Shown here in pieces: positions 1 through 51,705 of a stretch of 51,705 bases of DNA. How positions within the stretch are numbered: the stretch's first letter is position 1; every line of letters starts with the position of its first letter. The notes beneath the pieces were generated by a model. That model saw only the letters and a list, made by a program, of their open reading frames with translations, searched no databases and was not told the DNA's origin. A program made the position numbers and the translations under genes. The stretch is from an uncultured Gammaproteobacteria bacterium. Lineage in GTDB: Bacteria > Patescibacteriota > Patescibacteriia > UBA1558 > GWA2-36-10. Where the stretch lies: positions 1 through 51,705 of the forward strand of contig CAZWYP010000001.1 of the NCBI GenBank assembly GCA_964638415.1, given 5' to 3'.

Positions 1-2096
<2,096 letters not shown>

Positions 2097-2454
2097 AAAA
2101 ATCTTGAAAATTTTTGGTCTTACAATTTTAGTACTTTAATCTTGTTGCATTATTGCAAAAATTTTTTTAGATGCTCATAAACATTATTCTATTGTCAATG
2201 TTCCCGTGCCAAGAAGAAGTCATTAGACTTCATCTCCGCCCCGCGGAGACTAATAGTTGACACTAAACAGCGTTTTAAAAGCCGCATTATCCGCCTGCTT
2301 TTAAAAGGCTGTTTGCTATCAACTAAGTTTTAAAGGGGACAAAAAACCGCTTAAAGCGGCTTCAGCTAAAAAACCAACTTTTTACCTAAAGCCTATCTTA
2401 TTTTATTGGTTAATTGTCTGTTCATTCTGCCGTGCACTTAATTATCTTGGTCGT

Positions 2455-2483
2455 ATTATAGAGCATTTTAAAAATCTTGTCAA
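2455..2483 (-). promoter_or_regulatory. Sigma70-type promoter for the stand-alone 23S gene
   Basis: TTGACA-17 nt-TATAAT on the minus strand, about 350 nt upstream of the 23S 5' end. Confidence 0.8.
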
Positions 2484-2512
2484 ACCTGCTTTCCCCCAAT
2501 GATTTTTGGGTA

Positions 2513-2634
2513 TTTTAACCGGCAAAAGGCTGCCTAATCTTAGCTAAAAAGCTAATCGGGAGATCTTTCTTAGCTATGTGCTTTAAAAGAGATTGGCTTA
2601 GCAACTAATATCGAGCAGCCGCTTGCCGGTAAAA
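2513..2634. repeat. Imperfect long inverted repeat (hairpin)
   Basis: Arms TTTTAACCGGCAAAAGGCTGC (2513-2533) and GCAGCCGCTTGCCGGTAAAA (2615-2634). Confidence 0.6.
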
Positions 2635-2712
2635 TGCTCTTTTCAGCCTATTATGCTTAACGAGCTGGAAAGAGCCCTGAACTAAGTTCAGGGAAACAAA
2701 CAAAAGGAGGTT

Positions 2713-3174
2713 TCAGATCAAAGCCTGAGCAACAAAAACAAAACGATTAAAGCGAAGTTCAACTCCGAATATCTTGCGGAATTGCTCCAGAAAGAATCCA
2801 GCATGACCAAGTTGATTGGTATTCGGAGAATCTGATAGTTCTATATTTTCTCCGCTGTACCGCAGACGCTCATTGGTATTGAGCACAGCAGCCACCAGCT
2901 CGCTAATGCGCTGCCGCTGATTTTCATCCGCGCGAGCGTAAAGTTTCTGAATCAAACGGCGATACTGGTATGGATCAATCCGGGGATTATCCAGTAAAGG
3001 ATCGCCATGGCGAGCAGCCGTAGTGATGAGGTAATCCAACAGCCACTTCACCATCGCCAAAGACTCCGGTGGAATAAATCCCAACCGGTAATGCTGCAAA
3101 CCATCTCTTAAGCCAGCTTCTGAGGCCTCAACGGCCTTTTGAATATAGAAATATTCAAAATTCCACTTAGACAT
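2713..3174 (-). CDS. Hypothetical protein, 153 aa
   Basis: ORF with an AAGGAG SD upstream; third gene of a co-oriented run; no recognisable motif. Confidence 0.7.
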   Translation of the reverse strand: MSKWNFEYFYIQKAVEASEAGLRDGLQHYRLGFIPPESLAMVKWLLDYLITTAARHGDPLLDNPRIDPYQYRRLIQKLYARADENQRQRISELVAAVLNTNERLRYSGENIELSDSPNTNQLGHAGFFLEQFRKIFGVELRFNRFVFVAQALI

Positions 3175-3290
3175 GGTTTTACTCCTTTAATCTTATGTAC
3201 TTTTCTCTCTTCCAAAACTATAAGTAATTATAATCTTAGAAGAGAGGAAGTCGTAAAATACGACTTCCTGCAACAGACAAGTGAAACAGC

Positions 3291-3641
3291 TCAGCATCGA
3301 GAAAGGAAGGTTTGGCTGAAAAATCCCTTCACTCCGGCATAGAACCAGAGCAAGAAACCGATACCCCAAACTGCCAAGGCCACATACAGACCCAACCAAT
3401 CAACCGTGGGCCAGGAAAGTGCATACAGCCCACTGCCGATAATCGACATGGCCATTGTCTTCCAGTTGTTAAACCAGGCAGCCGCTGTTCCGAAGAGAAT
3501 GAAGGCACCAGTGAAAATTGGCCACATTGGCTCAATGATCACATGAGTGCAATACAGCAACGCTGCAATGGCCAAAAGAATCTGGGCAAAACCAACAAAT
3601 TGACTGATCGCCGAGTGGATGAAATCAAGCAACTTCTTCAT
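3291..3641 (-). CDS. Hypothetical membrane protein, 116 aa (~4 TM)
   Basis: Hydrophobic stretches; AAAGGA SD. Confidence 0.7.
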   Translation of the reverse strand: MKKLLDFIHSAISQFVGFAQILLAIAALLYCTHVIIEPMWPIFTGAFILFGTAAAWFNNWKTMAMSIIGSGLYALSWPTVDWLGLYVALAVWGIGFLLWFYAGVKGFFSQTFLSRC

Positions 3642-3681
3642 GATAGTTATCCTTTATGTGAATCTGTCACTTAACTTGTTG

Positions 3682-4023
3682 CTAAGCAGTTGTTGGCTTA
3701 TTGTGGTCTTCAATCAATTTGCGCAGCTCTTGCGTGGTCACGTTGACTACAGAAGCTGCTAAACCGAAGCCACGCGATCCTTCATCAAGTTCGGACAGAA
3801 GAAAACTGAATCGTGAGATTAAGTTTTGACTAGGAGCTGAAAACAAAACCTGCACAACACGATCACCGTCCGAGAATCGACGACCGAAGAGCAAATAGTT
3901 TTTGGCCTCCGTGCCGGAACGACCGCTGATATCCAAAGTAAGTGTTGTGTCTATTGGCTTGCCAGTCTTTGGATTTTTCAAACCAAGTGTTAATTCTGCC
4001 TGAAATACAGTCTGCTGCTTCAT
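3682..4023 (-). CDS. Hypothetical protein, 113 aa
   Basis: ORF with a GAGG SD; first gene of the run. Confidence 0.7.
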   Translation of the reverse strand: MKQQTVFQAELTLGLKNPKTGKPIDTTLTLDISGRSGTEAKNYLLFGRRFSDGDRVVQVLFSAPSQNLISRFSFLLSELDEGSRGFGLAASVVNVTTQELRKLIEDHNKPTTA

Positions 4024-4061
4024 AACGATCCTCTTCTTTCTTATTTGATTTGTGAATTGTA

Positions 4062-4314
4062 CAGCAAATAACTGTAGAAGAAACAGTTTACTAAAGGCTG
4101 TGATGGGCGCTTAAATATATATTTATGGCCCGACAGTTTTAATAAACCTACGCTTTTCTTCTACATTTACCTGCTGAACAAATAAAAACAGCAAATACCT
4201 AAAGGAGAGCATTTGCTGTTTTTAACTTATCTTTGCTTACAAACCCTCTCCCAGAGTTTATTATTTGTTAATATTCTAATTTAGTAATATATCATATTAT
4301 GTAAATATTGTCAA
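4062..4314 (-). promoter_or_regulatory. Promoter, terminator and long rod-like hairpin upstream of the three-gene operon
   Basis: TTGACA-17-TATATT (4314-4286); terminator hairpin 4184-4223; rod with arms 4062-4083 and 4155-4176. Confidence 0.6.
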
Positions 4315-4350
4315 TAGTATAAAAATACCCCGTAATATGGGGTATTTTTA

Positions 4351-4863
4351 CTACAAAATCTCAACTTTTAAGTATTTAGCGCCGAATTTAATAGCTTCTT
4401 GCTTATCTGCCATCCAAATATCCATACGGTAATAATAACGCTTATTCATCCTATCTTCCACTACGAAGATCTTATCACCATAAACATCAGGAAAACGAAC
4501 CATGGTGCCTTTAGGTAAAAAGTTAGTAGCCACAATACCGTCTCTAACATGGGTATTAAAAGCAGTAATAAAAGGGGTATCGTCAGTTTGACCTGGCTCA
4601 GAATTATAAGCGGTTACTACGATTTTCATAGTCTGTCTTGGCTGACGTTGGCCAATTTCCGGCAAAGATGGTCCTGGATTATAAGACTTAATGGCTGTTT
4701 CCATTACTGGGCCTAATACTTCTTTTTGGCTAATATTAGGAATATCCTGAGATAAAGCTGTTTGTGGCAAGTCAAAAATAACCAAAATACCCAATAAAAT
4801 AGCAGGTAAAACCTTAAATCTAGTAATTTTTCTTAAATTTTTCATTAATTTGGCTAATTCCAT
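4351..4863 (-). CDS. 3D (Asp-Asp-Asp) domain protein, membrane-anchored
   Basis: VTAYNS...DDTPFITA...GIVATNFLP.GT...VVEDRM...RMDIWM pattern; N-terminal hydrophobic anchor. Confidence 0.85.
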   Translation of the reverse strand: MELAKLMKNLRKITRFKVLPAILLGILVIFDLPQTALSQDIPNISQKEVLGPVMETAIKSYNPGPSLPEIGQRQPRQTMKIVVTAYNSEPGQTDDTPFITAFNTHVRDGIVATNFLPKGTMVRFPDVYGDKIFVVEDRMNKRYYYRMDIWMADKQEAIKFGAKYLKVEIL

Positions 4864-4998
4864 AAATATGCTTAATGCTAAATTAAAAAGTCCTGTTTTT
4901 CAGGACAATGGGACATTGTAGCATATTTATTGATTTTTGTCAAGATTATACTCACCTGACGCCAAACATGTTAAACTAGATAAACTGAGCTGTCAATT

Positions 4999-5286
4999 AT
5001 GCATAAACAATTATCTTTTAAAGAAAAAGTATATAAAGTGGTGGCCAAAATACCTAAAGGTAGGGTTTTAAGCTATGGTGAGGTGGCAAAACTGGCCGGT
5101 TCGCCTAGAGCAGCCAGAGCCGTGGGCAATATTATGCATAATAACCCTGATCCTAAAAAAGTTCCCTGCCATCGGGTGGTAGCGACGGGTAATAAAATCG
5201 GAGGATATGCTTATGGTGTCAAGGCTAAGATAAAAAAATTGCGCTCGGAGGGCGTATTAATAAAAGGCAATTTGATTTATAGTTAA
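4999..5286 (+). CDS. MGMT-family O6-alkylguanine repair protein (single domain)
   Basis: SYGEVA...ARAVG and PCHRV active-site motifs. Confidence 0.9.
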   Translation: MHKQLSFKEKVYKVVAKIPKGRVLSYGEVAKLAGSPRAARAVGNIMHNNPDPKKVPCHRVVATGNKIGGYAYGVKAKIKKLRSEGVLIKGNLIYS

Positions 5287-5333
5287 AATTTGTTATAATA
5301 CACTAACTATTTAATAAGCTCAAAAAAATAATT

Positions 5334-6092
5334 ATGGAAGAAAATAAAAAGTTTATAGATTCCCTATCCCCTAAAACTGCTTTTAAATTCGGTTTATTCA
5401 GCGGCTTGGGAATTATGTTTGTTGTCGGCTTTTTCATTCTATTGGGTCTATTGCTCAATGGTAATAATGCTTTAAGCTTCGGCAAAAACAACAATAATAA
5501 CAATAATGTAGTCAACAATGCCAATAATAACCAGCCGACTAACCAAGGCAATGTCAATAATGCTGCTGATGTCAGCAAAGCAGATTGGGTGCGCGGTGAC
5601 AGCAAGGCTCCTATTACTATAGTAGAGTATTCAGATATTGACTGCCCGTTCTGCCAAAACTTCCACGCTACCATGAAACAGCTCTTGCAGCAGTATGACG
5701 GAGATGTTAAATGGGTCTATCGCCATTTCCCGCTCACTTCCCTGCATCCTAATGCCTTTACTAAAGCGGAAGCTGTAGAATGCGTCGGCAGCTTAGAAGG
5801 CAATGATGCTTTCTGGCAATTTACCGATCTGTTAATTGAAGACAAGACCATTACTGTAGATCAATTAGCAGATAAAGCGTCCGGTATTGGAGTGGATAAG
5901 AATAAATTCCAAGCCTGCATGGATAATCATGACTTTGCCCAAAAGATTCAAGACCAGGCTAATGAGGCAATTTCGGCGGGCGGACAGGGCACTCCTTATA
6001 GCGTAATCATCGCCGGCAAGCAAAGGCTGCCGATTAACGGCGCTTTACCGCTGGCTCAAATTACCCAGCAATTAGACTCCTTGATCAAATAA
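5334..6092 (+). CDS. DsbA-family thiol:disulfide oxidoreductase, TM anchor, Asn-rich linker
   Basis: EYSDIDCPFC, YRHFPL, GTP motifs. Confidence 0.9.
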   Translation: MEENKKFIDSLSPKTAFKFGLFSGLGIMFVVGFFILLGLLLNGNNALSFGKNNNNNNNVVNNANNNQPTNQGNVNNAADVSKADWVRGDSKAPITIVEYSDIDCPFCQNFHATMKQLLQQYDGDVKWVYRHFPLTSLHPNAFTKAEAVECVGSLEGNDAFWQFTDLLIEDKTITVDQLADKASGIGVDKNKFQACMDNHDFAQKIQDQANEAISAGGQGTPYSVIIAGKQRLPINGALPLAQITQQLDSLIK

Positions 6093-6204
6093 GAAAAATA
6101 GCCCATCCAAACCAAAAATACGATGGGCTTTTTTTATATATAAAAATCAATTATAATAACTTCAACTTAAGAAAAGCGTTATTTATCAGTAATAAACAAT
6201 AAAC

Positions 6205-6855
6205 ATGAGTAAGCAAAATAATTTTGTTTTCTGGATGGTGGCTCTAGTCGCTGTCGGGCTCTTAACCTTAATCATGGTTAAATTAGCCATGACTCCTAAG
6301 ACTAATAATAACAATAACCAAGCAAATATTGCTCCCGTTAGCGATGATGATTATTTCAAAGATAATTCTAATGCCACCGTCACTATTGTGGAATACAGTG
6401 ATTTTCAGTGCCCAGCCTGTGCGCAATATTACCAAATGCTGAAACAAGTGCATACCGATTTCGGAGATAAAATAAAATTCGTCTACCGCCACTTCCCTTT
6501 GCGGACAATCCATCCTAATGCGCAAGCAGCCAGTGAAGCAGCGGTGGCGGCGGGACTGCAGGGCAGATTCTGGGAAATGCATGATCAGTTATTTGAAAAC
6601 CAAACCAGTTGGTCAAACTTAGCTAAACCCGAAGAAAGCTTCATTCGTTATGCGGAAAATCTGGGCTTGAATGTTGAACAATTCAAATCTGATCTAAAAA
6701 GCTCTCAAGTCAAAGACCGCGTCAATCGCGACTATAATGATGCTATTAAAAACGGACTGAACGGCACGCCAACTTTCTTTATCAACGGCGAAGCCTTTGC
6801 TCCGCGCAGCTATAATGATTTCGCCAATGCTATCAATCAAAGGCTCAATCAGTAA
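6205..6855 (+). CDS. DsbA-family oxidoreductase
   Basis: EYSDFQCPAC, YRHFPL, GTPTFFING motifs. Confidence 0.92.
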   Translation: MSKQNNFVFWMVALVAVGLLTLIMVKLAMTPKTNNNNNQANIAPVSDDDYFKDNSNATVTIVEYSDFQCPACAQYYQMLKQVHTDFGDKIKFVYRHFPLRTIHPNAQAASEAAVAAGLQGRFWEMHDQLFENQTSWSNLAKPEESFIRYAENLGLNVEQFKSDLKSSQVKDRVNRDYNDAIKNGLNGTPTFFINGEAFAPRSYNDFANAINQRLNQ

Positions 6856-7279
6856 GAAGATTCTTTACGGCTTTGTAGCGGTAGCCTTAATAGGCTTTCT
6901 GGACGCCGTATTCTTAACTGCTAAGCATTATTCCGGCCAGGAAGTAAGTTGCTCTTTAACTGGCGGCTGTAATGATGTGTTAACTAGCCAATATGCTACC
7001 ATGCTTGGTTTTCCCACTTCGCTCTGGGGTGCTGGCTATTACTTAGTAATTCTAGCCGCGGCCTTGCTTTATCTTAAACAGCAAAATTGGCTTAGTGAAA
7101 AAATATTAAGCTACTTTACTTTCGGCGGCTTTCTCTTTTCCTTATACCTAGTTTATCTGCAACTTTTTGTTATTCAATCCATTTGCCCCTACTGCTTACT
7201 CTCTGCTTTAACTTCCACTATCTTATTCGTCTTAAGCTTAACTTGCCTCTTAACTAAGAAAACTTATGAACACTTATGA
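6827..7279 (+). CDS. VKOR-family membrane protein (start 6827 or 6815)
   Basis: Loop cysteines C..(SLTGG)C, CPYC redox motif, ~4-5 TM; directly follows dsbA. Confidence 0.88.
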   Translation: MLSIKGSISKKILYGFVAVALIGFLDAVFLTAKHYSGQEVSCSLTGGCNDVLTSQYATMLGFPTSLWGAGYYLVILAAALLYLKQQNWLSEKILSYFTFGGFLFSLYLVYLQLFVIQSICPYCLLSALTSTILFVLSLTCLLTKKTYEHL

Positions 7280-8195
7280 TTTAATTATTGTCGGCGGCGG
7301 TCCGGCGGCGGTCGCTGCCGGCGTTTACTCTGCTCGCAAACAATTGAAAACTTTGTTTCTGGCTGATTCCTTTGAAAGCCAATCCGTAGTCTCTCCGGAC
7401 ATTAAGAACTGGATTGGTGAAATTTCCATTTCCGGATATGATTTGGCTAAAAAATTCGAAAACCACCTCAGAGACTATGAGGGAGAGTGGCTGACTATTA
7501 TAATAGGTCAGCGTGCTGTTAAATTAAGTAGAGAGGGAAATTTGTTTACTGTCGCTTTAGCAGATCAGCAGCAATTCCAAGGAAAAACAGTTTTAATTTC
7601 TACCGGGGCCAGGCGCCGCAAGCTGGAAATTCCCGGCGCCAAAGAATTTGAACAAAAAGGCATTACCTACTGCGCTAGTTGCGACGGGCCGCTGTTTAAA
7701 AACAAAGATGTCGTGGTAATTGGCGGCGGCAATGCCGGCTGGGAAGCAGCTGCTCAATTAATGGCCTACACTAACAGCGTCCTATTATTACACCGCGGAG
7801 ATCAATTTAAGGCGGATAAAATCACGGTAGATAAAACTTCAGCTAATCCCAAAGTAACTGCTCTGCTTAACACTGAGCCACTGGAAATTAAAGGAGATAA
7901 ATTTGTCCAAAGCTTGGTTTACAAAAATAATAAGACTAATGAAACTAAAGAAGTAGCTGTCCAGGGTGTCTTTGCAGAAATCGGTTTTATTCCCAATACT
8001 GAATGGGTCGCCGATTTAATTCCTTTAGATGGTAATAAGGCGGTGATCGTAGATCCTGTCACCCAACGCACTAAAGTTGACGGAGTCTGGGCCGCTGGGG
8101 ATTGCGCAGCTAGTCTTTACCACCAAAACAATATTGCCGCCGGAGAAGGTATTACGGCCTTGGAAGATATTTATCTGTACTTAACCCGCCAATAA
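7266..8195 (+). CDS. trxB: Thioredoxin-disulfide reductase family
   Basis: GGGPA FAD motif, CASCDG, GGGN NADPH motif, GVWAAGD. Confidence 0.9.
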   Translation: MNTYDLIIVGGGPAAVAAGVYSARKQLKTLFLADSFESQSVVSPDIKNWIGEISISGYDLAKKFENHLRDYEGEWLTIIIGQRAVKLSREGNLFTVALADQQQFQGKTVLISTGARRRKLEIPGAKEFEQKGITYCASCDGPLFKNKDVVVIGGGNAGWEAAAQLMAYTNSVLLLHRGDQFKADKITVDKTSANPKVTALLNTEPLEIKGDKFVQSLVYKNNKTNETKEVAVQGVFAEIGFIPNTEWVADLIPLDGNKAVIVDPVTQRTKVDGVWAAGDCAASLYHQNNIAAGEGITALEDIYLYLTRQ

Positions 8196-8196
8196 T

Positions 8197-8949
8197 ATGT
8201 GGGAGCTGATCATCCCCAGCTTTATTGCCGGCTTGCTTACTTTTCTTGCTCCTTGCACCTTACCCTTAGTGCCAAGCTTCTTAGGGTTTATCAGCGGAAT
8301 ATCTTTAAACAAAGACTCTCTTAAACAGAGTAATACTAAATACCGAATTGTCCTCAACAGCCTATTATATGTTCTGGGCTTCAGTTTTATTTTCATCATC
8401 CTCGGCACAGCTTTTGCCTGGGGCGGAACCTGGCTTACTCCCCATCGCCTGACTATTGCCCGCCTAGGCGGTATTTTCATTATCTTCTTCGGACTACTAA
8501 TGCTACATGCTTTCAATTGGCGCTGGCTCAACTTCTTTTACCAGGAAAAAAGATTGCCAATTATCCACCACCTTAAGCCCGGCCAGCCTCTAAGCTCTTT
8601 TCTCTTTGGTAGCTTATTTGCTTTTGGCTGGTCGCCTTGCATTGGCCCGATTCTAGCCACTGTTTTGTTTTTAGCCACCACCACTCATCCTTGGCAAGGA
8701 ATGCTATTATTATCTGTCTTTTCCTTAGGCATGGGACTACCCTTTATTCTAATCGCTTTAGCGGCAGACAAATCATTAACCTTGCTGCCTAAACTAAATA
8801 AATACTTGCCAATAATCTCCACCATTGGCGGCATTTTTTTAATTCTAATCGGCTTAAGCATTTTAACCAACACCTTCAGCTGGTTTACCGCTTGGTTTTA
8901 CCAACTGTTTAATTTTATCAACTACGATAAACTGCTGAATTATTTTTAG
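8197..8949 (+). CDS. ccdA: CcdA/DsbD transmembrane electron transporter
   Basis: FLAPCTLPLVP and FAFGWSPCIGPIL motifs. Confidence 0.9.
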   Translation: MWELIIPSFIAGLLTFLAPCTLPLVPSFLGFISGISLNKDSLKQSNTKYRIVLNSLLYVLGFSFIFIILGTAFAWGGTWLTPHRLTIARLGGIFIIFFGLLMLHAFNWRWLNFFYQEKRLPIIHHLKPGQPLSSFLFGSLFAFGWSPCIGPILATVLFLATTTHPWQGMLLLSVFSLGMGLPFILIALAADKSLTLLPKLNKYLPIISTIGGIFLILIGLSILTNTFSWFTAWFYQLFNFINYDKLLNYF

Positions 8950-9021
8950 CAATAACAGCTATCACCGCTTAAGCGGTGATTTTTGTTTTCAGTTAAAAAA
9001 TGGTAAAATATAATAAATAAA

Positions 9022-9861
9022 ATGGGCAGAGTAATGGAAAAAATATCCTCAGACAACTTAAAAAGTATCGCTAATAATATCCGGCAAGATATTGTCCGGA
9101 TGCTGGTAAAAGCCGGCTCCGGCCATCCGGGTGGCTCTTTGGGCCTGGCAGATATTTTTACTGTCCTCTATTGGCAAATACTTAACCACAATCCTAAGAA
9201 ACCCAATTGGCCAGACCGCGATCGGTTGGTTTTATCCAACGGGCATGTCTGTCCCGTGCTTTATTCTGCCTTAGCTAGAGCAAATTACTTTCCTTTAGCC
9301 AGCCTTAACACTTTGCGAAAAATAAATTCCCCTTTGCAAGGCCACCCGCATAATTTATCTTTACCCGGCGTGGAAGTAAGTTCCGGTCCTTTGGGACAGG
9401 GTATTTCCCAGGCGGTAGGATTAGCCTTAGCTGCTAAAATGGACAAAGCCGGCTGGCAAGTATTCTGCGTCACCTCTGACGGCGAGCATAATGAAGGACA
9501 ATTATGGGAAAGTCTATTAGTTGCCGCTAAATACAAATTGGGGAATTTAATCAATATTGTGGATTACAACCATATCCAGATTGACGGATACACTGAAGAC
9601 ATCATGCCCTTGGGCAGTTTGAAAAATAAATACCTGGCTTTTGGCTGGGAAGTGCTGGAAACTAACGGCCATAATTTAAAACAAATTTACAAAACTTTGC
9701 TGCGCGCCAAAAGCTACCAGAAAAAACCAGTGGTAGTAATCGCCAAAACCATTCCCGGCAAGGGCGTTAAATTTATGGAAAATAAGTGGCAATGGCATGG
9801 TACTGCCCCTACGCCAGCGGAAGCTGCCAAGGCTTTAAGCGAATTAAAAACTCTCTACTAA
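9022..9861 (+). CDS. tktN: Transketolase, N-terminal subunit
   Basis: SGHPGGSL, DRLVLSNGH, SGPLGQG, SDGEHNEG (ThDP motif). Confidence 0.93.
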   Translation: MGRVMEKISSDNLKSIANNIRQDIVRMLVKAGSGHPGGSLGLADIFTVLYWQILNHNPKKPNWPDRDRLVLSNGHVCPVLYSALARANYFPLASLNTLRKINSPLQGHPHNLSLPGVEVSSGPLGQGISQAVGLALAAKMDKAGWQVFCVTSDGEHNEGQLWESLLVAAKYKLGNLINIVDYNHIQIDGYTEDIMPLGSLKNKYLAFGWEVLETNGHNLKQIYKTLLRAKSYQKKPVVVIAKTIPGKGVKFMENKWQWHGTAPTPAEAAKALSELKTLY

Positions 9862-10817
9862 TGTTAAAGAATAATATTTTTGACAACCCAGAATTAAAAT
9901 CTACCAGGGATGCTTACGGCGAAGCATTACTAGTTTTAGGCAAGGATAAGAACATTGCCGTAGTGTCAGCCGATTTAGCCGAATCCACCCGCGTCCATTA
10001 TTTTGCCAAAAAATATCCGGAAAGATTTGTGGAGGTAGGAGTAGCAGAACAAAGCTTAATGGGCGTTGCCGCCGGTTTAGCCTTGGGAGGCAAAACCGTC
10101 TTTGCCTCCAGCTTTGCCGTTTTTTCTCCGGGTAGAAATTGGGATCAGCTGCGCGTCAGCGTTTGCTATTCCAAAGCTAATGTTAAAATTGTCTCCACTC
10201 ATACCGGTTTAAGCGTCGGTGAAGATGGTGCCAGCCACCAAGCTTTGGAAGATATCGCCATTACTCGCGTCTTACCGAATTTAACCGTGCTGGTACCGGC
10301 AGACTATGAACAAACCAAACAAGCAATATTTACCATTGCTAAAACCAAGCAACCAACCTATGTCCGCCTTACTCGTCAAAAATCTCCCCTGCTCTACCAA
10401 AAAAACCTGCCGTTTAAGATCGGGAAAGCTAATGTGCTAAAAACCGGCACTGATCTAACTATTGTCGCCTGCGGACCAATTATCTACGAGGCTTTGGTAG
10501 TTGCCCGGGAAGCTGCCAAGAAAAAAATATCCGTAGAGGTAATTGACTGTCCAAGCATCAAGCCGTTGGATAAAAAAACCATTATCGCTTCCGTTAAAAA
10601 AACCAAAAAATTAATTACCCTAGAAGAGCATCAAATCCACGGCGGCTTGGGTTCGGCTATTGTCGAAATGCTATCCCAAAATTATCCAGTACCTACTAAA
10701 ATAATGGGTATTCAAGATACTTTTGGTGAAAGCGGTGATCCGGCCAAGCTTTTAGCAAAATACCAAATAGACCGCAGTGAAATTTTAAAAAACATTTTAT
10801 TAATGACTAAAAAATAA
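9861..10817 (+). CDS. tktC: Transketolase, C-terminal subunit (ATG overlaps the upstream stop, TAATG)
   Basis: VGVAEQ, GEDGASHQALED, EEHQIHGGLGS motifs. Confidence 0.93.
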   Translation: MLKNNIFDNPELKSTRDAYGEALLVLGKDKNIAVVSADLAESTRVHYFAKKYPERFVEVGVAEQSLMGVAAGLALGGKTVFASSFAVFSPGRNWDQLRVSVCYSKANVKIVSTHTGLSVGEDGASHQALEDIAITRVLPNLTVLVPADYEQTKQAIFTIAKTKQPTYVRLTRQKSPLLYQKNLPFKIGKANVLKTGTDLTIVACGPIIYEALVVAREAAKKKISVEVIDCPSIKPLDKKTIIASVKKTKKLITLEEHQIHGGLGSAIVEMLSQNYPVPTKIMGIQDTFGESGDPAKLLAKYQIDRSEILKNILLMTKK

Positions 10818-10819
10818 CC

Positions 10820-11785
10820 ATGCATAACGCCCTTAAAAACCTGCCGGAACAATTTGCTTGGCAGCCGGTAATTAAAAACAGAAAATCCTTAAAAAATTTC
10901 TCCCAGTTTATTATTTTGGGTATGGGTGGATCTCACTTGGCGGCAGACTTGATCAAATTAACCCAGCCAGAGCTCAAGCTAATCATTCACTCCGACTATG
11001 GCTTGCCTAAAATGCCAATTAAAGAATTAAAGCAGTCCTTAATAATTGCCAATTCCTACTCCGGCAATACCGAGGAAGTATTAGCTGGACTAAAAACAGC
11101 CTTGGCTAAAAAATTAAACCTTGCCTGCATTTCTATTGGCGGTAAATTAATTGAATTGGCTAAACAAAATAACCTGCCATATATCCAAATGCCGGATACC
11201 CATATCCAACCCCGTATGGCCTTGGGCTTTAATGCCAAGGCTTTGGCCAAAATCATGGGCTTGAATAATACCTACCAAGAATTATCTAACCTTGCTACTC
11301 AGCTTAATCCTCTGCAATTTAACCAGCCCGGCAAAAAACTAGCCAAAACCTTAAAGCATAAAATACCGGTAATCTATTCCTCTGTTACTAACCAGGCTAT
11401 TGCCTATAACTGGAAGATCAAGCTGAACGAAACTGGTAAAGTACCTGCTTTTTACAATGTCCTGCCGGAGTTAAATCACAATGAGATGAATGGTTTTGAT
11501 GTCAGAGAGACGACTAGAAACTTATCCAAGGACTTTTACTTTATTTTTCTCACGGACAGTACTGACAACTTAAGAATACAGAAAAGATTTAAGATTTTAA
11601 ATAATCTTTACCGAAAAAATAAGCTGCCGGTTATTACCCTGCCTCTTAAAGGAAAAAATGCCTGGCAAAAAATATTCACTAGCTTAACTTTAGCCGACTG
11701 GACTTCTTATTATTTAGCTAAAAGCTACCACTTGGAACCAGAACCGGTGCCGATGGTAGAAGAGTTTAAAAAGTTGATGAAATAA
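10820..11785 (+). CDS. Bifunctional phosphoglucose/phosphomannose isomerase (SIS)
   Basis: GMGGS, SYSGNTEE, QPRMA, NETGK, PELNHNEM motifs. Confidence 0.9.
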   Translation: MHNALKNLPEQFAWQPVIKNRKSLKNFSQFIILGMGGSHLAADLIKLTQPELKLIIHSDYGLPKMPIKELKQSLIIANSYSGNTEEVLAGLKTALAKKLNLACISIGGKLIELAKQNNLPYIQMPDTHIQPRMALGFNAKALAKIMGLNNTYQELSNLATQLNPLQFNQPGKKLAKTLKHKIPVIYSSVTNQAIAYNWKIKLNETGKVPAFYNVLPELNHNEMNGFDVRETTRNLSKDFYFIFLTDSTDNLRIQKRFKILNNLYRKNKLPVITLPLKGKNAWQKIFTSLTLADWTSYYLAKSYHLEPEPVPMVEEFKKLMK

Positions 11786-11816
11786 TTAATAGCGTTAAAA
11801 TCAAGGAGGTGAAATT

Positions 11817-12191
11817 ATGAATAAATACCTAAAACTTCTATTACTTGGCCTGTTAATCTGGGGCATTCCGTTCTTAACCAGTATTTTAGTCTGGGATGTG
11901 CAAGCTAATGCGCCAGCTATTAGTCCAGACTGGTTTTATGCTTTAATGTCTTTCACTGGCATGATTGGCTTTGGCTTAGCTGCTTATGCTTACTTTAAAG
12001 ACCTTAAAGGTAATACTATTAATGAGGGTTGGACTGCTGGTATTATCTGGTATATTGAAATGATTATCCTGGATATGATTTTCCTTATTGGCGTATTCAA
12101 AATGACTATGCCGGAATATTACCCGATGTTCCTAGCTTATGCCGGCACTTTGCTTTTGTCAGTAGTTATCGGCTGGATTAAGAATAAATAA
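11817..12191 (+). CDS. Hypothetical membrane protein, 124 aa (4 TM)
   Basis: Strong AAGGAGGTG SD; hydrophobic; followed by a terminator. Confidence 0.75.
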   Translation: MNKYLKLLLLGLLIWGIPFLTSILVWDVQANAPAISPDWFYALMSFTGMIGFGLAAYAYFKDLKGNTINEGWTAGIIWYIEMIILDMIFLIGVFKMTMPEYYPMFLAYAGTLLLSVVIGWIKNK

Positions 12192-12195
12192 AATA

Positions 12196-12225
12196 AAAAA
12201 CCGTCTATAGCAAAGGGCGGTTTTT
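12196..12225 (+). terminator. Intrinsic terminator
   Basis: AAAAAACCGTC-loop-GGGCGGTTTTTT; a similar hairpin lies near 18037-18067. Confidence 0.7.
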
Positions 12226-12279
12226 TGTTTTGACTTTTACCTTAATTTAAGCTAAATTTAGTGTATTAAATGCAAATAA

Positions 12280-13167
12280 ATGGCTAGAAAAAAAATAATT
12301 TTAGTAACTGGCGGTGCTGGCTTTATTGGTTCCAATCTCATCAAAGAATTGGTTAAAGATAAAAACAACCAAGTCATCTCTTTAGATAACTATTTTACCG
12401 GTTCTAAGCTTAATCATGTGCAAGGAGCCAAATACCTCAAAGGCCACACTAAAGACATTGCTAAACATATTAAAGTTAAACCAGATATTATCTACCACTT
12501 AGGAGAATACTCCCGTGTCGCTGCCAGCCTGCAAGAACCGGCTACTGTCTGGGATTTAAACATTGTCGGTACTTTGGGAGTATTGGAATTCTGGCGCAAA
12601 ATAAAATGCAAATTAGTCTATGCCGGTTCTTCCACTAAATTTAATAATAACAATATTAGAGCCGTGGCCGGTAAAAACCTCGCTCCCTATACCTGGGCTA
12701 AAGCCGTTAACTCCGAACTAGTAGCCAATTATGCCAGCTGGTACAATCTCCCCTATGCCATTGTCTATTTTTACAATGTCTATGGCCCGGGAGAACGCGC
12801 CGGACAGCAAGATAAAGCCTATGGTACGGTTATTGAAACTTTCAAACAAGCCTATTTAAAAAACCAGCCTTTGCCAGTCAGAAAACCAGGAACACAAACC
12901 AGAGCCTTTACTCATGTTAATGACACTGTGCGGGGAATAATCTTAGCCGGCACCAAAGGGCAGGGAGATAACTATGGCATCTGTGCCAAAGAAGTATATT
13001 CTTTACTTGAAGTAGCTAAAATGTTTGGCGGAAAAATTAAAATGCTGGAACAGACCAAAACCAGCCGCTCTTCTGAGGCTATTGATTCAGCTAAAATAAA
13101 AAAGTTGGGCTGGCAACAAAAACATAATCTAGCTGGATACATCAAGGAAATTAAAAAGAAACAATAG
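12280..13167 (+). CDS. NAD-dependent epimerase/dehydratase (extended SDR)
   Basis: TGGAGFIGS, YAGSS, YxxxK (YTWAK), FYNVYGP. Confidence 0.9.
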   Translation: MARKKIILVTGGAGFIGSNLIKELVKDKNNQVISLDNYFTGSKLNHVQGAKYLKGHTKDIAKHIKVKPDIIYHLGEYSRVAASLQEPATVWDLNIVGTLGVLEFWRKIKCKLVYAGSSTKFNNNNIRAVAGKNLAPYTWAKAVNSELVANYASWYNLPYAIVYFYNVYGPGERAGQQDKAYGTVIETFKQAYLKNQPLPVRKPGTQTRAFTHVNDTVRGIILAGTKGQGDNYGICAKEVYSLLEVAKMFGGKIKMLEQTKTSRSSEAIDSAKIKKLGWQQKHNLAGYIKEIKKKQ

Positions 13168-13169
13168 TC

Positions 13170-14348
13170 ATGAAAAAAGTCTTAATTTTCTCTCTAGCAT
13201 ATTACCCTAACCAGGTTTCCGGCGCGGAAGCTGCTATTAAAGAAATTACGGATCGTCTGCCGGACATTGAATGGCATTTAATTACCCTAAGATATAATTC
13301 CCAATTGCCTAAGGTAGAAAAAATTGGAAATGTTCTGGTCTACCGCCTTGGCTTAACTGCCAGTAATCCCTCTTTTGCCGATTTGAACAAATTGCCCTTG
13401 GATCTTAATAAGCCTCTTTACCAACTGCTTGCTCCATTGAAAGGAATGCTACTGCATGGCAAAAACCGCTATGATGCTGTCTGGGCAATAATGGCGCACT
13501 CTGCCGGTGTCCCAGCTGCCTTGTTTAAAATCTTCAACCCAAAAGTAAAATATATTCTCACTCTGCAAGAAGGCGACCCCATTGAACAGATTGAAAAAAC
13601 TCTAAAACCCTTATGGCCTTTATTTACCCGCGCCTTCACTAAAGCAGATAGAGTTCAAGCTATCTCCCGCTACTTGGCAGATTGGGCCTTGATGAGAAAA
13701 GTAGCGACTGACAAAATAGAGATTATCCATAATGGAGCTAATCCTCGGGATCTAAGCGGAGATTTTTCTGCAGATAAGGTAGAAGAAATAAAAAATAAAT
13801 TCGGAAAAAAACCAGATGAAATCTGGTTGGTAAATACCGCCCGGCTAGTTTCCCAAAAAGGCAATGATATCACTATTAGAGCTTTGGCAGAATTACCAGA
13901 TAACATCAAACTACTCTTAGTTGGCGACGGTCCGGAAGAACAGAATCTTAAAAATCTAGCTGAGGAATTAAACTTAACAGCTAGAGTTATCTTTGGCGGG
14001 CGCGTTGACCGCTCAGAAGTGACAGCCTGGCGGCAAGCAGCAGATATTTTTGTCGGCCCCAGTCGCTCCGAAGGCTTGGGCAATGCTTTTCTTTCCGCTA
14101 TGGCCTCCCGCCTGCCGGTTATTGCCACTCGCGAAGGCGGCTTAGCTGAGTTTATCTCTGCTAATACTGCCTGGATTGTAAATAAAGACAATCCCCCGCA
14201 GATTGCTGAGGCAGTAAAAAATATTCTGGCGCATCCGGATAAAGTCAAAACTGTTACTGAACAAGCCAGAAAACTGGTGGAAGAAGAATATGACTGGGAT
14301 CAGGTGGCTAAAAAAATGCAAGCTAAAGTATTTAATATTTTACTCTAA
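13170..14348 (+). CDS. GT4 glycosyltransferase
   Basis: SRSEGLGNAFLSAMASRLPVIAT...GG motif; GT-B layout. Confidence 0.9.
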   Translation: MKKVLIFSLAYYPNQVSGAEAAIKEITDRLPDIEWHLITLRYNSQLPKVEKIGNVLVYRLGLTASNPSFADLNKLPLDLNKPLYQLLAPLKGMLLHGKNRYDAVWAIMAHSAGVPAALFKIFNPKVKYILTLQEGDPIEQIEKTLKPLWPLFTRAFTKADRVQAISRYLADWALMRKVATDKIEIIHNGANPRDLSGDFSADKVEEIKNKFGKKPDEIWLVNTARLVSQKGNDITIRALAELPDNIKLLLVGDGPEEQNLKNLAEELNLTARVIFGGRVDRSEVTAWRQAADIFVGPSRSEGLGNAFLSAMASRLPVIATREGGLAEFISANTAWIVNKDNPPQIAEAVKNILAHPDKVKTVTEQARKLVEEEYDWDQVAKKMQAKVFNILL

Positions 14349-14890
14349 TGTCTCTATTAGAAAAAGCAACTAGAATAATGCTTGAAGCGCATGCTGGACA
14401 AGTGCGTAAAACTGACAACTCTCCCTATTTTGTCCATCCAATTATGGTCGCCTTAAAGCTGGCTAAATACAAATTCCCTGATGAAGTAATTGCCGCCGGA
14501 CTGTTGCATGATGTTCTGGAAGACACTAAATTTCCCGCAAGTAGAATAAAAAAAGAAGTGGGGATAAAAGTTTTGCAGATGGTTCAGGCTTTAAGTGAAG
14601 ATAAGGCTCTGCCTAATTGGGAGGAAAGAAAAATTAAATATTTAAACCAGGTAGCCAAAAGCTCACTGGCTATTAAAGCAGTTTCCTTAGCAGATAAAAT
14701 TCACAATTTAGAAAGCATTTTAGACGGTTATGCTGTCATGGGGAAAAAACTGTGGAGTAAATTTACCCGCGGCAAGGAGCAAAAAATTAAAATGGAAAAA
14801 ACCTTACTAAAAATGTTCAAAAAAAATTGGCGCCATCCGCTAATTAACGAATACGCCAAATTAATAAATAAAGTAGCGAAGTTGAAGTAA
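14348..14890 (+). CDS. Stand-alone RelA/SpoT-type HD hydrolase (Mesh1/SAH-like)
   Basis: HAGQ.RK..PY..HP, LLHDVLEDT, ADKIHNL motifs. Confidence 0.85.
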   Translation: MSLLEKATRIMLEAHAGQVRKTDNSPYFVHPIMVALKLAKYKFPDEVIAAGLLHDVLEDTKFPASRIKKEVGIKVLQMVQALSEDKALPNWEERKIKYLNQVAKSSLAIKAVSLADKIHNLESILDGYAVMGKKLWSKFTRGKEQKIKMEKTLLKMFKKNWRHPLINEYAKLINKVAKLK

Positions 14891-14891
14891 A

Positions 14892-15983
14892 TTAATAAAT
14901 CGCTGCCTGCCTTTGTTTTTCCGCTTCATCCCGCAAGCTGTCCCTAATCTTCCGGTAATCTTCAATAGTATTAGTTGGCAGTTCCTGGCCGGCTAAAACT
15001 GCCATTAACGCTTCGTGCCAAAACTCGATGCGTTTTTTATTTAAGGTAAGTAAATCACCGCTCACTTCCTTTAAAGACTTAGCGTAATGCCTAATTAACT
15101 CTATTAAGCGATAAATTCTTAACAACTGCAAAGATAATGATTCTTCCTGCTCCCTATTATCTCTGACATAATTTACCAGCAGTTTAGCTAATTCCGGATT
15201 ATACAGCATCATAAAATTAATAAACCGGGCCCAGCTTTCATATTTATTACCAAAACGCAAAGAAGTGTGGTCAAGGATATACACTTCATTATCCCGAATC
15301 CGGAAATTATGAGGCACCAAATCCCAGTGAGCCAGCCAGCCGCAATACAAATCTACTATTGGCAAGTTGTCTGCAAAAAATTGCCGAGCTTTGCTTAATG
15401 TCTGTTTAAAGCGCTGATCATCTGCTTTTATGTCTTGTAATTCTGTTAAGTACTGATCTATTTTTTCCAGATAATCTTCAGCCTGCCACCAGCCAAAATC
15501 TTGAGAAATTGATCGCCGATGCTCATAGGTTACAGCCTGTGCTCCTTCTTGCAGAGCAAAAATCTTTAAACTCAGAAAAAACTGCTCCTTTAAATCCTTT
15601 TCTAAGAAAGTGCTCTCTTGGTCAATAAATTCAGTAATTAAAATAGTATATTGCCCGGTGTCGGAAAACAGCAATTTAGCTGGAGATAAGAAAACATTGT
15701 AAGCAAAATTCAGCTTATCCAGCATATTGCGGCTATTATGCTCGCTCTTAATTTCCGCCTGGCCCTCAGGGTCGCTGGAAACTTTAATAATTACTCTCTT
15801 ATCATCTTTAAGCTGCCGTCCGCTTAAAACTAATTTCTTAGCTTTGGCGGAAGAAAATTCACCACCAATTAACGGCTGCTGTTCATCAACGGCAAAACCA
15901 AAATTCTTCAGAATCGGGCGGATAGCCTGCAGCTCCTGCTGGAAATAATCTGACCATGATTTTGCTGTGCTGGATTTAATCAT
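14892..15983 (-). CDS. Protein kinase-like/APH-type phosphotransferase
   Basis: IIK lysine, HWDLVPHN catalytic loop, YILD metal-binding strand. Confidence 0.7.
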   Translation of the reverse strand: MIKSSTAKSWSDYFQQELQAIRPILKNFGFAVDEQQPLIGGEFSSAKAKKLVLSGRQLKDDKRVIIKVSSDPEGQAEIKSEHNSRNMLDKLNFAYNVFLSPAKLLFSDTGQYTILITEFIDQESTFLEKDLKEQFFLSLKIFALQEGAQAVTYEHRRSISQDFGWWQAEDYLEKIDQYLTELQDIKADDQRFKQTLSKARQFFADNLPIVDLYCGWLAHWDLVPHNFRIRDNEVYILDHTSLRFGNKYESWARFINFMMLYNPELAKLLVNYVRDNREQEESLSLQLLRIYRLIELIRHYAKSLKEVSGDLLTLNKKRIEFWHEALMAVLAGQELPTNTIEDYRKIRDSLRDEAEKQRQAAIY

Positions 15984-16971
15984 TGTTTTCAGATGAAGTT
16001 AATAAAGCTTTATTTAAAGCTGTTAAGTGATCATTCCAAGACCAGTTAATTGCCGGTGGTAAGTCTTTAGCTAAAGCGGTTTTAATTTCTTCGGCTAATT
16101 CTGTCACAGAAAAATTGGCAATGTTCTTCAAATGCAAAGCGGAAGTCTTGCTTAAATACTGATCCTGCGCTGAAGAAATCACTCCCAAGAAGATCACTCG
16201 ATCAGCAAGATTAAGCTGCTTAGCTAATTTTTGCAAATCATTTTTCCCCCGGCCTTCTCCGGCTAAATATAACTTAATTTCCGGCCAGTCTTTCACTAAT
16301 AAGGAAAGGGCGGAAAATAAATTAGCTAAATTTGCCCATTCATATAACTTAGTCTGCAGATAAATCTGCTGCTTAATTTTACTGGCTGGAAAAGGTAAAA
16401 TTTCTTCAGCAACTGGTGGTAGCGGGTTGATAATAATTTTCTCCGGCAACACCTGGTAATTCTTAACAGCCAGTTTAGCTAAATTTTCATCAGGAACAAT
16501 TACCTGATCAGCTTGGCGGAGAGTCCAGCGCTGCATTTTAACCAATTGCTTGGTTTTTTTATTATGCCCCGGATTCTGCAAAAAATCTGCCAGAGACTTT
16601 TCAGTAAAGCCTAGAGCTAAAGCTCGCTTCCAAGCTTCATCTTCGCTGAAATTAATAATTACCGGACGACGGCGCAGGCGCTTAGCAATGATGGCCGGCA
16701 AGCCAGCGGCTACCGCATTTTGAGCAATAATTAAATCTGCCGTCTCAGCCAGCTTTAAAAGCTGCCAAGTAAAGCGCCATAATCTTAACAATAAAGGCTG
16801 ATCTTTATCTATGGTAATTAAATTAAAATTCTTGACGGGCAAAGTTTTCCCAGTATAAGCCAAAACCGTTACCTGATTATTCTCAGCTAATTGTTCTGCC
16901 AGTTTTTTTGCATAATTGGCCAAGGGGTCAATTTCTGGCGGGTATAATGGAATGGCAATAATTATTTTCAT
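15976..16971 (-). CDS. GT4-like glycosyltransferase with shortened C-terminus
   Basis: GT4 N-terminal domain and LAGEG...LADRVIFLG present; the E-x7-E segment is not evident. Confidence 0.75.
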   Translation of the reverse strand: MKIIIAIPLYPPEIDPLANYAKKLAEQLAENNQVTVLAYTGKTLPVKNFNLITIDKDQPLLLRLWRFTWQLLKLAETADLIIAQNAVAAGLPAIIAKRLRRRPVIINFSEDEAWKRALALGFTEKSLADFLQNPGHNKKTKQLVKMQRWTLRQADQVIVPDENLAKLAVKNYQVLPEKIIINPLPPVAEEILPFPASKIKQQIYLQTKLYEWANLANLFSALSLLVKDWPEIKLYLAGEGRGKNDLQKLAKQLNLADRVIFLGVISSAQDQYLSKTSALHLKNIANFSVTELAEEIKTALAKDLPPAINWSWNDHLTALNKALLTSSENND

Positions 16972-17114
16972 AGCAATAAGATACTATAACTATAATCCCA
17001 GTAAAGGTCAATAGTCAACCAAGATTAGCTAAAAAAATAAATTGACAATCCTTTATTTATTATATAGTCTGAAGTTAATTAAAAAGTTCCCTACAATCAT
17101 AAGGACTTCCAACT

Positions 17115-18014
17115 ATGTCATCAGACTACCAAAGCTTGGCTATGCTAGCTCAGGCCCGCGACCAAATCATTAACGCCAATCATGACGAACCAGTTAATGT
17201 CGCTGTGGTATTAGGCTCCGGTTTAGGAGAAGGAGCAAAAGAATTATTTACTTGTTGCCAATCCACCATCCTGCCTTATGCTACCATTGCCGGCTGGCCT
17301 AATTACAAAAGCATCAAGCCAGTTAAAGGCCATAAGAACCTACTGCTGCTTGGCAATTTTGTCGGCAAGCATGACAACTACCGTCTGGCTATTATGCAGG
17401 GCCGCCCCCACTATTACCAGGGCTATACTGTCCACGAAACAGTTTTCCTGCTGCGCGCCCTGATTTTAGCCGGAGCCAAAACTGTCATTCTTTGTTCTGC
17501 GGTCGGCGCCGCCAAACGCGGACGTCAGGCTGGTGAAATCGTAGTGATTTCCGATCATCTCAATCTGACTGGAGTCAATCCTTTGATCGGCATTGAAACC
17601 TCCGAGCTATTGATGAGCTGCGGTCCGCAATTTACCGACCAAAGCGAAGTGTATGACAAGCAGCTGGCTAAACATCTACATTCCTCCGGCGCTACCACCA
17701 ATTCCGCCACCTATGCCTTCATGACCGGTCCCAGCTACGAAACGCCTGCAGAGATTCATTCACTGGCGCAGCTGGGAGCATCGGTAGTCGGCATGAGCAT
17801 GCCGCTGGAAGCAATGGCTGCTAACCAGCTGGGCGCTAAAATCGGCGGACTGACGCTAATTACCAATATGGGAGCAGGTTTAGGCGGGAAGCTTTCCCAC
17901 CAAGAAGTGATTGCTATGACTGATTTGAAGCGACCTGACTTTTACTATATCTTATGGCAAGCTTTACTTGACTTGCCCAAACCGTTCTATCATCCAGAAG
18001 TTGCAGACAGCTAG
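17115..18014 (+). CDS. punA: Purine nucleoside phosphorylase (trimeric type)
   Basis: VLGSGLG, QGRPHYY, GPSYETPAEI, VGMS, ITN motifs. Confidence 0.9.
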   Translation: MSSDYQSLAMLAQARDQIINANHDEPVNVAVVLGSGLGEGAKELFTCCQSTILPYATIAGWPNYKSIKPVKGHKNLLLLGNFVGKHDNYRLAIMQGRPHYYQGYTVHETVFLLRALILAGAKTVILCSAVGAAKRGRQAGEIVVISDHLNLTGVNPLIGIETSELLMSCGPQFTDQSEVYDKQLAKHLHSSGATTNSATYAFMTGPSYETPAEIHSLAQLGASVVGMSMPLEAMAANQLGAKIGGLTLITNMGAGLGGKLSHQEVIAMTDLKRPDFYYILWQALLDLPKPFYHPEVADS

Positions 18015-18083
18015 TTTCAACGGAAGTCTCTTATACAAAAAACCGTCCTGTTCCCAGGGCGGTTTTTCCTTTTTACTAAACTT

Positions 18084-18929
18084 TTATTTAAGTAGATTCT
18101 CCCTAATCCTAATTGAATAATCTTCCACATCGCCAATCTCTTGGGAAACCTTGCTAATATTAAATTTCTCCCTGGCTTGTTCAATTGGTAAATCAGTATC
18201 CAATAATCCTGCCGACATTGCTAATTCGTCAGCATGGCCGGTTAATAATAATTCCCAAGACCAGAAGGGAAGCTTAGCCGGCGTTACCTCATTGACATGC
18301 TTAGCAATTAAAGAAGTGCAATTAGCTGTTAAAGTATTATACCACTTGGGATTAGTTGCCAAATCATTCATCTCCACCAGCATATTCCTTAACATAACTT
18401 GGGCTTTAGCGGGAGTGGTTTTTACTGGATAAAGATAAACATCATGCTCTCTAACATTAGCTCTGACTAAAATCGCATCCCGTTCATCGGCGGCAATATA
18501 CATCAAAGGATAAGTTCTGAATAATCCTTTGAAGATATTATAGACTTGCCCTTTGGTTTTTCTGGCTTCAATAGTAAGGCTTAAAAATTTGCCATCGGAA
18601 AACTCCCAGCTTAAAAAAGTATGAGCAGCATTCTTAGTTTCAGAAAAAGGCTCATTGATATACCAGACTTTAACTACTTTATCTAAGTCATAAGTCTCAT
18701 TATAATAGTTGGCAATACTCGGCTCTTCACCGGAGCTGTAGCGGAAATTACGGACATTATAAATAGTGGCTAAATTGCCGTTAAACTCCACTGTTGGCAT
18801 CACCGCTGTGTGTTCCTGCCAGTTTCCTGACAAAGGAGCCGGTAGAAAATACTGCCAAAAGGCAAAAACAGCTATTACTAAGATTAAACCGCCAAAAACG
18901 TATTTAAGTTTTATTTTTTTGAGTTGCAT
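18084..18929 (-). CDS. DUF4105/Lnb N-terminal-like exported protein
   Basis: HTFLSW, IEARK, ADERD, YNTLTANCT pattern; N-terminal TM. Confidence 0.75.
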   Translation of the reverse strand: MQLKKIKLKYVFGGLILVIAVFAFWQYFLPAPLSGNWQEHTAVMPTVEFNGNLATIYNVRNFRYSSGEEPSIANYYNETYDLDKVVKVWYINEPFSETKNAAHTFLSWEFSDGKFLSLTIEARKTKGQVYNIFKGLFRTYPLMYIAADERDAILVRANVREHDVYLYPVKTTPAKAQVMLRNMLVEMNDLATNPKWYNTLTANCTSLIAKHVNEVTPAKLPFWSWELLLTGHADELAMSAGLLDTDLPIEQAREKFNISKVSQEIGDVEDYSIRIRENLLK

Positions 18930-19000
18930 AACTTCTTAATTTTACCGTTTTATTATTAAAAAAACAATAATCCAGTTAAAATACAAAGTTATTTTAACCC

Positions 19001-19029
19001 TTGCCAAACCCAGTTTTTTCTGGTATTAT
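19001..19029 (+). promoter_or_regulatory. Promoter of the tRNA operon
   Basis: TTGCCA-17-TATTAT upstream of tRNA-Ile. Confidence 0.65.
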
Positions 19030-19052
19030 CTTATCTGTTAACTTAAAAATAA

Positions 19053-19129
19053 GGGCATATAGCTCAGTTGGTTAGAGCGCCACACTGATAATGTGGAGGT
19101 CGGAAGTTCAACTCTTCCTATGCCCACCA
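19053..19129 (+). tRNA. tRNA-Ile(GAT)
   Basis: Cloverleaf; anticodon arm CCACA-CTGATAA-TGTGG; encoded CCA. Confidence 0.95.
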
Positions 19130-19130
19130 T

Positions 19131-19205
19131 GCCGCGGTAGCTCAGTGGTAGAGCAGAGGCCTGAAGAGCCTTGTGTCGGTGGTTCGATCCCGCCCCGCGG
19201 CACCA
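19131..19205 (+). tRNA. tRNA-Phe(GAA)
   Basis: Cloverleaf; anticodon loop CTGAAGA; encoded CCA. Confidence 0.95.
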
Positions 19206-19217
19206 TTTTTTTAAAAA

Positions 19218-19294
19218 CGGGGTGTGGCGCAGTTGGCTAGCGCGCGTGCTTTGGGAGCATGAGGTCGGAGGTTCAAGTCCTCTCACCCCGACCA
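19218..19294 (+). tRNA. tRNA-Pro(TGG)
   Basis: Cloverleaf; anticodon loop TTTGGGA; encoded CCA. Confidence 0.95.
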
Positions 19295-19305
19295 TTTAAA
19301 ATATT

Positions 19306-19334
19306 TTGAACCTTTATAATATATATGATATAAT
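19306..19334 (+). promoter_or_regulatory. Internal promoter for the HTH-LAGLIDADG-like ORF and tRNA-Gly(TCC)
   Basis: TTGAAC-17-TATAAT with an extended -10 TG. Confidence 0.6.
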
Positions 19335-19355
19335 ACTATTAGTTAGTTCAATAAT

Positions 19356-20027
19356 ATGATAACTAAAAGTATAAAACAAAAAGCAATAGAATACAGAAAA
19401 CAGGGGTATTCGTATAATTTAATCTCTCAAAAGCTAGATATAGCTAAAAGCACTCTAAGCCATTGGTTAAGAGAAATTCCTTTTAATCCTAACCGAGAAG
19501 TGATAGAGCGAGTACGAGATGCTAGATTAAAATCAGCTAAATTTAAAAATGGACAGCGGTTAGATAATATAATCGCTATGAGGCTGGAAGCTATAAAAGA
19601 GCTGGGCAATATCACTAAAAGAGATCTATGGATGATGGGTATTGGACTATACTTAGGCGAAGGTTCTAAAGCATATGAATATATTAGAATCGCTAATTCT
19701 GATCCTCAGGTTATCAAAATATCTATGAAGTGGTTCAGAGAAATTTGCGGTTTAAAAAATAATAATTTCAGATTAAACCTTCATTTATATCCCGATTCTA
19801 ACATTAAAAAATCTATAAATTACTGGTCGCTCATAACAGGGCTTAGTAAAAATCAATTTGGTAAAATACAAATAGATCGAAGAATTAATAAATCAAAAAA
19901 TAAGAAAAAATTATTACCTAATGGAACGCTCCATATAATAGTAAAAAGTAATGGTAATAAAAAATTGGGGGTAAGCCTTCATAGAAAAATAATGGGCTGG
20001 ATAGAGGCCGTGGAGAATAAAATATAA
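19356..20027 (+). CDS. HTH plus LAGLIDADG-like (homing-endonuclease/WhiA-like) protein
   Basis: N-terminal HTH (GYSYNLISQKLDIAKSTLSHWL); LAGLIDADG-like helix MGIGLYLGEGSK followed by IANSDP; Lys/Ile-rich. Confidence 0.7.
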   Translation: MITKSIKQKAIEYRKQGYSYNLISQKLDIAKSTLSHWLREIPFNPNREVIERVRDARLKSAKFKNGQRLDNIIAMRLEAIKELGNITKRDLWMMGIGLYLGEGSKAYEYIRIANSDPQVIKISMKWFREICGLKNNNFRLNLHLYPDSNIKKSINYWSLITGLSKNQFGKIQIDRRINKSKNKKKLLPNGTLHIIVKSNGNKKLGVSLHRKIMGWIEAVENKI

Positions 20028-20031
20028 TCAA

Positions 20032-20106
20032 GCGGGTATGGTATAATGATTATTATGTCTGCCTTCCAAGCAGACGATACGGGTTTGATTCCCGTTACCC
20101 GCTCCA
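20032..20106 (+). tRNA. tRNA-Gly(TCC) with a non-canonical elbow
   Basis: Cloverleaf; anticodon loop CTTCCAA; D-loop AATGATTA; T-loop TTTGATT; encoded CCA. Confidence 0.9.
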
Positions 20107-20119
20107 GATCTATCAAAAG

Positions 20120-20144
20120 AACAACCCTAAAGGTTGTTTTTTTG
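20120..20144. repeat. 25-bp terminator hairpin, direct repeat copy 1
   Basis: AACAACCCTAAAGGTTGTTTTTTTG, identical to 22280-22304. Confidence 0.9.
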
Positions 20145-20981
20145 CTTTAAAATTTGTCGAGAGGGATATGAATAATTTAACTGTTCGCTATTACTTAATA
20201 AATATAAATAATCAATTAGTTTTTCATCGCTAACTAGGTCTGATGTTTCTAATAAAATAGATACTGCTTTATTTCTTATTGCACCAGAGGGTAATAATAA
20301 CAACCTATCTTTAATTAAATCATAAATCTTTTTTTTCTGCTTAGCCTTTAATTTTGAAACTATTGGTATTAGCTGTCTTAAAATTATATTAATTTCTTCT
20401 TCTGTCTTGGAATCTAACTTATTGATAAATATACTGATCAACTCATCATCTTTTTCAATCCACTGACTGGCTGTTATCAGATCATAATGATATTTACTCT
20501 TTATTATCTTTTGAAAGTCTTGGTAATTATCTTTTAAGATTTTATTAATTTCTTTTTCTAATTTATACAAAATCTTATCATTAGAATAAATAATGCCGTT
20601 GTTCCTGGTACCGGATAATTTTCCTTGGCCGGAATTATAAATAAAATCCAACCTAGCTTGGTGCTGACTAAGTAAATTTTTTATCTTTGCCAAAAATCCT
20701 TGAGACACCTCCTCTTTATGCTGATCTTTAATAAAATAATTATCTGCCGACAATTCACAGCTTATAACCGTCATCTCTAAATCCGGATAAAGTGGGTTCA
20801 TAATAGATACCACTTTATAATCATTATATACAAATTTTTTCAATTCTTTTTCTATCTCTAATAGTTCCTCATAATCATAATCCTTGCCAATGAGCTGGTT
20901 AAACGTATTAATGTTAACTTGCTGCGGGTAATTTATACCATCATGAAGCCAAAATTCAATCTGTTTTAATTTATATTTCAT
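20127..20981 (-). CDS. Hypothetical protein, 284 aa, helical C-terminus
   Basis: Long AT-rich ORF; its stop codon lies inside the terminator repeat. Confidence 0.7.
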   Translation of the reverse strand: MKYKLKQIEFWLHDGINYPQQVNINTFNQLIGKDYDYEELLEIEKELKKFVYNDYKVVSIMNPLYPDLEMTVISCELSADNYFIKDQHKEEVSQGFLAKIKNLLSQHQARLDFIYNSGQGKLSGTRNNGIIYSNDKILYKLEKEINKILKDNYQDFQKIIKSKYHYDLITASQWIEKDDELISIFINKLDSKTEEEINIILRQLIPIVSKLKAKQKKKIYDLIKDRLLLLPSGAIRNKAVSILLETSDLVSDEKLIDYLYLLSNSEQLNYSYPSRQILKQKNNL

Positions 20982-21083
20982 AGAATAATCTTATCATAAA
21001 TTAATAATAACTTAATCTTGACTAAAAAATAATTTTATATTATAACTTACCTAATTTTCTAGTTCTTTAAAAAGGAGATTACT

Positions 21084-22055
21084 GTGGCTATTCTAGTGCT
21101 AACAAATAAATGGGATCCTCACTCGGACTCAGTGATTGAACAAATAGAGCACCTGGGCGCTGAGGTGGTTAGAATTAACACTGAAGACATTGGGCAAAAT
21201 AAACTCTCATGGCAGCTAGCTGTTGATGTTCCGCTTATTACAACGCCGGAAAACAGAGTGGTCTCTACCAATAATATCCGTGTTGTATACTTGCGTCGAA
21301 CACCAAAAGTTGCAGTTGCCAACCTTGATTCTAAATACGAGAAGTTTGTCCAATATGAATTTTCGGTTTTTACCGAATCACTGGAGACAACTTTACCCGA
21401 TGTAACTTGGTTTGATCATCCAATCCACAGAAGTTATGCAGACAATAAAATACGACAATTAACCAAAGCTAAGCAGGTTAATCTTGTTGTTCCACCAACA
21501 TTGGTGACAAATGATTTCGAGCAAATCAAAAAATTTATCTCGCTTGGCAAGGTCGTTTACAAAACCTTGTATGCTCCTGTGATTGATTACGGCCAGCAAG
21601 GCACATCTGTTGTCCACACCACACTACTTGATCCCAAACGGTTGATGGAATACGGAGAATTGATTAGCTCCTGTCCGGGAATTTTTCAGTCTTTTGTTGA
21701 AAAAGCTTATGATCTGAGAATTCATTTCATCAACGGGCACATAATACCAATTAAAATTGATTCTCAAAAATTTGAAGAGTCGATAATTGATTGGCGGAAG
21801 GCGAATTTCAGAAAACTGAACTATGAGATTGTGGAAATTCCACAGGATATTAAGACGAAAATCTCAATCTTCATGCAAGAATTGAATTTGCGGCTCGGAA
21901 TATTTGACTTCGCTGTAACAGCAAATGGAGAATATGTTTTTCTGGAGCTAAATCCTGATGGAAATTGGCTATGGATAGATTCGTTTATCAACTACCAAAT
22001 CAGTCAAAAAATTGCTGAACAGCTCGTCTCCTCACATGAGAGAGAAAGGAGGTGA
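21084..22055 (+). CDS. MvdC/MvdD-type ATP-grasp peptide maturase (graspetide synthetase)
   Basis: GTG start after an AAGGAG SD; DNKIRQL..A, PPTLVTND, VVYKTL, IFQSFVEKAYDLRI, DWRK, FLELNPDGNWLW motifs. Confidence 0.9.
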   Translation: MAILVLTNKWDPHSDSVIEQIEHLGAEVVRINTEDIGQNKLSWQLAVDVPLITTPENRVVSTNNIRVVYLRRTPKVAVANLDSKYEKFVQYEFSVFTESLETTLPDVTWFDHPIHRSYADNKIRQLTKAKQVNLVVPPTLVTNDFEQIKKFISLGKVVYKTLYAPVIDYGQQGTSVVHTTLLDPKRLMEYGELISSCPGIFQSFVEKAYDLRIHFINGHIIPIKIDSQKFEESIIDWRKANFRKLNYEIVEIPQDIKTKISIFMQELNLRLGIFDFAVTANGEYVFLELNPDGNWLWIDSFINYQISQKIAEQLVSSHERERR

Positions 22056-22060
22056 TGATA

Positions 22061-22228
22061 ATGATTCTGGAAGTCAAACCACTTGCTTCTTTGTTTGCCA
22101 GTGATCCCAGGCCGCTAATGGATAATTCTCAGGAATATAATCCTGATATCCAAAGGGATCCTGGGTGGCAACAAAGAGCAAACGGTACCGATACTTATAG
22201 GGGTGACACGGAAGATCACGACAAGTAA
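22061..22228 (+). CDS. Putative graspetide precursor peptide, 55 aa (not in the ORF track)
   Basis: MILEVKPLASLFASDPRPLMDNSQEYNPDIQRDPGWQQRANGTDTYRGDTEDHDK; AAGGAGGTG SD overlaps the maturase stop; followed by a terminator. Confidence 0.8.
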   Translation: MILEVKPLASLFASDPRPLMDNSQEYNPDIQRDPGWQQRANGTDTYRGDTEDHDK

Positions 22229-22238
22229 GTAATCGGCC

Positions 22239-22272
22239 TAGGTCCTCAACTAATACGTTGGGGACCTATTTT
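22239..22272 (+). terminator. Terminator of the ATP-grasp/precursor operon
   Basis: TAGGTCCTCAAC-loop-GTTGGGGACCTA-TTTT. Confidence 0.75.
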
Positions 22273-22279
22273 ATTATTT

Positions 22280-22304
22280 AACAACCCTAAAGGTTGTTTT
22301 TTTG
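22280..22304. repeat. 25-bp terminator hairpin, direct repeat copy 2
   Basis: Identical to 20120-20144. Its TTGTTT lies 17 nt before TATAAT (22317-22322), upstream of tRNA-Gly(CCC). Confidence 0.9.
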
Positions 22305-22334
22305 TTATTAGCGCTCTATAATGCCTACTATTAG

Positions 22335-22408
22335 GCGGGATTAGTACATCGGTAGTACGCGTGCTTCCCAAGCATGAGAGGCGAGTTCGACTCTCGTATC
22401 CCGCTCCA
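22335..22408 (+). tRNA. tRNA-Gly(CCC)
   Basis: Cloverleaf; anticodon loop TTCCCAA; encoded CCA. Confidence 0.93.
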
Positions 22409-22522
22409 GATTAATATAATATTATTTGAAATTTCGTATCGGCTTAAAATCCTTAATTTCTAATATAGCTAACTCCATCAAAAAACTACTCTTGGCTGAG
22501 TAGTTTTTAAAATTTATATTTT

Positions 22523-23773
22523 TTAATTTTCAGATGGCCAGATACTGTTAAGATGAATAATGCCCGGTCTCATTCTGTAACCATTACTAACATAAGTGAG
22601 AATAGCTCCATCATCAGGTATTAAAATAATCCGAGCGCGATTAGCAGTAGAGACACCATAAGCAATAACTGAAGTATTGGGACTAATTAAAGTATCGGTT
22701 AACCCAAATTGAGTTGAATTGCCAGGATTAGCATCCATGGTTATATCACCATACAACCTAATATTTTTAGAAGTTCCTCGGCTGACAATAATTGGATTGT
22801 CTAGAGCAAAAGTAGATGTAGCCCTGTCACCAACTGGAGGAGCCGCATTAATTGGTCCTAATGCTACATTACCATCAAATACGGTTAAGTTAGTAGCATT
22901 AGATGAAGAAGCCGCAAATAATATCGCTGTAACACGAATATCTTCTCCTGAATCAGTAGCGTCAAAAGTCCAAGATCCTAATAAAACATCATTGCTACCA
23001 ATAGCTACTTCTCCATCGATTGGCATGCTATCTCTGGTAACAGATAATGAAGCCATCCTTATGGTTTGGGTATTAGTATTAACAATTGTATCCGGAGTAA
23101 TAACAACTTCCCCACCGTTATTATGACCATGGGCAATAATAGCAGTAGCTGGAGTAATTAAGCTGGCATAAATTGTGTCATTATCTAGCCAACCACTATT
23201 ATTCATTAAATCACCAACAACTTTAATCACTGTTTCTCCAACCGGTAAAGTAAAGTTATCCTCAAAATGCACTGTTAAAGTATCATGGCTTAAATTTGTT
23301 GGTCCAGCTAAACTAACACCCGTAAAAGCATCTACTAGCCTAACTGATTGTAAGGCACCTTCAATGGTTGTGCTAGAAGTAGAAGCAATACTTAGAGTTA
23401 AGTTTGTAATATCAACCGCTTCATTTTCTACTGTAATTTTAAAACCGCCCAGAACTTGATTATAGCCTACGGTAATATTTTCTGCACCTAATATATTACT
23501 TCTTTCAACTATCAAATTAGTAGTAGATGTTGGGGTCTCTAATAAACTTTCTAAATAAGCAACCCTATTTTCTAAGGCTATAAATCTAGCCTCATCCCAG
23601 CCTTCACCGGGCGGTCCAGGTATTAATTCTATATTATCGATCTGCCGTTGAAGACCATTGATAGCATCCCACAGTTCCTGAAATGGATGACCATTAGATG
23701 CGGAAACAAAATTAACAGCTACCAATAAGACTATAGCAGTAGTTATTATTACTAATTTCCTCATAATTTCCAT
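22523..23773 (-). CDS. Secreted surface/S-layer-like protein with a short coiled coil/GPP neck and beta-sandwich repeats
   Basis: Signal peptide; LQRQIDNIELIPGPPG; Thr/Asn-rich repeats of the LGxF..T....E.V.(I/V)T.L type. Confidence 0.7.
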   Translation of the reverse strand: MEIMRKLVIITTAIVLLVAVNFVSASNGHPFQELWDAINGLQRQIDNIELIPGPPGEGWDEARFIALENRVAYLESLLETPTSTTNLIVERSNILGAENITVGYNQVLGGFKITVENEAVDITNLTLSIASTSSTTIEGALQSVRLVDAFTGVSLAGPTNLSHDTLTVHFEDNFTLPVGETVIKVVGDLMNNSGWLDNDTIYASLITPATAIIAHGHNNGGEVVITPDTIVNTNTQTIRMASLSVTRDSMPIDGEVAIGSNDVLLGSWTFDATDSGEDIRVTAILFAASSSNATNLTVFDGNVALGPINAAPPVGDRATSTFALDNPIIVSRGTSKNIRLYGDITMDANPGNSTQFGLTDTLISPNTSVIAYGVSTANRARIILIPDDGAILTYVSNGYRMRPGIIHLNSIWPSEN

Positions 23774-23948
23774 TTAATAATTACATTTTCAAACTACCAC
23801 CAAAAGAATAAATAGTCAAAGTCACATAATATCACTTAAAAATTTTTTTGGTATATTAAGTATAGCCTTATAAAATCATTTTTCCTGCACCTTTAAAACG
23901 GATAATATATTTAATTAAATTTTCTAAAATCTGCATAACTAACTCCAC

Positions 23949-23977
23949 AAAAAACCACCCCCTAAAGGGTGGTTTTT
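23949..23977 (-). terminator. Terminator after the 16S gene
   Basis: AAAAAACCACCC-loop-GGGTGGTTTTT. Confidence 0.8.
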
Positions 23978-24086
23978 CTATTTAACAACTTTAAAGTGAC
24001 CATTTTCTAACCGGTGGTATATTCTCCCGAAAGAGAATATTCGACTAATTGTGATGGCCTAGCTGGCCATCAACACCTACTCCTTA

Positions 24087-25572
<1,486 letters not shown>

Positions 25573-25872
25573 AAATTTGAAAATTAAATCTATATATAAA
25601 AATTTGTTCCGGCTAAAAAACGGATCACTTTGAAATTGTTAAAAAATTGATGAATTGACTTCTCGTTTCGCTCTATCCACTGACTGCATGTCGTGGTACG
25701 AATACGAGATAATCTTGACTAATTGGTCTATATTGTCAAAAAACATTTTCTCTTAAACTGGTAAAAATAGTTCAAGAAAAAACAGCAATGTCCAATCTAG
25801 ACACTTCTGCCTTTCCTTGAAAGCAACTCTAACCTAATTTTTAATCAGCTACATAGTTTTATATGCTCCAAT

Positions 25873-25901
25873 ATATTAGGGCATTTTTAGAAAGTTGTCA
25901 A
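25873..25901 (-). promoter_or_regulatory. Promoter for the stand-alone 16S gene
   Basis: TTGACA-17-TAATAT just past the trmD stop. Confidence 0.7.
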
Positions 25902-25905
25902 GAGA

Positions 25906-26574
25906 CTACTTTCTATTCCGAGTCTGTGCTGATCGCCACCCGGCAATTTCCTTATGATGCCCGGAAAGCAGTATTTTAGGGACTGACAGTCCCTTAAAGA
26001 CCTCTGGCCTGGTATATTGCGGATATTCTATGTTAAATTCCTTAGTTTTAGAGTTAAACTGGGAAAAAGACTCTTCGGCTAAAGACTCTTGTTTTCCTAA
26101 GACCTTGGGTATTAACCTAGACACTGAATCCACTACGCAGGCGGCTGCCAATTCCCCGCCAGTTAAGATGAAGTTGCCCAAGGATATTTTCTCGTCAACA
26201 AAATGATCTATCCGGGCATCAATAGCTTCATAGTGCCCAGCGATTAAAATCAGCCTTTTGTACTTGGCTAATTCTTTGACTTTATTCTGGGTAAGAGTTT
26301 CTCCCCGAGGAGTAAGTAAAATAACTCTAGTTGACTTACTCTTCCGAGGATATACTTTTTTTAAAGTTTTATATACCGGTTCAATTTGCAAAACCATGCC
26401 CGGTCCGCCGCCATAAGGCGTATCATCTACAGTCTTTCTTTTGTCAGTAGCTGATGAGCGGATATCATGGGTATTAATTTCAATTAATTTATTTTTCTGA
26501 GCCCGCCCTAAAATGGACTCGGAAAAATAGGAGTCCAGCATTTTAGGAAAAATAGTGAGGATATCAAATTTCAT
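25906..26574 (-). CDS. trmD: tRNA (guanine37-N1)-methyltransferase
   Basis: VDDTPYGGGPGM, GHYEAID, ISLGNFILTGGE, EYPQYTRP motifs. Confidence 0.97.
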   Translation of the reverse strand: MKFDILTIFPKMLDSYFSESILGRAQKNKLIEINTHDIRSSATDKRKTVDDTPYGGGPGMVLQIEPVYKTLKKVYPRKSKSTRVILLTPRGETLTQNKVKELAKYKRLILIAGHYEAIDARIDHFVDEKISLGNFILTGGELAAACVVDSVSRLIPKVLGKQESLAEESFSQFNSKTKEFNIEYPQYTRPEVFKGLSVPKILLSGHHKEIAGWRSAQTRNRK

Positions 26575-26661
26575 AATTAAATTCTAACACAATGTTTTAA
26601 GAAACAAAAACCCCTAAACTTTGCGGTCTGGGGGTTTTTGATTTTATAAAAGATTTATATT

Positions 26662-26961
26662 CTATAATGATAAATCATCATCTTCTTGAGCTGGTCGGGG
26701 AGCATGAGATCTTGCACCTTCCGGTTCAAAAATCTTCAAGTTCACTCGGGAATTGTTCATATTGCCAACAATTCTCAACAGCGTGCGTAAAGCTTTGGCG
26801 GTTTGGCCTTGCTTACCGATAATCTTTCCCATATCGGCTGGGTTGACCTTCAAGGTCAAAAGTACGCCGCGCTCGTCGATGTTTCTCTCAACGACAACGT
26901 CATTGGGATTTTCGACTAAGGCTTTGACAACCATTTCTAAGAACTCTTTGTCTTCCATCAT
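26662..26961 (-). CDS. khpA: KH-domain RNA-binding protein
   Basis: DMGKIIGKQGQTAKALR; adjacent to rpsP. Confidence 0.92.
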   Translation of the reverse strand: MMEDKEFLEMVVKALVENPNDVVVERNIDERGVLLTLKVNPADMGKIIGKQGQTAKALRTLLRIVGNMNNSRVNLKIFEPEGARSHAPRPAQEDDDLSL

Positions 26962-27068
26962 TTCTTTATGTGGTTAATAATCTTTTAATTAACTATTCTG
27001 GCAACCAGAATACTATAGCAGAGTATAAAACATTTAGCTGATTTTGTCAATTGAAGGTGTAATAAAAA

Positions 27069-27455
27069 TTATTTTTGCTCTTCAGTAGTTTCGGCTTGAG
27101 CAACAACTGGTTCAACCGGTGCTTCTGCCTCTACTGGCTTCTCTTCTACCGGCTTTGGTTTTTTGGCATCCAATTTAGTCTGGCGCTTTTTACTGATGCT
27201 AATTGGCTTCACTTTATCTTCCTTGATTATTCCCTGTTTCACCAATAAATTATGGACAGTATCGGAAGTTTGGGCGCCAACTGACAACCAATACTTAATT
27301 CTATCCTCTTTCAAAGTTATTTCTTTGTTATGGGGATTATAGTTGCCTAAATTCTCTAAATGATCACCGTACATATCTTTGGAATTGTCGGAAACCATCA
27401 GGCGATAAAAAGGCTTTTTGCGTTTGCCTACTCTGGCTAATCTTAATTTTAACAT
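27069..27455 (-). CDS. rpsP: 30S ribosomal protein S16
   Basis: MLKLRLARVGKRKKPFYR...LGNYNP...YWLSVGAQTSDTV. Confidence 0.97.
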   Translation of the reverse strand: MLKLRLARVGKRKKPFYRLMVSDNSKDMYGDHLENLGNYNPHNKEITLKEDRIKYWLSVGAQTSDTVHNLLVKQGIIKEDKVKPISISKKRQTKLDAKKPKPVEEKPVEAEAPVEPVVAQAETTEEQK

Positions 27456-27612
27456 TTTTGCTCTTTAATCTAGTTTATTAATAATGAGCACTTAAAAATC
27501 CGTGATGGCCTTTATGCTACTATATTAACTGCTTTGTGTCAAGGGTTTCATTTATCTATATATTGTCTTTAAAAATAAAAAGATTATAATTAGAGCATTA
27601 ATATAATAGCTT

Positions 27613-28449
27613 ATGGAAAAAGACTTGCTAATTGGTTTTATTGGCCAAGGATATATCGGCAAAAACTATGCCGATGACTTAGAAAAAAGGAATTATAAAG
27701 TACTGCGCTACAGCAAAGAGCAGTATGCAGACAACAAAGAAAAGATTAAAGATTGTGATCTGGTCTTTATCGCTGTTCCTACCCCTACCACTCCCCATGG
27801 TTTTGACTATACTACTTTGCAGGAAGTATTAAGCTTAGTAGGCGAAGGAAAGACTGCTGTTATTAAATCTACTATTCAAGTAGGAACGGGCAGGAAACTG
27901 CAGGAGCTTTATCCTAAGATTACTATTGTGCATTCACCAGAATTTCTTTCGGAAAAAACGGCAGCTGAAGATGCCAGTAATCCCAAGAGGAATATTATTG
28001 GCATCATGGATGTTAATAATCCAGAGCTGCAAGCTAAGGCTAAATTAATTTTAAGCGTATTGCCTAAAGCTCCTTATGAGCTAATTACTCAAATAGAAAA
28101 TGCTGAACTTATTAAATACGCCAACAACTGCTTCTTTTACTTCAAAGTAATTTTCATGAATATTCTTTATGATTTGGCCAATAAGACTAAAGTGGATTAT
28201 GAAGTGCTTAAGGAGGCGATGGCTCATGAACCGTGGATAGGTAATATGCATTTGGAGGTTATGCATAAGAGCGGGCGTGGTGCCGGTGGGCATTGCTTCA
28301 TTAAAGACTTTGAAGCCTTTATTGAAATGTTGGATAAGCAAAATCTGGAAGAGCAGAAAAAAACTTGTGAAGCTTTGCGAAATATTAATCTACAGTATCT
28401 AAAATCTACCAACAAAGACCAAGATCTAGTAAAAGAAATTTACGGCTAA
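27613..28449 (+). CDS. UDP-glucose/GDP-mannose dehydrogenase family, short form
   Basis: GQGYIG, FIAVPTP, IKST, SPEFLSE, AELIKY, GGHCFIKD motifs. Confidence 0.85.
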   Translation: MEKDLLIGFIGQGYIGKNYADDLEKRNYKVLRYSKEQYADNKEKIKDCDLVFIAVPTPTTPHGFDYTTLQEVLSLVGEGKTAVIKSTIQVGTGRKLQELYPKITIVHSPEFLSEKTAAEDASNPKRNIIGIMDVNNPELQAKAKLILSVLPKAPYELITQIENAELIKYANNCFFYFKVIFMNILYDLANKTKVDYEVLKEAMAHEPWIGNMHLEVMHKSGRGAGGHCFIKDFEAFIEMLDKQNLEEQKKTCEALRNINLQYLKSTNKDQDLVKEIYG

Positions 28450-28557
28450 ACAAATCCCCGCCTAGTAGCGGGGATTGTTATTTGACGAAAAAATAAAGAT
28501 GTTATAGTTTAAAAATAATTGAGACGTTCATTAACCAAATAGTAAAGGGGTCTAAAA

Positions 28558-28971
28558 ATGACTCGCTTAACAGCCTTGGAGATAATCACTAATCCGCGTG
28601 ACATCCACATCATTGTCGGTGAAAAAGATAGTAAATTTGGTTTTGCCATCATGCGTGGGCCGGGCCATGGCTACAAGTTGTTACTTGATACCGATGGGCA
28701 TCCGTTTGAAACCAAACAAACAGCAATTGAATGCATCAGCTCATTGCTGAAAGCGGCCTGGGACGACACCAGTAAACAATTAGTTGATCCGAAATCTCCG
28801 ACTGGCAGCATAGTCAACGCCGACCAACTATCGCTCACTGAGATGTGTTTGTTAAACCCAGGATGTTTTAGCAAGATCACTGAAAGTCTAACCGCAACTG
28901 GCGTGGTTAATACTTGGGAGTTGTTTATAAAAGACGACCCCTTGCTCCGTCCTACGGCAGAAGCAGCCTAA
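28558..28971 (+). CDS. Hypothetical protein, 137 aa, with its own promoter and terminator
   Basis: AAGGGG SD; flanked by hairpins near 28452 and 28980. Confidence 0.7.
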   Translation: MTRLTALEIITNPRDIHIIVGEKDSKFGFAIMRGPGHGYKLLLDTDGHPFETKQTAIECISSLLKAAWDDTSKQLVDPKSPTGSIVNADQLSLTEMCLLNPGCFSKITESLTATGVVNTWELFIKDDPLLRPTAEAA

Positions 28972-29029
28972 AATCATAAAGCCCCGGTCACGTTTTTACG
29001 TAACCGGGGCTTATTTGTTATTTTAAACT

Positions 29030-31621
29030 TTAAGCAGCTATTTCATCTGCCTGTTCAAAATTCATAGACAGTAGGCTGGATACTCCATCATCACCCATGG
29101 TCACACCGTAAATTATCTTAGCTTGGTGCATGGTAGCTCGGTTATGCGTCACCGCAATAAACTGGGTTTTGTCTGACAGCTCTTCTAAGATTTCTGCCAA
29201 CCTAATGGAGTTGGCTTCATCTAAAGCCGCATCCACTTCATCCAAGAAAATAAACGGAGAAGGGTTGTTGGCAATAATAGCGCAGATCAAGGCAATGGAA
29301 GTCATGGCTTTTTCACCGCCGGACAGCATATTAATGGAAGCTAATTTCTTACCGGGCGGTGTAGCCATAATTTCAATTCCATACTCTTTCTTAGTTTTTA
29401 CCGCTGGCTTCTCTTTAGCTTCCTCTTCTTCATCATCCTCATCATCTTCATCATAATCTTCTTCCGCTTCCTGCTTATCTAACGGCACTTCTTTTATTTC
29501 CAAGGTTAATTGGGCTTTACCACCATTAAACAACTGCTTGAAATATTTGCTAAACAGCTGGTTAATATTCTTAAAGGCCTCGTTAAACTGCTCGGAAATT
29601 GCTTCATCTAAGTCTTTAATAACCTTTTCCAAATGGGAAATCGCTTCTGTTAAATCTCCGCTCTGCTTGCTTAAGAATTCATAGCGATCATTAACCTCCT
29701 GGTATTCGGCTAACACTCCTTCATCAATACCGCCAATTAAGCTTAATTGCTGCTTCAATCTTTGAATCTGCTCTCTGGTAGCTTCTACATCCAAACTCTT
29801 AACTTCCATAACCTGTAAATCCTTAATCTCCTCGCTTATTTCTTTATTCAATTCCTCTTGCCTAGTTTCCAAACGGGCCAATTCCACCTTGATCTCATTT
29901 AAAATATTATTCTTCAGGTTGAAGTTATACTGAATTTCCCGAAAACTTTTCTGGTCAGCTACCAAGGAAGATTTTTTTGCTTCTTCTGCCTGGTTAAAAT
30001 CCTTGATCTCTTCCGTAATTTTTTCCAACTCTTTCTCCTTAAGGGAAATCTTCTGCTCTAATACTTTTACCTGCTGGGCAATTTCTCCACTAGCAGCCTG
30101 CGCCGTCAAAGCTTTTAAATCCAGCTCTACCTTGGCTATTTCTTCCTGGTTTTTCTTAATCTGCTGGTTAAAATTCTCCGCTTCTTTGCTAAGCAGCATG
30201 ACCTTGGTTTTTGCTTCATTGACTTCGGCTACCAAAGTATCTTTACTAACCAACAACTTATTGAATTCCAGCTGCCAGTCTAACTTAGCCGCGGCCGTAG
30301 CCTGCTTCGCCTTATTATATAACTCACTAATCTGCTGGCTTAAGTTCTGCCAGGCAGTTTTTACTTTCGGCAATTCCGCCAAATCCGCTAAACTCTCCAG
30401 CTCTTGCCAGATTTTATCCTGCTTGGAAATAATAGTAGCCAGGTCTTCGGCAAAATCCTTAATGGTAATTTCCTTGGCTTGGTTCTGCAACTGGTCTTCC
30501 AAGACTTTAAAATCTGCTAAAACCGCTGCTTGTTTTTCTTCCAAATTTTTTAGAGCTACTTGCTTGTCCTGCAAATCCTTATTCACCTGACTTAAAGACA
30601 ATTGGTGGCTATTAATTTCATTCTGCAAGGTCTGTAAGCGGTTCTTCAGCCAAACTGTATCTACTTTGCCGGCAGACATTAATTGCAGGTCGGCCTTGCC
30701 TTCCAAAACGGTTTTTTCCTTGAGCAAGACATTAAGCTCATCCTGAAGATTACTTAACTTTTTCTGCAGGCTCTGGAAATTGTCATGGCGAGTAGAGCTG
30801 CGTTCGCTTTGGTCTAATTTGGTTTGTAAATCAATTAGCTGCTGGTTAAGAGCGGAAACCTCTGCCTGGGATTTTTTAAACTCTCCCTGCTTAGCGGCCA
30901 AATCCTTATTTAAATTATTACTTAAAAAACTGTAGTAGCTGGTCTGCAATTCCTGCAATTCTTTTTCCGACTGCTCCCGGCGCTCTAAACGCTTAACTTG
31001 GCGAGTTAAGCTTTTAACTCTGGGCTCTAGTTCTGCTAAAATCTGGCCGGTCTGTGCTAAATTAACCTTGGCATTGTCTAACTTATGAATCGCCTGCTCT
31101 TTTTTAATCTGAAACTGCCTGACGCCGGTGGCTTCATCAAAAAACTCTTTGCGCTCTGCCGCATTGGTGGTTAAGATTGAATCCACCATTCCCTGTCCAA
31201 TAATACTATATGTTTTCTGGCCGAATTTAGCTTTAGCAAGTAGAAGTTGCACATCTAATAGCCTGACTTTGTTGTTGTTAATTAAGTATTCGCTCTCACC
31301 CTTGCGGTCAATTCTCCTGGAGACAATAATCTGGTCATAGTCTACTTCAGCTAAGCGGTCGGCATTATTTAAATGCAGACTGACCTCGGCAAAACCCAAG
31401 CGGGATTTTTTGTCCGAACCAGCAAAAATTACATCATCCGCTTTTTTGCCGCGCAAAGTCTTAATTGACTGCTCGCCCAAAACCCAACGAACGGCATCGG
31501 TAATATTAGACTTGCCGGAGCCATTAGGACCAACTACTGCTGTCAGCTGACGATTAAAAACCAAGGTGGTAGGATTGGCAAAAGATTTAAAGCCGTGAAT
31601 TTCTAATTTCTCTAAATACAT
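29030..31621 (-). CDS. smc: SMC-family ATPase, short (863 aa)
   Basis: Walker A GPNGSGKSN, Q-loop IIGQG, signature LSGGEK, Walker B FIFLDEVDAALD, THN; long coiled coils. Confidence 0.93.
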   Translation of the reverse strand: MYLEKLEIHGFKSFANPTTLVFNRQLTAVVGPNGSGKSNITDAVRWVLGEQSIKTLRGKKADDVIFAGSDKKSRLGFAEVSLHLNNADRLAEVDYDQIIVSRRIDRKGESEYLINNNKVRLLDVQLLLAKAKFGQKTYSIIGQGMVDSILTTNAAERKEFFDEATGVRQFQIKKEQAIHKLDNAKVNLAQTGQILAELEPRVKSLTRQVKRLERREQSEKELQELQTSYYSFLSNNLNKDLAAKQGEFKKSQAEVSALNQQLIDLQTKLDQSERSSTRHDNFQSLQKKLSNLQDELNVLLKEKTVLEGKADLQLMSAGKVDTVWLKNRLQTLQNEINSHQLSLSQVNKDLQDKQVALKNLEEKQAAVLADFKVLEDQLQNQAKEITIKDFAEDLATIISKQDKIWQELESLADLAELPKVKTAWQNLSQQISELYNKAKQATAAAKLDWQLEFNKLLVSKDTLVAEVNEAKTKVMLLSKEAENFNQQIKKNQEEIAKVELDLKALTAQAASGEIAQQVKVLEQKISLKEKELEKITEEIKDFNQAEEAKKSSLVADQKSFREIQYNFNLKNNILNEIKVELARLETRQEELNKEISEEIKDLQVMEVKSLDVEATREQIQRLKQQLSLIGGIDEGVLAEYQEVNDRYEFLSKQSGDLTEAISHLEKVIKDLDEAISEQFNEAFKNINQLFSKYFKQLFNGGKAQLTLEIKEVPLDKQEAEEDYDEDDEDDEEEEAKEKPAVKTKKEYGIEIMATPPGKKLASINMLSGGEKAMTSIALICAIIANNPSPFIFLDEVDAALDEANSIRLAEILEELSDKTQFIAVTHNRATMHQAKIIYGVTMGDDGVSSLLSMNFEQADEIAA

Positions 31622-31748
31622 AAAATAAAAATACCGCGAAGGGTCGTTAAAAACAATAATATTGTAGCATATTAGCGGTAAAAATAGAATAAGAAAAACC
31701 CGCCAAAGAAAATCTCTGGCGGGATATTGTAGTCAGTAAAGACTGCGG

Positions 31749-32150
31749 CTAAGGACGAGCCGTTGAGTCAACAACGGCTAAGGGCGGTTCCAGCTTCCTA
31801 GAAGAAAAAAGGCGCTCGGAGTGCCAAGTAAACTCCGTGTTATTGCGAAAAACCGCAATAAGCTGACAGCTCTGGCCTCCAGCAAATGTCTCATAGACAA
31901 AGGAACGGAAATAGATAAGGCTGGGAGCCTTACAGTCTTCGGTAACCGGGAAGCCGGCAATGGTGGACGGGTAAGTGCCGTGATCCAAAAAGTGGTCTTG
32001 CGCTTCCTGGACAATATTCCAGAAAATGCGCTCTCCCTTGCGGAAGTCTTTTTTGCTTTGGTGGTTAATTACCCCATAGCTGCCCAAGCCCAGAGCAGCA
32101 CAGGTTACTATTACCACAAAAAACAAAACTTCGCCTCGTTGGTTAAACAT
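31749..32150 (-). CDS. Pilin/pseudopilin-like protein
   Basis: QRG followed by a hydrophobic helix; GTYP and FVYE..S.QL resemble GspG-like domains; the prepilin motif is atypical. Confidence 0.4.
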   Translation of the reverse strand: MFNQRGEVLFFVVIVTCAALGLGSYGVINHQSKKDFRKGERIFWNIVQEAQDHFLDHGTYPSTIAGFPVTEDCKAPSLIYFRSFVYETFAGGQSCQLIAVFRNNTEFTWHSERLFSSRKLEPPLAVVDSTARP

Positions 32151-32289
32151 CTTAATCTCCTTCTGGTTGGGAAAATGAAGCGTACTATCTTAACTTGGTA
32201 TTTAATAATATAAAAGATAAATTGTCAAGGTTAAAGAAAAACGCCCACTCCAAATAATTGGAACGGGCGTTGTATGCTAACACCAAAAT

Positions 32290-32703
32290 TTAGCGCAGCA
32301 GTAGATAAGCTGACAAACCAGCCGCGGCATATCCTCCAAGCTGACTGAGGGTTATTCCGCCGCTCATGGCTGACTGGTAAATAGCTGGGGCTACAATCTG
32401 CGCTAACAAGCAGATCACAAATAGGGTACCGACATTATGCGGCATAGCCTGTGATAACATGCTGTTAAAAAACAGTAAGGCAATGCCTGCCAGAACACCA
32501 GCAGCTATTACCAATCCCCAATTGGCTGTTGGCAGCATCCAACCGCCATTCTGATACAGGGCAAATGGCAAAATCACCAGCAAGGTCAGTGTACTGAAAG
32601 CAGCAGCTGACACAAAACCGTTCAAGCCTGACCGACTCATAAACAAAGGCCAAATGCCGAAGAGAATTCCTGCGGCAACTGCTTTGAAAATAAGGGAAGA
32701 CAT
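32290..32703 (-). CDS. EamA/DMT-like small membrane protein
   Basis: 137 aa, 4-5 Gly/Ala-rich TM helices. Confidence 0.55.
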   Translation of the reverse strand: MSSLIFKAVAAGILFGIWPLFMSRSGLNGFVSAAAFSTLTLLVILPFALYQNGGWMLPTANWGLVIAAGVLAGIALLFFNSMLSQAMPHNVGTLFVICLLAQIVAPAIYQSAMSGGITLSQLGGYAAAGLSAYLLLR

Positions 32704-32844
32704 GGCAACCTCGATTCTGAAAATGATATTAAGTACTTATGAATATAATATTCAACACCAAAAACAAAAAAAGGTCAAGAAAAAGACCCGCTACGTGATC
32801 GTAAAAACGATTTTACGTAGCGGGTCTTAACACAGACAGAAAGA

Positions 32845-34276
32845 TTAGTTGGCAAACGGACGACAAACTGCCGACTTTATCTTTTGGAAATGGAGATGGC
32901 GAGTCTGCAGTTTCTTCGGCAGGAGATCATAGTTAATCTCTATCGGAGTCGGCGGACAAGTAAGCGATCTGAGCTTATCTTCCTCCAGTTGTTCTAGCAG
33001 GAGACGACGCTTTTCAGCCTTCTGTTCCCTGACGACAGATCGCAGTTGGATTCTTTCCCGAGTAAAATAAGTTCGGTTAATAATCCAGGCAGCGATTGCT
33101 ACCGCAGCCAAAAATGCGGCAATCTTCAGAATAATAAACAGCAAATCACCTAAGACTGCCAACAAAAGAGGCCAAGCCAAAAGCAGTATTGCCGAGAAGC
33201 CAATCGCGCAGATCACTTGGCTGGCAATACGCAAAGCCCGGTCTTTGTGGAACAACAAATATATAAGGCCTAGCGTTACCACCGTGACGACGAAGAGGGT
33301 ACCGGTGATCATTAGACTGACACTTGCCGCTTGCTGCCACTGGACCCAATCCCAATTGTAATCCTTCCAGATGATGCCCAGTGAGAACACCAACCAAACA
33401 GCAATCCAGATCATTGGAATAAACAATCTCCAAGCCCAGTGCTTTTTGTCGCCTCTCTTGTCACGGATAAAGATGTTCCGACAATCACCTACCCAAGCAT
33501 CGACATCGCCGTACCAAATTGGATCATCTTCATCACCAAGAAAAACTTGTTTCCAGTTGATGCCGATGATGCCGAACAGCGTACCAACCAATGCCCAAAT
33601 AAACCGCACCATCGGCCTAGCCACAAAGATGAAAGCCAAGAAGACCAAGCCAACGACGGCCACAAGCGGGAGTTGTATCGAGAAGGCCAACAAGGCGCGG
33701 CGACGGAATTCACACTGATCGCGCGGCGGGTATTTGTAGAAAAAGTTAACCCATTTCCACAACCACTTGGCCGGCTTCTTGGCAAAATATATCTTCCGGC
33801 ACTTCCACGTGGAGACCAGTTGATTCCACGACCAAGTATTGCTTCTTCTCTTCCGTGATGATCTCGTTGTCATCTTCATCCCATACTCGCCCTAAAGTCT
33901 GCGAAATGCGATGGTTGACCCAATCAACCTGGAAAACGCCATCACTGTTGATCAACCTTTTCTTATAGTCAAAAGGTTGCTTGTCTTCGGTGAGATATGC
34001 CTTGCGCAAAGCCGCCAGCGGATCTTTATCGCCAACGACCACCACCACTGCATAAATGGTGTGTTTGCCTGGCTTGGTAAAGGAAATGTATTCCATCTTG
34101 GCGCTGAAAGGCACCAGATAGCGCACTTCCGTCTTGCTGGCTTCGTTGACGATAACCAACAAGAGATACGGATTCTGCAATTGTTTAACGAGACCAAAGT
34201 CTGCTTCGTCTACGCACCACATGATCGGGGTAGTTGAGGAAACTTGTTCCTCATTGGAAACCATCAGATGCAACAT
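32845..34276 (-). pseudogene. Single ~476-aa membrane-protein gene interrupted by a 1-nt frameshift at ~33784-33787
   Basis: SD-led ATG at 34276 (MLHLMVSN...HVEVPEDIF) joins the 344-aa ORF (AKKPAKWLW...) if one T is removed from GAT ATA TTTT GCC. Confidence 0.65.
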
Positions 34277-34313
34277 TGTTTGCTCCTTGCTTTTTGCTGA
34301 AAAAATGAATTGT

Positions 34314-34574
34314 TTATGCTCTAATCGGTTGAACACTGTTAGCGCGCCACCCGGCAGTATGTTTCTGCACATCAAACAAATTGACATGCAAACTGACTGT
34401 GGGGTGATTTTCTTCCTGCCAAGCTTGTCCGCTACCTATGGAAAAGGTAATAGACTTACCCAGCTGTTGTTGGTGGCTATCTTCAAGCGGCATAGCCACG
34501 GCATACGGGCCATGGCGGCCATTGGGGATAACCTTGACCACAACCGCTTGGATTGCGTTCATTGTCTCCGGCAT
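34314..34574 (-). CDS. Hypothetical protein, 86 aa (small beta-barrel-like)
   Basis: AAAGGA SD; VVKVIPNGRHGPYAVA...ITFS...AGWRA. Confidence 0.65.
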   Translation of the reverse strand: MPETMNAIQAVVVKVIPNGRHGPYAVAMPLEDSHQQQLGKSITFSIGSGQAWQEENHPTVSLHVNLFDVQKHTAGWRANSVQPIRA

Positions 34575-34688
34575 GGTACATCCTTTCTGTCTAAGATGTG
34601 AAAGTACAGTTTGAATATATAATTATACACCAAAAACAAAAAATTGTCAAGGATATACTCAACAATTTATCTAATATTAGCTAATATT

Positions 34689-35390
34689 TTAAATTTTCCA
34701 CTTTTTCTTATCTAAAGCTTTCTGGGCAGCAGAAATTTGCCCTTCCTGTTTGCTATATCCTTCACCGCTAGCTACCAGCTCTTTTCCTAAATAAACGCCA
34801 ATCTTAAAATGCTTATTATGATCAGGGCCAGACTCTGCTAACACTTTGTAACTAGGGGTAATACCAATAATCTCCTGGGCTTTTTCCTGAAAGAGGGTCT
34901 TGGCATCAATATAGCTTTTATCCGCAATAATCTTATCTAACTCTACCAATAGATTCTTTTTCAGAAACTTAGCCGCTATCTTATATCCTTGGTCAAGATA
35001 GATGGCGCCAATTAAAGCTTCAAAAGCATTAGCCATAATATAGCTGCGCGCTTTTTTATTATTATCCTGCGCTTCACCTCTGCTCATATAGAGATAATCA
35101 TACAAAGATAATTTTTCCGCTTGCGCTGCTAATTGTTCGCGGTTAACCAAACTGGAACGCCAATTAGTTAATACTCCTTCCGGTTCCTGGTAATTGGCAA
35201 TTAAATAATCTGTAACCACTAATTCTAAAACTGCATCACCTAAGAATTCCAATCGCTCATTGTTATCTAAAGCAAAATCCTTATGCTCGTTTAAATAAGA
35301 GCGGTGAACTAAAGCTGTTTTTAACAAATCACGGTTATTAAAATCTATTCCTAAATTTTTTTCCAAATTGGCTAAATTTTTCTGGGTCAT
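34689..35390 (-). CDS. rnc: Ribonuclease III
   Basis: NERLEFLGDAVL signature; C-terminal dsRBD. Confidence 0.97.
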   Translation of the reverse strand: MTQKNLANLEKNLGIDFNNRDLLKTALVHRSYLNEHKDFALDNNERLEFLGDAVLELVVTDYLIANYQEPEGVLTNWRSSLVNREQLAAQAEKLSLYDYLYMSRGEAQDNNKKARSYIMANAFEALIGAIYLDQGYKIAAKFLKKNLLVELDKIIADKSYIDAKTLFQEKAQEIIGITPSYKVLAESGPDHNKHFKIGVYLGKELVASGEGYSKQEGQISAAQKALDKKKWKI

Positions 35391-36253
35391 TTTACCAAAC
35401 CTAATTGCTCTAAACCTTTGTCAAAAATCTCTACTGCATTCTCATAGCCTAAAGTAGCCCTGGCTTCACTCTGAGTAAACCAGCGGACATCCTGCAATTC
35501 TCCCACCTTAGGAATTGTAATCTCTTTATCTGCAGTTTTAACTAAAAAGTATTTAATTAATTTGCGGAAAGGAGTTTCATTAGGCTTATGGACTTTAACT
35601 TGCGTTTCTCCCAAATAGGTAATTACTTCCAAATTCTCCAAACCAGTCTCTTCTCTTAATTCCCGCAAAGCTGCTTGCTCTAAGCTTTCTCCCTGCTCTA
35701 CATGGCCTTTGGGAAAGGTCCATTTGCCATAAGCGTCTAAAACTAAAACGAAATAATAACCGTCGTCTTCCTGACGGTAAATCATGCCACCAGCCGAGAC
35801 TTCCTTAATTCCTTGAGCAGATAAGTTCTGTTTTTCACCGGCTTTAACCATGTCTTTGTAAATACTGCCCAATACTCCATTAACAAACTTGCCGGAAGAG
35901 TCGCCCCCAAAAGCCTTGGCAAGTTCTATCGCTTCGTTAATCGCCACCTTAGGAGGAATATCTGGATTGTATTTCAATTCATAAATCCCAATGCGCAAAA
36001 CATTGCGATCAACAATGGTGATCTGGTCAATTGGCCATTCCGCAGCAAAGCTTTTGATTAACTTATCTATTTTGGACTTATGGCTAACTACTGCCTGAGC
36101 TAATACTAAAGCAAATCCCTGGTCATCAAAATCAGGAGCAAATTCCTGGCGGTTATGCTCCAAAATTTCCGCAATATCTCCCTCACCTTGTTTGAAATCC
36201 CATTCAAACAAAGCTTGTAAAACTAAAGTCCTTGCTAAATGCCGGTTGGCCAT
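35387..36253 (-). CDS. nusB: NusB fused to a C-terminal Nudix hydrolase
   Basis: NRHLAR..VLQALFEWDF, DRNVLRIGIYE, INEAIELAKAF, FVNGVL; then the Nudix box GHVEQGESLEQAALRELREETGL. Confidence 0.92.
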   Translation of the reverse strand: MANRHLARTLVLQALFEWDFKQGEGDIAEILEHNRQEFAPDFDDQGFALVLAQAVVSHKSKIDKLIKSFAAEWPIDQITIVDRNVLRIGIYELKYNPDIPPKVAINEAIELAKAFGGDSSGKFVNGVLGSIYKDMVKAGEKQNLSAQGIKEVSAGGMIYRQEDDGYYFVLVLDAYGKWTFPKGHVEQGESLEQAALRELREETGLENLEVITYLGETQVKVHKPNETPFRKLIKYFLVKTADKEITIPKVGELQDVRWFTQSEARATLGYENAVEIFDKGLEQLGLVK

Positions 36254-36263
36254 TTAAATAACG

Positions 36264-36431
36264 TTAAGCTTTTTTCTCGCCTTTATAATATCCGCACTTG
36301 GCGCAAGCGCGATGAGGCATAGTAGAAGCTCCGCAATTCTTGCACTTGGCTACTGCTGGCTTCTTTAAAGCAAAATGCGAAGCACGGCGGCGCGCGGAAC
36401 TCTTAGTCCTCTTTTGTGATGGTAAACCCAT
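36264..36431 (-). CDS. rpmF: 50S ribosomal protein L32 (55 aa, zinc-type; not in the ORF track)
   Basis: MGLPSQKRTKSSARRRASHFALKKPAVAKCKNCGASTMPHRACAKCGYYKGEKKA. Confidence 0.95.
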   Translation of the reverse strand: MGLPSQKRTKSSARRRASHFALKKPAVAKCKNCGASTMPHRACAKCGYYKGEKKA

Positions 36432-36580
36432 AGTTATTCTCTTTAATTAATAAAATTAGTGCCTTGATAATAACGCTAAAATAGCTTAGCGTCAATAATT
36501 AAGGCTGGGAGAGTAAAAGTTAAGTTAATTATATCAGAAAAATGAAAAAAATCTAAATTTCTAGATTTTTAAAGCTGGAC

Positions 36581-36843
36581 TTGACAATACTTATAATATC
36601 TGCTATACTGCCATATTAGCTGAAATAAACATAAAAAACTCAATACAAACATAAAATTCCTTGGGCTTTTTAAAAATTCTACAGATTCTAGGAATACCTT
36701 CTTAGGTATCTGTGTCCACGACAAGCATGGGAATCTTTTTTAGATTTTATTCGGCTCCGGCTAAATATTTTCTGCAAAAGATTTTCTTGGACACAGATAT
36801 TTGAGAAGGTTTTTAAAACCCTGGCCTAATTGGTCAGGGTTTA
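36581..36843 (+). ncRNA. Candidate orphan structured RNA (~230 nt) with its own promoter and terminator
   Basis: TTGACA-17-TGcTATACT; 23-bp stem 36696-36718/36788-36810 with three G-U pairs; terminator 36815-36843. Confidence 0.6.
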
Positions 36844-36845
36844 TT

Positions 36846-38714
36846 TTATTCAACAACAGGAGGGGTTGAAGTATTAATTGCTCCCGGAGTAGAGCTGGCT
36901 GTCTCTGCTAGTAATTCTTCTTCAGTCACTCCCAATAGGCAAACTTTCTGCCAGGGCACATAGTGGCTGCGGAAGGTAACTAACACTGGCTCTGTCTGAC
37001 CTGAATATTTAACAGTGTAATCAAACTTAGCATCGGCGCCATGATGAGCGCTTTCCGTGCACTTCTGCTTGCCTGGTTCTAAATCCGTAGTCTTAATTAT
37101 TTTCTCCGGTGGCGGTGGCACAATGTTATAGATGGTGGGTTCAGTAATGGTAACTTCTCTACCATCTTTTGTTCCCCAAAAGTCAAAATATAGCTTGGTG
37201 TCTTCTATTCTGGTTTTGATCAAAAGATAATGTCCGGTGTCGTTTTTAAATTTGTAGTCAGGCGCAGGATCATAAATAGTAGCATCAGTGCCCGCCGGCT
37301 CATAATACCTCACGCGGTAAGAGTGGTTACGTCGTTCAGTTACCGGCAAGCCCGAAGCAATAGTTGCCCGAAAAGTAGTGGTGCCAATTTGGCATAAGCC
37401 ACCACCATATTCCGGCTTGGTTTCATTGCCCTTAATTACCAACTCCTGCAGATAGCCATGCTCGCCATCAATAGGACCTAAGGCTTTCAACAAAGAAAAC
37501 TCTTCGTCTGGAGCAATTAAAATGCCATCCAAAGCTTCAGCGCCTACTTTAATATTATGAACGCGATTCACCGGACTGCCGGTAAAATCCGATTCTCCAG
37601 TGCCGATGATTTCCGTAATGCCTAAATCATTAACATCATCATTGGTAATTTTCGGCTCTACGGTCTCTACTGCCAAAGCAATTTCCAGTTCTCCGGAATT
37701 AGCAATAGTTTGTTCCATGGACTGGATGGTTTTTTCTATATCCACTGCTTGACCGGATTGAGCGCCAATAAACTCCTCAACCTTGCCATCAACAATATTA
37801 AACTTAGCATCTTTTACCGGACGGTTTACTTGGTCTAAAATTCCTTCCGCCGTTAAATATTCATTGAGCGCTTCCCCGTCAAAACCGACATAGGCTCTAT
37901 TCTGATCTTTCTTGACCTGCAGCCACTGGCGCCAAACTTCTGAAGGTACTCCCCAATCTTGCTGATCATAAGTCAAATAGAAGTGTCCGCGATTAGCAGT
38001 AGCGATAATATTATTTTCCAGCCCTGCTATGTCTTTGGTAAAAATAGCGGGCGTTTGGGAAATAATAGCCAAAGGAATATCCTGATTGGTTAAATAAGAA
38101 ATCTGTTGAGCAGTTTGTTCCATGGCCTGCTGGTAGTCAAAAGTTTGGCCGGAATTCTCTGGAATAATTTTTATTTTTTGCCCTTCCCAGACAAAATCAG
38201 CGTCCTGCTTAGGAGTTAGTAAGCCGGTTAAATTGTTCTCCAAAATTGTCAAATACTGCTGCTCATCCCATTGATAAGCAATGGGAAAATGCTTATTAAA
38301 CCACAGGGCTTCTAATTTACTGGGCAGATATCTAATGGATTTTTGCTGCTGCCAGACCATAATCTGATCCAAGCTTTTATCAATATCCCAAATGATTAAC
38401 GGCTGGTAAGTGTCCGGGGAATCCACGGAAAAAGCATTAGGATAAACCACCACAGTTTTCAATTCACTCTGGTAAACATAACCTCGCTGATTAATAAAAT
38501 CTATCTTCTGCGCCAAGACTTCCCTAGCTTGCTCATAATTTAAACCAGCTAAATTCAAACTACCTAAGTAAACATTAGGAATAATCCTGTCAGTATAGCG
38601 GTTGTTAATGTAAGCATTAGCGCTAAAAGCGCTAGCCAATAAAATCACAAAAACGGCCACTGTGATCAATGACCATTTTAACCATAAGGTAGTTTTAATC
38701 TTTTCCCAAATCAT
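36846..38714 (-). CDS. VanW-family protein with peptidoglycan-binding (YoaR-like) repeats
   Basis: NRVHNI, FSLL..LG, GGGLCQIGTT.FR, ERRNHSY, GTDATIY, DYKFKNDT motifs; N-terminal TM. Confidence 0.9.
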   Translation of the reverse strand: MIWEKIKTTLWLKWSLITVAVFVILLASAFSANAYINNRYTDRIIPNVYLGSLNLAGLNYEQAREVLAQKIDFINQRGYVYQSELKTVVVYPNAFSVDSPDTYQPLIIWDIDKSLDQIMVWQQQKSIRYLPSKLEALWFNKHFPIAYQWDEQQYLTILENNLTGLLTPKQDADFVWEGQKIKIIPENSGQTFDYQQAMEQTAQQISYLTNQDIPLAIISQTPAIFTKDIAGLENNIIATANRGHFYLTYDQQDWGVPSEVWRQWLQVKKDQNRAYVGFDGEALNEYLTAEGILDQVNRPVKDAKFNIVDGKVEEFIGAQSGQAVDIEKTIQSMEQTIANSGELEIALAVETVEPKITNDDVNDLGITEIIGTGESDFTGSPVNRVHNIKVGAEALDGILIAPDEEFSLLKALGPIDGEHGYLQELVIKGNETKPEYGGGLCQIGTTTFRATIASGLPVTERRNHSYRVRYYEPAGTDATIYDPAPDYKFKNDTGHYLLIKTRIEDTKLYFDFWGTKDGREVTITEPTIYNIVPPPPEKIIKTTDLEPGKQKCTESAHHGADAKFDYTVKYSGQTEPVLVTFRSHYVPWQKVCLLGVTEEELLAETASSTPGAINTSTPPVVE

Positions 38715-38932
38715 TATTCTTGACTATCAAGCAGCTCGTTTAATATTTTTTTTTGATTTTCACCGCTGGTTACCGGCTCAGTGTCTAGGTTTAAATAAAG
38801 CGGTTTATGTTGATCAACCTGCTGGGTTAATAAATCTGTCGGCAAAGATACCTCTAAACCATTTTCAGTAATTAAAAAAATTTTATTATCCTTAGTGTGG
38901 GAAAAACTTAAACGGAGATTTTGCACCAGCAT
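38714..38932 (-). CDS. Hypothetical protein, 72 aa
   Basis: Translationally coupled between hsp20 and the vanW-like gene. Confidence 0.7.
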   Translation of the reverse strand: MLVQNLRLSFSHTKDNKIFLITENGLEVSLPTDLLTQQVDQHKPLYLNLDTEPVTSGENQKKILNELLDSQE

Positions 38933-38942
38933 AGTTTTATTA

Positions 38943-39386
38943 TCAATTTTCGTCTTTAACTCTAATATTAATATCTTTCTTTTTAGCCTTTGGTAAGATA
39001 ACAGTTAAAATGCCGTTGCGAATGGTAGCATCTACTTTATCTGCTTGCACGTCTACCGGTAAAATTATTGACCGGCTGAAAGAGCCCCAGTAGCATTCCT
39101 GGTAAAAATAGTCTTCTTCGGCAATACTATCATCGCGATACCGCTTACCGCGAATAGTCACCATGTCATTCTCAATGGACACATCAATATCTTCTGGCTC
39201 CACTCCGGCAATGGTAGACTTAATGATAATACTGTCCTCATCCTGAAAAACATCTACTGACAATTGACCTTCTTCCTCAATATCCTCTTCCGACCAACTT
39301 CCGTCTTCTTCCAAATCATTGTCCTCACTACTAGTTTCAATCACATCGGTTTCTTTTTTTACTTTTTTGTTTTTCTTTGACAACAT
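38943..39386 (-). CDS. Hsp20/alpha-crystallin small heat-shock protein
   Basis: VDVFQD...AGVEPEDIDV...ECYWGSFSRSIILP...NGILTVILPK. Confidence 0.93.
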   Translation of the reverse strand: MLSKKNKKVKKETDVIETSSEDNDLEEDGSWSEEDIEEEGQLSVDVFQDEDSIIIKSTIAGVEPEDIDVSIENDMVTIRGKRYRDDSIAEEDYFYQECYWGSFSRSIILPVDVQADKVDATIRNGILTVILPKAKKKDINIRVKDEN

Positions 39387-39506
39387 TATTTTAATAATTT
39401 ACTTATTTTATACATGTATATTATAAAATTTTAAGCAAAGCTTGGCAATAGAAAGACGCCGCCTGCCAAACTCTGTTTAAATAGAGTCCGGCAGACGGCC
39501 ATTTGA

Positions 39507-39974
39507 TCACGCAGAAGCTGTCGGTAGTTCAAATTCTTTAGCTAGATCGCCACCAATCTTCCTGATGGCTGTCATGATGTGCCTAGCTTGTTGCGGGTAA
39601 TTTTCCATGAGTTGCCAGAGGGCAGTAATCAGCTTTTGATCTGAATCTTTGGGAGTCAGTCGACCAATGATCTTGTCCGCTATCTGAATTACTTTTTCTC
39701 TCCTTTCCTTTTCTGCAAATTGGCTGACGATCTGCAAAACCAGATCGGGATTGTTGACAGCGACTTCTTCGACAATTTCCGGGTGTTTGGATACTATCTG
39801 CAGCGTACCCTCACTGCTGGCTATATCCGCCAAAGCAATAAAGTCCGTTATGCGGTCTTCACTCAAAACCATGGCTATTTCAACAGCTTGGAGGGGAAAC
39901 TGCCTGGCAAACTCAACCGCGCGGTCGGGATAAACTTGAGCCATCGCTACAACATTTTTTTTGGTCAGCTTCAT
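39507..39974 (-). CDS. Hypothetical all-helical protein
   Basis: AAGGAA SD before the ATG at 39974; own promoter and terminator. Confidence 0.65.
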   Translation of the reverse strand: MKLTKKNVVAMAQVYPDRAVEFARQFPLQAVEIAMVLSEDRITDFIALADIASSEGTLQIVSKHPEIVEEVAVNNPDLVLQIVSQFAEKERREKVIQIADKIIGRLTPKDSDQKLITALWQLMENYPQQARHIMTAIRKIGGDLAKEFELPTASA

Positions 39975-40109
39975 GATCAGATTCCTTGTTTGTGAAGAAC
40001 AATGTTTCAATTATTATTTAACCTATTATACCCTAGTGTTTTTGTCAAAAAATGCCACTTTATAATATTTGCTACTTCTGATAAAATTACCCTATTAATC
40101 TATTCATTA

Positions 40110-42953
40110 ATGTGGAAGAAACTATTAACAAATTTTAGATACCTGTTGTTGATAACTTTATTAGCAGTAGGGGGATCAAGCTTGGTTTTATTATTAGCCG
40201 AGGACAGTAATAGCAATACACCGGCTAACGGCTCTTTGATTAAAAGCGCCGATTCTCCCCATGTTTATTATGTGGGTGCTGACGGGCGCAAATACCCCTT
40301 TCCCAATGAAGCGACTTATTTCAGCTGGTACCATAATTTTGCCTTGGTGCAAAATGTTAGCCAAACGGTTATTGACAGCTTAACTACCGGCCCTAACTTA
40401 ACCATTCGGCCTGGTATCCGCTTTGTGAAATTTTCCGATTCCAGTCAAGTTTATGCCGTTGAGCCCGGCGGTGTTTTGCGCTGGATTCCCGACGAGCAAA
40501 TGTTTCATCGCTTAGGCTATAACTTTGATCACTTAATTGAATTGCCGCCAAGCTTAAGGGCAGATTATGTAATGGGGGAAACCTTAACCGGCCCTGCTAA
40601 TGGTAGCGTTATCCGCCAAGGACAGTTTGGTTCAATTTTCTTCGTAGAAGATGGTAAATTATTACCAACCACCTTGCGAGGCATGGAGGCTAACCGCTAT
40701 TTTCCTCATCATATTCGCATCACTGATTTTGAGCTAACCGCTAATCTTACCAGGGGTGATGTGGTTATTAGTTTTAATCCTTTTGTGTCTGGTCGCCCAG
40801 ACCAACGCTGGAATCCCATCTCCGCTGATGAAAGTCAACTTAATCCACAACAACCGGAAGAAGAGGAAGAAATTTTACCACCGGAAGAGGAGAGTAATAC
40901 CGACGTACCAGCGCCAAATAATTTTAGCGCCTCTGGGGGAGCGGTCTACGTTCAGGTTTATTGGCAAACAGTTGGTGGTCAGGACGTCACTGGTTACATG
41001 CTTTATCGATCAACCGCGCCAATTACCGATTTAAGTAATAGCAATGTTAGGCTCTTAGGAACTATTTCCCCTAGCATAAATTATTATTTGGACAGTGCCG
41101 GCGATTTAAATGAGCTAACAACTTATTACTACGCCATACGTTCAGTTACCAGTGATAATCGTTACAGCGCTTTAAGAACAGCTTCTGCTATGACCTTGGC
41201 TTCTAGTAACGGGGAAAATCAGCCAACAGCGCCAGAAGCGCCAACCAACTTTAATGCCGTTGGCGGTGAACAAAGAATAGATCTAAGCTGGAATCTATCT
41301 ATTAGCTCAGGAGTGACTAACTATCTATTATACAGAAGCTTATCACCCATCACTAATGTTTCCCACAATGGCGTAACTCAGTTGGCATCTTTAGATCCTG
41401 ATGATATTTCTTATACTGATAACAGTGTTTCTGTAGGCACAACTTATTACTATGCTTTACGTGTTTTGGCTAATAATTTATACAGCAGCATAGTAACAGC
41501 CTCTGCCACACCTTCAACCGCAGTGGCCCAGTTAGACAGAATCTTGCACTTGCCAGAACCACCGGACAATTATGTAAACCCGGATGCATTAACCTGGTCA
41601 AAAAATGCCGCCACCATGGCAGCGGCTTTGGGTATAAACAAGCTAATGGTACCAACTCGCTATTATCAAGGAGTAAATGATTTGGACCCCAGTTACGGAT
41701 CACAAGCTTGTATTAATCATGTTGGTCGTTTCTGTGGAGATTATCATGAATTCTTAGACCATGTAGATGGCCTATCTACTCCCGATGGAAGACCTGTAGA
41801 AGTGATCCTGCTTTCTGCTAAAGTCACCAAAACACCAATGACTGGTGACCCACAATTAAAAGGAGCGATTAGGCTGCAACAAATGGGAGAACAGCCTTAT
41901 GATTTCTTTTCACGCTTATCTCAAACTAGCGGTACTTTGCCGCCTGGCGGACAAGGAGAAAATCGGGCTTTTATTTCTATTAATTTTTCTGCCCCCGAGG
42001 AAAGAGACAGATTATTACGTATGACTACAAATATTTCTGGAGACAGTGTTCGTATTCGTTGGTTTCCAACTGCTTGGGGCGACGCAAAATTTGTGGACAG
42101 CGGTGTTGGACAAGCGGGATTAGGTTTAAAAAATTGGGACCTGCCCAATCCCACCATTGGTGCTAACAACCAATATTTATTAATGATTCAAAATACTGGC
42201 ACCGGAACATTAACCTGGGAAATCACTGGCTTTACAGAAACCACGCCGGGCCCCTCAACAATTAGAAATCAGGATGCAAATTATTTTGAGTGGTTGGGTA
42301 ATTCTGTGGGTTTTACTACCTATGGATATAACCATCCTCGCTATGCTCTTAATGAAACTCGCACGCGCTTCATTAATACCATGGCCACCGTGTGGAATGA
42401 ATTCAGTAACCACCCTAGCTTAATTGGATTAATGGGCTATGGTGATGAGCCTCATGCCATGTTTTGGATGCCTGAAGATACTGCTAATTTCCAAAATGCT
42501 GGACATCAATTAGCAGAGTTTGAAAAAGCCGTAGCTAATGGACAGTATGCTTTTACCCAAAGTAATTTTTTACTCTTTGGCGATCCTCGCGATCCTACTC
42601 ATAATGGTATTAGCAGTGGCGTTTATGCTTCTAATATGGCTGGGGGTGGCTTTAGTAATATGGCTTCCTACTTTAACGGCTCTGAACCAATTGATTGGGT
42701 GCTCTGGGCAGGAGCTCACAGTACCAGTCAAATATCCGGATTTACCAGTCAGGGCTTTGGCGTGTATTTAATGCAGGCCTTATATGAGAGCAATTATGCT
42801 AGCGAATTCGGTCGGTGGGTCACCGCCGCCAATGGCTTATCTGCTTCTGAGAAAGAAAGAATTAAGGGTTGGTTCTACTATACTGAACAAAGATCATCAG
42901 TCACTCAAGAAATCCTGCAATCCGCGGTCAATGCTACGCCACCTCAATTATAA
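40110..42953 (+). CDS. Large exported modular protein: CPR-type surface repeats, 2x FN3, glycoside-hydrolase-like barrel with an Ig insert
   Basis: GSLIKS..SP.VYYV..DG.KY.FPN repeats; two AP.NF.A..G...W..Y..YRS modules; NTGTGTLTW; NHPSLIG...GDEP. Confidence 0.7.
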   Translation: MWKKLLTNFRYLLLITLLAVGGSSLVLLLAEDSNSNTPANGSLIKSADSPHVYYVGADGRKYPFPNEATYFSWYHNFALVQNVSQTVIDSLTTGPNLTIRPGIRFVKFSDSSQVYAVEPGGVLRWIPDEQMFHRLGYNFDHLIELPPSLRADYVMGETLTGPANGSVIRQGQFGSIFFVEDGKLLPTTLRGMEANRYFPHHIRITDFELTANLTRGDVVISFNPFVSGRPDQRWNPISADESQLNPQQPEEEEEILPPEEESNTDVPAPNNFSASGGAVYVQVYWQTVGGQDVTGYMLYRSTAPITDLSNSNVRLLGTISPSINYYLDSAGDLNELTTYYYAIRSVTSDNRYSALRTASAMTLASSNGENQPTAPEAPTNFNAVGGEQRIDLSWNLSISSGVTNYLLYRSLSPITNVSHNGVTQLASLDPDDISYTDNSVSVGTTYYYALRVLANNLYSSIVTASATPSTAVAQLDRILHLPEPPDNYVNPDALTWSKNAATMAAALGINKLMVPTRYYQGVNDLDPSYGSQACINHVGRFCGDYHEFLDHVDGLSTPDGRPVEVILLSAKVTKTPMTGDPQLKGAIRLQQMGEQPYDFFSRLSQTSGTLPPGGQGENRAFISINFSAPEERDRLLRMTTNISGDSVRIRWFPTAWGDAKFVDSGVGQAGLGLKNWDLPNPTIGANNQYLLMIQNTGTGTLTWEITGFTETTPGPSTIRNQDANYFEWLGNSVGFTTYGYNHPRYALNETRTRFINTMATVWNEFSNHPSLIGLMGYGDEPHAMFWMPEDTANFQNAGHQLAEFEKAVANGQYAFTQSNFLLFGDPRDPTHNGISSGVYASNMAGGGFSNMASYFNGSEPIDWVLWAGAHSTSQISGFTSQGFGVYLMQALYESNYASEFGRWVTAANGLSASEKERIKGWFYYTEQRSSVTQEILQSAVNATPPQL

Positions 42954-42959
42954 CTAACA

Positions 42960-42988
42960 AAAAAACAACCTTGCTAAAAGGTTGTTTT
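42960..42988. repeat. 29-bp terminator hairpin, direct repeat copy 1
   Basis: AAAAAACAACCTTGCTAAAAGGTTGTTTT, identical to 44337-44365. Confidence 0.9.
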
Positions 42989-43070
42989 TTGATGCTCATT
43001 GACAAGGTGCTAATATTTTATTATATTTAAAAATCTTTGTTCATTGTCAACAATAAAAAGGGAGATTAAG

Positions 43071-44327
43071 ATGTGGGATCCTTATGCGGAGTTTCAATCT
43101 ACAAAGCTGGATAATGGATTAACTATATTTTCAACGCAGTGGCCTAACAAGCCATGGCAGTATGTGGGTCTGTTAATTCACAGCGGCGCCTCTTCTGACC
43201 GTGAAGGGTTAGAAGGAACTGCGCATTTTGTTGAGCATCTAATTGCTTCAAATGGACCGTTGTCAGAAAATGAGATGCAATTATTTTTCGATGAATGCGG
43301 CGGGTATGTTAATTGGGGAAGGACTGGATATCCTTACACTCATTATTTATTTTGCGTTCCGGCAGACGAGGATTTACTGAATAAGGCTTTTGGCTTTTTT
43401 GGTAACATGCTCTTGGCCGCAAAACTAAGAAATGAAATTGAAAGCCAAAGGGAGATTATTATTCAAGAGTTTCGCCAAGACTACCCCGCTAACTTCAAAT
43501 ATGAGTTGGCTGTGCGGGAATACCAATCTATGTATCCCCAACATTGGCTATCTCGCTTCACCACGCCTTTGGGTAATTTGGACTCACTCGGGAAAATAAC
43601 CCCCAACGATCTGCAGACATATTATGACAAGCACTATGTGCCTGCTAATATTAGCGTGATTAGCGTTGGCGGTATGGCGCTAAAGGACTTAACGTCTTTG
43701 ATAGCAAAAAGCCCTTTGGCCGCAGATAAACCTGGCTTAAGAAATCCTCTGCCCGTACGCTTCACTGATGTTGCCAAACCAACTGAATCTCGCTATGTGT
43801 TTGATGCTTCAAAACACATAAAAGATCCAAATCTTGCGACATGCTCTTACTACACTGTTGCTAAAATTCCCGCCAGCATAAACGTGCGCGTTGTACGGCT
43901 TCTGCGCGATATGCTTAACGAGATTTTGTACAGAGAAGTCAGACAGAAAAGAAATTGGACATACAGCATAAGTTGCGACTATGGAGACTTGGGCAATTTT
44001 TATGTTTTTTCCATCAACTGCGGATTTTTGGATCTTGGTGCACTAAATGAAATAGACCAAGTTGTTGAAGCATGCCTAAGCTCTTTAACCAGTTCTCATG
44101 AGTTGTTCTACAAAATGAAAAAAGCCTGGTTAACTGGTAACCTGATGATTGATGTTTCTGGACAAGGCCTACTTAACGATGCTTTGGATGATCTAATTGG
44201 TTACCATCGCATTGTGTCAATATCTGAGGTCAATCGTGAAATTGAGAACGTCACAATGGATGATATTGTGGAAACTCTTTCGTGGTTAACCACTGAAAGA
44301 AGATGGACGCTGATCACTAAACCTTAA
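43071..44327 (+). CDS. M16 (insulinase-family) metallopeptidase
   Basis: LDNGL, GTAHFVEHL (HxxEH), downstream IIIQE. Confidence 0.88.
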   Translation: MWDPYAEFQSTKLDNGLTIFSTQWPNKPWQYVGLLIHSGASSDREGLEGTAHFVEHLIASNGPLSENEMQLFFDECGGYVNWGRTGYPYTHYLFCVPADEDLLNKAFGFFGNMLLAAKLRNEIESQREIIIQEFRQDYPANFKYELAVREYQSMYPQHWLSRFTTPLGNLDSLGKITPNDLQTYYDKHYVPANISVISVGGMALKDLTSLIAKSPLAADKPGLRNPLPVRFTDVAKPTESRYVFDASKHIKDPNLATCSYYTVAKIPASINVRVVRLLRDMLNEILYREVRQKRNWTYSISCDYGDLGNFYVFSINCGFLDLGALNEIDQVVEACLSSLTSSHELFYKMKKAWLTGNLMIDVSGQGLLNDALDDLIGYHRIVSISEVNREIENVTMDDIVETLSWLTTERRWTLITKP

Positions 44328-44336
44328 TCTAATAAC

Positions 44337-44365
44337 AAAAAACAACCTTGCTAAAAGGTTGTTTT
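44337..44365. repeat. 29-bp terminator hairpin, copy 2 (terminator of the tRNA-Leu/Val operon)
   Basis: Identical to 42960-42988; 10 nt past the tRNA-Val 3' end. Confidence 0.9.
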
Positions 44366-44375
44366 ATTTTATCTC

Positions 44376-44452
44376 TGGTGGGTCCGAGAGGAGTTGAACC
44401 TCTGACCTCCACAATGTCAATGTGGCGCTCTAACCAACTGAGCTACGAACCC
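44376..44452 (-). tRNA. tRNA-Val(GAC)
   Basis: Cloverleaf; anticodon loop TTGACAT; encoded CCA. Confidence 0.95.
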
Positions 44453-44461
44453 TTGTTTTTA

Positions 44462-44546
44462 TGGTGCCGGAGAAGGGACTTGAACCCCCACGCCTTGCGG
44501 CACATGGTCCTAAGCCATGCGTGTATACCAATTTCACCACTCCGGC
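44462..44546 (-). tRNA. tRNA-Leu(TAG)
   Basis: Class II cloverleaf; anticodon loop CTTAGGA; encoded CCA. Confidence 0.95.
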
Positions 44547-44647
44547 GAAAATTAAACACATATATTTATACTTTAAAAAAAAGAAAAAGTCAATGTAAAG
44601 AAAAAGGGCGAAGTATTTCTACTTCGCCCTCATCGGTCACAATGTCA

Positions 44648-45769
44648 TCATCTCTTGGGGAAGAGAATTTTCACTGTGCCGTCAGGCTGCCGCTCAAGAC
44701 TGACTGGCATAACCGACTCATTGCCGGTAGCTGTAATCGTAAGCTTGGCCTGTTGCTCACCATCAGGATTAATGGTGACACTGACGGTCTTTGGCTCATC
44801 CTGAGAAGGTTGAGCTGGCACCGTCACAGGTTCCTGATGAATGGTCTCGATCTGGGAAGGTAAAGTCGCCGGCGTATCCGCTGCGACTTCAGTGTTCCAT
44901 GTCCAGCCTTGAGGCACGTTGAGAACTTCCGTGCCCATGTTGCCACAAGACATCACGAAATAACGAATTTCTCCGTCGGGCATAGTGCCACGATACAAAC
45001 GAGTACCACGGCGTTCACCGCGCTCGGCATAGATACGACCGGGGCGATTCATACCGTCACCGAAAGCCATGGAATGGAGTGCATACTCTGGTGAATTCGC
45101 AGCTCCGTTAAAGAAGCCACGATCCATGTGAGTGGGTCGCTGACCGTAGAAATGCTCCACTTGACCAGCAGCAGCCGTGGGATCATTCGACATCGGCGCC
45201 GGCATCACCGCTGCATAATTGGCTGGATCTTCTTCTCGTTCTCGCTGTTGCTCTTCAGCGCTTCCATCAGACTTCGTATAGTCTTTAGCGAGAAAGTATG
45301 CAACGAAAAAGATGGCAAGAATTCCTAGAAGAATTAACAGCGGCCAGCCAGACCAATCCGACCACGATTCGCGCAACTTCGTCGACACGACCTTGGTTTG
45401 GTCTGAGGTAACTGAATCGGACATTGACCACAGCGGATCCGACGGGACTGTCTGGGCTTTCATCTGACTGTTCTGAAGGTGCCTTTCAGCAATCCGCCAG
45501 AAACAATTGCGTCGACCATAAATGGTATCAGCCGAGGATACGGCGTAGACCAAGTAAACATCACACTCGATGCCAGGAGTGTCGGGATTGTCAGCCGGCA
45601 CTTTAACTAGATCACCCGGCATAACCAGGTCCGGGTTTGGATGCAAGTCACGGTTCAGTAGAACCATAGCATCCTTCAGCTGGTCTATCTCGTAGACCGT
45701 CGGCTGATACGCCCACGCTACCGTTGCGGTGACTAAAGCCACCATCATCAGGATAAAACCTCGTCTCAT
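44648..45769 (-). CDS. Exported/membrane protein with a LysM-like N-terminal module
   Basis: Signal peptide; VMPGDLVKVP and CFWRIAE resemble LysM; one TM; unknown cytoplasmic domain; GGAGG SD. Confidence 0.6.
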   Translation of the reverse strand: MRRGFILMMVALVTATVAWAYQPTVYEIDQLKDAMVLLNRDLHPNPDLVMPGDLVKVPADNPDTPGIECDVYLVYAVSSADTIYGRRNCFWRIAERHLQNSQMKAQTVPSDPLWSMSDSVTSDQTKVVSTKLRESWSDWSGWPLLILLGILAIFFVAYFLAKDYTKSDGSAEEQQREREEDPANYAAVMPAPMSNDPTAAAGQVEHFYGQRPTHMDRGFFNGAANSPEYALHSMAFGDGMNRPGRIYAERGERRGTRLYRGTMPDGEIRYFVMSCGNMGTEVLNVPQGWTWNTEVAADTPATLPSQIETIHQEPVTVPAQPSQDEPKTVSVTINPDGEQQAKLTITATGNESVMPVSLERQPDGTVKILFPKR

Positions 45770-45951
45770 TATGAGACCTCCTATGTGAAAAGAACATTTT
45801 GGGAAACAACTGCAAGGCTCACTCTAGAATAAGACTCAATTCTCATCTATTTATTGCCTTGTACTTTGGCGTTCCCACGCTCCAAAGTAATATATAATAA
45901 TAGCATATTTTATGCCTTTTGTCAATAATATTAATGTTTATTTAGCTAATT

Positions 45952-48438
45952 TTAGCCTCTTTTCTGTTTAAAATAATATACTGTGGCTAAAATAAAAGTT
46001 AAAATTAGAATGGTCCATAGTATTTTCTTAACTGGCTTATTATTTAAAATACTATCATTGGTATTAATTTTAGTAGTGGAGTTCACAGATAAATCTTCTC
46101 CCTCCTCATTAACCATGGCTATGCCTAAGGTTTGTGGAACTAAAATATCCTTATCTGACAACGCCGTTAATTTAAATCCGGCATCAGTTTTAGCTAAAAT
46201 CCCACTAACTACAATTTCATCACCTTTTTTAATTTCCGGATTATTTAAGGTGAAACTGTTATAAACGCGAAGCTGTGAGTCGCTGTCTTTATCTTGAGCT
46301 AAATAAATATTCTTACCGGATTTTTTCACTACCGCACCTTTAACGGTTATAAAATCTCCCAACAAGTCCTCTGACAAATCCTCCACCACTAAGCTTTCCG
46401 GCTGTTCGAGGCTGTCTTGCGAATTTAAAACTAAAATATTTTCAGCAGTAGAAATTTTAATTCTAGGCAGATCACCGACACGGGAAATCTTGCCAAAAAC
46501 TTCCACTAAATCTCCTCTCTTAATAGTTGGCCATGATTTTTTACTAAAATATATTTCCAGAGTTTGAGAGAAATTCGCTTGCTGGTCAGAAAAATCTGCT
46601 AAGTACAAAACATTGCTATCTGTGCTGCTCTCTTGTAGAGAAATTCCCTGCACATAGACTTCAGAATTTTTTTCCTGTTCATAAATTTCATTAACATTCA
46701 TGGTGTTAATCTGACTTTCTACAAAGAAATCACTTCCTTGCGGCGTTGGATTAATATTAACAAACCATTCTTGATTCAAATTGTCCCAAGCATAGCTTTG
46801 GCCAGCCGGAATTTTATCATAAGCAATTTCCTGCCAAGCTTCTCCTAAAGGAGTTAACAACCTGACACTGTCACTATTATTATTTAAAGTTATTTTATTA
46901 TCCTTCCGGTCAATTATTTTATACTCTCCCGCAAGGATAATAAAATCTTCAGCAAAGGTATAAGGCTTACTGCCGCCTTCAATATCATCCAACTGCCAAC
47001 CCTTAAGATTAATTTCCTTTGAGGAGAAGTTAGCTAACTCTATCCATTCATTGTCATCAGAGCCAATGGGGTCAGGTATAAACTCTGTAATCATTAACTC
47101 GCTTAATTGCCAAGTAATCGGTTGGAGATCGGTTAAGCTTAAATTGACTTCTTTATCTATTACTTCAATAACAGCTGTTGTTTCCGCTGTTAAGCCCTCA
47201 TTATCCGTAACCATTAACTTAACTAAATAATTTCCTGGCGACTGGTAAACATGGTTTTCTTTGATTTCATCGCCATTAGTTTCATCACCAAAATCCCAAT
47301 GGTAGTTTAATTCTCCCTCTTCCGGATCAGTTGCCTCTGAACCAGACAATATCACTTGCTCCCCAGCCACTAGTTTTTCTGTTTCAATTTTAATGGCGGC
47401 CTGGGGCGGTAAATTGTCCAAAAACTGGTTGGCGTTACCTGGGGTAGGCAAGCCTGACCAAAGGAAATTATCTCCCTGGCGGGCAAAGCTTTTTCCCTCC
47501 GGCGCAGAACTGTTGTATTCAATTATCTCTATTAACTCCTCTGCTGAATTGTATAACTTAACCGCATCACCGCCGGTGTTATTCAAAGAAATACCGGTTA
47601 AACTTTTGGGTAGGGTTAAATAACTGCCGGCTGGAATCACTAAATTATTTTCTTCACTAATAGTAAAAATCCTGGCTGAATTATCTTGCAGTTTGTAGCC
47701 AGCTAACTCTATTGGTAGAAAATAGTTATTATAAATCTCAATCCACTCTTCTGTGTCAGAGCCAACAGGGTTGGGTAAAAATTCCGAGATCTGCAAATAT
47801 TGCCAAAGCGCTGGGATATTATTACCACCGCCTTCTATTGGTGGCTCTGGAGGTGTTTCTGTTTCTTCTTCCTCCTCTTCCCCTTCATTGTTATTTGGCA
47901 GACTATTTAACTGGCCTGGCGTCCCACCGCTAACAAAACTTTCCTGCCAATTAGTTTGCGTATCATCGCTGTTTAAAATGATCTTTTCCAAGCTGTTGCC
48001 AGTGCCAGCCGCGCCATAGTCTGCGCTATAATTAGTTTGCGCAAACTGCAGATCACCAAAGACCAGGGCTAGACTATCTTGCGAATTTGCTAAACTAAGG
48101 CTCGTATCAAATATGCTGCCGGTAAAGTTTGGGTAGTCCAGTAAAAATTGCTCGGCGTTGTCAGCGATGATAAAAAATTCATTAGCCGCAATAGTGGTAG
48201 TACCTTGTGCTAAATTTAAAATATGGTTACTACCATCAAAAAAACGCCAAGTGTCTCCGCTGCCGGTTAATACTGTTATTGGCTCATTGCCGGTATTATA
48301 CACTTCCACCCATTCATGGTTATCGTCCCCAGCCGGCCAGTCATACATCACCTCGGAAATAATTAAATCGCTTTCCGCTGCCTGACAACTTAAGGCTGTA
48401 ATAAAAAATAAACTAATAATAAAAATCGCTTTCTTCAT
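45952..48438 (-). CDS. Surface protein: 3x lamin-tail domain, PKD, OB folds, C-terminal TM anchor
   Basis: ISE(V/F)...EW(V/I)E repeats, LNNTGGDAVKL, YHWDFGD..HVY..PGNY.VKL.V.D. Confidence 0.85.
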   Translation of the reverse strand: MKKAIFIISLFFITALSCQAAESDLIISEVMYDWPAGDDNHEWVEVYNTGNEPITVLTGSGDTWRFFDGSNHILNLAQGTTTIAANEFFIIADNAEQFLLDYPNFTGSIFDTSLSLANSQDSLALVFGDLQFAQTNYSADYGAAGTGNSLEKIILNSDDTQTNWQESFVSGGTPGQLNSLPNNNEGEEEEEETETPPEPPIEGGGNNIPALWQYLQISEFLPNPVGSDTEEWIEIYNNYFLPIELAGYKLQDNSARIFTISEENNLVIPAGSYLTLPKSLTGISLNNTGGDAVKLYNSAEELIEIIEYNSSAPEGKSFARQGDNFLWSGLPTPGNANQFLDNLPPQAAIKIETEKLVAGEQVILSGSEATDPEEGELNYHWDFGDETNGDEIKENHVYQSPGNYLVKLMVTDNEGLTAETTAVIEVIDKEVNLSLTDLQPITWQLSELMITEFIPDPIGSDDNEWIELANFSSKEINLKGWQLDDIEGGSKPYTFAEDFIILAGEYKIIDRKDNKITLNNNSDSVRLLTPLGEAWQEIAYDKIPAGQSYAWDNLNQEWFVNINPTPQGSDFFVESQINTMNVNEIYEQEKNSEVYVQGISLQESSTDSNVLYLADFSDQQANFSQTLEIYFSKKSWPTIKRGDLVEVFGKISRVGDLPRIKISTAENILVLNSQDSLEQPESLVVEDLSEDLLGDFITVKGAVVKKSGKNIYLAQDKDSDSQLRVYNSFTLNNPEIKKGDEIVVSGILAKTDAGFKLTALSDKDILVPQTLGIAMVNEEGEDLSVNSTTKINTNDSILNNKPVKKILWTILILTFILATVYYFKQKRG

Positions 48439-48547
48439 AGTTTTTAGCTTAAGGAAAGCCTGGAGCAACAGGCCAACTCCAAACCTTCCTTAAGCTTTTG
48501 TCCCGCGCCAAATCTTCATGCCTAAAAATAAGGCGCGGGACAACTAG

Positions 48548-48949
48548 CTACTCTTCTATTTGTATTTCTTCAACGTCAATCTCTTCCTTGGCGGTTTCGT
48601 CTCCTTTAGCTTCTTTTTTACTGCCGCCCAGCATAATTAAGTCTTCCGCTACCATTTCCGTCACCAGATGCTTTTGCTGGTTCTTATCTGTCCAATTGCG
48701 ATTCTGCAAGCGACCAGACAAAAACACTCTTGATCCTTTCTTTAAGTAGGTAGTAATTATTTCTGCCAAATTACCCCAGGCCACTACCTGGTGAAAATCT
48801 GCTCTGGTTTTAATTTCCTTGGTCTTCAAATCACGCCAGCTATGATTAGTAGCCACCGTGATTAAAGCGGTGTTCTGCCCAGAGGGCAGGGTTTTGCCGA
48901 TTGGGTCTTTGGTTAAATTGCCAATCAGGTTAACTTTATTCAAATCCAT
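48548..48949 (-). CDS. ssb: Single-stranded DNA-binding protein
   Basis: LNKVNLIGNLTKDP, FHQVVAWG.LAE, KGSRVFLSGRLQNR.W; acidic tail. Confidence 0.95.
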   Translation of the reverse strand: MDLNKVNLIGNLTKDPIGKTLPSGQNTALITVATNHSWRDLKTKEIKTRADFHQVVAWGNLAEIITTYLKKGSRVFLSGRLQNRNWTDKNQQKHLVTEMVAEDLIMLGGSKKEAKGDETAKEEIDVEEIQIEE

Positions 48950-49010
48950 TGGATTCGCCTTTCTTTCCTGGTTTCTTAGGCCAGAATTACTAATTAATTA
49001 TTTATAACTA

Positions 49011-49132
49011 TTGACAAATTATCTATTTTTGACTAATATATGGATGAAGGCTGACTTTTTGTAATAAAAAAGCTAGCCCTCAAATCGCTTTTCTTCAGGA
49101 AAACCACCCAACTCGGGTGGTTTTCCTTTTTT
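49011..49132 (+). ncRNA. Candidate ~85-nt sRNA (promoter, hairpin, single-stranded seed, terminator)
   Basis: TTGACA-17-TAATAT; terminator GGAAAACCACCC-loop-GGGTGGTTTTCC-TTTTTT; no ORF on this strand. Confidence 0.45.
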
Positions 49133-49385
49133 AGTAAAAATAAAAAATTTGTCTGTTGTTATTAACAAAATCGCTTTCTTCATAAATTTTAGCAACAATA
49201 TATTTCATGTTTAACTTTCTGGCCTGTTGTTGCTTTGTTATCGCCGTCTTAATTAAATCTGGCGTCAAATATTTTTTCTATCTTAGCACTGTCAAAAATG
49301 TTGTCAAGAAAACCAGTCGATGTTGACCAATGCCTTGTTCTATGATAATAATGATTAGTTGTTTTGTTCATTACAGGAAAAACTT

Positions 49386-50030
49386 ATGGAAAATTCAGAA
49401 CTTGTCCGTTACTGGTTGGGTAGATATCGGCCGGGTGGAAACTTACTTGCCAGCGCTGAACTTATTTTGTCTTTCGGCCGAATAAATCATGCTGGCACCG
49501 TCGCTCATATGGAAAGAGTGGCCCTGTTAGCCAGGCGAGCAGCAGAGATTATTAATTCCGATGCCAAAGCGGCTTTTCTAGCTGCTCTCCTTCATGATCT
49601 CGGTAAATTTGTTCTGCCGGCAGATTTATTTGCCGAACAAAGCAATCCGCCAGCCAATCGTCATTTATCTCCAGAAGAATTTGAGCGCATCAAAACTCAC
49701 GCTCGAAATGGTTTTAAAATTCTCAAGGGTAAACACGAGTTCATCGCTCTCTGCGCCGGCTTGCATCACAACGTCACTTCTTGTGGCTATGGTATCGCTG
49801 ATGATGATTGGCCCCGCGAATGGCCTCATGCGCTACGGCAAAAAGTAATGACTGTTGCAACTTTCGTTGCTATCTGCGACTTTCTTGATGCTGCCTTGAC
49901 TAGAAACGGTTCTAATCTTGTTAACTGGGAGATGATCAAGGTTGCTCTAGAGCATAAGTTCGCTGATCAGAAAAAAATGGTGGCCGCGGCTATCCAGTCC
50001 GCCACAGAACAAAAAACCCTCTATGCTTAG
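49386..50030 (+). CDS. HD-domain protein, HD-GYP-like (degenerate)
   Basis: HMERVA, ALLHDLGK, IKTH...G, LHH..GYG, ICDFLDA motifs. Confidence 0.8.
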   Translation: MENSELVRYWLGRYRPGGNLLASAELILSFGRINHAGTVAHMERVALLARRAAEIINSDAKAAFLAALLHDLGKFVLPADLFAEQSNPPANRHLSPEEFERIKTHARNGFKILKGKHEFIALCAGLHHNVTSCGYGIADDDWPREWPHALRQKVMTVATFVAICDFLDAALTRNGSNLVNWEMIKVALEHKFADQKKMVAAAIQSATEQKTLYA

Positions 50031-50036
50031 GGGGTT

Positions 50037-50630
50037 TTATTTTATATATTTACTTAAAAAGCTACGGCGATGAATAGCTGACAAACCCAGATCTCTTATC
50101 TTAGCTAAATGAATTTTGGTGCCATATCCTTTATGGACATCAAAATCATAACCGGGAAACTCTTCAGATAAAACTCTCATTAAGTTATCTCTATAGACCT
50201 TGGCCATAATGGAGGCAGCGGCAATTTGCGGCCATAAGCTTTCTCCATTTTTGTAAAAACTAATATTCTTCCGCTGAATATACTTTCTATGAGCACCAAT
50301 GTAATCACAAGAAATAATTAAATTTTCCACAGCAGTTCTTTCTAAGATTTTGTCTAGAGCCTGTTCAATGACCAAACAGTTTATTGGCTGAATGCCTAAA
50401 GCATCAATAGCGGAATTATCAATAACATCAACTGACCAGATAAAATTATGATCAATTAACTCAAAGAGTTGCTCTCTTTTTTTTGGTGAAAGTTTTTTGG
50501 AATCTTTAACCTGAGATAATATTTCCTGCTCGTGATCAAAACCTTGGGATAATACCGCGGCAGCAACAATCGGACCAGCTAAAGCTCCCCGACCAGCTTC
50601 GTCTAAGCCAATAATTGTTTGCTTATTCAT
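50037..50630 (-). CDS. rnhB: Ribonuclease HII
   Basis: GLDEAGRG.LAGP, DSKKL, IAAASIMAKV.RD, GYGT, HRRSF motifs. Confidence 0.96.
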   Translation of the reverse strand: MNKQTIIGLDEAGRGALAGPIVAAAVLSQGFDHEQEILSQVKDSKKLSPKKREQLFELIDHNFIWSVDVIDNSAIDALGIQPINCLVIEQALDKILERTAVENLIISCDYIGAHRKYIQRKNISFYKNGESLWPQIAAASIMAKVYRDNLMRVLSEEFPGYDFDVHKGYGTKIHLAKIRDLGLSAIHRRSFLSKYIK

Positions 50631-50740
50631 GTTTCCAGTATAAAACAAAGTTTAATTAAGATAAATACTCCATTTACCAAAAACTCTCTTTATGTTAGGG
50701 TAATAAAAAATGTACTCTACAATACTCTAAGGAGACAAGC

Positions 50741-51181
50741 ATGGAAATCAATAAGGTTCTGGTTGTCTGCTATGCCAACATCAATCGCAGTCCAGTTTTA
50801 GCTGCCTTCTTACGGGCTAAACTAAGTGAGCTTGGAGTTGATAACATCACAGTCGAAAGCGCTGCTCTATCTGAACAACACCTTGTCCGTCCTGCTAATC
50901 GTTTTGCTGTTCAAATTTTAGCTGAACGAGGAATTGACTTGTCTCAACATCGTAGTCGCTGGATTAACGATCTAGACTTGCGGGAATTTCAACTTATCGT
51001 CTGTATGGAAAATTACCAAAAGAGAGCCTTGCAAAAACTCCTAGAAGAAAGTTCTCCCGAAATTGTAGTCACCCACATAGATGATGACTATTGGGATGAA
51101 GAAACCACGCCAAAATATCTACACCAACTAGATAATTCGGCCAAATGGGTTATTGATACCTACATAAAACCGTCGATTTAA
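50741..51181 (+). CDS. Low-molecular-weight phosphatase/ArsC family
   Basis: P-loop VCYANINRSP (CX5R); ESAAL; GIDLSQHRS. Confidence 0.85.
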   Translation: MEINKVLVVCYANINRSPVLAAFLRAKLSELGVDNITVESAALSEQHLVRPANRFAVQILAERGIDLSQHRSRWINDLDLREFQLIVCMENYQKRALQKLLEESSPEIVVTHIDDDYWDEETTPKYLHQLDNSAKWVIDTYIKPSI

Positions 51182-51198
51182 TCGACGGTTTTACTTTT

Positions 51199-51705
51199 TT
51201 ATTTTCTAGCTTGCAATGCTTGATCTATTCTTTCTAAGGCTTTAATGAAGGCGCCTTGCCGCAAAGTCACTTGGTATTTTTCTGCTGCTTCTTTTACTCC
51301 CTGCCAGGCTGGAATCATTTTCTCTCTTAATTCTCTATCTACCTCCTCGGCTGTCCAATAATCATTGGATAAATTCTGCAGCCATTCAAAATAAGAAACC
51401 GTAACACCACCGGCATTAGCCAAAACATCGGGAATGAGCATAATATTTTTCTTGGCTAAAATTTCATCAGCTTCCGGCGTGGTTGGACCGTTGGCTAATT
51501 CTAAAACTATCTTGGCTTGAATACTGTTAGCAATCTCTGCCGTGATCTGATTTTCCAAAGCAGCGGGAATAATTACTTCCACTTGCAGAGCAAAGAATTC
51601 TTCTTTGCTAATGGTATTACTACCCGGAAAACCGGCTAAAGATTTATTCTCTTTTTTATATTCCTCTACTGCGGAAATATCCAAACCTTTAGCATTATAA
51701 ATAAT
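51199..51705 (-). CDS. gdhA: Glu/Leu/Phe/Val dehydrogenase, C-terminal part (runs off the window)
   Basis: IIPAALENQIT, LELANGPTT, IPDVLANAGGVTVSYFEW motifs. Confidence 0.92.
   Translation of the reverse strand: MIYNAKGLDISAVEEYKKENKSLAGFPGSNTISKEEFFALQVEVIIPAALENQITAEIANSIQAKIVLELANGPTTPEADEILAKKNIMLIPDVLANAGGVTVSYFEWLQNLSNDYWTAEEVDRELREKMIPAWQGVKEAAEKYQVTLRQGAFIKALERIDQALQARK

Follow-up and report, generated by a model that had tools for sequence, protein, structure and literature searches.

A free-standing gene for a helix-turn-helix and LAGLIDADG-like protein at the 5' edge of a Patescibacteria tRNA gene, probably encoding a homing endonuclease

The window (the whole stretch of 51,705 nucleotides of Patescibacteria DNA that was analysed) contains a tRNA operon whose Pro-Gly spacer is occupied by a gene, P0001, for a protein that joins an N-terminal helix-turn-helix (HTH) to a single LAGLIDADG-like domain. 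We consider it probable, at odds of roughly two in three (about 0.65), that P0001 is a free-standing homing-endonuclease gene that targets tRNA genes at their 5' edge. Introns, inteins and phage intergenic regions are known to harbor homing endonucleases; in the literature that we searched we did not find this family described, nor any tRNA-docked HTH-LAGLIDADG genes in the CPR. An earlier, sequence-only reading of this DNA had offered two alternatives, a selfish free-standing homing element and a domesticated regulator of the tRNA operon. The first is favored because the family is patchy, multi-copy and includes broken copies, because empty sites exist, because the adjoining tRNA is resident and because residues at catalytic positions are kept; the second is disfavored. 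That the protein cuts DNA, where its recognition site lies, that the gene homes and how the RNA is processed are inferred from these observations.

All of the features described here are placed on the plus strand. The left flank of the insertion site consists of the resident genes for tRNA-Ile(GAT), tRNA-Phe(GAA) and tRNA-Pro(TGG), which span 19053..19294 (ARAGORN and Rfam), tRNA-Pro itself lying at 19218-19294 (ARAGORN; Rfam RF00005, 64.4 bits). Upstream of tRNA-Ile there is a promoter-like, TG-extended TTGCCA-17-TATTAT sequence (19001..19029; 10 of 12 matches in a consensus scan) that is likely to drive the resident Ile-Phe-Pro-Gly operon. P0001 starts with ATG, encodes 223 amino acids and occupies 19356..20027. 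The right flank is the resident gene for tRNA-Gly(TCC) at 20032-20106 (ARAGORN; RF00005, 63.9 bits), which is presumed to be the homing target or part of it. As the sequence-only reading had stated, the two tRNA genes are intact, ARAGORN and Rfam being in agreement, and coordinates and a terminator scan bear out that the stop codon of P0001 lies 4 nt before tRNA-Gly with no terminator-like site in between. The sole terminator detected is 3' of tRNA-Gly, where a hairpin (AACAACC/GGTTGTT) followed by a T-run at 20120..20145, read from the sequence, would close the operon; the scan lists the hairpin on the minus strand, and it probably works in both directions.

GC content is 0.30-0.35 across the ORF as compared to ~0.38-0.43 upstream, in keeping with its earlier description as AT-rich. 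AT-richness extends to ~21000, over the next ORF on the minus strand. The left end of the inserted unit is formed by a putative internal promoter, TTGAAC-17-TATAAT with TG upstream (19306..19334). As to the dedicated promoter proposed for the gene, a lone match is no better than chance in such AT-rich DNA, where 6 promoter-like matches were found and 5.8 are expected, whereas TTGAAC (with at most one mismatch)-17-TAnnnT stands upstream of 12 of 16 genes of the Gly-TCC clade, against 0.024 expected per 70 nt. The conservation of the motif in these relatives supports the view that the promoter moves together with the ORF, and it may in addition keep the downstream tRNA expressed.

Two familiar classes of mobile element were considered and rejected. 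Because both flanking tRNA genes are complete and Rfam, whose thresholds were passed by four tRNAs only at this locus, reports no intron family at E<=0.1 in 18900-20300, P0001 is not intron-encoded, whether by a group I, group II or tRNA intron, which is also what the intactness of the tRNA genes had first suggested. An insertion sequence or transposon was set aside since no repeats flank P0001 and its transposase matches are weak and at the level of the HTH only; at the junctions of a same-genus pair of genomes, one occupied and one empty (G058 versus G110), no target-site duplication was found.

The predicted protein begins with an HTH of the resolvase/transposase type (residues 1-45; 19356..19490), continues into a long connecting alpha-helix (residues 47-83; 19494..19604; pLDDT 64-84 in the AF2 model) and ends in the LAGLIDADG-like domain (residues 80-223; 19593..20024; AF2 pLDDT 96.2, pTM 0.89). 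The motif helix of this domain, with the catalytic-position residues E102, G103 and K105, covers residues 88-105 (19617..19670) and includes the sequence GIGLYLGEGSK at residues 95-105. Searches of Pfam, NCBIfam and PHROGs with P0001 returned weak matches of the HTH type only. The HTH that had been proposed from the sequence is nevertheless upheld by relatives and by structure, though that of P0001 itself falls under the Pfam threshold (HTH_28, 19.9 bits versus 25): HTH_23, HTH_28, HTH_7 and HTH_SB are found in 26-74 of 84 relatives, HTH_23 being the one matched by 74, and VIA structural comparison gives Z scores of 5.0-5.8 to the HTH domains of serine recombinases, IstA and Tc3. A wide VIA search with the whole, lower-confidence model of P0001 returned HTH and RidA/DegV-like proteins and no LAGLIDADG protein, and was replaced by a search with a model of the C-terminal domain.

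LAGLIDADG endonucleases are characterized by Mg-dependent, site-specific DNA cleavage that leaves 4-nt 3' overhangs. When the profile of the family was compared with the PDB, the best match was the second motif of I-DmoI (E=1.6e-4), in an alignment that places E102 and K105 of P0001 opposite E117 and K120 of I-DmoI and that is restricted to ~60 residues. Among 84 diverse relatives G103 is invariant, and E102, K105 and N114 are each kept in at least 90%. In the VIA search with the C-terminal domain, LAGLIDADG proteins make up 9 of the best 13 matches (Z 5.2-6.7; 81-93 residues aligned at an rmsd of 2.9-3.6 A, spanning the whole domain), although these are moderate scores and proteins of unrelated alpha/beta fold, such as DegV (7.1) and YjgF (6.2), rank alongside. 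Atlas matches to the domain reach TM 0.85-0.94, one of them (TM 0.86) being a phage cluster automatically named LAGLIDADG homing endonuclease; a feature search of named ESM Atlas clusters gave no usable match. Other searches were negative for LAGLIDADG: Foldseek against the PDB, with either the whole model or the C-terminal domain, found nothing at E<=1e-3 (its top matches, all under threshold, were LysR, OmpA-like and IspF proteins), P0001 matched none of the curated profiles PF00961, PF03161, PF14528 and PF14527 at E<=10 and no LAGLIDADG model of NCBIfam, and LAGLIDADG models are absent from the 25 most frequent Pfam families of the 84 relatives.

Because predicted helices separate all four strands, so that a helix follows each strand where two hairpins would be expected and an extra beta-alpha unit is present, we regard the C-terminal domain as at best a divergent LAGLIDADG. 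It resembles the I-DmoI/I-CreI type in that its motif helix ends in an acidic residue and Gly, then Lys (E102, G103, K105 versus E117, G118, K120), in its structural similarity (Z 6.6, 18% identity) and in a predicted helix-helix dimer interface; it differs in that those enzymes are intron-encoded, lack an HTH and have the canonical alpha-beta-beta-alpha-beta-beta-alpha arrangement. The LAGLIDADG assignment made from the sequence thus survives, in divergent form, through the I-DmoI profile match, the VIA matches and a homodimer model, with Foldseek and Pfam on the negative side. The homodimer model of P0001 scores an ipSAE of 0.53, as compared to 0.00 for the best of 3 controls; this mark was attained by 20 of 30 proteins whose solved structures pair one chain with itself and by 1 of 23 whose solved structures contain a single chain. 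The runs have 93% or more of their contacts in common, the partner pLDDT is at least 78, and in the predicted symmetric interface the motif helix packs on itself (residues 89-102). The protein would most likely act as a homodimer. Solved LAGLIDADG homodimers exist, and the passing score may reflect likeness to them. A homodimer is expected to favor a near-palindromic site; judged by eye, the near-palindrome across the Pro/Gly junction is weak.

The association of P0001 with a tRNA gene is a property of its family. At 49 of 58 loci, with duplicate loci removed (25 of 29 and 24 of 29 in two independent samples), a tRNA gene on the same strand lies directly 3' of the family ORF, as compared to a baseline of 5 tRNA-docked ORFs among 1179 (0.4%) in the genome of P0001 itself, and the suspicion that homologues would be found next to tRNAs proved correct. 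The docked tRNAs start within tens of bases of the end of the ORF and often overlap it; in more than half of the family loci the reading frame ends inside the tRNA gene. In 34 of 45 loci, 20-33 nt separate a conserved C-terminal Trp codon from the tRNA +1 downstream, whatever the tRNA species. Each protein clade has one tRNA species: all 18 Gly-TCC-linked proteins fall in one clade (FastTree support 99), as do all 4 Gln-TTG-linked proteins (99) and 13 of 14 Arg-TCT-linked proteins (97), and the tRNA labels require 17 changes on the protein tree versus 35.5 when shuffled. The link between clade and tRNA, together with the fixed offset of 20-33 nt, argues that sequence-specific targeting is encoded by the protein itself. 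Counting against a homing interpretation, occupied and empty tRNA-Gly genes do not differ consistently in their 5' parts. The DNA upstream of the tRNA 5' edge, i.e., that half of any site spanning the edge, is unconserved between genomes.

The family is large and its distribution is patchy. A word search yielded >700 homologues, and a search at E<=1e-3 yielded 3203 representatives of clusters at 50% identity. Members occur in 94 of 400 genomes of the phylum (24%), at 1-7 copies each, and some copies are split or carry in-frame stops (e.g., G098:C1:769453-770119 and G425:C42). Of 40 close relatives, no more than 2 carry a homologue. Among 24 genomes of the same taxonomic family a single one has any homologue, a copy from another clade that lies beside tRNA-Trp. 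Empty sites, which the sequence-only reading had proposed to look for in sister genomes, were found in two settings. The Ile-Phe-Pro-Gly order recurs in 12 of the relatives' loci scanned, and in 13 relatives the Pro-Gly junction is empty, with spacers of 0-100 nt; within one genus, G058 has ~750 bp between the stop of the flanking gene and +1 of tRNA-Gln where G110 and G194 have 15-28 nt, a clean insertion of ~750 bp. The tRNA-Gly of the window is 78-91% identical to that of relatives lacking the ORF and 67-79% identical to the tRNA-Gly genes beside homologous ORFs, a comparison of sequences which indicates that it is a resident gene that tracks the host lineage and was not co-transferred with the ORF. 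No remnants of the gene were detected in 16 empty-site loci of relatives (best E=1.0), P0001 as a query retrieved only itself from its own genome, and tblastn against 50,697 phage records gave no match.

These observations weigh on the possibility, which we regard as unlikely, that P0001 is a domesticated, non-cutting LAGLIDADG-HTH protein, either WhiA-like or maturase-like, that regulates or assists the expression or maturation of the adjacent tRNA by binding the tRNA gene, its promoter region or the precursor RNA. WhiA is a transcription factor with two degenerate LAGLIDADG domains and a C-terminal HTH, in which the catalytic residues have been lost. The pairing of the two domain types is thus common to both proteins, and the structural search retrieves WhiA (Z 6.7 and 5.6); the tight tie of each clade to one tRNA species would also fit a dedicated factor, and identities of 55-71% across classes in the Gly clade point to purifying selection. 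Against this stand the restriction of the gene to 24% of the phylum genomes and to 2 of 40 close relatives, the occurrence of 1-7 copies with broken ones among them, and the fact that relatives with the same tRNA operon manage without the gene. P0001 retains Glu and Lys at catalytic positions, unlike WhiA, and has one LAGLIDADG domain, not two, in the opposite order relative to the HTH. On the same features, i.e., one domain, an N-terminal HTH, E102 and K105 kept, and 1-7 copies in 24% of genomes, a WhiA-type regulator was rejected: WhiA is monomeric, conserved, present in one copy and without catalytic activity, whereas the P0001 family is patchy and multi-copy and keeps its catalytic-position residues.

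Quite improbable, too, is that P0001 is a passenger whose presence beside tRNA genes, by movement or retention, has causes that lie outside its nuclease activity, such as selection for being strongly co-transcribed with a tRNA operon or mobilization by a different recombination system directed at the 5' flanks of tRNAs, and that it acts elsewhere, e.g., in defense or by cutting foreign DNA in a restriction-like manner. In another relative (G001), the Pro-Gly spacer carries an unrelated ORF of ~180 aa, which implies that the site accepts other inserts, and ordinary genes (DedA-type, TPR, aminoacyl-tRNA synthetase) also end beside tRNAs. A passenger would not readily account for the link between clade and tRNA or for the constant distance of 20-33 nt to tRNA +1, and the unit has no integrase, transposase or repeats. 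A second docked gene in the same genome, P0272 (G000, contig C4), fits nuclease-driven homing better: it is a canonical two-domain LAGLIDADG gene (PF14528, 38.1 bits, above threshold) with its stop 15 nt inside a same-strand tRNA-Leu(GAG). P0272 shares docking geometry and genome with P0001, has two motifs and no HTH, and is marginally alignable to the P0001 family (hhalign E=0.016, probability 2.8%, motif on motif only).

The same-order homologue is 50% identical to P0001, homologues from other classes are 53-56% identical and those on unrelated metagenome contigs up to 71%; in the Gly clade, host classes are interleaved and there are nearer homologues than the same-order one. The inner branches (82-88, FastTree) are too weakly supported for this conflict of the gene tree with the host tree to be more than suggestive. 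Contigs of four metagenome DNA runs over 18000-21500 show the occupied allele only, with none joining across the ORF, a kind of data that cannot reveal rare empty alleles. That P0001 is an ancient resident of the tRNA operon, inherited vertically with many losses and now immobile, is highly improbable, for although the four metagenome runs show only the occupied allele and the inner branches are too weak to prove transfer, very many independent losses would be needed (with 1 of 24 same-family genomes having a homologue, and that from another clade), the same-order homologue is no closer than those of other classes or metagenome contigs, and individual genomes contain several paralogues located at different tRNAs.

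If P0001 is a homing-endonuclease gene, the mobile unit would measure ~0.73 kb and comprise its own TTGAAC-17-TATAAT promoter and the ORF, inserted in the short Pro-Gly spacer of the resident Ile-Phe-Pro-Gly operon so that on the right it directly adjoins position +1 of tRNA-Gly(TCC). In genomes without the insert, a dimer of the protein would recognize DNA that takes in the conserved 5' portion of the tRNA-Gly(TCC) gene and would place a cut near the 5' edge of the tRNA; repair of the break off an occupied allele would then copy the unit in. Occupied alleles would be immune, the insert having replaced the upstream half of the site. The tRNA would remain unbroken and be transcribed from both the operon promoter and the unit's own, and the cut made by RNase P at the tRNA 5' end would set the 3' end of the mRNA.

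The closest parallels come from phage T4 and from rRNA genes of the CPR. The segB gene of T4 encodes a free-standing endonuclease within a tRNA gene cluster; its 27-bp recognition site includes an 11-bp conserved tRNA motif, and the gene moves, along with flanking DNA, into genomes without SegB (PMC2330249). P0001 is similarly a free-standing gene between tRNA genes, LAGLIDADG-like and in a cellular genome, whereas SegB is a GIY-YIG enzyme of a phage, with neither a fixed abutment to tRNA +1 nor a radiation of clades tied to tRNA species, both of which the P0001 family has. Insertions in CPR rRNA genes encode single-domain, homodimeric LAGLIDADG endonucleases, e.g., I-ShaI (PMC11270868). These have in common with the P0001 family the phylum, a one-domain homodimer (a predicted one for P0001), a conserved stable-RNA gene as target (a presumed one for P0001) and a patchy distribution. 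The I-ShaI-type enzymes lie within 16S/23S rRNA gene insertions, are of ~19 kDa and lack an HTH (PMC11270868), and the word tRNA does not occur in that paper; P0001 family genes are free-standing, outside the RNA gene at its 5' edge, with an N-terminal HTH, their own promoter and no Pfam LAGLIDADG match.

A broader reading, which we put forward as a tentative possibility, is that P0001 belongs to a phylum-wide HTH-LAGLIDADG radiation whose clades have been re-targeted to the 5' edges of different tRNA genes (Gly, Arg, Lys, Gln, Val, Met, Asn, Trp and others) and whose mobile unit is built on tRNA biology. A portable, often leaderless promoter would keep the displaced tRNA transcribed, the frame would often take its stop from the tRNA, e.g., from the near-universal U8-A9-G10 read as TAG, and processing of the joint transcript by RNase P would determine how much nuclease is made and probably hold that amount down. 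How elements of this kind restrain their own expression is a question posed by reading frames that stop within the tRNA and by the putative RNase P site where the mRNA ends. The homing interpretation adds to the known elements a very large family without a curated profile, counting 3203 clusters at 50% identity and present in about a quarter of the sampled Patescibacteria genomes, with a distinct niche (the 5' edge of a tRNA gene, outside the mature RNA) and a distinct architecture (HTH plus one divergent LAGLIDADG domain). It would account for a recurring annotation puzzle, the genes for "HTH domain proteins" that are wedged in CPR tRNA operons, and would provide a system in which to study how endonuclease specificity jumps between related targets, as well as possible meganuclease scaffolds of compact size, with natural targets that the genome sequence itself reveals. 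If the broader radiation is real, these genes would make up a natural collection of small dimeric meganucleases that carry an accessory HTH and whose targets are both known and diverse.

The tRNA genes around the ORF under study, P0001, form a forward-strand cluster of tRNA-Ile(GAT) (19053-19129), tRNA-Phe(GAA) (19131-19205), tRNA-Pro(TGG) (19218-19294) and tRNA-Gly(TCC) (20032-20106), detected by a tRNA scan and by Rfam (64-77 bits for the cluster). The sequence-only reading had placed an AT-rich, 223-aa ORF between the last two, and P0001 was found there at 19356-20027 (+), the sole long ORF in the Pro-Gly interval, with a GC content of 0.30-0.35 in an AT-rich stretch that extends to about 21000. 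As that reading also held, the stop codon lies 4 nt before tRNA-Gly with no terminator-like site between them (a hairpin and T-run follow the tRNA at 20120-20145), and the flanking tRNAs are intact. Our scans of the region showed no intron or other structured RNA above the Rfam threshold and no flanking repeats around the ORF. The dedicated promoter that it proposed corresponds to a promoter-like match, TTGAAC-17-TATAAT with TG upstream (19306-19334, +), and the motif recurs: 12 of 16 genes of the clade adjoining tRNA-Gly carry TTGAAC (at most one mismatch)-17-TAnnnT no more than 70 nt from their start, against 0.024 expected. The -10 box ends 6-7 nt 5' of the ATG in nine of these 12 genes, which suggests from spacing that their mRNAs are leaderless; in the window's copy the distance is 21 nt. 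A copy docked on tRNA-Gln in another genome of the phylum, G058 (locus L078, reverse strand), has a perfect 9-bp palindrome, AACCACGAT-ATTA-ATCGTGGTT, directly in front of its ATG (some 20 nt ahead of the ORF); this palindrome, which could act as an operator or fold into an RNA hairpin, is absent from the window's copy.

Docking on tRNA genes recurs across the family. We compiled two independent samples of 29 loci each, the first consisting of 27 loci from species-representative genomes and two from close relatives, and the second drawn evenly from the phylum. A same-strand tRNA starts directly past the ORF in 25/29 and 24/29 loci, respectively (49/58 with duplicate loci removed), as compared to 5 of the 1179 ORFs of at least 100 aa in the window's own genome that end that close to one, so that the tRNA association predicted for homologues is borne out. 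Whatever the tRNA, its +1 position follows a conserved C-terminal Trp codon by 20-33 nt (mode 31 nt) in 34 of 45 loci; the frame extends into the tRNA in more than half of the family's loci, and in one recurrent class it stops 10 nt inside, where U8-A9-G10 supplies TAG. In a FastTree phylogeny all 18 proteins adjoining tRNA-Gly(TCC) form one clade (support 99), all four adjoining tRNA-Gln(TTG) form a separate one (support 99), and 13 of 14 adjoining tRNA-Arg(TCT) fall in another (support 97). The tRNA label changes 17 times on the tree versus 35.5 times when shuffled (0/200 shuffles as low), a statistic that speaks for clustering and not for co-evolution, because kin share labels. The window's tRNA-Gly(TCC) has the D-loop AAUGAUUA and the T-loop UUUGAUU, and thus an A19-U56 pair, changed on both sides, in place of the usual G19-C56 elbow pair; GG and TTCGA are found in 17/17 compared tRNA-Gly(TCC) genes of relatives.

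Curated domain libraries gave only HTH matches to P0001, all below threshold. A word search recovered over 700 relatives, most of them from Patescibacteria metagenomes at 55-71% identity, and an exhaustive search with a limit of E<=1e-3 returned 3203 cluster representatives (clustering at 50% identity), 1207 of which reach 1e-10. The proposed N-terminal HTH is supported: the first 45 residues are of the resolvase/transposase kind, with HTH_23 matched by 74 of 84 diverse relatives and structural Z scores of 5.0-5.8 to serine-recombinase, IstA and Tc3 HTH domains. The LAGLIDADG-like helix also gains support, since the top PDB match of a profile of the same 84 relatives is I-DmoI (E=1.6e-4), with E102, G103 and K105 of P0001 placed on E117, G118 and K120 of the second LAGLIDADG motif of that enzyme. 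None of the 84 sequences varies at G103, and at least 90% retain E102, K105 and N114. The whole-protein model is mediocre precisely at the motif helix (pLDDT <50), and structure searches with it recovered no LAGLIDADG fold. The C-terminal domain modeled alone (residues 80-223, 83-row alignment) reached pLDDT 96.2 and pTM 0.89, and LAGLIDADG proteins account for nine of its 13 best VIA structural matches (Z 5.2-6.7, whole domain spanned), namely the Tli intein endonuclease domain, WhiA (two entries), I-DmoI, E-DreI, I-Tsp061I, I-Vdi141I, I-CeuI and PI-PfuI, although such scores are moderate and alpha/beta proteins of unrelated folds reach similar ones. Foldseek, one of the fold checks suggested, found no PDB match at E<=1e-3 for this model, which places a helix after every one of its four strands instead of pairing them in two hairpins. 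The fold recurs in the ESM Atlas at TM 0.85-0.94, mostly fused to HTH_23, and one phage cluster bears the automatic name LAGLIDADG homing endonuclease. A homodimer model packs symmetrically through the motif helix (residues 89-102), with at least 93% of contacts common between runs and partner pLDDT of at least 78; its ipSAE of 0.53 (best of three controls 0.00) passes a mark reached by 20/30 same-chain-pair structures versus 1/23 solved single chains, a pass that indicates likeness rather than proof because similar solved dimers exist. The C-terminal domain is thus very probably a divergent LAGLIDADG-type domain with residues at the catalytic positions intact. In many phylum-survey frames of 200-250 aa it is the sole matched part (profile positions ~80-219; e.g., G058:C4:343446-343841 and G227:C1:404506-404871), which suggests a different or very divergent N-terminal domain.

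The presence/absence comparison proposed for relatives reveals a sporadic distribution. P0001 is present once in the window's own genome (1.07 Mb, 99.6% complete), and only 2/40 close relatives have a homologue: one in the same order (50% identity, same Pro-Gly(TCC) site) and one in the same family of hosts, from another protein clade and adjoining tRNA-Trp. Thirteen relatives share the tRNA operon, have 0-100 nt between Pro and Gly and show no remnants of P0001. Of 400 genomes sampled across the phylum, 94 carry 1-7 copies, patchily within families and genera, some of them split or with in-frame stops. In G058 about 750 bp (upstream element plus ORF) separate the flanking gene's stop codon from tRNA-Gln +1, as compared to 15-28 nt in G110 and G194 of the same genus (flanks 75-78% identical), and neither junction shows a duplication. 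Compared with its counterparts, the window's tRNA-Gly shares 78-91% identity with those of ORF-less relatives versus 67-79% with those beside homologous ORFs, and only 67% with that of P0001's nearest tree neighbor; the tRNA is therefore resident, and what is gained and lost is the promoter together with the ORF. Host classes are interleaved within the Gly clade, whose inner branches are weakly supported (FastTree). Contigs from four independent sludge or bioreactor runs carry the occupied allele, unchanged, and none spans an empty site. Those from one run, X2, differ from the window at 19 positions in 18000-19154 (listed at 18144-18474, spaced mostly by multiples of 3) and are identical across the ORF, tRNA-Gly and 1.4 kb downstream (19435-21500), a step that could reflect recombination with its boundary at the tRNA cluster. 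Eight loci with homologues (L004, L009, L010, L012, L017, L020, L023 and L027) come from MAGs whose titles name Gammaproteobacteria, Planctomycetia, Omnitrophota or delta proteobacterium; either these contigs are mis-binned CPR sequence or the family has spread outside Patescibacteria.

The patchy, multi-copy and partly broken distribution, together with the retained catalytic-position residues, favors what the sequence-only reading had put first, a selfish free-standing element: we consider P0001, with a probability of about 65%, to be a homing endonuclease gene of the free-standing kind that targets DNA including the conserved 5' portion of one specific tRNA gene. Cleavage, site and homing event are what we infer. 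The homodimer, aided by its pair of HTH arms, would cleave unoccupied sites close to tRNA +1, and repair from the occupied allele would copy the promoter-ORF unit into the break; the insert would replace the upstream half-site and so protect occupied alleles, and the tRNA would remain intact and transcribed. How a homodimer reads the upstream half of the putative site, which is not conserved, is unexplained by this model. The same distribution and residues weaken the proposal that P0001 is a domesticated WhiA- or maturase-like factor serving the adjacent tRNA, which we regard as unlikely. Slightly less probable still is that P0001 is a passenger whose retention at tRNAs, or transfer to them, has some other cause. 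A long-standing resident of the operon that was lost many times, a reading weakened on both of the same counts, is improbable.

For a homing endonuclease of this kind the mechanism class is familiar, and the architecture, niche and scale are new. T4 SegB is likewise free-standing within a tRNA cluster, and its 27-bp site includes an 11-bp tRNA TpsiC motif, but it is a GIY-YIG endonuclease (PMC2330249). Single-domain homodimeric LAGLIDADG endonucleases such as I-ShaI, which P0001 resembles in its single domain and predicted dimer, are known in CPR from rRNA insertions, in a paper that does not mention tRNA (PMC11270868). Our literature search for HTH-LAGLIDADG genes docked on tRNA genes found no paper.

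Other genes also lie at or near tRNA genes. The Pro-Gly spacer of the same-family relative G001 (556 nt, L044:1576-2131) contains an unrelated ORF of ~180 aa that is not a P0001 homologue, and the spot therefore accepts other inserts. Downstream in the window, a 284-aa ORF (20127-20981, -; GC 0.24-0.31; no Pfam match) converges on the tRNA operon, with its stop within the terminator hairpin (20120-20138), and may be another foreign gene; a 323-aa ORF (21084-22055, +) with sub-threshold ATP-grasp matches (MvdD pre-ATP-grasp, 26.1 bits versus 27; GSH-S_ATP, 22 versus 23) lies upstream of the second tRNA-Gly, tRNA-Gly(CCC) (22335-22408). P0001 is one of five tRNA-docked ORFs in its own genome, three of which are ordinary genes (a VTT/DedA-type membrane protein, a TPR protein and a class II aminoacyl-tRNA synthetase). 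The fifth, P0272 (L086:1025-1690, i.e., G000:C4:107524-108189, outside the window), is a LAGLIDADG endonuclease of the canonical two-motif kind (PF14528, 38.1 bits; cut-off 22.5) that looks unrelated to P0001; its frame runs across the 5' edge of tRNA-Leu(GAG) and stops 15 nt inside, and tRNA-Ala and tRNA-Val come next. In this organism, tRNA 5' edges are therefore used by at least two LAGLIDADG-type lineages.

Follow-up and report, generated by a model that had tools for sequence, protein, structure and literature searches.

An A19-U56 elbow pair in the sole tRNA-Gly(UCC) gene of a small CPR genome, probably a compensatory change in place

The tRNA-Gly(UCC) gene at positions 20032-20106 on the forward strand of the window, i.e. 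the whole stretch of 51,705 nucleotides that was analysed, is most probably a working elongator tRNA gene in its ancestral place, whose elbow pair G19-C56 became A19-U56 by compensatory, near-neutral evolution and not by the gain of a new function (probability of about 0.85, from sequence comparison). It would be the last gene of an Ile-Phe-Pro-Gly unit in a small Parcubacteria-like CPR genome. The swap itself is rare per genome and recurrent in nature, and the corresponding double mutant has already been tested at the bench.

Seven tRNA genes were detected in the window by ARAGORN, including this one, which encodes its CCA end and carries the anticodon UCC at 20065-20067 (+ strand). Its score on the Rfam tRNA model RF00005 is 63.9 bits (gathering score 29, full model 1-71), inside the range of 56-77 bits obtained for the neighbouring tRNAs of the window. 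The cloverleaf is regular, with stems of 7, 4, 5 and 5 bp, a 7-nt anticodon loop and a 7-nt T-loop (ARAGORN, manual parsing). Read from its 5' end, the sequence comprises the acceptor stem GCGGGUA/UACCCGC, U8 and G9, the D-stem GUAU/UUAU with the D-loop AAUGAUUA, the anticodon arm UCUGC-CUUCCAA-GCAGA, a 4-nt variable loop CGAU, the T-arm ACGGG-UUUGAUU-CCCGU, U73 and CCA. The folding energy of the strand is far under that of its shuffles (z = -3.15). Its structure of lowest energy retains the acceptor, anticodon and T arms and pairs 8-12 with 20-24 instead of forming the D-stem read by homology. Bacterial elongator tRNA-Gly is identified by U73, G1-C72, C2-G71, G3-C70, C35 and C36, and the gene carries this whole set. 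In the T-arm, GUUUGAUUC matches the substrate consensus 53-GUUYRANYC-61 of the psi55 synthase TruB quoted by Roovers et al. (PMC7912444), where the elbow stack C61/A58/G18/R57/19-56 is also described.

The D-loop was numbered by homology to 28 Gly(UCC) genes of the same family and order, whose D-loops read AAUGGYU(U)A or AGUGGYU(U)A and whose T-loops all read UUCGAUU. On this alignment, G18 and A19 of the window gene lie at 20048-20049, where the relatives have G19. The T-loop UUUGAUU (20084-20090) supplies U54, U55 (20085), U56 (20086, C in the relatives), G57, A58, U59 and U60. The loops of the orthologues thereby fix G18, A19, U55 and U56, so that both changes are real and fall exactly on the 19-56 tertiary pair. 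The canonical G19-C56 is replaced by A19-U56, in which Watson-Crick pairing is preserved and base identity is altered. This replacement had been reported in a preliminary description of the window, which was correct in every detail on this point. The remaining canonical features of the elbow are all present, i.e. G18 facing U55, the reverse Hoogsteen pair U54-A58, the closing pair G53-C61 and a purine at 57.

The variant gene is the only one of its kind in the genome. The assembly is of metagenome type and amounts to 1.07 Mb in 30 contigs, with an estimated completeness of 99.6% for a CPR genome. ARAGORN identified 47 tRNAs in it, 46 of which combine a GG D-loop with a UUC T-loop; only tRNA-Gly(UCC) combines GA with UUU. 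The other glycine tRNAs have the anticodons GCC and CCC. A second, canonical Gly(UCC) gene was what the preliminary description had named as evidence against its own reading, and none was found by ARAGORN over all 30 contigs or by blastn-short. The codon GGA occurs 3467 times in 495 long ORFs, where it makes up 23% of the glycine codons. Being the sole reader of a common codon, this tRNA must serve translation, unless another copy hides in unassembled sequence. A type-A RNase P RNA of the standard kind (219 bits, G000:C3:19518-19883) and TruB are likewise encoded in the genome. tRNA-Gly(UCC) is a real gene that almost certainly functions in translation.

The surroundings of the gene are partly ancestral and partly specific to the lineage. 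The genes of tRNA-Ile(GAU), tRNA-Phe(GAA) and tRNA-Pro(UGG) lie upstream at 19053-19294 on the same strand, in the order found in most relatives. In these, Ile(GAU), Phe(GAA), Pro(UGG) and Gly(UCC) form a contiguous array, and the Pro-Gly spacer is typically 0-100 nt long. A consensus scan proposed a promoter 5' of the array (TTGCCA-17-TATTAT with TG, 19001-19029, + strand), which is only a candidate since such sites are no more numerous than expected from shuffled sequence. Downstream of tRNA-Gly(UCC), the terminator hairpin AACAACCCTAAAGGTTGTT followed by a T-run (20120-20144, + strand; repeat family D3, terminator scan) ends the tRNA transcription unit. A terminator hairpin also follows the array in the relatives, two of which (L011 and L015) have hairpins resembling that of the window, T-run included. 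The order of the array and the downstream hairpin together make the gene the positional orthologue of the Gly(UCC) genes of its relatives.

Two insertions are lineage-specific at this locus. The first is a gene for a 223-residue HTH protein between tRNA-Pro and tRNA-Gly (19356-20027, + strand), for which the consensus scan proposed a separate candidate promoter (19306-19334). Only 4 nt separate its stop codon from the tRNA, and cleavage by RNase P at the 5' end of the tRNA would consequently set the 3' end of the mRNA. The second is a 2.16-kb graspetide cassette that follows the hairpin and separates tRNA-Gly(UCC) from tRNA-Gly(CCC). The cassette is bracketed by the hairpin at 20120-20144 and an exact second copy of it at 22280-22304 (25 nt, AACAACCCTAAAGGTTGTTTTTTTG), a duplication that looks like an insertion at the terminator or a recombination through it. 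A 59-nt match of repeat family D2 corresponds to the paralogous tRNA-Gly(CCC), with 71% identity. In one relative (L012), the two Gly tRNAs are found about 520 nt apart.

Within its own order, the variant stands alone. All 28 same-order positional orthologues are G19-C56 and none has U56. A search with a Gly(UCC) U56 pattern, requiring the acceptor ends GCGGG...CCCGCU that are present in all recovered relatives, matched the genome of the window and no other, whether in the 86 genomes searched in the order or in the 401 of the class. By these searches, the swap is specific to this lineage within its order. The canonical Gly(UCC) genes of the CPR relatives (L002-L030) otherwise share with the window gene the acceptor stem, the D-stem GUAU/UUAU with its U13-U22 mismatch, the short D-loop, the 4-nt variable loop, the T-loop backbone, the CCA, the location behind Ile-Phe-Pro and the hairpin terminator. 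They differ from it by G19 and C56 in all 28 cases, against A19 and U56, and by the 223-aa ORF that separates tRNA-Pro from tRNA-Gly in the window.

Outside this order, the same swap was encountered many times. The U56 pattern was run over one genome per GTDB species and returned at least 120 loci, and all 126 genes in them have GA and not GG in the D-loop. Most of these loci belong to Bacteroidales (Prolixibacteraceae, Marinilabiliaceae, Marinifilaceae and scattered others), and six Saccharibacteria records are among the matches listed. Altogether, at least about 140 U56 Gly(UCC) genes were recovered as loci, with 57 distinct sequences, all of them A19 and none G19. Two clade samples gave 62 and 50 further U56 matches, some possibly from the same species, all with GA. 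A G19-U56 wobble intermediate was found neither among the approximately 140 genes from loci nor among these 112 matches. The variant is present in 35 of the 41 genomes of the family of Draconibacterium orientale (Prolixibacteraceae-type), in up to five copies and including cultured isolates, and in 49/60 genomes of the Saccharimonadia order that contains record L041. Eight carrier genomes were searched with a pattern accepting either state, and every Gly(UCC) copy in them is A19-U56. Three are of cultured bacteria, D. orientale DSM 25947 (1/1), Marinifilum flexuosum DSM 21950 (3/3) and Marinilabiliaceae JC017 (4/4); the other five are four MAGs of Saccharibacteria and one assembly of Alistipes putredinis (1/1 each). 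A trait common to all Bacteroidia was considered and rejected, an even sample of the class giving 0/100; the variant is concentrated in particular families. The JGI metagenomes yielded 13 contigs with A19-U56, including long phage-like tRNA arrays from the rumen. No sequence identical to the window tRNA was found in them (best match 70/75), and no matching tRNA was found in IMG/VR, in searches that may not show records of the window's own genome.

The Prolixibacteraceae-type and Saccharimonadia genes resemble that of the window in combining a GA D-loop with a UUU(G/A)A T-loop and in being the sole type of Gly(UCC) gene in their genomes. In those lineages, however, the whole clade has fixed the trait, often in several copies per genome, whereas here it was seen in one species only. 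The Bacteroidales version is moreover carried by a different tRNA body, with a GCUC D-stem and a 5-nt variable loop. The other carriers lie in unrelated genomic contexts. The tRNAs neighbouring Gly(UCC) in carrier loci retain UUC, except for two Bacteroidales tRNA-Arg(ACG) genes and some tRNAs of the phage arrays (U19 with A56). The two tRNA-Arg(ACG) genes (L039:962-1036 and L137:2875-2949) adjoin an A19-U56 Gly(UCC) gene and have the D-loop AAUUGAAUA and the T-loop UUUGAAU, i.e. A19-U56 as well. Four rumen contigs (L155, L161, L162 and L163) are dense phage-like arrays of 10-17 tRNAs with an A19-U56 Gly(UCC). Several of their other tRNAs (Cys, His, Ala) combine a UUAGAGU T-loop with a GU D-loop, read as U19-A56; odd T-loops (UGC, UCC, AGC) and one tRNA with an unassigned anticodon also occur in them.

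The recurrence of the same swap in many bacteria makes it a rare ordinary variant and not something new. Calling G19-C56 near-universal, as was done initially, remains fair wording, but the variant is far less exceptional than this implied. The survey of Gly(UCC) genes that had been proposed confines the swap to one species in the scan of its order and class and reveals it again in Saccharimonadia and Bacteroidales. It had also been argued that a double change preserving the pairing marks a functional, selected variant, as opposed to decay or error. That the gene is functional, and neither decayed nor an error, is supported by the single Gly(UCC) gene, the frequency of GGA and the perfect covariation of A19 with U56 elsewhere. 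As for selection, the change is read here as probably near-neutral.

The literature yielded no natural bacterial A19-U56 tRNA, only engineered mutants. [quoted passage not shown] In human mitochondrial tRNA-Ser(UGA), charging of a G19 mutant by mSerRS was restored by A19:U56 or by C19:G56, from which the authors concluded that the structure of the elbow is recognized and not its sequence (2023, PMC10412605). Both engineered constructs are comparable to the window gene in carrying an isosteric replacement at the elbow and behave close to wild type. The enzymes assayed were the protein-only RNase P of a plant and a mitochondrial SerRS; bacterial RNase P RNA, the L1 stalk, the ribosome and fitness lie outside the scope of these results.

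A plausible course for the change is as follows. Two transitions, both GC-to-AT, would have converted G19-C56 into the isosteric A19-U56. The C56-to-U change probably came first and produced a G-U wobble, which the change of G19 to A then resolved; the absence of G19-U56 from every U56 gene examined suggests that the wobble state is short-lived. Such a swap would leave intact the L-shape, the contact of G18 with U55, the pair U54-A58 and the flat surface of purine and pyrimidine, to which the L1 stalk and RNase P RNA bind by stacking. An A-U pair has one hydrogen bond fewer than G-C and the elbow is perhaps slightly weaker. The retained geometry would nevertheless allow normal processing, charging by GlyRS and use by the ribosome in this organism. 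GC-to-AT mutation pressure together with drift would be the driver of a presumably near-neutral change. If the canonical G and C are restored at 19 and 56, the window gene is 5 edits from its nearest relative. By a rough estimate, the chance that two of about seven changes would hit 19 and 56 as a Watson-Crick pair is about 1 in 1000.

Among the alternatives, an unlikely one is that the swap is adaptive. A softer or chemically different elbow surface would then alter the reading of the tRNA by a specific partner. What speaks for it is that the swap has repeatedly arisen and been fixed in unrelated clades, i.e. Parcubacteria-like bacteria, Saccharimonadia, Bacteroidales and phage-like arrays. 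Such a partner could be a toxin or phage factor that binds the elbow, the L1 stalk as the tRNA leaves the E site, or RNase P, through the processing order of polycistronic transcripts; the unusual mRNA-tRNA junction 4 nt past the stop codon of the upstream ORF could be involved here.

It is also improbable that the resident gene was replaced by an A19-U56 allele acquired from a carrier lineage or a phage tRNA array, through horizontal transfer or gene conversion. The nearest A19-U56 sequences come from Saccharibacteria-type Gly-Arg-His clusters (L156 at 5 edits, L102 at 6) and have G9 or the whole D-arm in common with the window gene. Lineage-specific insertions flank tRNA-Gly(UCC) on both sides, and rumen metagenomes do hold phage-like tRNA arrays with an A19-U56 Gly(UCC). 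However, when positions 19 and 56 are masked, a canonical relative of the same order (L002) is just as close as the nearest carrier (L156), both at 5 edits, a comparison that rests on 72 bases and ends in a tie. The position after Ile-Phe-Pro and the type of terminator hairpin are moreover those of the relatives, and IMG/VR provided no matching tRNA. The homology of the flanks at this locus favours a change in place over a transfer.

A third proposal came from the preliminary description, which placed the tRNA directly behind a LAGLIDADG-like ORF and speculated that the swap was an escape variant. On that view, a homing endonuclease, an integrase or a nuclease directed against tRNAs would no longer act on the gene or on its transcript. 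The position of tRNA-Gly(UCC) between two lineage-specific insertions agrees with this idea, and a stretch in the consensus of the ORF family (GIGLYLGEGSK) loosely recalls the LAGLIDADG helix. The properties of the 223-aa ORF are nonetheless those of a conserved protein. In Pfam, only weak HTH families were matched at E <= 0.01, and neither Pfam nor PHROG gave any support for LAGLIDADG. The AlphaFold model (pLDDT 78) matches folds with an N-terminal recombinase/transposase-like HTH and a weak alpha/beta part; for the C-terminal alpha/beta domain (residues ~88-222), the best fold matches are weak, with Z of 5-7 (top 6.8). No LAGLIDADG enzyme was among the best Foldseek and VIA-align matches of the model. 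The family counts 703 homologues with up to 71% identity, the 120 listed having 53-71%, and is found in Parcubacteria, under names such as Staskawiczbacteria, Nealsonbacteria and Parcubacteria group. The gene is single-copy in the genome, and its family adjoins rny and clpP, and not tRNAs, in the two other genomes examined. A family so widely conserved and placed next to rny and clpP is unlikely to be a selfish gene. The LAGLIDADG label is not supported, and the ORF is better described as a conserved single-copy Parcubacteria HTH protein.

The escape idea fares no better at the tRNA itself. A distance of 37 bp separates the two substituted bases, whose common property is pairing in the RNA. 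A tRNA-borne att site was not found, the only exact repeat being the 25-nt hairpin that flanks the island, which starts 13 nt past the tRNA and contains no T-arm. A correlation between A19-U56 and the upstream ORF had been suggested as a check. No homologue of the ORF was found adjoining the Gly(UCC) genes of the relatives, and hundreds of genomes have the same swap next to unrelated neighbours. Escape from a nuclease or an integrase is thus very improbable.

An error of sequencing or assembly, or a decaying pseudogene, is hardly credible either. The assembly is indeed of metagenome type and in 30 contigs, and the JGI metagenomes contain no identical sequence. An artefact would, however, need two independent errors, one on each partner of a single tertiary pair, that restore pairing. 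The stems and identity elements are all intact, the gene lies on a 228-kb contig, and the same double change is present in hundreds of independent assemblies, isolate genomes included.

FemAB-family enzymes are aminoacyl-tRNA-dependent enzymes of peptidoglycan bridge formation. In staphylococci, tRNA-Gly(UCC) species with altered elbows are used for the pentaglycine bridges and coexist, as non-proteinogenic tRNAs, with a canonical elongator. The window gene resembles them by its non-canonical elbow nucleotides and by a host with a FemAB-family protein, encoded at G000:C1:60299-61249, about 9 kb past the window. It is nevertheless the least probable of all explanations that this tRNA works outside the ribosome and specifically supplies glycine to the FemAB-type cell-wall transferase or to the adjoining ATP-grasp peptide cluster: no canonical elongator with the same anticodon exists beside it to read GGA among the 47 tRNAs, FemAB is present in all of the ~40-41 relatives searched and therefore does not correlate with the swap, 27 of these having yielded canonical Gly(UCC) genes, and ATP-grasp RiPP enzymes are not known to use aminoacyl-tRNA.

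Read as a compensatory change in place, the gene would be a clean natural case of a 19-56 pair that is constrained by its geometry and not by base identity. It would also indicate that a minimal CPR genome, with one copy per tRNA, can still undergo such a change. The finding matters little to biology at large. For annotators, GA with UUU in a tRNA may be treated as a recurrent benign variant, and A19-U56 in Gly(UCC) is a possible cheap taxonomic marker for two groups, the Prolixibacteraceae-type family of G578 and the Saccharimonadia order of G474.

Two further observations concern other RNA genes of the same genome. Outside the window, ARAGORN identified a tRNA-Ile with the anticodon UAU (G000:C4:38077-38152); for the reading of AUA, a UAU tRNA is less common than the usual lysidine-modified CAU tRNA. 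At the start of the window (1-2096), the 5' part of the 23S rRNA has several insertions relative to the bacterial model, e.g. blocks of 59 nt and about 60 nt near model positions 228 and 283, and rRNA insertions of this kind are common in CPR.

Follow-up and report, generated by a model that had tools for sequence, protein, structure and literature searches.

The window, a 51.7-kb stretch of DNA from an ultra-small, uncultured bacterium analysed here as a whole, carries two tRNA-Gly genes, between which lies an insert of 2,135 bp (20145-22279) that comprises a partner gene, a divergent promoter region, an ATP-grasp maturase gene, a precursor gene and a terminator of its own. The features at the locus are as follows.

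20032..20106, + strand: tRNA-Gly(UCC), reported as tRNA-Gly(tcc) (ARAGORN; Rfam 63.9 bits), host gene upstream of the proposed insertion
20114..20144, both strands: predicted palindromic bidirectional terminator, 31 nt, with a 13-bp stem and the loop CTAAA
20127..20981, - strand: partner gene, 284 aa, whose product has an alpha/beta domain at the N terminus and an ARM/HEAT-like solenoid at the C terminus
20982..21083, no strand assigned: divergent promoter region, read from the sequence as TTGACT (21018-21023), a 17-nt spacer and TATAAC (21041-21046), then AAAGGAG and a GTG start
21084..22055, + strand: ATP-grasp graspetide maturase, MvdC/MvdD type, 323 aa
22061..22228, + strand: precursor peptide, 55 aa from the ATG at 22061, in an ORF that opens at GTG 22052
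22239..22279, + strand: the cassette's own predicted terminator, a 12-bp-stem hairpin (22239-22268) plus the T-run TTTTATTATTT, forming the right end of the insert
22280..22304, + strand: repeat copy 2, with a 7-bp stem only, running on rightward into the host flank TTATTAG
22335..22408, + strand: tRNA-Gly(CCC), reported as tRNA-Gly(ccc) (ARAGORN, Rfam), host gene downstream of the proposed insertion

The repeat pair and the cassette

The insert is bracketed by AACAACCCTAAAGGTTGTTTTTTTG, an exact 25-mer whose two + strand copies lie at 20120-20144, just after tRNA-Gly(UCC), and at 22280-22304, just before tRNA-Gly(CCC), as the original prediction had stated. These are the only copies in the window (n = 2): no others were found there at up to 3 mismatches, 100 shuffles gave 0 matches, 0 copies are expected by chance, and the identity between the two ends abruptly at both repeat edges. 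Contigs of four independent sequencing runs cross both copies, and the duplication is therefore no assembly artefact. Copy 1 makes up the 3' 25 nt of the 31-nt palindrome at 20114-20144, whose remaining 6 nt are not repeated and whose DNA fold has an energy of -9.6 kcal/mol (z -3.0). A terminator scan predicted terminators at copy 1 on the - strand and at copy 2 on the + strand, and by scan and fold the hairpin has the GC-containing stem-loop followed by a T-run that defines an intrinsic terminator. The repeat starts 13 nt past the CCA end of tRNA-Gly(UCC) and contains none of the 3' part of the tRNA, which bears out the earlier claim that the duplicated unit is the terminator hairpin and not the tRNA 3' end. 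The promoter spacing proposed for copy 2 was likewise confirmed: its TTGTTT (22294-22299) lies 17 nt from a TATAAT (22317-22322) that ends 12 nt before tRNA-Gly(CCC), although this -35-like element matches the consensus at 3/6 bases only, which is why the consensus promoter scan did not list the pair. The position between two tRNA-Gly genes, named in the original prediction, has no evident significance; both relatives that share tRNA-Gly(UCC) have a terminator at this place and no tRNA-Gly(CCC).

The maturase matches the NCBIfam MvdC family TIGR04185 (1e-61) and GRASP_SAV_5884 TIGR04187 (6.7e-61) over its full length, both under the curated equivalog cut-offs, as well as the Pfam MvdD pre-ATP-grasp domain PF21068 (1e-5), and RNA-run contigs cover 21545-21896, within its gene. 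The precursor ORF overlaps the maturase stop codon and has a ribosome-binding site (AAAGGAGG) 8 nt before 22061; the peptide consists of a leader with KPLASLFAS and the core GTDTYRGDTEDHDK. Aligned with its counterparts at the related loci L010, L013, L017, L025 and L026, the precursor shows 10 invariant columns, including T43, T45 and T50-E51-D52, and the leader motif PFG/PLA-x-FAS and core motif TxT....TEDxD are kept in six lineages. Judged from sequence, the cluster fits a graspetide (omega-ester/amide RiPP) system, with an MvdC/MvdD-type maturase and an adjacent precursor that carries the leader motif and a Thr/Ser plus Asp/Glu core. The hairpin at 22239-22268, 11 nt before copy 2, folds with -14.7 kcal/mol (z -4.3) and was also found by the terminator scan; its T-run matches TTTTTATTAT, which lies 3' of the hairpin in L026 and L027.

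The partner ORF ends in QKNNL*, its last 5 codons and TAG stop being supplied by copy 1 (the codons by the T-run and right arm, the stop by the loop), in agreement with the original prediction, which had called the 284-aa product an orphan. This label did not hold, the protein being a conserved partner of ATP-grasp and precursor genes in six other lineages. A word-indexed protein search returned only the self-match, and the family, which comprises 25 representatives among 1.84 billion proteins, was recovered by exhaustive search; no relatives were found in viral contigs. The genes adjacent to the precursor in L010, L013 and L017 encode proteins that align with the partner over the full length at 27-30% identity. 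Its AF2 model reached a pLDDT of 92 and gave weak armadillo-repeat matches in the PDB (E 3e-3 and above). A 223-aa ORF yielded a single-sequence fold with a pLDDT of 39, which is unusable.

Related cassettes and a rotated gene order

In 6/6 other lineages the genes are arranged as grasp > precursor > < partner, whereas the window alone has < partner, grasp >, precursor >. The window order is a circular permutation of the six-lineage order, with its breakpoint exactly at the repeat. When the insert ends are virtually joined (22279 to 20145), the architecture of the relatives is recovered: the final codons of the partner gene (...QILKK*) overlap a T-run 3' of a hairpin, and the two stop codons are 45 nt apart, compared with 29-48 nt at the related loci. 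The usual order holds at every locus of the ATP-grasp homologues P0002-P0004 (42-44% identity) and of the partner homologues P0138-P0140, and the L017 homologue has a comparable upstream promoter (TTGACA-N17-TATAAT). The more distant ATP-grasp homologues P0005 and P0008 were considered as the same cassette and rejected, since they belong to other cluster types that lack the partner gene. The genomic neighbourhoods of the related cassettes are mutually unrelated, and the cassette is therefore sporadic or transferred; between L013 and L016, for instance, the cassette is 98.9% identical and the left neighbour is different.

Two observations on these relatives bear on where the repeat came from. 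The L017 cassette is itself bracketed by a 44-nt direct repeat (43/44 identical), unrelated in sequence to the 25-mer, which forms no palindrome or hairpin and overlaps the annotated 5' end of the partner gene, and which therefore fits a longer-than-unit copy as well as a target duplication. In L017, L025, L026 and L027, moreover, the partner stop codon lies inside a hairpin loop, as it does here, and the cassette could therefore have brought the hairpin with it.

The hairpin family and the history of the insert

Copies related to the 25-mer hairpin occur elsewhere in the window, above all as a second pair that brackets a single gene as a 29-nt exact direct repeat.

42960..42990, no strand assigned: second hairpin pair, copy A, AAAAAACAACCTTgctaaAAGGTTGTTTTTT, after a 983-aa gene
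43044..44327, + strand: M16-family peptidase-like gene (YfmH/PqqF-like, weak), bracketed by the second hairpin pair
44339..44365, no strand assigned: second hairpin pair, copy B; tRNA-Val(GAC), on the - strand, has its 3' end 10 nt away

The unique left flank of copy 1, CAAAAG, lengthens its stem to 13 bp compared with 7 bp in copy 2. The unique right flank of copy 2, which reads CTAATAA as reverse complement, recurs as the flank of the hairpin at 44339, and the arms and loop of the copy-2 hairpin also match the 42960/44339 pair. The family has four close members in the window and two more distant ones; about 14 terminator-like hairpins are present in all, seven of them in two look-alike families, and wherever the window holds exact copies, these are neighbours with a gene or genes between them. 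The 3' 28-mer of tRNA-Gly(UCC) is common to two Patescibacteria MAGs, and in L019 and L020, distant relatives with the same tRNA-Gly(UCC), a palindromic terminator of A-tract and T-tract lies immediately 3' of the tRNA. From its short flanks (6 and 7 nt) and the family resemblance, the repeat looks host-derived. The 25-mer gave 0 matches in GTDB species representatives, 0 in viral contigs and 1 in JGI metagenomes, as a plain terminator on a contig of an unrelated AT-rich organism. That the hairpin is just a common dispersed terminator, a finding that would count against the original prediction, holds in part: hairpins related to it are scattered through the window, and an unrelated metagenome contig carries the exact 25-mer, but exact copies in the window occur only as gene-bracketing neighbours. 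An uptake-sequence reading was discarded, the core 7-mer AACAACC not being enriched outside the hairpins. The window also contains a 40-nt promoter pair that is 85% identical.

The rotated gene order, together with 25 hairpin bases on each side, suggests that the cassette entered as a circle without an insertion enzyme of its own. Most likely, the 2,135-bp cassette came from a circular or concatemeric form and inserted into a host terminator, of whose 31 nt 25 were duplicated; that the 25-mer pair is the footprint of such a target-duplicating insertion of a circularly permuted unit has, in our estimation, about an even chance of being correct. The ancestral state would have been tRNA-Gly(UCC) followed by one 31-nt terminator (CAAAAGAACAACC-CTAAA-GGTTGTTTTTTTG) running on into TTATTAG. 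The circular or concatemeric intermediate would have been opened at the 3'-3' junction of precursor and partner, and the duplication could have arisen from a staggered break over the palindrome followed by fill-in, or from a single (Campbell-type) crossover via a short identical patch, in either case with no recombinase encoded in cis among the scanned ORFs. Copy 1 would continue to terminate tRNA-Gly(UCC) and now also provide the last five codons, stop and terminator of the partner gene; copy 2 would serve as a backup to the cassette terminator and keep the TTGTTT -35-like element before tRNA-Gly(CCC). Against this reading, target duplications of 25-44 bp are not known to fit any transposase family.

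As the original prediction had noted, no integrase or transposase is apparent: no integrase, transposase or recombinase domain was detected in the scanned ORFs, which comprise all but a few of those of at least 110 aa in the window, nor does an inverted repeat join the insert ends at 20145 and 22279. Cargo had been expected to be inserted at terminator hairpins or to be excisable through them. The first part is favoured by the self-contained, sporadic cassette, the permutation broken at the repeat, the hairpin-family flanks on the outer sides, the second gene-bracketing hairpin pair, the repeat around the L017 cassette and the low GC content of the partner region. Excision, in contrast, is unsupported: neither an empty site nor an excision junction came to light, and the scanned ORFs included no recombinase. 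The empty site sought in close relatives did not emerge by synteny, the nearest public relatives not being syntenic here (homologues of the neighbouring Lnb_N/DUF4105 gene, 71-84% identical, lie on Falkowbacteria-like MAG contigs with no shared gene order), and the circular junction with a single repeat that had been proposed as a check was absent, like any skip (empty-site) junction, from the assembled contigs, as opposed to reads, of eight runs, all of which carry the island. Island and flank co-occur in the same runs. The lack of an empty site and the presence of the island in all strain-level relatives speak against the insertion reading. Run X2 shows zero differences across 19216-24114, but this stretch does not stand out, given an identity of about 99.95% in its right flank too.

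The main competitor to insertion into a host terminator takes the repeat to be cassette DNA: the partner gene would natively end in this hairpin, its terminator, and the island would be one unit plus a 25-nt terminal redundancy. Such a structure might reflect copying that ran slightly past one full turn of a circle or concatemer; alternatively, a resident cassette in the usual order could have been duplicated in tandem, with later deletions sparing just the functional hairpins. We consider this unlikely, though it has points in its favour: the partner genes of L017, L025, L026 and L027 have their tail codons and stop within a hairpin followed by a T-run of K/I codons, exactly as in copy 1; copy 2 occupies the place that the partner 3' end has in the usual order; and the L017 repeat holds the annotated start of the partner (MVEWGS...) and recurs upstream of the grasp promoter, a unit-plus-44-nt pattern. 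Both outer flanks, however, continue a hairpin (the palindrome is extended at copy 1, and the flank of copy 2 is that of another host hairpin), which would be unexpected if the outer edges were novel junctions. The hairpin family is also found at other host loci, the circle junction is already complete and like that of the relatives without this hairpin, and the tandem-duplication route requires two deletions that end at hairpin edges.

It is quite unlikely, in our view, that the hairpin family is instead a recombination site of the att, dif or attC kind, served by a recombinase encoded elsewhere in the genome, with cassettes that loop out and re-enter and an island that is still mobile. In its favour, AACAACC/GGTTGTT arms are common to the two gene-bracketing pairs, and in either pair one copy lies 10-13 nt 3' of a tRNA gene; the layout of inverted arms flanking a short spacer is like that of tyrosine recombinase core sites, 25-44 bp repeats are near the minimum length for RecA crossovers, and the permutation implies a circle. 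The spacer between the shared arms, however, is 5 nt in one pair and 9 nt in the other, copy 2 has no outer arm, the L017 repeat has no palindrome, and a recombinase is missing among the scanned ORFs of the window, as are an excision or empty-site joint from the contigs of the eight runs and the 25-mer from GTDB species representatives and viral contigs. Without any insertion, the copies would be ordinary local terminators of the same type made identical by convergence or gene conversion, next to a gene order left by an unrelated old rearrangement. This has some appeal in a window where seven of about 14 terminator-like hairpins belong to two families of look-alikes and the 40-nt promoter pair is 85% identical, and with the exact 25-mer serving as a plain terminator in an unrelated AT-rich organism, but exact identity is confined to neighbouring, gene-bracketing copies and is sharp at both edges, copy 2 is redundant at 11 nt past a stronger terminator, and the gene order is broken at the repeat with single-nucleotide precision; we regard it as very unlikely.

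Comparison with known systems and wider meaning

The locus resembles tyrosine-integrase islands at tRNA genes in having cargo beside a tRNA gene, short exact direct repeats and an implied circular intermediate, and differs from them in that the scanned ORFs include no integrase, the repeat is the terminator instead of the tRNA 3' end, and the island measures only 2.1 kb. Unlike transposons and IS elements, it has no transposase among the scanned ORFs, no terminal inverted repeats and a 25-nt duplication. Xer-dependent elements (IMEX, and the pdif modules of Acinetobacter plasmids) are small recombinase-less modules with short palindromic sites of ~28 nt that are moved by a host enzyme. Small cargo without its own recombinase between short palindromic sites (spacer of 5 or 9 nt) is common to both, although the hairpin here has a 5-nt loop and terminator-typical A/T-tract arms, and neither a dif-like 11-6-11 site nor an Xer gene was seen in the window. 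In naturally transformable bacteria, Campbell-type insertion-duplication joins a circle by a single crossover and leaves the cargo between duplicated copies of the patch with no dedicated recombinase; here the patch is just 25 nt long, and the incoming circle would have to have carried it. Integron cassettes are also circular, with a hairpin-forming site at the 3' end, whereas the cassette described here has its own promoter, a hairpin of 19-31 nt that is not attC-sized (57-141 nt), and no IntI among the scanned ORFs. REP/BIME palindromes and uptake-sequence terminators likewise form families of similar palindromes, which lie at the 3' ends of genes and also act as terminators. They differ from the present case, in which only a handful of copies was seen, the core 7-mer is not enriched outside hairpins and no RAYT gene was found in the window.

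[quoted passage not shown] The 25-bp duplication and rotated order here, with the 44-bp repeat at a related cassette, point to gain via circular intermediates with no recombinase in cis; we found no description in the literature of terminator duplication around RiPP cassettes. If this holds more widely, recently acquired cassettes in metagenome-assembled genomes could be spotted by the repeats of regulatory hairpins that flank them. A bolder generalization, which we consider a long shot, is that palindromic terminators beside tRNA genes are landing or exchange sites for small promoter-bearing cassettes in this Patescibacteria lineage, the cassettes travelling as recombinase-less circles and entering by target-duplicating or short-homology recombination. 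If true, this would amount to an integron-like or pdif-like cassette economy on terminators, and would also account for the 44-nt repeat of L017.

The analysis also defines a rare three-gene graspetide family. Graspetide clusters of CPR genomes have been described with an ATP-grasp maturase, an adjacent precursor (with a P-hydrophobic leader motif and a Thr/Asp/Glu-rich core) and an uncharacterised accessory gene (Makarova et al., 2022; PMC8939145). The cluster studied here is like these in its maturase, precursor type and accessory gene in a CPR genome, and unlike them in that its accessory protein lacks a signal peptide and is ARM-like in its C-terminal half; neither flanking repeats nor a permuted gene order are described there. 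With its confident model and ARM-like domain, the partner protein is a candidate peptide-binding accessory factor. The partner region (20001-21000) has a GC content of 29%, compared with about 40% over most of the window.

The duplicated hairpin and its setting

The 25-mer AACAACCCTAAAGGTTGTTTTTTTG occurs at exactly two sites in the window by exact search, with no third copy there when up to 3 mismatches are allowed and no match in any of 100 shuffled sequences. Identity between the two copies stops sharply at both edges, and both are crossed by contigs from 4 independent public runs. The features around them are as follows.

tRNA-Gly(tcc), ending at 20106
20120-20144, copy 1 of the 25-mer
Between the copies, - strand, partner ORF of 284 aa, with its last five codons and TAG inside copy 1
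Between the copies, ATP-grasp gene of 323 aa
Between the copies, small ORF (precursor) overlapping the ATP-grasp gene
22239-22268, strong hairpin terminator, the cassette's own
22280-22304, copy 2 of the 25-mer
tRNA-Gly(ccc), starting at 22335

Copy 2 contains TTGTTT, 17 nt from a perfect TATAAT that ends 12 nt before tRNA-Gly(CCC). Pfam scans covering most window ORFs of at least 110 aa (all but 3682-4023, 34134-34601 and 45952-48468) detected neither an integrase nor a transposase nor any other recombinase. The original prediction is thus confirmed as to the exact repeat pair, the tRNA-Gly positions, the ORFs, the promoter elements and the lack of a detected recombinase.

A compact graspetide cassette

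By sequence, the 323-aa ATP-grasp protein is a predicted graspetide maturase, with profile matches to the MvdC family (1e-61) and GRASP_SAV_5884 (6.7e-61), both under curated cut-offs; contigs from RNA runs fall within its gene. Its few relatives (42-44% identity) all lie in one small unit comprising the grasp gene, an overlapping 55-56-aa precursor and a convergent gene of 289-320 aa, and the precursors can be aligned, sharing a P-hydrophobic leader motif and a TxT....TEDxD core. Graspetide clusters have already been described in CPR bacteria (PMC8939145). The label of orphan first given to the 284-aa partner is wrong, since local comparison makes this protein a full-length homologue of the third gene of these units (27-30% identity, E 1e-25 to 1e-33). 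An exhaustive search of 1.84 billion proteins yielded only 25 representatives of its family; the closest homologues led to 3 further lineages in which the partner is again convergent with the precursor, one of which (L025) also has the maturase. The partner's structure model is confident (pLDDT 92), and its C-terminal half is predicted to be an armadillo/HEAT-like solenoid with weak PDB matches, while structure comparison of the model gave no match for the N-terminal alpha/beta domain.

Six other lineages have the order grasp > precursor > < partner, whereas the window alone has < partner, grasp >, precursor >. The two orders are identical on a circular map; the window version corresponds to opening the circle where precursor and partner meet 3'-3', the very point occupied by the two 25-mers. 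Cassette neighbourhoods are unrelated between lineages, and in one lineage a single cassette (98.9% identical at L013 7673 and L016 1017) is bordered on its left by different genes in two samples. With its own terminator and a promoter of its own, alike in the window and the related locus L017, the cassette looks like a self-contained unit of sporadic distribution. Upstream of the maturase gene, the L013 and L016 versions diverge at a breakpoint ~330 nt away: on the left, one sample has a caspase-like peptidase C14 gene and the other a peptidase M20 gene.

Probable origin of the hairpin and proposed entry of the cassette

Folding of copy 1 with its unique left flank CAAAAG gives a palindrome with a 13-bp stem, and copy 2 has a 7-bp stem only. 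On the reverse complement, the sequence of copy 2 and the unique flank to its right is CTAATAA-CAAAAAAACAACCTT..., and that of the hairpin at 44339 is CTAATAA-CAAAAAACAACCTT...; because CTAATAA is common to both, their homology does not end with the repeat but continues into the flank on the outer side of copy 2. The 44339 hairpin belongs with 42960 to a second pair, a 29-nt exact repeat of a sister hairpin that lengthens to ~37 nt if one indel is allowed. This pair brackets an M16-type peptidase gene, and one of its copies is 10 nt away from the tRNA-Val 3' end. Arms and CTAAA loop are common to the 25-mer hairpin and this pair, and recur with a compensatory change at 23950-23977. If 22279 is fused directly to 20145, the partner ends in ...QILKK* and its stop falls within the T-run of hairpin 22239-22268, as in L010, L026 and L027; the cassette thus needs no 25-mer to be complete. 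These features favour a host origin of the hairpin, which is more likely than a cassette origin and would make 20144|20145 and 22279|22280 the novel junctions.

We favour entry of the cassette, as a circle or concatemer, into the terminator of tRNA-Gly(UCC), an event that would have duplicated 25/31 nt of the hairpin, either through a staggered break across the palindrome and fill-in or through one crossover via a short identical patch. The duplication would leave the upstream tRNA a terminator and the downstream tRNA its -35-like element, so that selection would favour such products. The repeat could instead be a terminal redundancy of the cassette itself; in favour of a cassette origin, L017, L025, L026 and L027 likewise have the stop codon of the partner in a hairpin loop, to be set against the completeness of the fused cassette. 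Another possibility is that a recombinase encoded elsewhere in the genome uses these hairpins as recombination sites; the family does include a second gene-bracketing pair, and the window scans found no such enzyme. Finally, the copies may be terminators grown identical without any insertion. The exact 25-mer occurs once in an unrelated AT-rich metagenome contig (L002, 5852-5876) as a plain terminator between acetyltransferase-like and CDP-alcohol phosphatidyltransferase-like ORFs, with no tRNA nearby, and such sequences can thus arise independently; however, exact hairpin copies in the window occur only as neighbouring pairs bracketing genes. The refuting case of a common dispersed terminator is partly borne out, by the unrelated contig and by related hairpins scattered through the window.

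The 3' 28-mer of tRNA-Gly(UCC) is also found in two distant Patescibacteria MAGs, both with an A-tract/T-tract palindromic terminator of different sequence directly after the tRNA and neither with a following tRNA-Gly(CCC), which likewise speaks for a host hairpin. No empty site was found, available relatives being too distant and every strain seen carrying the island, nor was a circle or deletion junction seen among public-run contigs. The proposal of cargo inserted in a terminator is largely right, but not in its "orphan" part, its framing "between two tRNA-Gly", which is unsupported, or its "excisable" part, which is unproven.

Direct repeats of 44 nt flank the L017 cassette; they match at 43/44 positions, are unrelated in sequence and non-palindromic, and lie beside the start of SerRS and at the 5' end of the partner. 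L010 and L013 have no flanking repeat of at least 16 nt.

Genomic surroundings and further repeats

The DNA comes from a bioreactor metagenome; sludge metagenomes contain near-identical strains. GC of the window is ~40%, and the best homologues of a neighbouring protein are from Candidatus Falkowbacteria and other Patescibacteria MAGs. The 16S rRNA gene (24088-25572) is unlinked to the partial 23S rRNA gene, whose match (1-2096, - strand) spreads model positions 1-1886 over 2096 nt, ~210 nt above expected, and may contain an insertion or intron. Insertions or introns are often reported in CPR rRNA genes. A co-occurring strain in public run X2 is ~99.95% identical right of the 16S gene; left of it (2500-19154) are patches of 1-8% divergence (e.g. 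13070-16658, with glycosyltransferase genes), and 806 nt at 3243-4050 are swapped for 611 other letters, which indicates mosaic recombination between strains.

tRNA-Gly(UCC) (20032-20106) has an unusual T-loop, TTTGATT, with T in place of the usual C56, and its AT-rich D-loop contains just one G; the 28-mer shared with the tRNAs at L019 46-119 and L020 4145-4219 covers T-arm and acceptor. Between tRNA-Pro and this tRNA, ending 4 nt before it, lies a 223-aa ORF (19356-20027, + strand) with an HTH at its N terminus. Over residues 72-140, around GLYLGEGS, it weakly matches the homing endonuclease I-DmoI (E 0.14), and it may be a free-standing LAGLIDADG-like gene; the two tRNAs are just 347 nt apart in the Berkelbacteria locus L020. 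There, the last 20 nt of tRNA-Pro(UGG) (3778-3797) are repeated ~235 nt downstream (4013-4033), a pattern classically left by an integrase-type insertion or by what remains of one.

The terminator hairpins 23950-23977 and 49097-49127 share the arm AAAACCACCC/GGGTGGTTTT; the former, just past the 16S rRNA gene 3' end, also shares its centre, CCTAAAGG, with the 25-mer. A 40-nt direct repeat (32740-32779 and 34612-34651, 85% identical, 1.9 kb apart) covers two promoter-like regions of - strand genes, so that regulatory elements besides terminators are also duplicated locally. At L017, a CRISPR-like array (5093-7700; repeat GTTTCTACGATTCACTTCTGAGGAAAGGAATCTTCAC, about 37 nt; period 70-73 nt) lies 0.4 kb from the related cassette.

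Follow-up and report, generated by a model that had tools for sequence, protein, structure and literature searches.

Graspetide clusters and their precursors have been described in two branches of CPR bacteria (Makarova et al. 2022, Biol Direct 17:7, PMC8939145), where the role of graspetides in these bacteria is noted as still to be explained. Some of the CPR loci also encode accessory proteins with helical repeats (TPR), and a 'cluster 23' protein, many members of which have a signal peptide and whose alignment contains an IDQxR-like motif, occurs in every branch 2 locus and frequently in branch 1 as well (PMC8939145). Among other graspetides, the microviridins are known protease inhibitors (PMC9826346). 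In rosaritide synthesis, the ligase MirB depends for its activity and stability on MirC, a protein with which it strictly co-occurs (Carter et al. 2026, PMC13097080), and it was in 2026 that such dependence on a partner protein was first reported for graspetides.

Here, we analysed a stretch of DNA of 51,705 nt (the window), in which positions 20120-22304 very probably represent a three-gene graspetide module made up of an ATP-grasp ligase (A), a precursor peptide (P) and an accessory protein (T'). An earlier note on this DNA had regarded it as unexpected for a CPR genome to carry a RiPP unit, a premise that is not supported given the CPR graspetides published in 2022. Enzymes related to the ligase occur commonly among genomes of CPR and DPANN organisms; the best 80 genome matches included 19 from CPR and 7 from DPANN or other archaea. 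The window itself probably derives from a CPR bacterium, judging by named relatives (Candidatus Parcubacteria and Candidatus Moraniibacteriota) and by its 16S (24088-25572) and 23S genes, which are unlinked. The features of the module and its flanks are listed below.

20032..20106, + strand: tRNA-Gly(tcc), left flank of the module (ARAGORN and Rfam)
20120..20144, no strand assigned: direct repeat copy 1, AACAACCCTAAAGGTTGTTTTTTTG, a perfect 25-nt repeat with hairpin and T-run
20127..20981, - strand: T', 284-aa accessory protein (homology to the neighbour gene in other family loci)
21018-21023 and 21041-21046, + strand: promoter-like TTGACT-17 nt-TATAAC (read from the sequence)
21072-21077, + strand: Shine-Dalgarno AAGGAG, 6 nt upstream of the ligase GTG start at 21084
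21084..22055, + strand: graspetide-type ATP-grasp ligase A, 323 aa (NCBIfam and PDB matches)
22047-22052, + strand: Shine-Dalgarno AGGAGG, abutting the ligase TGA (22053-22055), 8 nt upstream of ATG 22061
22061..22228, + strand: precursor peptide P, 55 aa (conserved family of 14 clusters)
22079..22099, + strand: leader motif 1, P7-L-A-S-L-F-A13 (family consensus P-F-G-x-x-F-A; P invariant)
22136..22153, + strand: leader motif 2, Y26-N-P-D-I-Q31 (consensus Y-S/D-x-E/D-x-Q; Y and Q invariant)
22187..22225, + strand: core, T43-D-T-Y-R-G-D-T-E-D-H-D-K55 (family conservation)
22239..22268, + strand: intrinsic terminator hairpin 1, with a 12-bp stem and a T-run behind it (terminator scan and folding)
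22280-22298: terminator hairpin 2, within direct repeat copy 2 (terminator scan)
22280..22304, no strand assigned: direct repeat copy 2, perfect 25-nt repeat, also terminator hairpin 2
22335..22408, + strand: tRNA-Gly(ccc), right flank of the module (ARAGORN and Rfam)

Several signals had been read correctly in the earlier note, namely the Shine-Dalgarno sequence at the ligase stop that leads into the small ORF and the terminator behind that ORF, which consists of two hairpins; the region 22226-22312 has a folding energy of -29 kcal/mol (z = -4.5 against shuffles). Pfam scans found no exporter and no recognisable protease or leader peptidase in the module, and the note's statement that neither a transporter nor a protease lies nearby was borne out for the whole window. 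The proposed promoter stands only in part. Its hexamers and 17-nt spacing are present in the 102-nt divergent intergenic region between T' and the ligase, but the match is indistinguishable from background: in this AT-rich region a scan listed 9 promoter-like sites where 9.4 would be expected, and the TTGACT-TATAAC site, itself not above chance, was omitted from that list because its second hexamer has a final C.

Ligase and precursor

The ligase is related to the ATP-grasps that act as RiPP maturases. It matched four such models (MvdC, MvdD, SAV_5884 and grasp-with-spasm types) with E values of 1e-61, 6.7e-61, 9e-44 and 1e-37, the lowest two belonging to TIGR04185 (MvdC) and TIGR04187 (SAV_5884 family) of NCBIfam. 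It scored far below the curated cutoff of every named NCBIfam equivalog, with 208.8 versus 425 bits for MvdC, 149.9 versus 475 bits for MvdD and 206.2 versus 350 bits for TIGR04187, and also below the housekeeping cutoffs (rimK_fam, 23.9 versus 143.4 bits; glut_syn, 22.4 versus 299 bits). The MvdD-type pre-ATP-grasp N-terminal domain (PF21068) reached 26.1 bits, just under its gathering score of 27, and a precomputed PF21068 match existed for most homologs of the ligase, including the five closest. In the PDB, all matches were graspetide ligases (AMdnB, 3e-39; MdnB, 2e-36; CdnC, 2e-29; MdnC, 4e-27), and the best solved relatives are microviridin and chryseoviridin ligases. The ATP-grasp E-x-N motif (E288-x-N290) is invariant in the alignment of the ligase clade. 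Enzymes beside members of the peptide family described below form one clade among 157 ATP-grasps, and the nearest outgroup enzymes adjoin different cores. In a metagenome scan with the ligase alignment, the matches listed were outgroups with ≤34% identity, a partial locus of the family (L094) being the one exception.

The precursor ORF, MILEVKPLASLFASDPRPLMDNSQEYNPDIQRDPGWQQRANGTDTYRGDTEDHDK, opens at ATG 22061, with GTG 22052 and ATG 22055 as alternative starts. It had been called unannotated; however, a 57-aa version from ATG 22055 is present in the protein collection (P0017), so the ORF has been predicted by at least one gene caller. The family is small, with 14 clusters among 5.8 billion proteins in a profile search (13 outside the window), and its clusters always adjoin enzymes of the single ligase clade. 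Close homologs of the ligase (42-44% identity) were each accompanied by a 55-56-aa ORF that overlaps the ligase stop and has the same leader and core, and across the family loci examined, a co-oriented ORF of 51-59 aa lay directly after, or overlapped, the ligase stop. A conserved peptide downstream of homologous enzymes was what the earlier note had proposed to look for, taking its absence as evidence against a graspetide; the peptide was found there.

The two leader motifs and the C-terminal core suggested in that note also agree with the family alignment. KPLASLF and YNPDIQ coincide exactly with the patterns P-h-h-x-x-F (P-F/L-G/A-x-x-F across the family) and Y-x-x-x-x-Q, and TDTYRGDTEDHDK corresponds to the conserved core. 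The core consensus comprises 13 residues, T-x-T-[YWF]-x-x-x-T-[EDQ]-D-x-D-x, in which T1, T3, T8, D10 and D12 are invariant in the 14 clusters and 3 further loci. Position 9 is Glu in 15 of these 17 sequences, and a third ring would therefore not be universal, given that the exceptions have Gln (P0025) and Asp (L178). Across the family, the core has no conserved Lys, so a lactam would not be a family feature. Codons vary synonymously at the invariant core Thr and Asp and at Glu positions. Judged by its 13 homologous clusters and invariant leader and core residues, P is far beyond a chance ORF. As the leader and core are conserved and synonymous codon changes occur at the invariant Thr and Asp, the graspetide reading of ligase and precursor appears well supported.

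The accessory protein T'

T' belongs to a family of roughly 285-320 aa and was modelled with AF2 at a pLDDT of 93. In the model, an alpha/beta domain at the N-terminus (residues 1-133) precedes a C-terminal armadillo/HEAT-like repeat (136-280), and the structure is all-helical from residue 136. The best Foldseek matches, all of them weak (E ~2e-3, TM 0.35-0.42), were designed armadillo peptide binders. Armadillo-like repeats typically bind extended peptides. A fold search with the N-terminal domain alone returned only weak POTRA-like matches (E ≥0.04, TM ~0.37), and in a profile search of PDB sequences no match had an E value under 0.07; no significant relative in sequence or structure points to a function. 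Furthermore, T' had no match in Pfam (repeat families included), NCBIfam, PADLOC or PHROG, nor in a phage search. Inspection of its N-terminus by eye revealed no signal peptide, and the protein appears to be cytoplasmic, as far as its sequence indicates. A Ser-His-Asp triad (S133, H107 and D135) was considered unlikely since H107 is not invariant.

Members of the T' family are rare. An exhaustive representative search recovered only 25 representatives among 1.84 billion proteins, and a word-index search returned only T' itself. T' aligned over its full length, with 28-35% identity, to the convergent neighbour gene in five other family loci; in the window the gene instead lies upstream of the ligase and diverges from it, indicating that the gene order has changed. 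When previously unseen T' homologs were taken as the start, each adjoined a family peptide, as well as an ATP-grasp where the contig continued. Thus, A, P and T' co-occur strictly: by tblastn, T' was present in 22 of 22 family sequences with enough flank (the window and 21 others; one short contig was cut) and absent from ~159 of ~159 outgroup loci. In all loci T' is on the strand opposite to A and P and never in the same transcription unit. A biosynthetic role for T' is not obvious because it is never co-transcribed with them.

Flanking repeats and alternative readings

The module lies between the two tRNA-Gly genes and is bracketed by the perfect 25-nt direct repeat, for which 0 matches are expected by chance. 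Copy 1 covers the stop codon of T' and the 5 codons before it. Among six loci examined, flanking direct repeats were found in two, the window and L004, in which the module is bracketed by a 44-nt direct repeat with 43 of 44 positions identical and lies between a 133-aa gene and SerRS. The two repeat sequences differ, and the window repeat was absent from every other locus available. No recombinase is encoded inside the module. Because the perfect repeats flank the module between two tRNA genes, the sequence suggests a mobile cassette, and since the surroundings differ from lineage to lineage among the family loci compared and repeats bracket two of them, the module probably moves as such. On the other hand, the window repeat doubles as a terminator hairpin and could recur for that reason.

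The conserved peptide, T' and the setting of the module bear on how the locus is to be read. It is extremely improbable that A is a RimK/GshB-like housekeeping ligase, which might for example add glutamates onto a protein tail, with the small ORF not being its substrate. Homologs are labelled 'glutathione synthase/RimK-type ligase-like ATP-grasp enzyme' by JGI, weak matches to GSH-S_ATP and RimK models exist (RimK, E 2.3e-5; GshB, E 5e-5), and one PHROG carries the label of an S6-modification enzyme, but the RiPP-maturase models outscore RimK by ~185 bits, the solved relatives are graspetide ligases without exception, and the conserved downstream peptide is restricted to this enzyme clade. On the basis of the NCBIfam scores and PDB matches, the assignment of A to the graspetide-type ATP-grasps in the earlier note can be retained, while its description of the locus as a minimal two-gene unit cannot, as the gene at 20127-20981 accompanies the pair wherever enough flanking DNA is available. 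That this 284-aa gene is merely an unrelated neighbour of a two-gene operon might be argued from its divergent orientation in the window and its own promoter region, from its much lower GC content (27.8% versus 39-45%), and from its position outside the A/P transcription unit in every locus. Set against this, T' homologs immediately adjoin A and P in 21 of the 21 other family loci with enough flank, the linkage persists despite differing contexts and the changed gene order of the window, T' is missing from the ~159 loci with other graspetide-type ligases, its family is as small as that of the peptide, and ligase and T' have both decayed in L174/L175. We thus regard an unrelated neighbour as improbable.

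A selfish, defence-like or toxin-antidote-like cassette that acts inside the cell is somewhat less improbable, although still unlikely. The ring-closed peptide would then be an effector that is not secreted, and T' its antidote, sensor or target. The module is without an exporter or leader peptidase, and T' has no visible signal peptide, a predicted fold of the peptide-binding type, and always the opposite strand with its own promoter; these features would fit such a cassette, as would the patchy distribution with lineage-specific contexts and decaying copies, the flanking direct repeats and the site between tRNA genes. Yet none of the three proteins matched PADLOC or PHROG, except for a generic ATP-grasp PHROG, and no phage match was obtained for T'. 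Moreover, many graspetide clusters without a transporter are still regarded as natural products (PMC13097080).

In the graspetide module that we favour, A would recognise P through the leader motifs and use ATP to activate the side-chain carboxylates of core D10, D12 and usually E9. The hydroxyls of T1, T3 and T8 would attack the activated carboxylates, giving a product with two or three omega-ester macrolactones in the core T-x-T-Ar-x-x-x-T-E-D-x-D-x; ester formation, ring count and ring topology are what we infer from the conserved residues. T', which has a promoter of its own on the opposite strand, may bind the precursor or the product and could serve as a ligase partner or chaperone, as a processing factor or in self-protection. 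The action of T', the biological role of the module and its mobility are likewise features that we infer. A more far-reaching possibility, which we put forward tentatively and consider rather doubtful, is a three-gene cassette known to date only from candidate-phyla genomes, in which the armadillo-like T', as a dedicated protein of a new family, would be an obligatory partner of ligase and peptide that binds the precursor or the ring-closed product. The cassette would move between genomes as a unit of ~2.2 kb through a mechanism that leaves direct repeats of 25-44 nt and can permute the gene order circularly.

With three genes in 2.2 kb, the family offers a compact test case. Its 13-residue core with five invariant, putatively ring-forming residues is suited to expression in E. 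coli for determining ring topology, and the family allows the contribution of a strictly linked armadillo-like protein to be examined. If the repeats mark real mobility, it would also illustrate how a RiPP cassette spreads between reduced genomes.

Comparison with described graspetide systems

The module resembles the loci of CPR branches 1 and 2 (PMC8939145) in having a single MvdC/D-like ATP-grasp that adjoins a short precursor, a Phhx(1,2)h leader signature, a core with Thr and Asp, and a reduced host genome in which a transporter is often absent. However, the branch 1 core signature TxxxTx(6-10)Dx(1-4)D is not matched by T-x-T-Ar-x-x-x-T-E-D-x-D. The 'cluster 23' protein of the CPR branches is absent, and T' is present instead, with neither a signal peptide nor a Pfam match; identity of T' with the 'cluster 23'/DUF6624 protein was ruled out, as there is no DUF6624 match and no signal peptide. 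In the portion of the PMC8939145 supplements covered, the core strings and QZJA01 (SURF_51, the closest named genome) revealed no family member. The portion of the PMC13097080 supplements covered likewise held no family member under the core strings or the closest genome accession, the string matches being unrelated peptides. Group 27 of Carter et al. (ligase and precursor only, from candidate phyla) was also considered, and its precursors are unrelated to this family (PMC13097080).

The microviridins (group 1; MdnB/MvdC and MdnC/MvdD) have the closest solved and modelled enzymes to the ligase. Their leader motif PFFARFL resembles the P-F-G-x-x-F-A of this family, whose core similarly opens with T-x-[K or T]-aromatic and has an acidic cluster at its end, which is compatible with a compact multi-ring cage. 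In contrast to the microviridins, there is one ligase rather than two, with scores far below the MvdC/MvdD equivalog cutoffs, and a second leader motif (YxxxxQ) and T' are present. The microviridin core TxKxPSDx(E/D)(E/D) also differs, as the PSD motif and a conserved Lys are both lacking here; without the latter, a lactam would not be obligatory, unlike in the microviridins.

Further likeness was seen to groups 8, 9 and 11 of Lee et al. 2020 (actinobacterial; 'cluster 2' of Makarova, including prunipeptin-type cores), which use SAV_5884-family ligases (TIGR04187), the model that scores on our ligase as well as MvdC. Their leader has two parts, PF[GA]xxx ... Y[DS]xxxQ, and the YDPxxQ of 'cluster 2' resembles YNPDIQ. 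The core printed for group 11, T-S-T-A-G-S-K-T-H-W-D-D, has a T-x-T ... T ... D-D layout in common with the family. When the precursor profile was compared with the group 11 leaders by hhalign, the leader motifs aligned, without significance (probability 1%). These groups differ in their hosts and accessory genes. As for T', the dependence of MirB on MirC is a precedent for one of its possible roles, although the co-occurring protein of the rosaritide group is a predicted divergent PpiC-type isomerase whereas T' is armadillo-like (PMC13097080). Graspetides of CPR bacteria are thus already known, and what had previously gone unnoticed is the constant third partner gene, T', in this small family.

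Gene content and signals of the module

The graspetide-type module of the window comprises an ATP-grasp ligase gene (A), a short precursor ORF and a divergent third gene (T'), with the following features:

20120-20144 and 22280-22304: perfect 25-nt direct repeat, bracketing the three-gene module exactly
20127-20981, minus strand: T', a protein of 284 aa
21018-21046: promoter-like TTGACT-17-TATAAC
21084-22055, plus strand: ATP-grasp ORF, GTG start, 323 aa, with AAGGAG 6 nt upstream
22047-22052, plus strand: precursor Shine-Dalgarno sequence AGGAGG, abutting the TGA stop of A, 8 nt before the ATG at 22061
22061-22228, plus strand: precursor ORF, ATG start, 55 aa
22239-22268 and 22280-22298: two hairpins with T-runs, downstream of the precursor ORF

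The promoter, ATP-grasp gene, Shine-Dalgarno sequence overlapping the stop, short ORF and terminator described in the earlier note are all present in the window sequence. The terminator region 3' of the precursor has a folding energy of -29 kcal/mol (z = -4.5). TTGACT-17-TATAAC is a plausible promoter of low weight, because such matches are no commoner in the AT-rich stretch than in shuffles (9 versus 9.4). The module's neighbours are a nucleoside phosphorylase, an Lnb_N membrane protein, tRNAs, an HTH protein, a 416-aa protein, the 16S rRNA gene, TrmD and S16; as the note had also read, no transporter or protease was found among them within ~5 kb by Pfam scans.

Several other properties of this region were recorded. 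The 416-aa protein (22523-23773, minus strand) has a hydrophobic N-terminus, a very low third-position GC (21%) and no Pfam match. A tRNA cluster at 19053-20106 (Ile, Phe, Pro, then Gly) is broken by a 223-aa gene (19356-20027; GC 30.8%) with an N-terminal HTH, and the stretch from this gene through the module (19.3-22.3 kb) has the lowest GC in the window. The rRNA operon is unlinked: ~22 kb of DNA with protein-coding genes separates the 23S gene (partial, 1-2096) from the 16S gene (24088-25572), both in the same orientation. This arrangement and the named relatives, Parcubacteria and Moraniibacteriota, make it likely that the window comes from a CPR bacterium.

Among NCBIfam models, A scored best against RiPP maturases (MvdC 1e-61, SAV_5884 family 6.7e-61, MvdD 9e-44, grasp-with-spasm 1e-37). 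Identity as a RimK ligase, which the earlier note had named beforehand as fatal to its reading, is excluded by these values against 2.3e-5 for RimK, and glutathione synthase reached 5e-5. Every score was far under its curated cutoff, so A falls outside all named equivalogs, and both a microviridin identity (MvdC/MvdD) and membership of the SAV_5884 family were rejected in part on this ground. The Pfam MvdD pre-ATP-grasp domain scored 26.1 against a cutoff of 27. Relatives with solved structures are AMdnB, MdnB, CdnC and MdnC, and distantly PsnB. When 157 ATP-grasps were placed in a neighbour-joining tree, the ligases paired with this peptide family grouped together as one clade. Within the clade, the E-x-N motif and further ATP-grasp residues do not vary. 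Full-length ATP-grasps ~29% identical to A also occur in a human faecal phage (MT835913.1, 8836-9780) and in Leptospira phage LE1 (KF114876.1, 59120-60070).

A conserved precursor family

The three closest ligases (42-44% identity, metagenomic) are each followed by a 55-56-aa ORF overlapping the ligase stop, a layout as in the window, and so is that of the closest named genome, Candidatus Parcubacteria SURF_51 (L010). A profile of six such peptides, searched against 5.8 billion proteins, matched 14 clusters and nothing besides, one of them annotated as a hypothetical protein of Candidatus Moraniibacteriota. All 14 have the same type of leader and core, bearing out the expectation of a conserved downstream peptide at homologous loci. 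Across the 14 aligned sequences, no variation occurs at the leader Pro, at Tyr and Gln in a second motif of the leader, or at core residues T1, T3, T8, D10 and D12 (position 1 being T43 of the window precursor). The two conserved leader motifs coincide exactly with KPLASLF and YNPDIQ, which had been singled out from the window alone, and KPLASLF matches the published graspetide leader signature Phhx(1,2)h (PMC8939145). Different loci use different synonymous codons for these invariant residues; therefore, it is the protein that is under selection.

At core position 4, the aligned sequences have Y or W and one later-found locus has F, and the residue before T1 is Gly in most members. No GG cleavage motif was found in the family. 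Position 9 is E in 13 of the 14 aligned sequences. Three further members, outside this alignment, carry the cores TPTWRKDTDDHDA, TPTFLPHTEDHDA and TKTYQKWTEDHDA. Natural variants at position 9, namely Gln in P0025 (a JGI sequence; TSTYWKWTQDHDA) and Asp in L178 (4939-5109; TPTWRKDTDDHDA), are informative on which acids form rings.

The nearest outgroup ligases, some from CPR genomes, adjoin different cores (e.g., TFTTGNNLKDPDD and TATKTTWKGSDPDD). Short ORFs at L090 (1322-1477), L011 (4983-5132; the only one of these from a genome bin, unclassified), L093 (1070-1192) and L095 (1784-1897), each after a ligase of 30-34% identity, differ in the leader, which reads PxxEVF or PEIF, have T-rich ...DPDD cores, and are candidates for other graspetide families. 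In one lineage only, a 42-aa ORF with a leader-like RPMIFGAP lies just upstream of the ligase (L006 4828-4956, also L007, L008 and L009; MVAVEKSIRPMIFGAPVIGENEKDPLLVTILVMTVDMTVSLC). It may represent an additional precursor or serve as a decoy leader.

A third gene and a putative mobile cassette

At the other family loci examined, a convergent gene of ~285-320 aa without Pfam match directly follows the peptide, at the place where the window has tRNA-Gly(ccc). T' is their homolog, with 28-35% identity over its full length in the five loci aligned. When 1.84 billion representatives were searched exhaustively with HMMER, only 25 relatives emerged, a family as small as that of the peptide; three additional homologs each adjoin a family peptide, plus an ATP-grasp where the contig continued. 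By tblastn against 181 locus sequences, the T' set matched 22, namely those with the peptide, and none of the ~159 loci with other graspetide-type ligases. This strict co-occurrence means that the unit consists of three genes, not of the two proposed earlier.

From an alignment of 18 sequences, AlphaFold2 gave a confident model of T' (pLDDT 93, pTM 0.88), in which an alpha/beta domain (residues 1-133) is followed by an all-helical repeat (136-280). The best structural matches of the whole model are designed armadillo-repeat peptide binders, weakly (E ~2e-3, TM 0.35-0.42), and the N-domain alone gave no significant match. No match to T' was found in Pfam, NCBIfam, PADLOC, PHROGs, PDB sequences or phage genomes, and no signal peptide was seen by eye. 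The 'cluster 23' protein that CPR loci carry according to Makarova et al., a family many of whose members have a signal peptide and whose alignment has an IDQxR-like motif, was rejected as its identity. Our best guess is a putative peptide-binding accessory protein. It might serve as a ligase partner, by analogy with the rosaritide precedent of 2026 (PMC13097080), as a processing factor or in self-protection, each of which is proposed with low confidence.

The 25-nt repeat is expected 0 times by chance and has no further copy in the window or in 180 other loci compared. A gap of 13 nt separates tRNA-Gly(tcc) from copy 1, and one of 30 nt separates copy 2 from tRNA-Gly(ccc). The repeat forms a terminator-like hairpin, and copy 1 encodes the last five codons of T'. 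In L004 (a JGI metagenome contig), the module has the SerRS start on one side and the stop of a gene for 133 aa on the other. It is flanked by an unrelated 44-nt direct repeat (2309-2352 and 4625-4668, 43/44 identical, spacing 2316) and has the appearance of an insertion that duplicated a long target. Bracketing repeats were not found in four other family loci examined. Compared with L001, L004, L006, L010, L170 and L176, the window order (20127-22228; T' divergent upstream, then A and the peptide) is a circular permutation of A, peptide and convergent T'. The genomic context differs in each lineage, and T' has a GC of 27.8% against 40.8% for the window. In two independent assemblies (L174, 1318-2983, and L175; GCA_054013435.1 and a Logan assembly), the ligase is shortened to 185 aa (N-domain only) and T' is broken into ORFs of 161 and 152 aa, with the 55-aa peptide intact, which looks like a decaying copy. 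No recombinase was found inside the module. Taken together, the repeats, permuted order, varied contexts, low GC of T' and this decay suggest a mobile, sometimes decaying cassette.

Proposed chemistry and relation to known graspetides

In the module, a graspetide-type ligase occurs together with a conserved peptide that resembles a substrate and with a third protein in strict linkage. By what is established for graspetide enzymes, the ligase would bind the leader and phosphorylate core Asp/Glu side chains, and Thr hydroxyls would then close rings with the activated acids. As Thr is invariant at three core positions and Asp at two, with Glu usually conserved at another, two or three lactones would be expected; by analogy with microviridin spacing, T3-E9, T1-D10 and T8-D12 is a guess at one arrangement. 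A lactam is not a family feature, because many members but not all have Lys at core position 6 (the window peptide has Gly).

Four defining features of a graspetide locus are present or nearly so, and we file the locus as one on sequence grounds; the earlier note had recognised it correctly, as the RiPP-maturase scores and the conserved peptide indicate. Its argument from the rarity of RiPP units in CPR genomes fails, because CPR graspetide clusters and precursors had already been reported (Makarova et al. 2022, PMC8939145) and 19 of the best 80 loci of our ligase genome scan were from CPR (7 were from DPANN or other archaea). Furthermore, Carter et al. 2026 (PMC13097080) described 43 groups with >21,000 predicted graspetides, candidate-phyla groups among them. 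Leaders of Makarova 'cluster 2' (Lee groups 8, 9 and 11), with PF[GA]...YDPxxQ, resemble the leader-motif pair of the window, but the resemblance was not significant by hhalign. Neither the precursor family nor T' was found in the searched supplements of the two papers. Assignment to the described CPR branches, as defined, was rejected, since their published core signature and accessory set (Makarova et al. 2022) differ from those of this family. The locus is therefore less surprising than the earlier note claimed, and what it adds to known graspetides is an obligatory third gene and flanking direct repeats.

Follow-up and report, generated by a model that had tools for sequence, protein, structure and literature searches.

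Several described classes of RNA share features with the element that is the subject of this analysis. 6S RNA (ssrS; RF00013) is a stand-alone, single-copy RNA of ~150–230 nt, which is transcribed from a strong promoter and carries a conserved interruption in the middle of its hairpin, with covarying stems on both sides. SRP (4.5S) RNA (RF00169) forms a single hairpin of ~115 nt with an asymmetric loop (several nucleotides on the 5' side, one on the 3' side) and a short internal region of extreme conservation. The Ro60-binding Y RNAs and YrlA combine a long stem, a conserved bulged helix serving as protein-docking site and a variable distal part; in Y RNAs, the conserved helix is located within the stem that is made by the 5' and 3' ends of the RNA. 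BoxA/nut-type sites, present in rRNA leaders and in the suhB leader, contain a U-rich motif of the YUCUU type, and the gamma-proteobacterial BoxA consensus is GYUCUUUAANA (PMC5725501). Known BoxA/nut sites are single-stranded and exert their effect in cis, on the transcript as it is being made. A further group consists of the orphan structured motifs in Rfam, which were found by covariation, synteny and promoter/terminator signals and have no assigned function.

The gap between vanW and rpmF in the window (the whole stretch of DNA that was analysed, 51,705 nucleotides long) very probably contains a genuine RNA gene. The RNA has a length of ~200–235 nt in the window and of ~150–230 nt in relatives. 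Its conserved unit is an unbranched hairpin of ~115 nt, consisting of a 22–23-bp helix, a 10-nt bulge opposite a single U, an 11-bp helix and a variable apex. Conserved promoter and terminator signals suggest that the hairpin RNA is transcribed independently, from a single-copy small non-coding gene. It constitutes a new RNA family, whose known members all come from a Komeilibacteria-like lineage of the Patescibacteria (CPR). CPR bacteria have tiny genomes and few of them have been cultured; a search of the literature on ncRNAs in CPR bacteria, Patescibacteria and Komeilibacteria returned no described ncRNA and nothing else of relevance. The RNA opens RNA-based regulation to study in a lineage for which the literature searched holds no described case. 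The first-pass annotation had considered a divergent 6S-like RNA, a new CPR ncRNA, an RNase III substrate or a type I toxin-like mRNA with a sequestered ORF. The second proposal agrees with the data presented below: the RNA is conserved and covarying, is equipped with its own promoter and terminator signals and has no relative in Rfam. As in stand-alone structured sRNAs in general, these signals go together with a covarying structure and a non-coding sequence.

Table 1. Features of the RNA locus and of its neighbouring genes in the window.
Feature	Position	Strand	Remarks
nusB/nudix fusion	35387-36253	-	
rpmF	36264-36431	-	
Sigma-70-type promoter	36581-36609	+	-35 TTGACA 36581-36586; 17-nt spacer; extended -10 TGcTATACT 36601-36609 (TG 36601-36602, TATACT 36604-36609)
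5' leader	36615-36695	+	A/C-rich, predicted mostly unstructured; variable module outside the conserved core
Helix 1, 5' strand	36696-36718	+	23 nt; pairs with 36788-36810
10-nt bulge CGACAAGCAU	36719-36728	+	opposite single unpaired U at 36787
25-codon ORF inside the hairpin	36727-36804	+	frame not conserved in relatives
Helix 2, 5' strand GGGAAUCUUUU	36729-36739	+	pairs with 36776-36786
Variable apical region	36740-36775	+	internal loop, short helix, UCNG-type tetraloop (in the window UCCG, 36756-36759)
Helix 2, 3' strand AAAAGAUUUUC	36776-36786	+	
Unpaired U and helix 1, 3' strand	36787 and 36788-36810	+	segment UUUUCUUGG invariant; wider UUUUCUUGGAC BoxA-like
Intrinsic terminator	36816-36850	+	11-bp stem, 5-nt loop (36816-36842), then T run UUUAUUUUAUU; abuts the vanW stop codon
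vanW	36846-38714	-	stop codon 36846-36848

In the window, the RNA gene is convergent with vanW and divergent from rpmF-nusB/nudix-rnc (Table 1), and this gene order bears out the orientation relative to the rpmF-nusB-rnc genes that had been noted before. The neighbouring genes encode proteins with the Pfam domains VanW/PG_binding_4, L32, NusB-NUDIX (as a fusion), RNase III and Hsp20. The NusB-NUDIX fusion shows a weak match to Nudt16-like decapping enzymes, and the gene order rpmF-nusB/nudix-rnc with this fusion is common across the Patescibacteria (533 metagenome stretches and >6000 proteins).

The promoter upstream of the RNA, described in the first-pass annotation as near-consensus with an extended -10 TG, matches the consensus at 11 of 12 positions in addition to the TG, and the predicted transcription start is at ~36615 (+). 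The pattern TTGACA-N14-16-TGNTANNNT is found four times in the window versus 0.08 expected occurrences and therefore represents a real promoter type in the source organism. The other three exact matches are at 4286–4314, 4915–4943 and 45897–45925, all on the minus strand; the match at 4286 is followed by a leader of ~255 nt before an ORF (3682–4023, minus strand), and a regulatory leader or a further small RNA could be located there. Across the family, TTGACA-16/17-TGnTAnnnT is present at the equivalent site in 25 of the 26 members. The sole exception is L094, in which a gene encoding an HTH_38 domain is located between the RNA and rpmF. This gene (1274–2386 of L094), possibly derived from a mobile element, took the place of the usual sRNA promoter, and the hairpin next to it is intact (88 bits). 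The opposite strand of 15 of 25 members (L001–L008, L010–L012, L014, L015, L098 and L099) contains TTGTCA-17-TGnTATAAT, which makes use of the sRNA -35 hexamer in reverse complement. The promoters of the rpmF operon and of the sRNA overlap in these members and should exclude each other, while the window itself does not have the overlapping arrangement.

The terminator is likewise present as first described, with a hairpin and a T run. All complete copies examined end with a GC-rich hairpin and a U run, and the stem sequences of these hairpins are unrelated; in L017, a run of eight U directly after the big hairpin takes the place of a separate terminator hairpin. In several relatives (L001, L004, L005 and L012), the terminator has both an A run and a U run at its flanks and probably ends both convergent transcripts. 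At the other end of the RNA, the A/C-rich unstructured 5' segment of the first-pass annotation does exist in the window, but it is not part of the conserved core, because the leader varies between 8 and 81 nt across the family. A AAAAUACAAAU(A/C)AAAAU-like tract is found in the leader in the window (36627–36656), L009, L013 and L019, whereas L014 and L015 have it in the 3' trailer. The tract is single-stranded and goes with the hairpin in one subclade, in the manner of a module that can change sides.

The hairpin has a long lower stem, helix 1, for which the first reading of the sequence had reported that the non-Watson-Crick positions are all G-U on the plus strand. This is correct, as the three positions in question are U·G, G·U and G·U. 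Helix 1 always comprises 22–23 positions without indels, with 97% of the cells paired and compensatory changes in 13 of 22 pairs. The outer 13 pairs show complete turnover of sequence, with compensatory changes in 12 of them, and hardly any variation is seen in the nine inner pairs adjoining the bulge (CUGUGUCCA). A-to-G changes on the 3' strand of helix 1 always result in U·G wobbles; read on the minus strand, the same positions would be mismatched. The bulge is identical in all 26 copies, including those of the 13 loci that were retrieved via a protein, and its predicted mean unpaired probability is 0.9.

The inner stem of the first-pass annotation corresponds to helix 2, in which GGGAAUCUUUU pairs with AAAAGAUUUUC over 11 pairs (98.5% paired, four with compensatory changes). 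It opens with an invariant G-C pair, followed by two invariant G·U pairs; these two pairs, G40·U119 and G41·U118, never turn into G-C. The two helix 2 pairs nearest to the bulge have predicted pairing probabilities of 0.59–0.64. Helix 3 in the apex contains seven pairs, four of them with compensatory changes, and in the L017-like subclade (L017 and L093–L096) the apex is 13–17 nt longer and partly re-paired. The flanks of the bulge (roughly 9 + 5 base pairs) barely vary, in contrast to the free turnover of outer stem, apex and leader. Every one of the 26 copies contains the identical 18-mer GUCCACGACAAGCAUGGG, even though the accompanying VanW and NusB-Nudix proteins are 41–66% and 55–74% identical to those of the window, respectively. 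An 18-nt core that is as invariant as parts of rRNA, next to proteins that are about half identical, indicates that the RNA probably contacts something important.

When the vanW-rpmF gap was collected from relatives, the RNA was present in all 26 Komeilibacteria-like (Patescibacteria) contigs with a readable gap, always in the same position between vanW and rpmF-nusB/nudix-rnc; the proteins encoded on these contigs are only 41–81% identical to those of the window. An exact 20-mer of the core was found once per genome in 12 GTDB species, which are labelled as Patescibacteria or are evidently mislabelled MAGs. All 12 loci share the gene order of the window, in which the RNA converges with hsp20, a small ORF and vanW (where the locus reaches that far) and diverges from rpmF, nusB/nudix and rnc. 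The 20-mer scan is biased towards an intact core, but this is offset by 13 protein-anchored loci, which were gathered via the NusB-Nudix protein and thus independently of the RNA sequence. Among 80 NusB-Nudix metagenome loci, all five that are long enough and have either vanW upstream or a NusB identity of at least 70% contain the RNA. Eight further contigs were retrieved by exact protein look-up as relatives of L017, the most divergent copy, and the RNA is in the vanW-rpmF gap in 8/8; these relatives carry the name Candidatus Komeilibacteria and belong to the phylum Komeiliibacteriota within the Parcubacteria group. Metagenomic Logan contigs from soil, groundwater, lake, sludge and wastewater contain the hairpin with 96–98% identity, and in one of them the neighbouring rpmF is only ~81% identical.

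Outside this lineage, sister lineages in which NusB-Nudix is at most 57% identical and vanW is missing upstream have no RNA near rpmF. Neither of the two covariance models matched any of 75 sister-clade loci, as searched at the rpmF-nusB locus. L018 and L020 have a co-directional gene upstream of rpmF, separated from it by a gap of less than 140 nt. Searches with the stem arms and with the covariance model found no second copy in the window, and viral contigs gave no match to the RNA.

The covariation of the stem in relatives is extensive. A MAFFT alignment of 18 copies yielded 40 consensus pairs, with 97.9% of the cells paired and compensatory changes in 17 of the 40 pairs. None of 500 shuffles was as good on any measure, and controls with slid partners were only 42–55% paired. 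Alignment of 26 copies to the model gave 97.3% pairing and compensatory changes in 21 pairs and 99 cells; this alignment is fitted to the model, and the independent result is that of the 18 copies. The covariance model scores 83–143 bits on the plus strand versus 25–47 bits on the minus strand, and the folding energy is -78.4 kcal/mol (z = -8.7) for the plus strand versus -60.1 kcal/mol (z = -4.85) for the minus strand. These strand scores, the invariant G·U pairs and the A-to-G wobble changes identify the plus strand as the relevant one and argue for RNA rather than DNA.

The evidence on strand and locus also bears on the proposal that the element is no RNA gene at all, but a DNA inverted repeat (a MITE or a recombination site), a minus-strand element of a vanW-rpmF transcript or a type I toxin mRNA. 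What speaks for it is the length of the inverted repeat, the frequent breaks of Logan contigs at the hairpin and the ORF in the window. Nevertheless, this proposal is exceedingly improbable. There is a single copy per genome at a constant locus, the promoter and the terminator face the plus strand, and the G·U pairs weaken the structure of the minus strand or of DNA, as reflected in the folding energies and bit scores. A MITE or dispersed repeat is ruled out by the occurrence of one copy per genome in 12 species and of one in the window, always in the vanW-rpmF gap. As annotated initially, the 25-codon ORF is present in the stem, and visual inspection of the sequence upstream of it revealed no Shine-Dalgarno sequence. 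However, the frame that starts at the invariant AUG ranges from 5 to 81 codons in relatives, and MGI is the only part common to all. This eliminates the type I toxin-like mRNA, and judged by its lack of conservation the 25-codon ORF is not a gene. Among RNA sequencing runs, none contained the sequence of the window, of L001 or of L017, and three sediment metatranscriptomes from the study of one RNA-carrying sample had no contig on the RNA.

Comparison with known families supports the novelty of the RNA. None of the 4227 models in Rfam 15 reached its gathering score anywhere in the window. Searches with lax filters at E≤10, performed with positions 36380–36900 of the window and with positions 1940–2170 of the divergent copy L017, produced chance matches only, such as the terminator to the rnk leader, and plant miRNA hairpins. 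The RNA is therefore not a member of a known Rfam family and is a candidate new entry for RNA family databases. It resembles the orphan Rfam motifs in the way it is recognized and differs from them in matching no Rfam 15 model and in coming from a candidate phylum without a described ncRNA in the literature searched.

The absence of any resemblance to tmRNA, RNase P RNA and SRP RNA, asserted when the sequence was first read, is also supported. A tmRNA or tRNA-like molecule is excluded, as ARAGORN predicted neither a tRNA nor a tmRNA in 36400–36900 and Rfam gave no match. RNase P RNA is excluded because its covariance model, which encodes the conserved core helices, did not match, and the RNA is an unbranched hairpin. 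SRP RNA has its conserved region by the apex, whereas the invariant part of the sRNA is in the middle of the hairpin, ~20 bp below a variable, UCNG-type apex; the GNRA tetraloop, the symmetric-loop motif and a match to the SRP model are all missing. As for Y RNAs and YrlA, there is again no Rfam match, and the neighbouring genes scanned include no rsr, rtcB or other Ro-associated gene. The position of the conserved helix in Y RNAs also differs from the arrangement in the sRNA, where the outer 13 bp are the variable part.

What the RNA does may be approached from the distribution of its conserved positions. Probably, this structured, stand-alone sRNA serves as an RNP scaffold or decoy and offers a sequence-specific docking site, most likely for a protein. 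Because the bulge and its flanks are constant, the outer stem, apex and leader are free to vary and the helix lengths are fixed, the invariant bulge and the adjoining helical sequence would constitute a docking site that is specific in both sequence and shape and is recognized by a conserved macromolecule. The invariant helical sequence around the bulge suggests that this partner is a protein. The RNA would then work as an RNP scaffold or decoy, and neither as a messenger nor as a classical antisense RNA with a linear seed. It offers a concrete handle for experiments, consisting of the covariance model, a bulge that can be mutated and candidate partners that are encoded next door.

The same conserved positions have been weighed against other modes of action. 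A base-pairing sRNA would use the exposed 10-nt bulge, perhaps widened by melting of the G·U pairs, as a seed for AUGCUUGUCG-like mRNA sites, and the hairpin would only present or stabilize this seed. The invariance and the predicted 90% unpaired state of the bulge are in line with such a role, as are the standard sRNA layout of promoter, seed and terminator and the AUG within the complement of the bulge, which is reminiscent of start-codon targets. A pure seed, however, does not require invariant helices on both of its sides, and a search of the window and 26 loci yielded no complementary site that recurs, with matches at chance level only; base-pairing is therefore regarded as unlikely. RNase III, encoded by rnc in the adjoining divergent operon, is another potential partner, either because the RNA is a precursor processed at the lower helix or because it is a decoy for the enzyme. 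The lower helix is fixed at 22–23 bp, i.e., about two turns, and is free of indels despite the turnover of its outer sequence, so that an RNase III substrate is plausible on account of the constant helix length. As the primary function, this is nevertheless highly improbable, since an enzyme of little sequence specificity leaves the invariant bulge and its flanks unexplained, and cleavage by RNase III could go together with the other explanations instead of competing with them.

Two further proposals connect the RNA to the transcription machinery. As a decoy or loader for NusB-S10, it would titrate or deliver the antitermination factor of the divergent rpmF-nusB/nudix-rnc operon via the BoxA-like, invariant 3' strand AUUUUCUUGGAC. 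The position of nusB two genes away and the shared -35 hexamer region of the sRNA and operon promoters in 15 of 25 members count in favour of this proposal. The segment UUUUCUUGGAC, which is short and U-rich, is identical in 10 of 11 positions to UUUUCUUGAAC in the 16S leader (25770–25780, minus strand), ~90 nt downstream of the rRNA promoter; no differences inside this leader motif are listed for the contigs of relatives, and its flanks differ. Within the window, TTTTCTTGRAC occurs only in the 3' strand of the sRNA and in the 16S leader, versus an expectation of 0.12. The motif retains C4 and U6 of the gamma-proteobacterial consensus given above; to our knowledge, the BoxA of this phylum has never been defined. 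In contrast to the known cis-acting sites, the sRNA motif is on a separate, divergent RNA, and while BoxA is bound in single-stranded form, the motif is base-paired in the consensus structure. In an unbiased local alignment of the 3' strand with the window, the rRNA leader is not the top match, the shortness and U-richness of the motif weaken the comparison, and the invariant 5' bulge is left unexplained. This proposal is accordingly given a quite low probability.

A functional analogue of 6S RNA would be an abundant hairpin that binds the RNA polymerase holoenzyme, with the bulge and the breathing G·U pairs mimicking an open promoter. The size of ~150–230 nt, the single-copy gene with a strong promoter like that of a stable RNA, the extended hairpin with its conserved mid-helix opening and constant helix lengths, and the weak pairs nearest to the bulge all fit such an analogue. 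The consensus interruption, however, comprises 10 nt on the 5' side versus 1 nt on the 3' side and does not form a two-sided bubble; a small 3' side would arise only if the two weak bulge-proximal pairs melted. In addition, the helices are near-perfect compared with the bulge-rich stems of 6S RNA, the core is conserved in sequence whereas 6S RNA is conserved mainly in shape, and the sRNA is known from only one CPR lineage. Two divergent members gave no match to a 6S model at E≤10 with lax filters. Thus, the earlier suggestion of a divergent 6S-like RNA is not upheld and a 6S-type function is very unlikely.

Elements of both proposals are combined in a broader one, according to which the RNA is a trans-acting, CPR-phylum-specific regulator of transcription or ribosome biogenesis, either as a BoxA-bearing NusB-S10 decoy or as a 6S-like polymerase binder with a one-sided bulge. 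The overlap between the sRNA promoter and that of the rpmF-nusB-rnc operon in most members implies that the RNA and the operon would be expressed reciprocally. The probability of this broader proposal is low; if it is true, the RNA represents a new solution to a global regulatory problem. The docking-site reading remains the preferred one.

Several individual sequence matches within the window were also inspected. The best local match to the sRNA core is GACAAGCAUGGAAAUCAAUA at 50732–50751 (+), which is identical in 17 of 20 positions, has the same sense and lies where the translation of a low-molecular-weight phosphatase gene starts. As only three homologues of this gene are detectable, it is ruled out as a family-wide partner, and the match is probably due to chance or a trace of common origin. 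The bulge and its neighbours (ACGACAAGCAUG) are complementary to CAUGGUUGUCGU in 16S helix 34 (24541–24552, minus strand) at 10 of 12 positions with one G·G mismatch, which is at chance level. A likeness of the bulge to CCACGACAUGCA in the 16S leader (25685–25696), the only other match in the window, is not retained in a close relative and is not the top local alignment.

The rRNA genes themselves are unlinked in this stretch of DNA, because the 23S (1–2096, minus strand) and 16S (24088–25572, minus strand) genes are ~22 kb apart, each with its own promoter-like site and leader; the window has no 5S gene. The 23S leader contains CUUCUUGGCAC at 2200–2220 (minus strand), which, like the candidate BoxA UUUUCUUGAAC of the 16S leader, resembles the 3' strand of the sRNA.

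Follow-up and report, generated by a model that had tools for sequence, protein, structure and literature searches.

A predicted terminator hairpin duplicated exactly around a lineage-specific M16 peptidase gene at a tRNA hot spot in Patescibacteria

Patescibacteria have tiny genomes with few recognisable mobile elements, and how they gain genes is poorly understood. In the 51.7-kb stretch of DNA analysed here (the window), an M16 peptidase gene lies beside a tRNA gene with the same hairpin on both sides, raising the question of whether the hairpin pair records the arrival of the gene. A first-pass annotation had proposed that it does, through recurrent, integrase-independent gene capture at tRNA terminators.

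The duplicated hairpin and the unit it encloses

A window search located AAAAAACAACCTTGCTAAAAGGTTGTTTT, an exact 29-bp repeat, at two + strand sites and no more, 42960-42988 and 44337-44365. No further copy was found in the window at up to three mismatches, and 100 shuffles gave a chance expectation of 0 matches. The duplication beside the tRNA-Val 3' end, as first annotated, is real. When one indel in the A-run is allowed, the repeat grows to 33/34 bp (TAAC-A7/A6-CAACCTTGCTAAAAGGTTGTTTT, 42955-42988 and 44333-44365), and in the strain sampled by run X2 an additional A after position 44336 makes it 34 bp and exact; the X2 contigs are interrupted at both hairpin copies.

Both copies have the anatomy of a terminator, in which an A-tract leads into a stem of 11-13 pairs, including 3 G-C pairs, closed by a 5-nt loop and followed by a T-tract. 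The upstream copy, T1, was delimited by repeat search and folding (42955-42990, no strand assigned; -14.6 kcal/mol, z -5.2); here TAAC and an additional A stand before the 29-mer, giving seven A in total, and the T-run extends to 42990. The downstream copy, T2 (44333-44365, no strand assigned, with the exact 29-mer at 44337-44365), folds with -12.7 kcal/mol on the + strand and -13.9 kcal/mol on the - strand. T-runs of 4-7 flank the hairpins on both strands, so that hairpin and U-tract are present in either direction, and the hairpins lie at the 3' ends of transcription units. The 29-mer of T1 begins 6 nt past the stop codon of a 983-aa open reading frame, and that of T2 begins 9 nt past the stop codon of M16 and is separated by 10 nt from the 3' end of tRNA-Val(gac). 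The repeat covers exactly the terminator module, from A-tract through hairpin to T-tract, and nothing else. We read T1 and T2 as two copies of one species-specific, predicted bidirectional Rho-independent terminator; this reading belongs to the explanation that we prefer, which taken as a whole we hold at about even probability. T1 would end the 983-aa gene and insulate the M16 promoter from read-through, and T2 would serve as a common terminator for the M16 gene on the + strand and the convergent tRNA-Leu/tRNA-Val operon on the - strand.

Between T1 and T2, promoter scoring and Pfam bear out the first-pass description of a promoter and a peptidase gene only. The sigma-70-like promoter TTGACA-17-TATATT (42999-43027, + strand) matches at 11/12 positions and is followed by the ribosome-binding site GGGAG and by the gene for a 418-aa pitrilysin-family peptidase (43071-44327, + strand). 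Its M16 and M16_C domains both exceed the Pfam cut-offs, and the HxxEH zinc motif is retained, with H52, E55 and H56 invariant. An RNA contig from one metatranscriptome spans 43410-43889, which shows transcription of the gene and not its 3' ends. Promoter, ribosome-binding site and gene together are a self-contained, transcribed unit. PADLOC returned no defence-system match for the M16 gene or its neighbours.

The AACAACC/GGTTGTT stem occurs at four window sites (20120, 22280, 42964 and 44341) against 0 expected. All four copies fold, with energies between -12.7 and -14.6 kcal/mol, and a U-tract comes after each, whereas the other terminators in the window have stems unrelated in sequence. The window scan thus confirms that two pairs share one stem and that each has its own loop, as had been noted. 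The second pair is an exact 25-mer, no strand assigned: its left copy, with the loop CTAAA (20120-20144), lies 13 nt past tRNA-Gly(tcc), and its right copy (22280-22304) lies 30 nt upstream of tRNA-Gly(ccc), directly after a peptide gene's own stronger terminator. Together the two enclose a further accessory block beside tRNA-Gly, where termination does not require the right copy. Hairpin pairs that share the stem but have diverged in the loop, and are read as older duplicates, are present at 12195/18037 and in another locus (L006).

Neither hairpin variant is found outside its own pair. Across the full metagenome assemblies X1 and X2 (contig word depth of this genome about 13), each loop variant occurs at two sites only, and no identical loop was seen at an unrelated, unpaired site. 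Among the loci compared, none but the window and its duplicate (L001) contains an AACAACC...GGTTGTT hairpin, and the exact 23-nt hairpin core has no match in JGI metagenome contigs. The stem 7-mer itself is not over-represented (15 observed against 13.4 expected). Two candidate classes were rejected on these counts: a DNA uptake sequence, since the stem 7-mer is at background frequency, and a multi-copy REP, since identical loops occur at two sites only. A candidate deletion allele in run X1, with 19.3-23.9 kb missing, was ruled out by a colinear 22,339-bp X1 contig across the stretch.

A tRNA-centred hot spot in sister genomes

The same locus was compared in 11 sister genomes. All 11 retain the backbone on both sides, GDH/RNase HII/SSB/LTD-PKD on one and HSP20/VanW/NusB/RNase III on the other; in the window, the anchoring genes are those of the LTD/PKD surface protein (45952-48468, - strand) and of HSP20 (38943-39386, - strand; 65-78% identity in sisters), both recognised by Pfam. 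Between these blocks, 10 of the 11 carry the pair formed here by tRNA-Val(gac) (44376-44452) and tRNA-Leu(tag) (44462-44546), both on the - strand, as a conserved core. The cargo around it differs. In the sisters, the tRNA pair is inverted in four and split in five, and the sequence 3' of tRNA-Val differs from that of this genome. Four genes of this genome are absent from the locus in all 11: the M16 gene, the 983-aa open reading frame of unassigned function that T1 follows (40002-42953, + strand), a 167-aa open reading frame (39507-40010, - strand), and a 373-aa open reading frame across the tRNA pair (44648-45769, - strand) with a GC content of 0.52 against 0.41 for the window. Conserved flanks with differing cargo among relatives are the mark of a tRNA-linked hot spot of horizontal gene transfer, and on this comparison such a hot spot exists beside tRNA-Leu/tRNA-Val, filled with other genes in relatives. 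Mobile-element genes were found neither among the window's open reading frames by Pfam nor, in precomputed Pfam matches, at the three sister loci with gene calls. The sister hot spots contain no duplicated terminators, just partial duplications of the tRNA-Leu 5' end.

The backbone proteins have relatives at 65-84% identity (TrmD up to 84%, SSB up to 81%, in both cases from relatives represented by short contigs), and M16 has no homologue above 51% among the matches listed. A profile search of genome contigs with an M16 alignment likewise gave a best match of 51%, the window's own genome not being among the results. In the closest long sister contig, identified through TrmD (82% identity), synteny ends directly after TrmD. 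The M16 gene is therefore lineage-specific at this locus, and because only this lineage has M16 beside the tRNA pair, where 11 related genomes hold other genes, it is best regarded as an insertion. We had first read it as vertically inherited from its wide distribution and native GC content (0.42), a reading that the sister-locus comparison overturned. The first-pass suggestion of a captured, lineage-variable peptidase is upheld to this extent: no sister shows the peptidase in synteny with both hairpins. The intermediate state, M16 beside just one hairpin, was likewise seen in none of the sisters, and contigs of eight runs held no cassette-free, empty-site or joint allele. A search of X1-X8, X10 and X13, of which X1-X6 come from bioreactor and sludge, gave no population variant without the cassette, although assembler contigs drop rare variants.

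Origin of the duplication

The hairpin is low-copy and has a stem 7-mer at background frequency. Because it is absent from the other loci compared, it appears to be native to the organism and copied in place: a foreign gene would not have brought a native hairpin, which would then have been duplicated on site. The explanation that we prefer, and to which we give an even chance, is that the M16 unit is an insertion 3' of tRNA-Val and that the native hairpin was copied in place between the borders of the unit without a dedicated integrase. The most likely route would be non-reciprocal copying of the whole terminator module from one border to the other. It would have accompanied insertion or followed it shortly, through template switching or short-homology recombination. 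The mechanism, timing and direction of copying are what we infer from the arrangement.

Another Patescibacteria locus offers a parallel. At L020, an exact 36-bp terminator lies on both sides of an M16 gene. Gene order is unchanged in its sister L023 (92% identity), where the downstream copy is orthologous though diverged and the upstream position is occupied by an unlike terminator. This comparison shows, as far as two loci without an outgroup can and with loss of the upstream copy in L023 together with a fast-evolving L023 hairpin as the alternative, a terminator apparently copied in place around a pre-existing M16 gene, with no gene gained. Because that duplication came without gene gain, a hairpin pair by itself is not an insertion scar. 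Against copying in place, we know of template-switch or short-patch copying of a 25-36-bp module over 1.4-2.2 kb only as a rare laboratory event, unreported for terminators.

The leading alternative, which we consider unlikely, is that promoter, M16 gene and terminator entered together, either by recombination of an incoming terminator, circular or taken up by competence, with that of tRNA-Val, or through a hairpin-recognising recombinase encoded elsewhere, leaving a terminator on both sides. The unit is lineage-specific and bounded exactly by the repeat, the second pair lies around an accessory block beside tRNA-Gly with a right copy redundant as a terminator, and in all three cases of exact duplication (L020 and the two window pairs) one of the copies is found 10-27 nt beyond the 3' end of a tRNA. 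The M16 family also favours capture. Across Patescibacteria it adjoins tRNA genes in 14/37 loci against 50/393 other open reading frames (p = 2.6e-4), is bounded by repeats in 4/34 loci against 3/541 for other genes (p = 3e-4), and has neighbours that vary even among relatives at 85-95% identity. The supply of the hairpin weighs against capture. It is found in no other locus compared and the nearest M16 is about 50% identical; with the hairpin seen in this species alone, no foreign donor could supply a matching one, and the first terminator-gene-terminator structure would therefore still need duplication in place. RecA-dependent recombination in E. coli has a minimum length of about 30 bp (cited in PMC2884548), which puts these repeats of 25-34 bp at the edge of its range. 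In addition, the run contigs hold no joint or empty allele, the window encodes no recombinase, and the L020/L023 duplication came without gene gain.

The annotated capture route is accordingly only partly supported: the captured gene stands, whereas for the hairpin as a recombination site there is no direct evidence, and short-homology integration of incoming DNA at the hairpin is at odds with a hairpin seen only in this species. An integrase-independent route was also too strong a claim. The Pfam search found no integrase or transposase gene among the open reading frames of the window, which is 51.7 kb of a contig that alone measures 228 kb. More doubtful still is the general proposal that terminator hairpins beside tRNA genes in Patescibacteria are recombination sites that shuffle promoter-gene-terminator modules, integrase-free or via an unrecognised recombinase, with M16 as a recurrent passenger.

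Several further features of these loci were observed. M16 adjoins tRNA genes of many identities, its orientation is inverted between conspecific populations, and the repeats at its borders, direct or inverted, are specific to the lineage. Its identity across orders is 75-80%, which may reflect horizontal spread. Elsewhere in Patescibacteria, hairpin pairs likewise enclose accessory-looking genes. Bracketed accessory-looking genes and a repeat-bounded M16 family fit an insertion-coupled process equally well, and this counts against our preferred explanation.

Tandem duplication of the promoter-M16-terminator unit, with later deletion of the first gene copy and retention of its terminator, is improbable. 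Such events are common, need no special enzyme and yield direct repeats. However, no fewer than three independent cases, L020 and the two pairs of the window, would each have had to leave exactly the terminator module, with no coding or promoter remnant, and the window holds no trace of a second M16 copy.

A slightly poorer prospect is a mobile hairpin, a REP- or MITE-like element copied in trans by a transposase encoded elsewhere, which inserted to either side of M16 fortuitously or because it favours nearby sites. It would account for the presence of a single stem family at four sites in 51.7 kb, for a repeated unit that is the hairpin alone and for the copy at a new site in L020. The assemblies, however, hold exactly two copies per loop variant, the stem 7-mer is at background, the flanks of the copies share no target motif, other window terminators have unrelated stems, and no RAYT or IS200-type gene was found in the window. 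That nothing special happened, an old, vertical M16 gene lying between terminators alike through selection or chance, is hardly credible: the family is widespread in Patescibacteria with a conserved length (415-420 aa in nearly all of the 120 relatives listed) and its GC content here matches the window, but an exact 29-mer that includes the loop is beyond chance, selection for termination leaves the loop sequence free, and M16 is missing from the syntenic site in each of the 11 sisters, with no close orthologue.

Significance and comparison with known systems

The locus is a clean, comparable case: a tRNA-centred hot spot with differing cargo across 12 genomes, in which one unit is bordered by an exact copy of the local terminator. 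Should insertion itself have generated the copy, duplicated terminators would offer an inexpensive sequence marker of recent gene gain in integrase-free genomes; if terminators are copied onto one another, local recombination would spread transcription signals themselves. These data also suggest that M16, a housekeeping-looking gene, behaves as a roaming module, found beside tRNAs, bounded by repeats and with changing neighbours. In the literature we found neither duplicated terminators described as borders of cassettes nor any account of palindromic repeats in Patescibacteria.

Phage morons are autonomous promoter-gene-terminator units inserted between genes. The M16 unit resembles them in that one gene, equipped with its own promoter of sigma-70 type and its own terminator, lies between two other transcription units; unlike them, it lies in a chromosomal-looking context, with no phage genes among the window's open reading frames by Pfam, and its upstream border bears a copy of its terminator. 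Integron attC sites are longer (57-141 nt), imperfect and not pairwise identical, and their cassettes are promoterless, arrayed and dependent on IntI. Hairpin-forming sites set apart single-gene units in both systems, but here the hairpin is perfect and 25-29 nt long, the unit has its own promoter and the window encodes no IntI. REP/REPIN and MITE-like repeats are likewise short extragenic palindromes with a shared stem, located after genes; they occur in many copies, whereas each variant here has two (X1, X2), and there is no RAYT or TnpA gene in the window.

DNA uptake sequences are built into terminator stems in Neisseria and Pasteurellaceae, at about 1,000 or more per genome (PMC1852404). 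The present hairpins similarly hold a short motif twice, in inverted orientation, and natural competence is possible in this organism, but the 7-mer occurs here at background frequency. In short-patch double illegitimate recombination and homology-facilitated illegitimate recombination, both recombinase-free, ectopic single strands anneal at microhomologies and a short patch is replaced, or foreign DNA enters beside a conserved anchor (bioRxiv 10.1101/2023.11.22.568220; PMC2884548). The A- and T-tracts might provide such microhomologies, and the tRNA genes might act as anchors. To our knowledge, neither route has been reported for terminator modules or in Patescibacteria.

As in bidirectional intrinsic terminators, an A-tract, G-C stem, loop and T-tract follow stop codons or a tRNA 3' end between convergent units; ordinary neighbouring terminators, however, are unrelated in sequence, whereas here two exact pairs occur and all four copies have one stem. 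The conserved LTD/PKD and HSP20 flanks and tRNA-Leu/tRNA-Val pair, with varying cargo, match tRNA-linked hot spots of gene transfer. Integrase-type tRNA islands differ in having the tRNA 3' end (att site) as their border: here the repeats do not overlap the tRNA, and no integrase is encoded in the window. The locus is thus a tRNA-linked insertion hot spot of a known type, and what sets it apart is the duplicated terminator as the border of the inserted unit.

A duplicated terminator hairpin around an M16 peptidase gene

The 29-mer AAAAAACAACCTTGCTAAAAGGTTGTTTT occurs in two exact copies in the window, at 42960-42988 (T1) and 44337-44365 (T2); a window search found no third copy with three or fewer mismatches, and no match is expected from shuffled sequences. 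If one indel in the A-run is allowed, the repeat becomes TAAC-A7/A6-CAACCTTGCTAAAAGGTTGTTTT (42955-42988 and 44333-44365), and in the strain of metagenome X2, whose contigs break at both hairpin copies, one additional A after 44336 makes it 34 bp exact. The stop codon of a 983-aa ORF (40002-42953) lies 6 nt before the start of T1, and that of the M16 ORF (43071-44327; Pfam M16 and M16_C) 9 nt before T2. The minus-strand tRNA-Val(gac) gene (44376-44452) has its 3' end 10 nt beyond T2 and is followed by tRNA-Leu(tag) (44462-44546). Between the two copies are found only a promoter (TTGACA-17-TATATT, 42999-43027), a GGGAG ribosome-binding site and the M16 gene. The AACAACC/GGTTGTT stem appears four times in the window, versus zero expected; the remaining two instances are an exact 25-mer (20120-20144 and 22280-22304) with a loop unlike that of T1 and T2. 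All copies fold at -12.7 to -14.6 kcal/mol and are followed by U-tracts on both strands, the sequence form that defines bidirectional intrinsic terminators; other good terminators of the window have unrelated stems. The first-pass annotation had described an exact hairpin duplication beside tRNA-Val, enclosing a promoter and the M16 gene and sharing its stem, though not its loop, with the 20120/22280 pair. Every detail was confirmed, and the finding is real and beyond chance.

Several classes of repeat were considered and rejected. The stem 7-mer occurs in the window about as often as background predicts (15 observed versus 13.4 expected), and therefore the stem is not an uptake-sequence-like motif such as Neisseria and Pasteurellaceae have in their terminators (PMC1852404). 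The complete assemblies of two metagenomes (X1 and X2), in both of which the genome has a contig word depth of 8-13, were matched to short stretches around the hairpins, a procedure that detects 25-29 nt. No sites of either loop variant were found beyond the known places, so the hairpin, with two copies per loop variant in these assemblies, does not belong to a multi-copy REP or MITE family. Pfam scans of ~50 window ORFs identified ordinary Patescibacteria housekeeping and cell-surface genes and no integrase, transposase or other recombinase, and Rfam identified rRNA and tRNA genes only. The 23S (1-2096) and 16S (24088-25572) rRNA genes, both on the minus strand, are unlinked, lying 22 kb apart with five tRNA genes and ~20 protein genes between them.

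The 20120/22280 pair brackets a graspetide-type RiPP cluster (21084-22228), in which an MvdC/MvdD-family ATP-grasp maturase (NCBIfam TIGR04185, E 1e-61, below the equivalog cut-off) precedes a 55-aa ORF (22061-22228), which has a strong terminator of its own (~22239-22267). An AT-rich 284-aa ORF (20127-20981, minus strand; GC 0.28, no family match) has its final five codons and stop inside the hairpin at 20120-20144, which therefore abuts or truncates the gene end. At 22294-22322, the right arm and T-run of the other hairpin form TTGTTT, with a perfect TATAAT 17 nt downstream, shortly ahead of tRNA-Gly(ccc), and this hairpin may double as part of the tRNA promoter. An AT-rich 223-aa ORF between tRNA-Pro and tRNA-Gly (19356-20027) returned weak helix-turn-helix matches only (Pfam HTH_28; NCBIfam Cbp1 CRISPR-repeat-binding HTH, E 2e-4, far below cut-off).

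The M16 gene at the tRNA-Leu/tRNA-Val site

The M16 family has hundreds of members of ~417 aa in Patescibacteria, the HxxEH motif is conserved, and the GC content of the gene (0.42) is equal to that of the window. The first impression of vertical inheritance given by these features was overturned by low sequence identity and by sister loci. The best non-self M16 matches share 50-51% identity and come from Giovannonibacteria, Moraniibacteria, Nealsonbacteria and similar lineages; relatives of the window's TrmD, labelled Komeilibacteria or Parcubacteria, reach 84%, 82% and 78%, and those of its SSB 81-66%. We collected sister loci via SSB (L058-L062) and via alignment of the LTD/PKD protein (L063-L068, L071, L072 and L085). 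Eleven sister genomes keep the window's backbone in the same order, GDH, RNase HII, SSB, LTD/PKD, variable region, HSP20, VanW, NusB-NUDIX and RNase III (51.7 to 34.7 kb in the window). In 10 of the 11, tRNA-Leu(tag) and tRNA-Val(gac) lie within the variable region; L058 diverges after LTD/PKD. The first-pass annotation had guessed that the peptidase is lineage-variable, and this was borne out: M16 is absent at the locus from all 11 sisters, as are homologues of the 983-aa, 373-aa and 167-aa genes. Sister cargo varies by genome and includes DUF218, a Trp-repressor-like gene, a PALP enzyme and small ORFs; four sisters have an inverted tRNA pair, and in five the pair is split by 0.5-1.35 kb inserts. 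The tRNA-Leu/tRNA-Val site is accordingly a hot spot of gene turnover. In the seven sisters whose tRNA orientation matches the window's, tRNA-Val and HSP20 are ~0.2-1.3 kb apart, versus ~5 kb in the window. Judged by these gene-order comparisons, the M16 unit is an insertion specific to this lineage, immediately 3' of tRNA-Val. The gene is transcribed, as an RNA contig of a sludge metatranscriptome spans 43410-43889, inside M16.

Across the tRNA pair from M16, a 373-aa ORF (44648-45769, minus strand) is probably foreign cargo, because its GC is 0.52 (window, 0.41), it has no family match and it is absent from all sister loci. In five sisters (L063, L066, L068, L072 and L085) the first ~70 nt 3' of tRNA-Val contain a conserved stretch, TCGA[CT]TC followed by a short inverted repeat with T[AT]CG[GC]CA at its centre. 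Short duplications of tRNA gene ends and flanks are also found beside hot spots, affecting the tRNA-Cys 3' end in L023, another Patescibacteria M16 locus (6323-6347/6405-6429), and the tRNA-Leu 5' end in L062 (14183-14204/14290-14311) and L066 (14036-14065/14162-14191); these look like scars of earlier recombination at tRNA genes.

Origin of the second hairpin copy

Among all fetched loci, the AACAACC...GGTTGTT hairpin was found only in the window and its identical Logan contig (L001), and the sequence downstream of tRNA-Val in the sisters is unrelated to the window's; thus, on locus comparison, the hairpin is native to the species. A 431-nt contig from run X13 has a tRNA-Val identical to the window's (44375-44452) and diverges at the very first position beyond the 3' end; it comes from a relative, or from a different organism sharing that tRNA, that lacks the hairpin. 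A donor whose M16 is at most 50% identical to known sequences is unlikely to have supplied a matching hairpin, and hence the second copy would have been made in place.

Our preferred reading, which we rate about as likely as not, is that T1 and T2 represent a single native bidirectional terminator in two copies. Between them would lie a self-contained M16 transcription unit, specific to this lineage, that was inserted 3' of tRNA-Val at a conserved hot spot. The entire module of A-tract, hairpin and T-tract would have been copied in place, non-reciprocally, by short-homology recombination or template switching, at insertion or soon after. The A- and T-tracts would provide microhomologies and the tRNA genes, presumably, an anchor. 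One known route of this kind is short-patch double illegitimate recombination (bioRxiv 10.1101/2023.11.22.568220), where microhomologies let ectopic single strands anneal at the replication fork; another is homology-facilitated illegitimate recombination beside a conserved anchor (reviewed in PMC2884548).

A comparison of L020 with L023, its sister at ~92% nucleotide identity, bears on this copying. Both have the gene order tRNA-Cys, M16, downstream gene. In L020 an exact 36-bp terminator, AACAAAAAACCGCCGGGGATACCGGTGGTTTTTTAT, flanks M16, one copy 27 nt past tRNA-Cys and ahead of the M16 promoter, the other beyond M16's own terminator and serving the convergent downstream gene. The downstream hairpin of L023 is orthologous, with several differences including compensatory ones; at its upstream position there is a different terminator, and the tRNA-Cys 3' end is duplicated over 25 nt. 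On this comparison, the module would have been copied around a gene already in place, or conversion would have kept its two copies identical; this independent case argues that hairpins can be duplicated without gene capture. An older M16-bracketing pair in L006 (5844/7376) shares its stem and has diverged loops. Likewise a third terminator pair in the window (12195-12235 and 18037-18077, 5.8 kb apart; common stem AAAAAACCGTC...GGCGGTTTTT, different loops) looks like an older duplication of the T1/T2 kind. Both pairs fit duplication followed by loop decay.

Patterns across the phylum keep a mechanism coupled to insertion alive. M16 has a tRNA gene within 500 nt in 14/37 loci, versus 50/393 for other ORFs of the same loci (p = 2.6e-4), and the identity of this tRNA varies by lineage. 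In a uniform scan of 700-nt flanks, direct or inverted repeats bracket M16 in 4/34 loci (3/33 leaving the window out) versus 3/541 other ORFs (p = 3e-4). In the Giovannonibacteria clade, M16 is flanked by inverted repeats of 148-153 nt with 99-100% identity (L003 286-433/1995-2142; L052 136-288/1848-2000; L008 1-95/1657-1751), relatives share nucleotide similarity only as far as these repeats, and the module is flipped between L002 and L003. M16 neighbours vary even among relatives with 85-95% identical M16. Further terminator pairs of these loci surround accessory-looking genes (MscS and DUF305; a TehB-like methyltransferase and tRNA-Lys; a GT4 glycosyltransferase and DUF4012). Apart from these patterns, a 1.16-kb inverted repeat pair in L046 (11197-12357/15790-16950), which may be an insertion-sequence-like element, starts exactly at the 3' end of a truncated M16 matched only to residue 399. 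In another Patescibacterium, a 104-nt direct repeat of 82% identity surrounds the M16 region (L004 4663-4766/7547-7650, equal to L014 8663/11547).

The first-pass annotation had proposed integrase-independent cassette capture at tRNA terminators, by recombination between terminators or by a hairpin-specific recombinase. Lineage variability of the gene agrees with this proposal; its mechanism is hypothetical, the L020/L023 duplication needs no capture, and the repeats are at the ~30-bp limit for RecA-dependent recombination. It also fails to account for the first duplication, because the hairpin is species-specific. We consider it improbable. Less likely than capture are tandem duplication followed by loss, which we regard as quite doubtful, and a mobile mini-hairpin, marginally more so; that the arrangement is nothing special is hardly credible.

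In contigs of eight runs that contain the species, we found neither an allele without either cassette nor a joint between hairpins, weak negative evidence as assembled contigs lose rare variants. An apparent 19.3-23.9 kb deletion in X1 was an artefact: a single 22,339-bp X1 contig is colinear with window 1776-24114. In strains of X2, X3 and X6, 10 substitutions cluster in the final 100 nt of M16 (44222-44318), the other 1.15 kb being identical, which fits a recombination tract ending at the hairpin and tRNA; overall, the X2 strain is a mosaic diverging by 0-6% according to segment.

Relation to known systems

We found no publication in which inserted genes are bordered by duplicated terminators, and none on families of palindromic repeats in Patescibacteria. 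In integrase-type islands the repeats take in the tRNA end and an integrase is present, whereas here they exclude it and no integrase was seen in the window. Unlike an integron cassette, the M16 unit has its own promoter and a short perfect hairpin, and no IntI is encoded in the window. The unit is built like a phage 'moron'; Pfam detected no phage genes among the window ORFs, so the context looks chromosomal. The locus fits the definition of a tRNA-linked horizontal-transfer hot spot, and is a variant of the tRNA-linked insertion hot spot.
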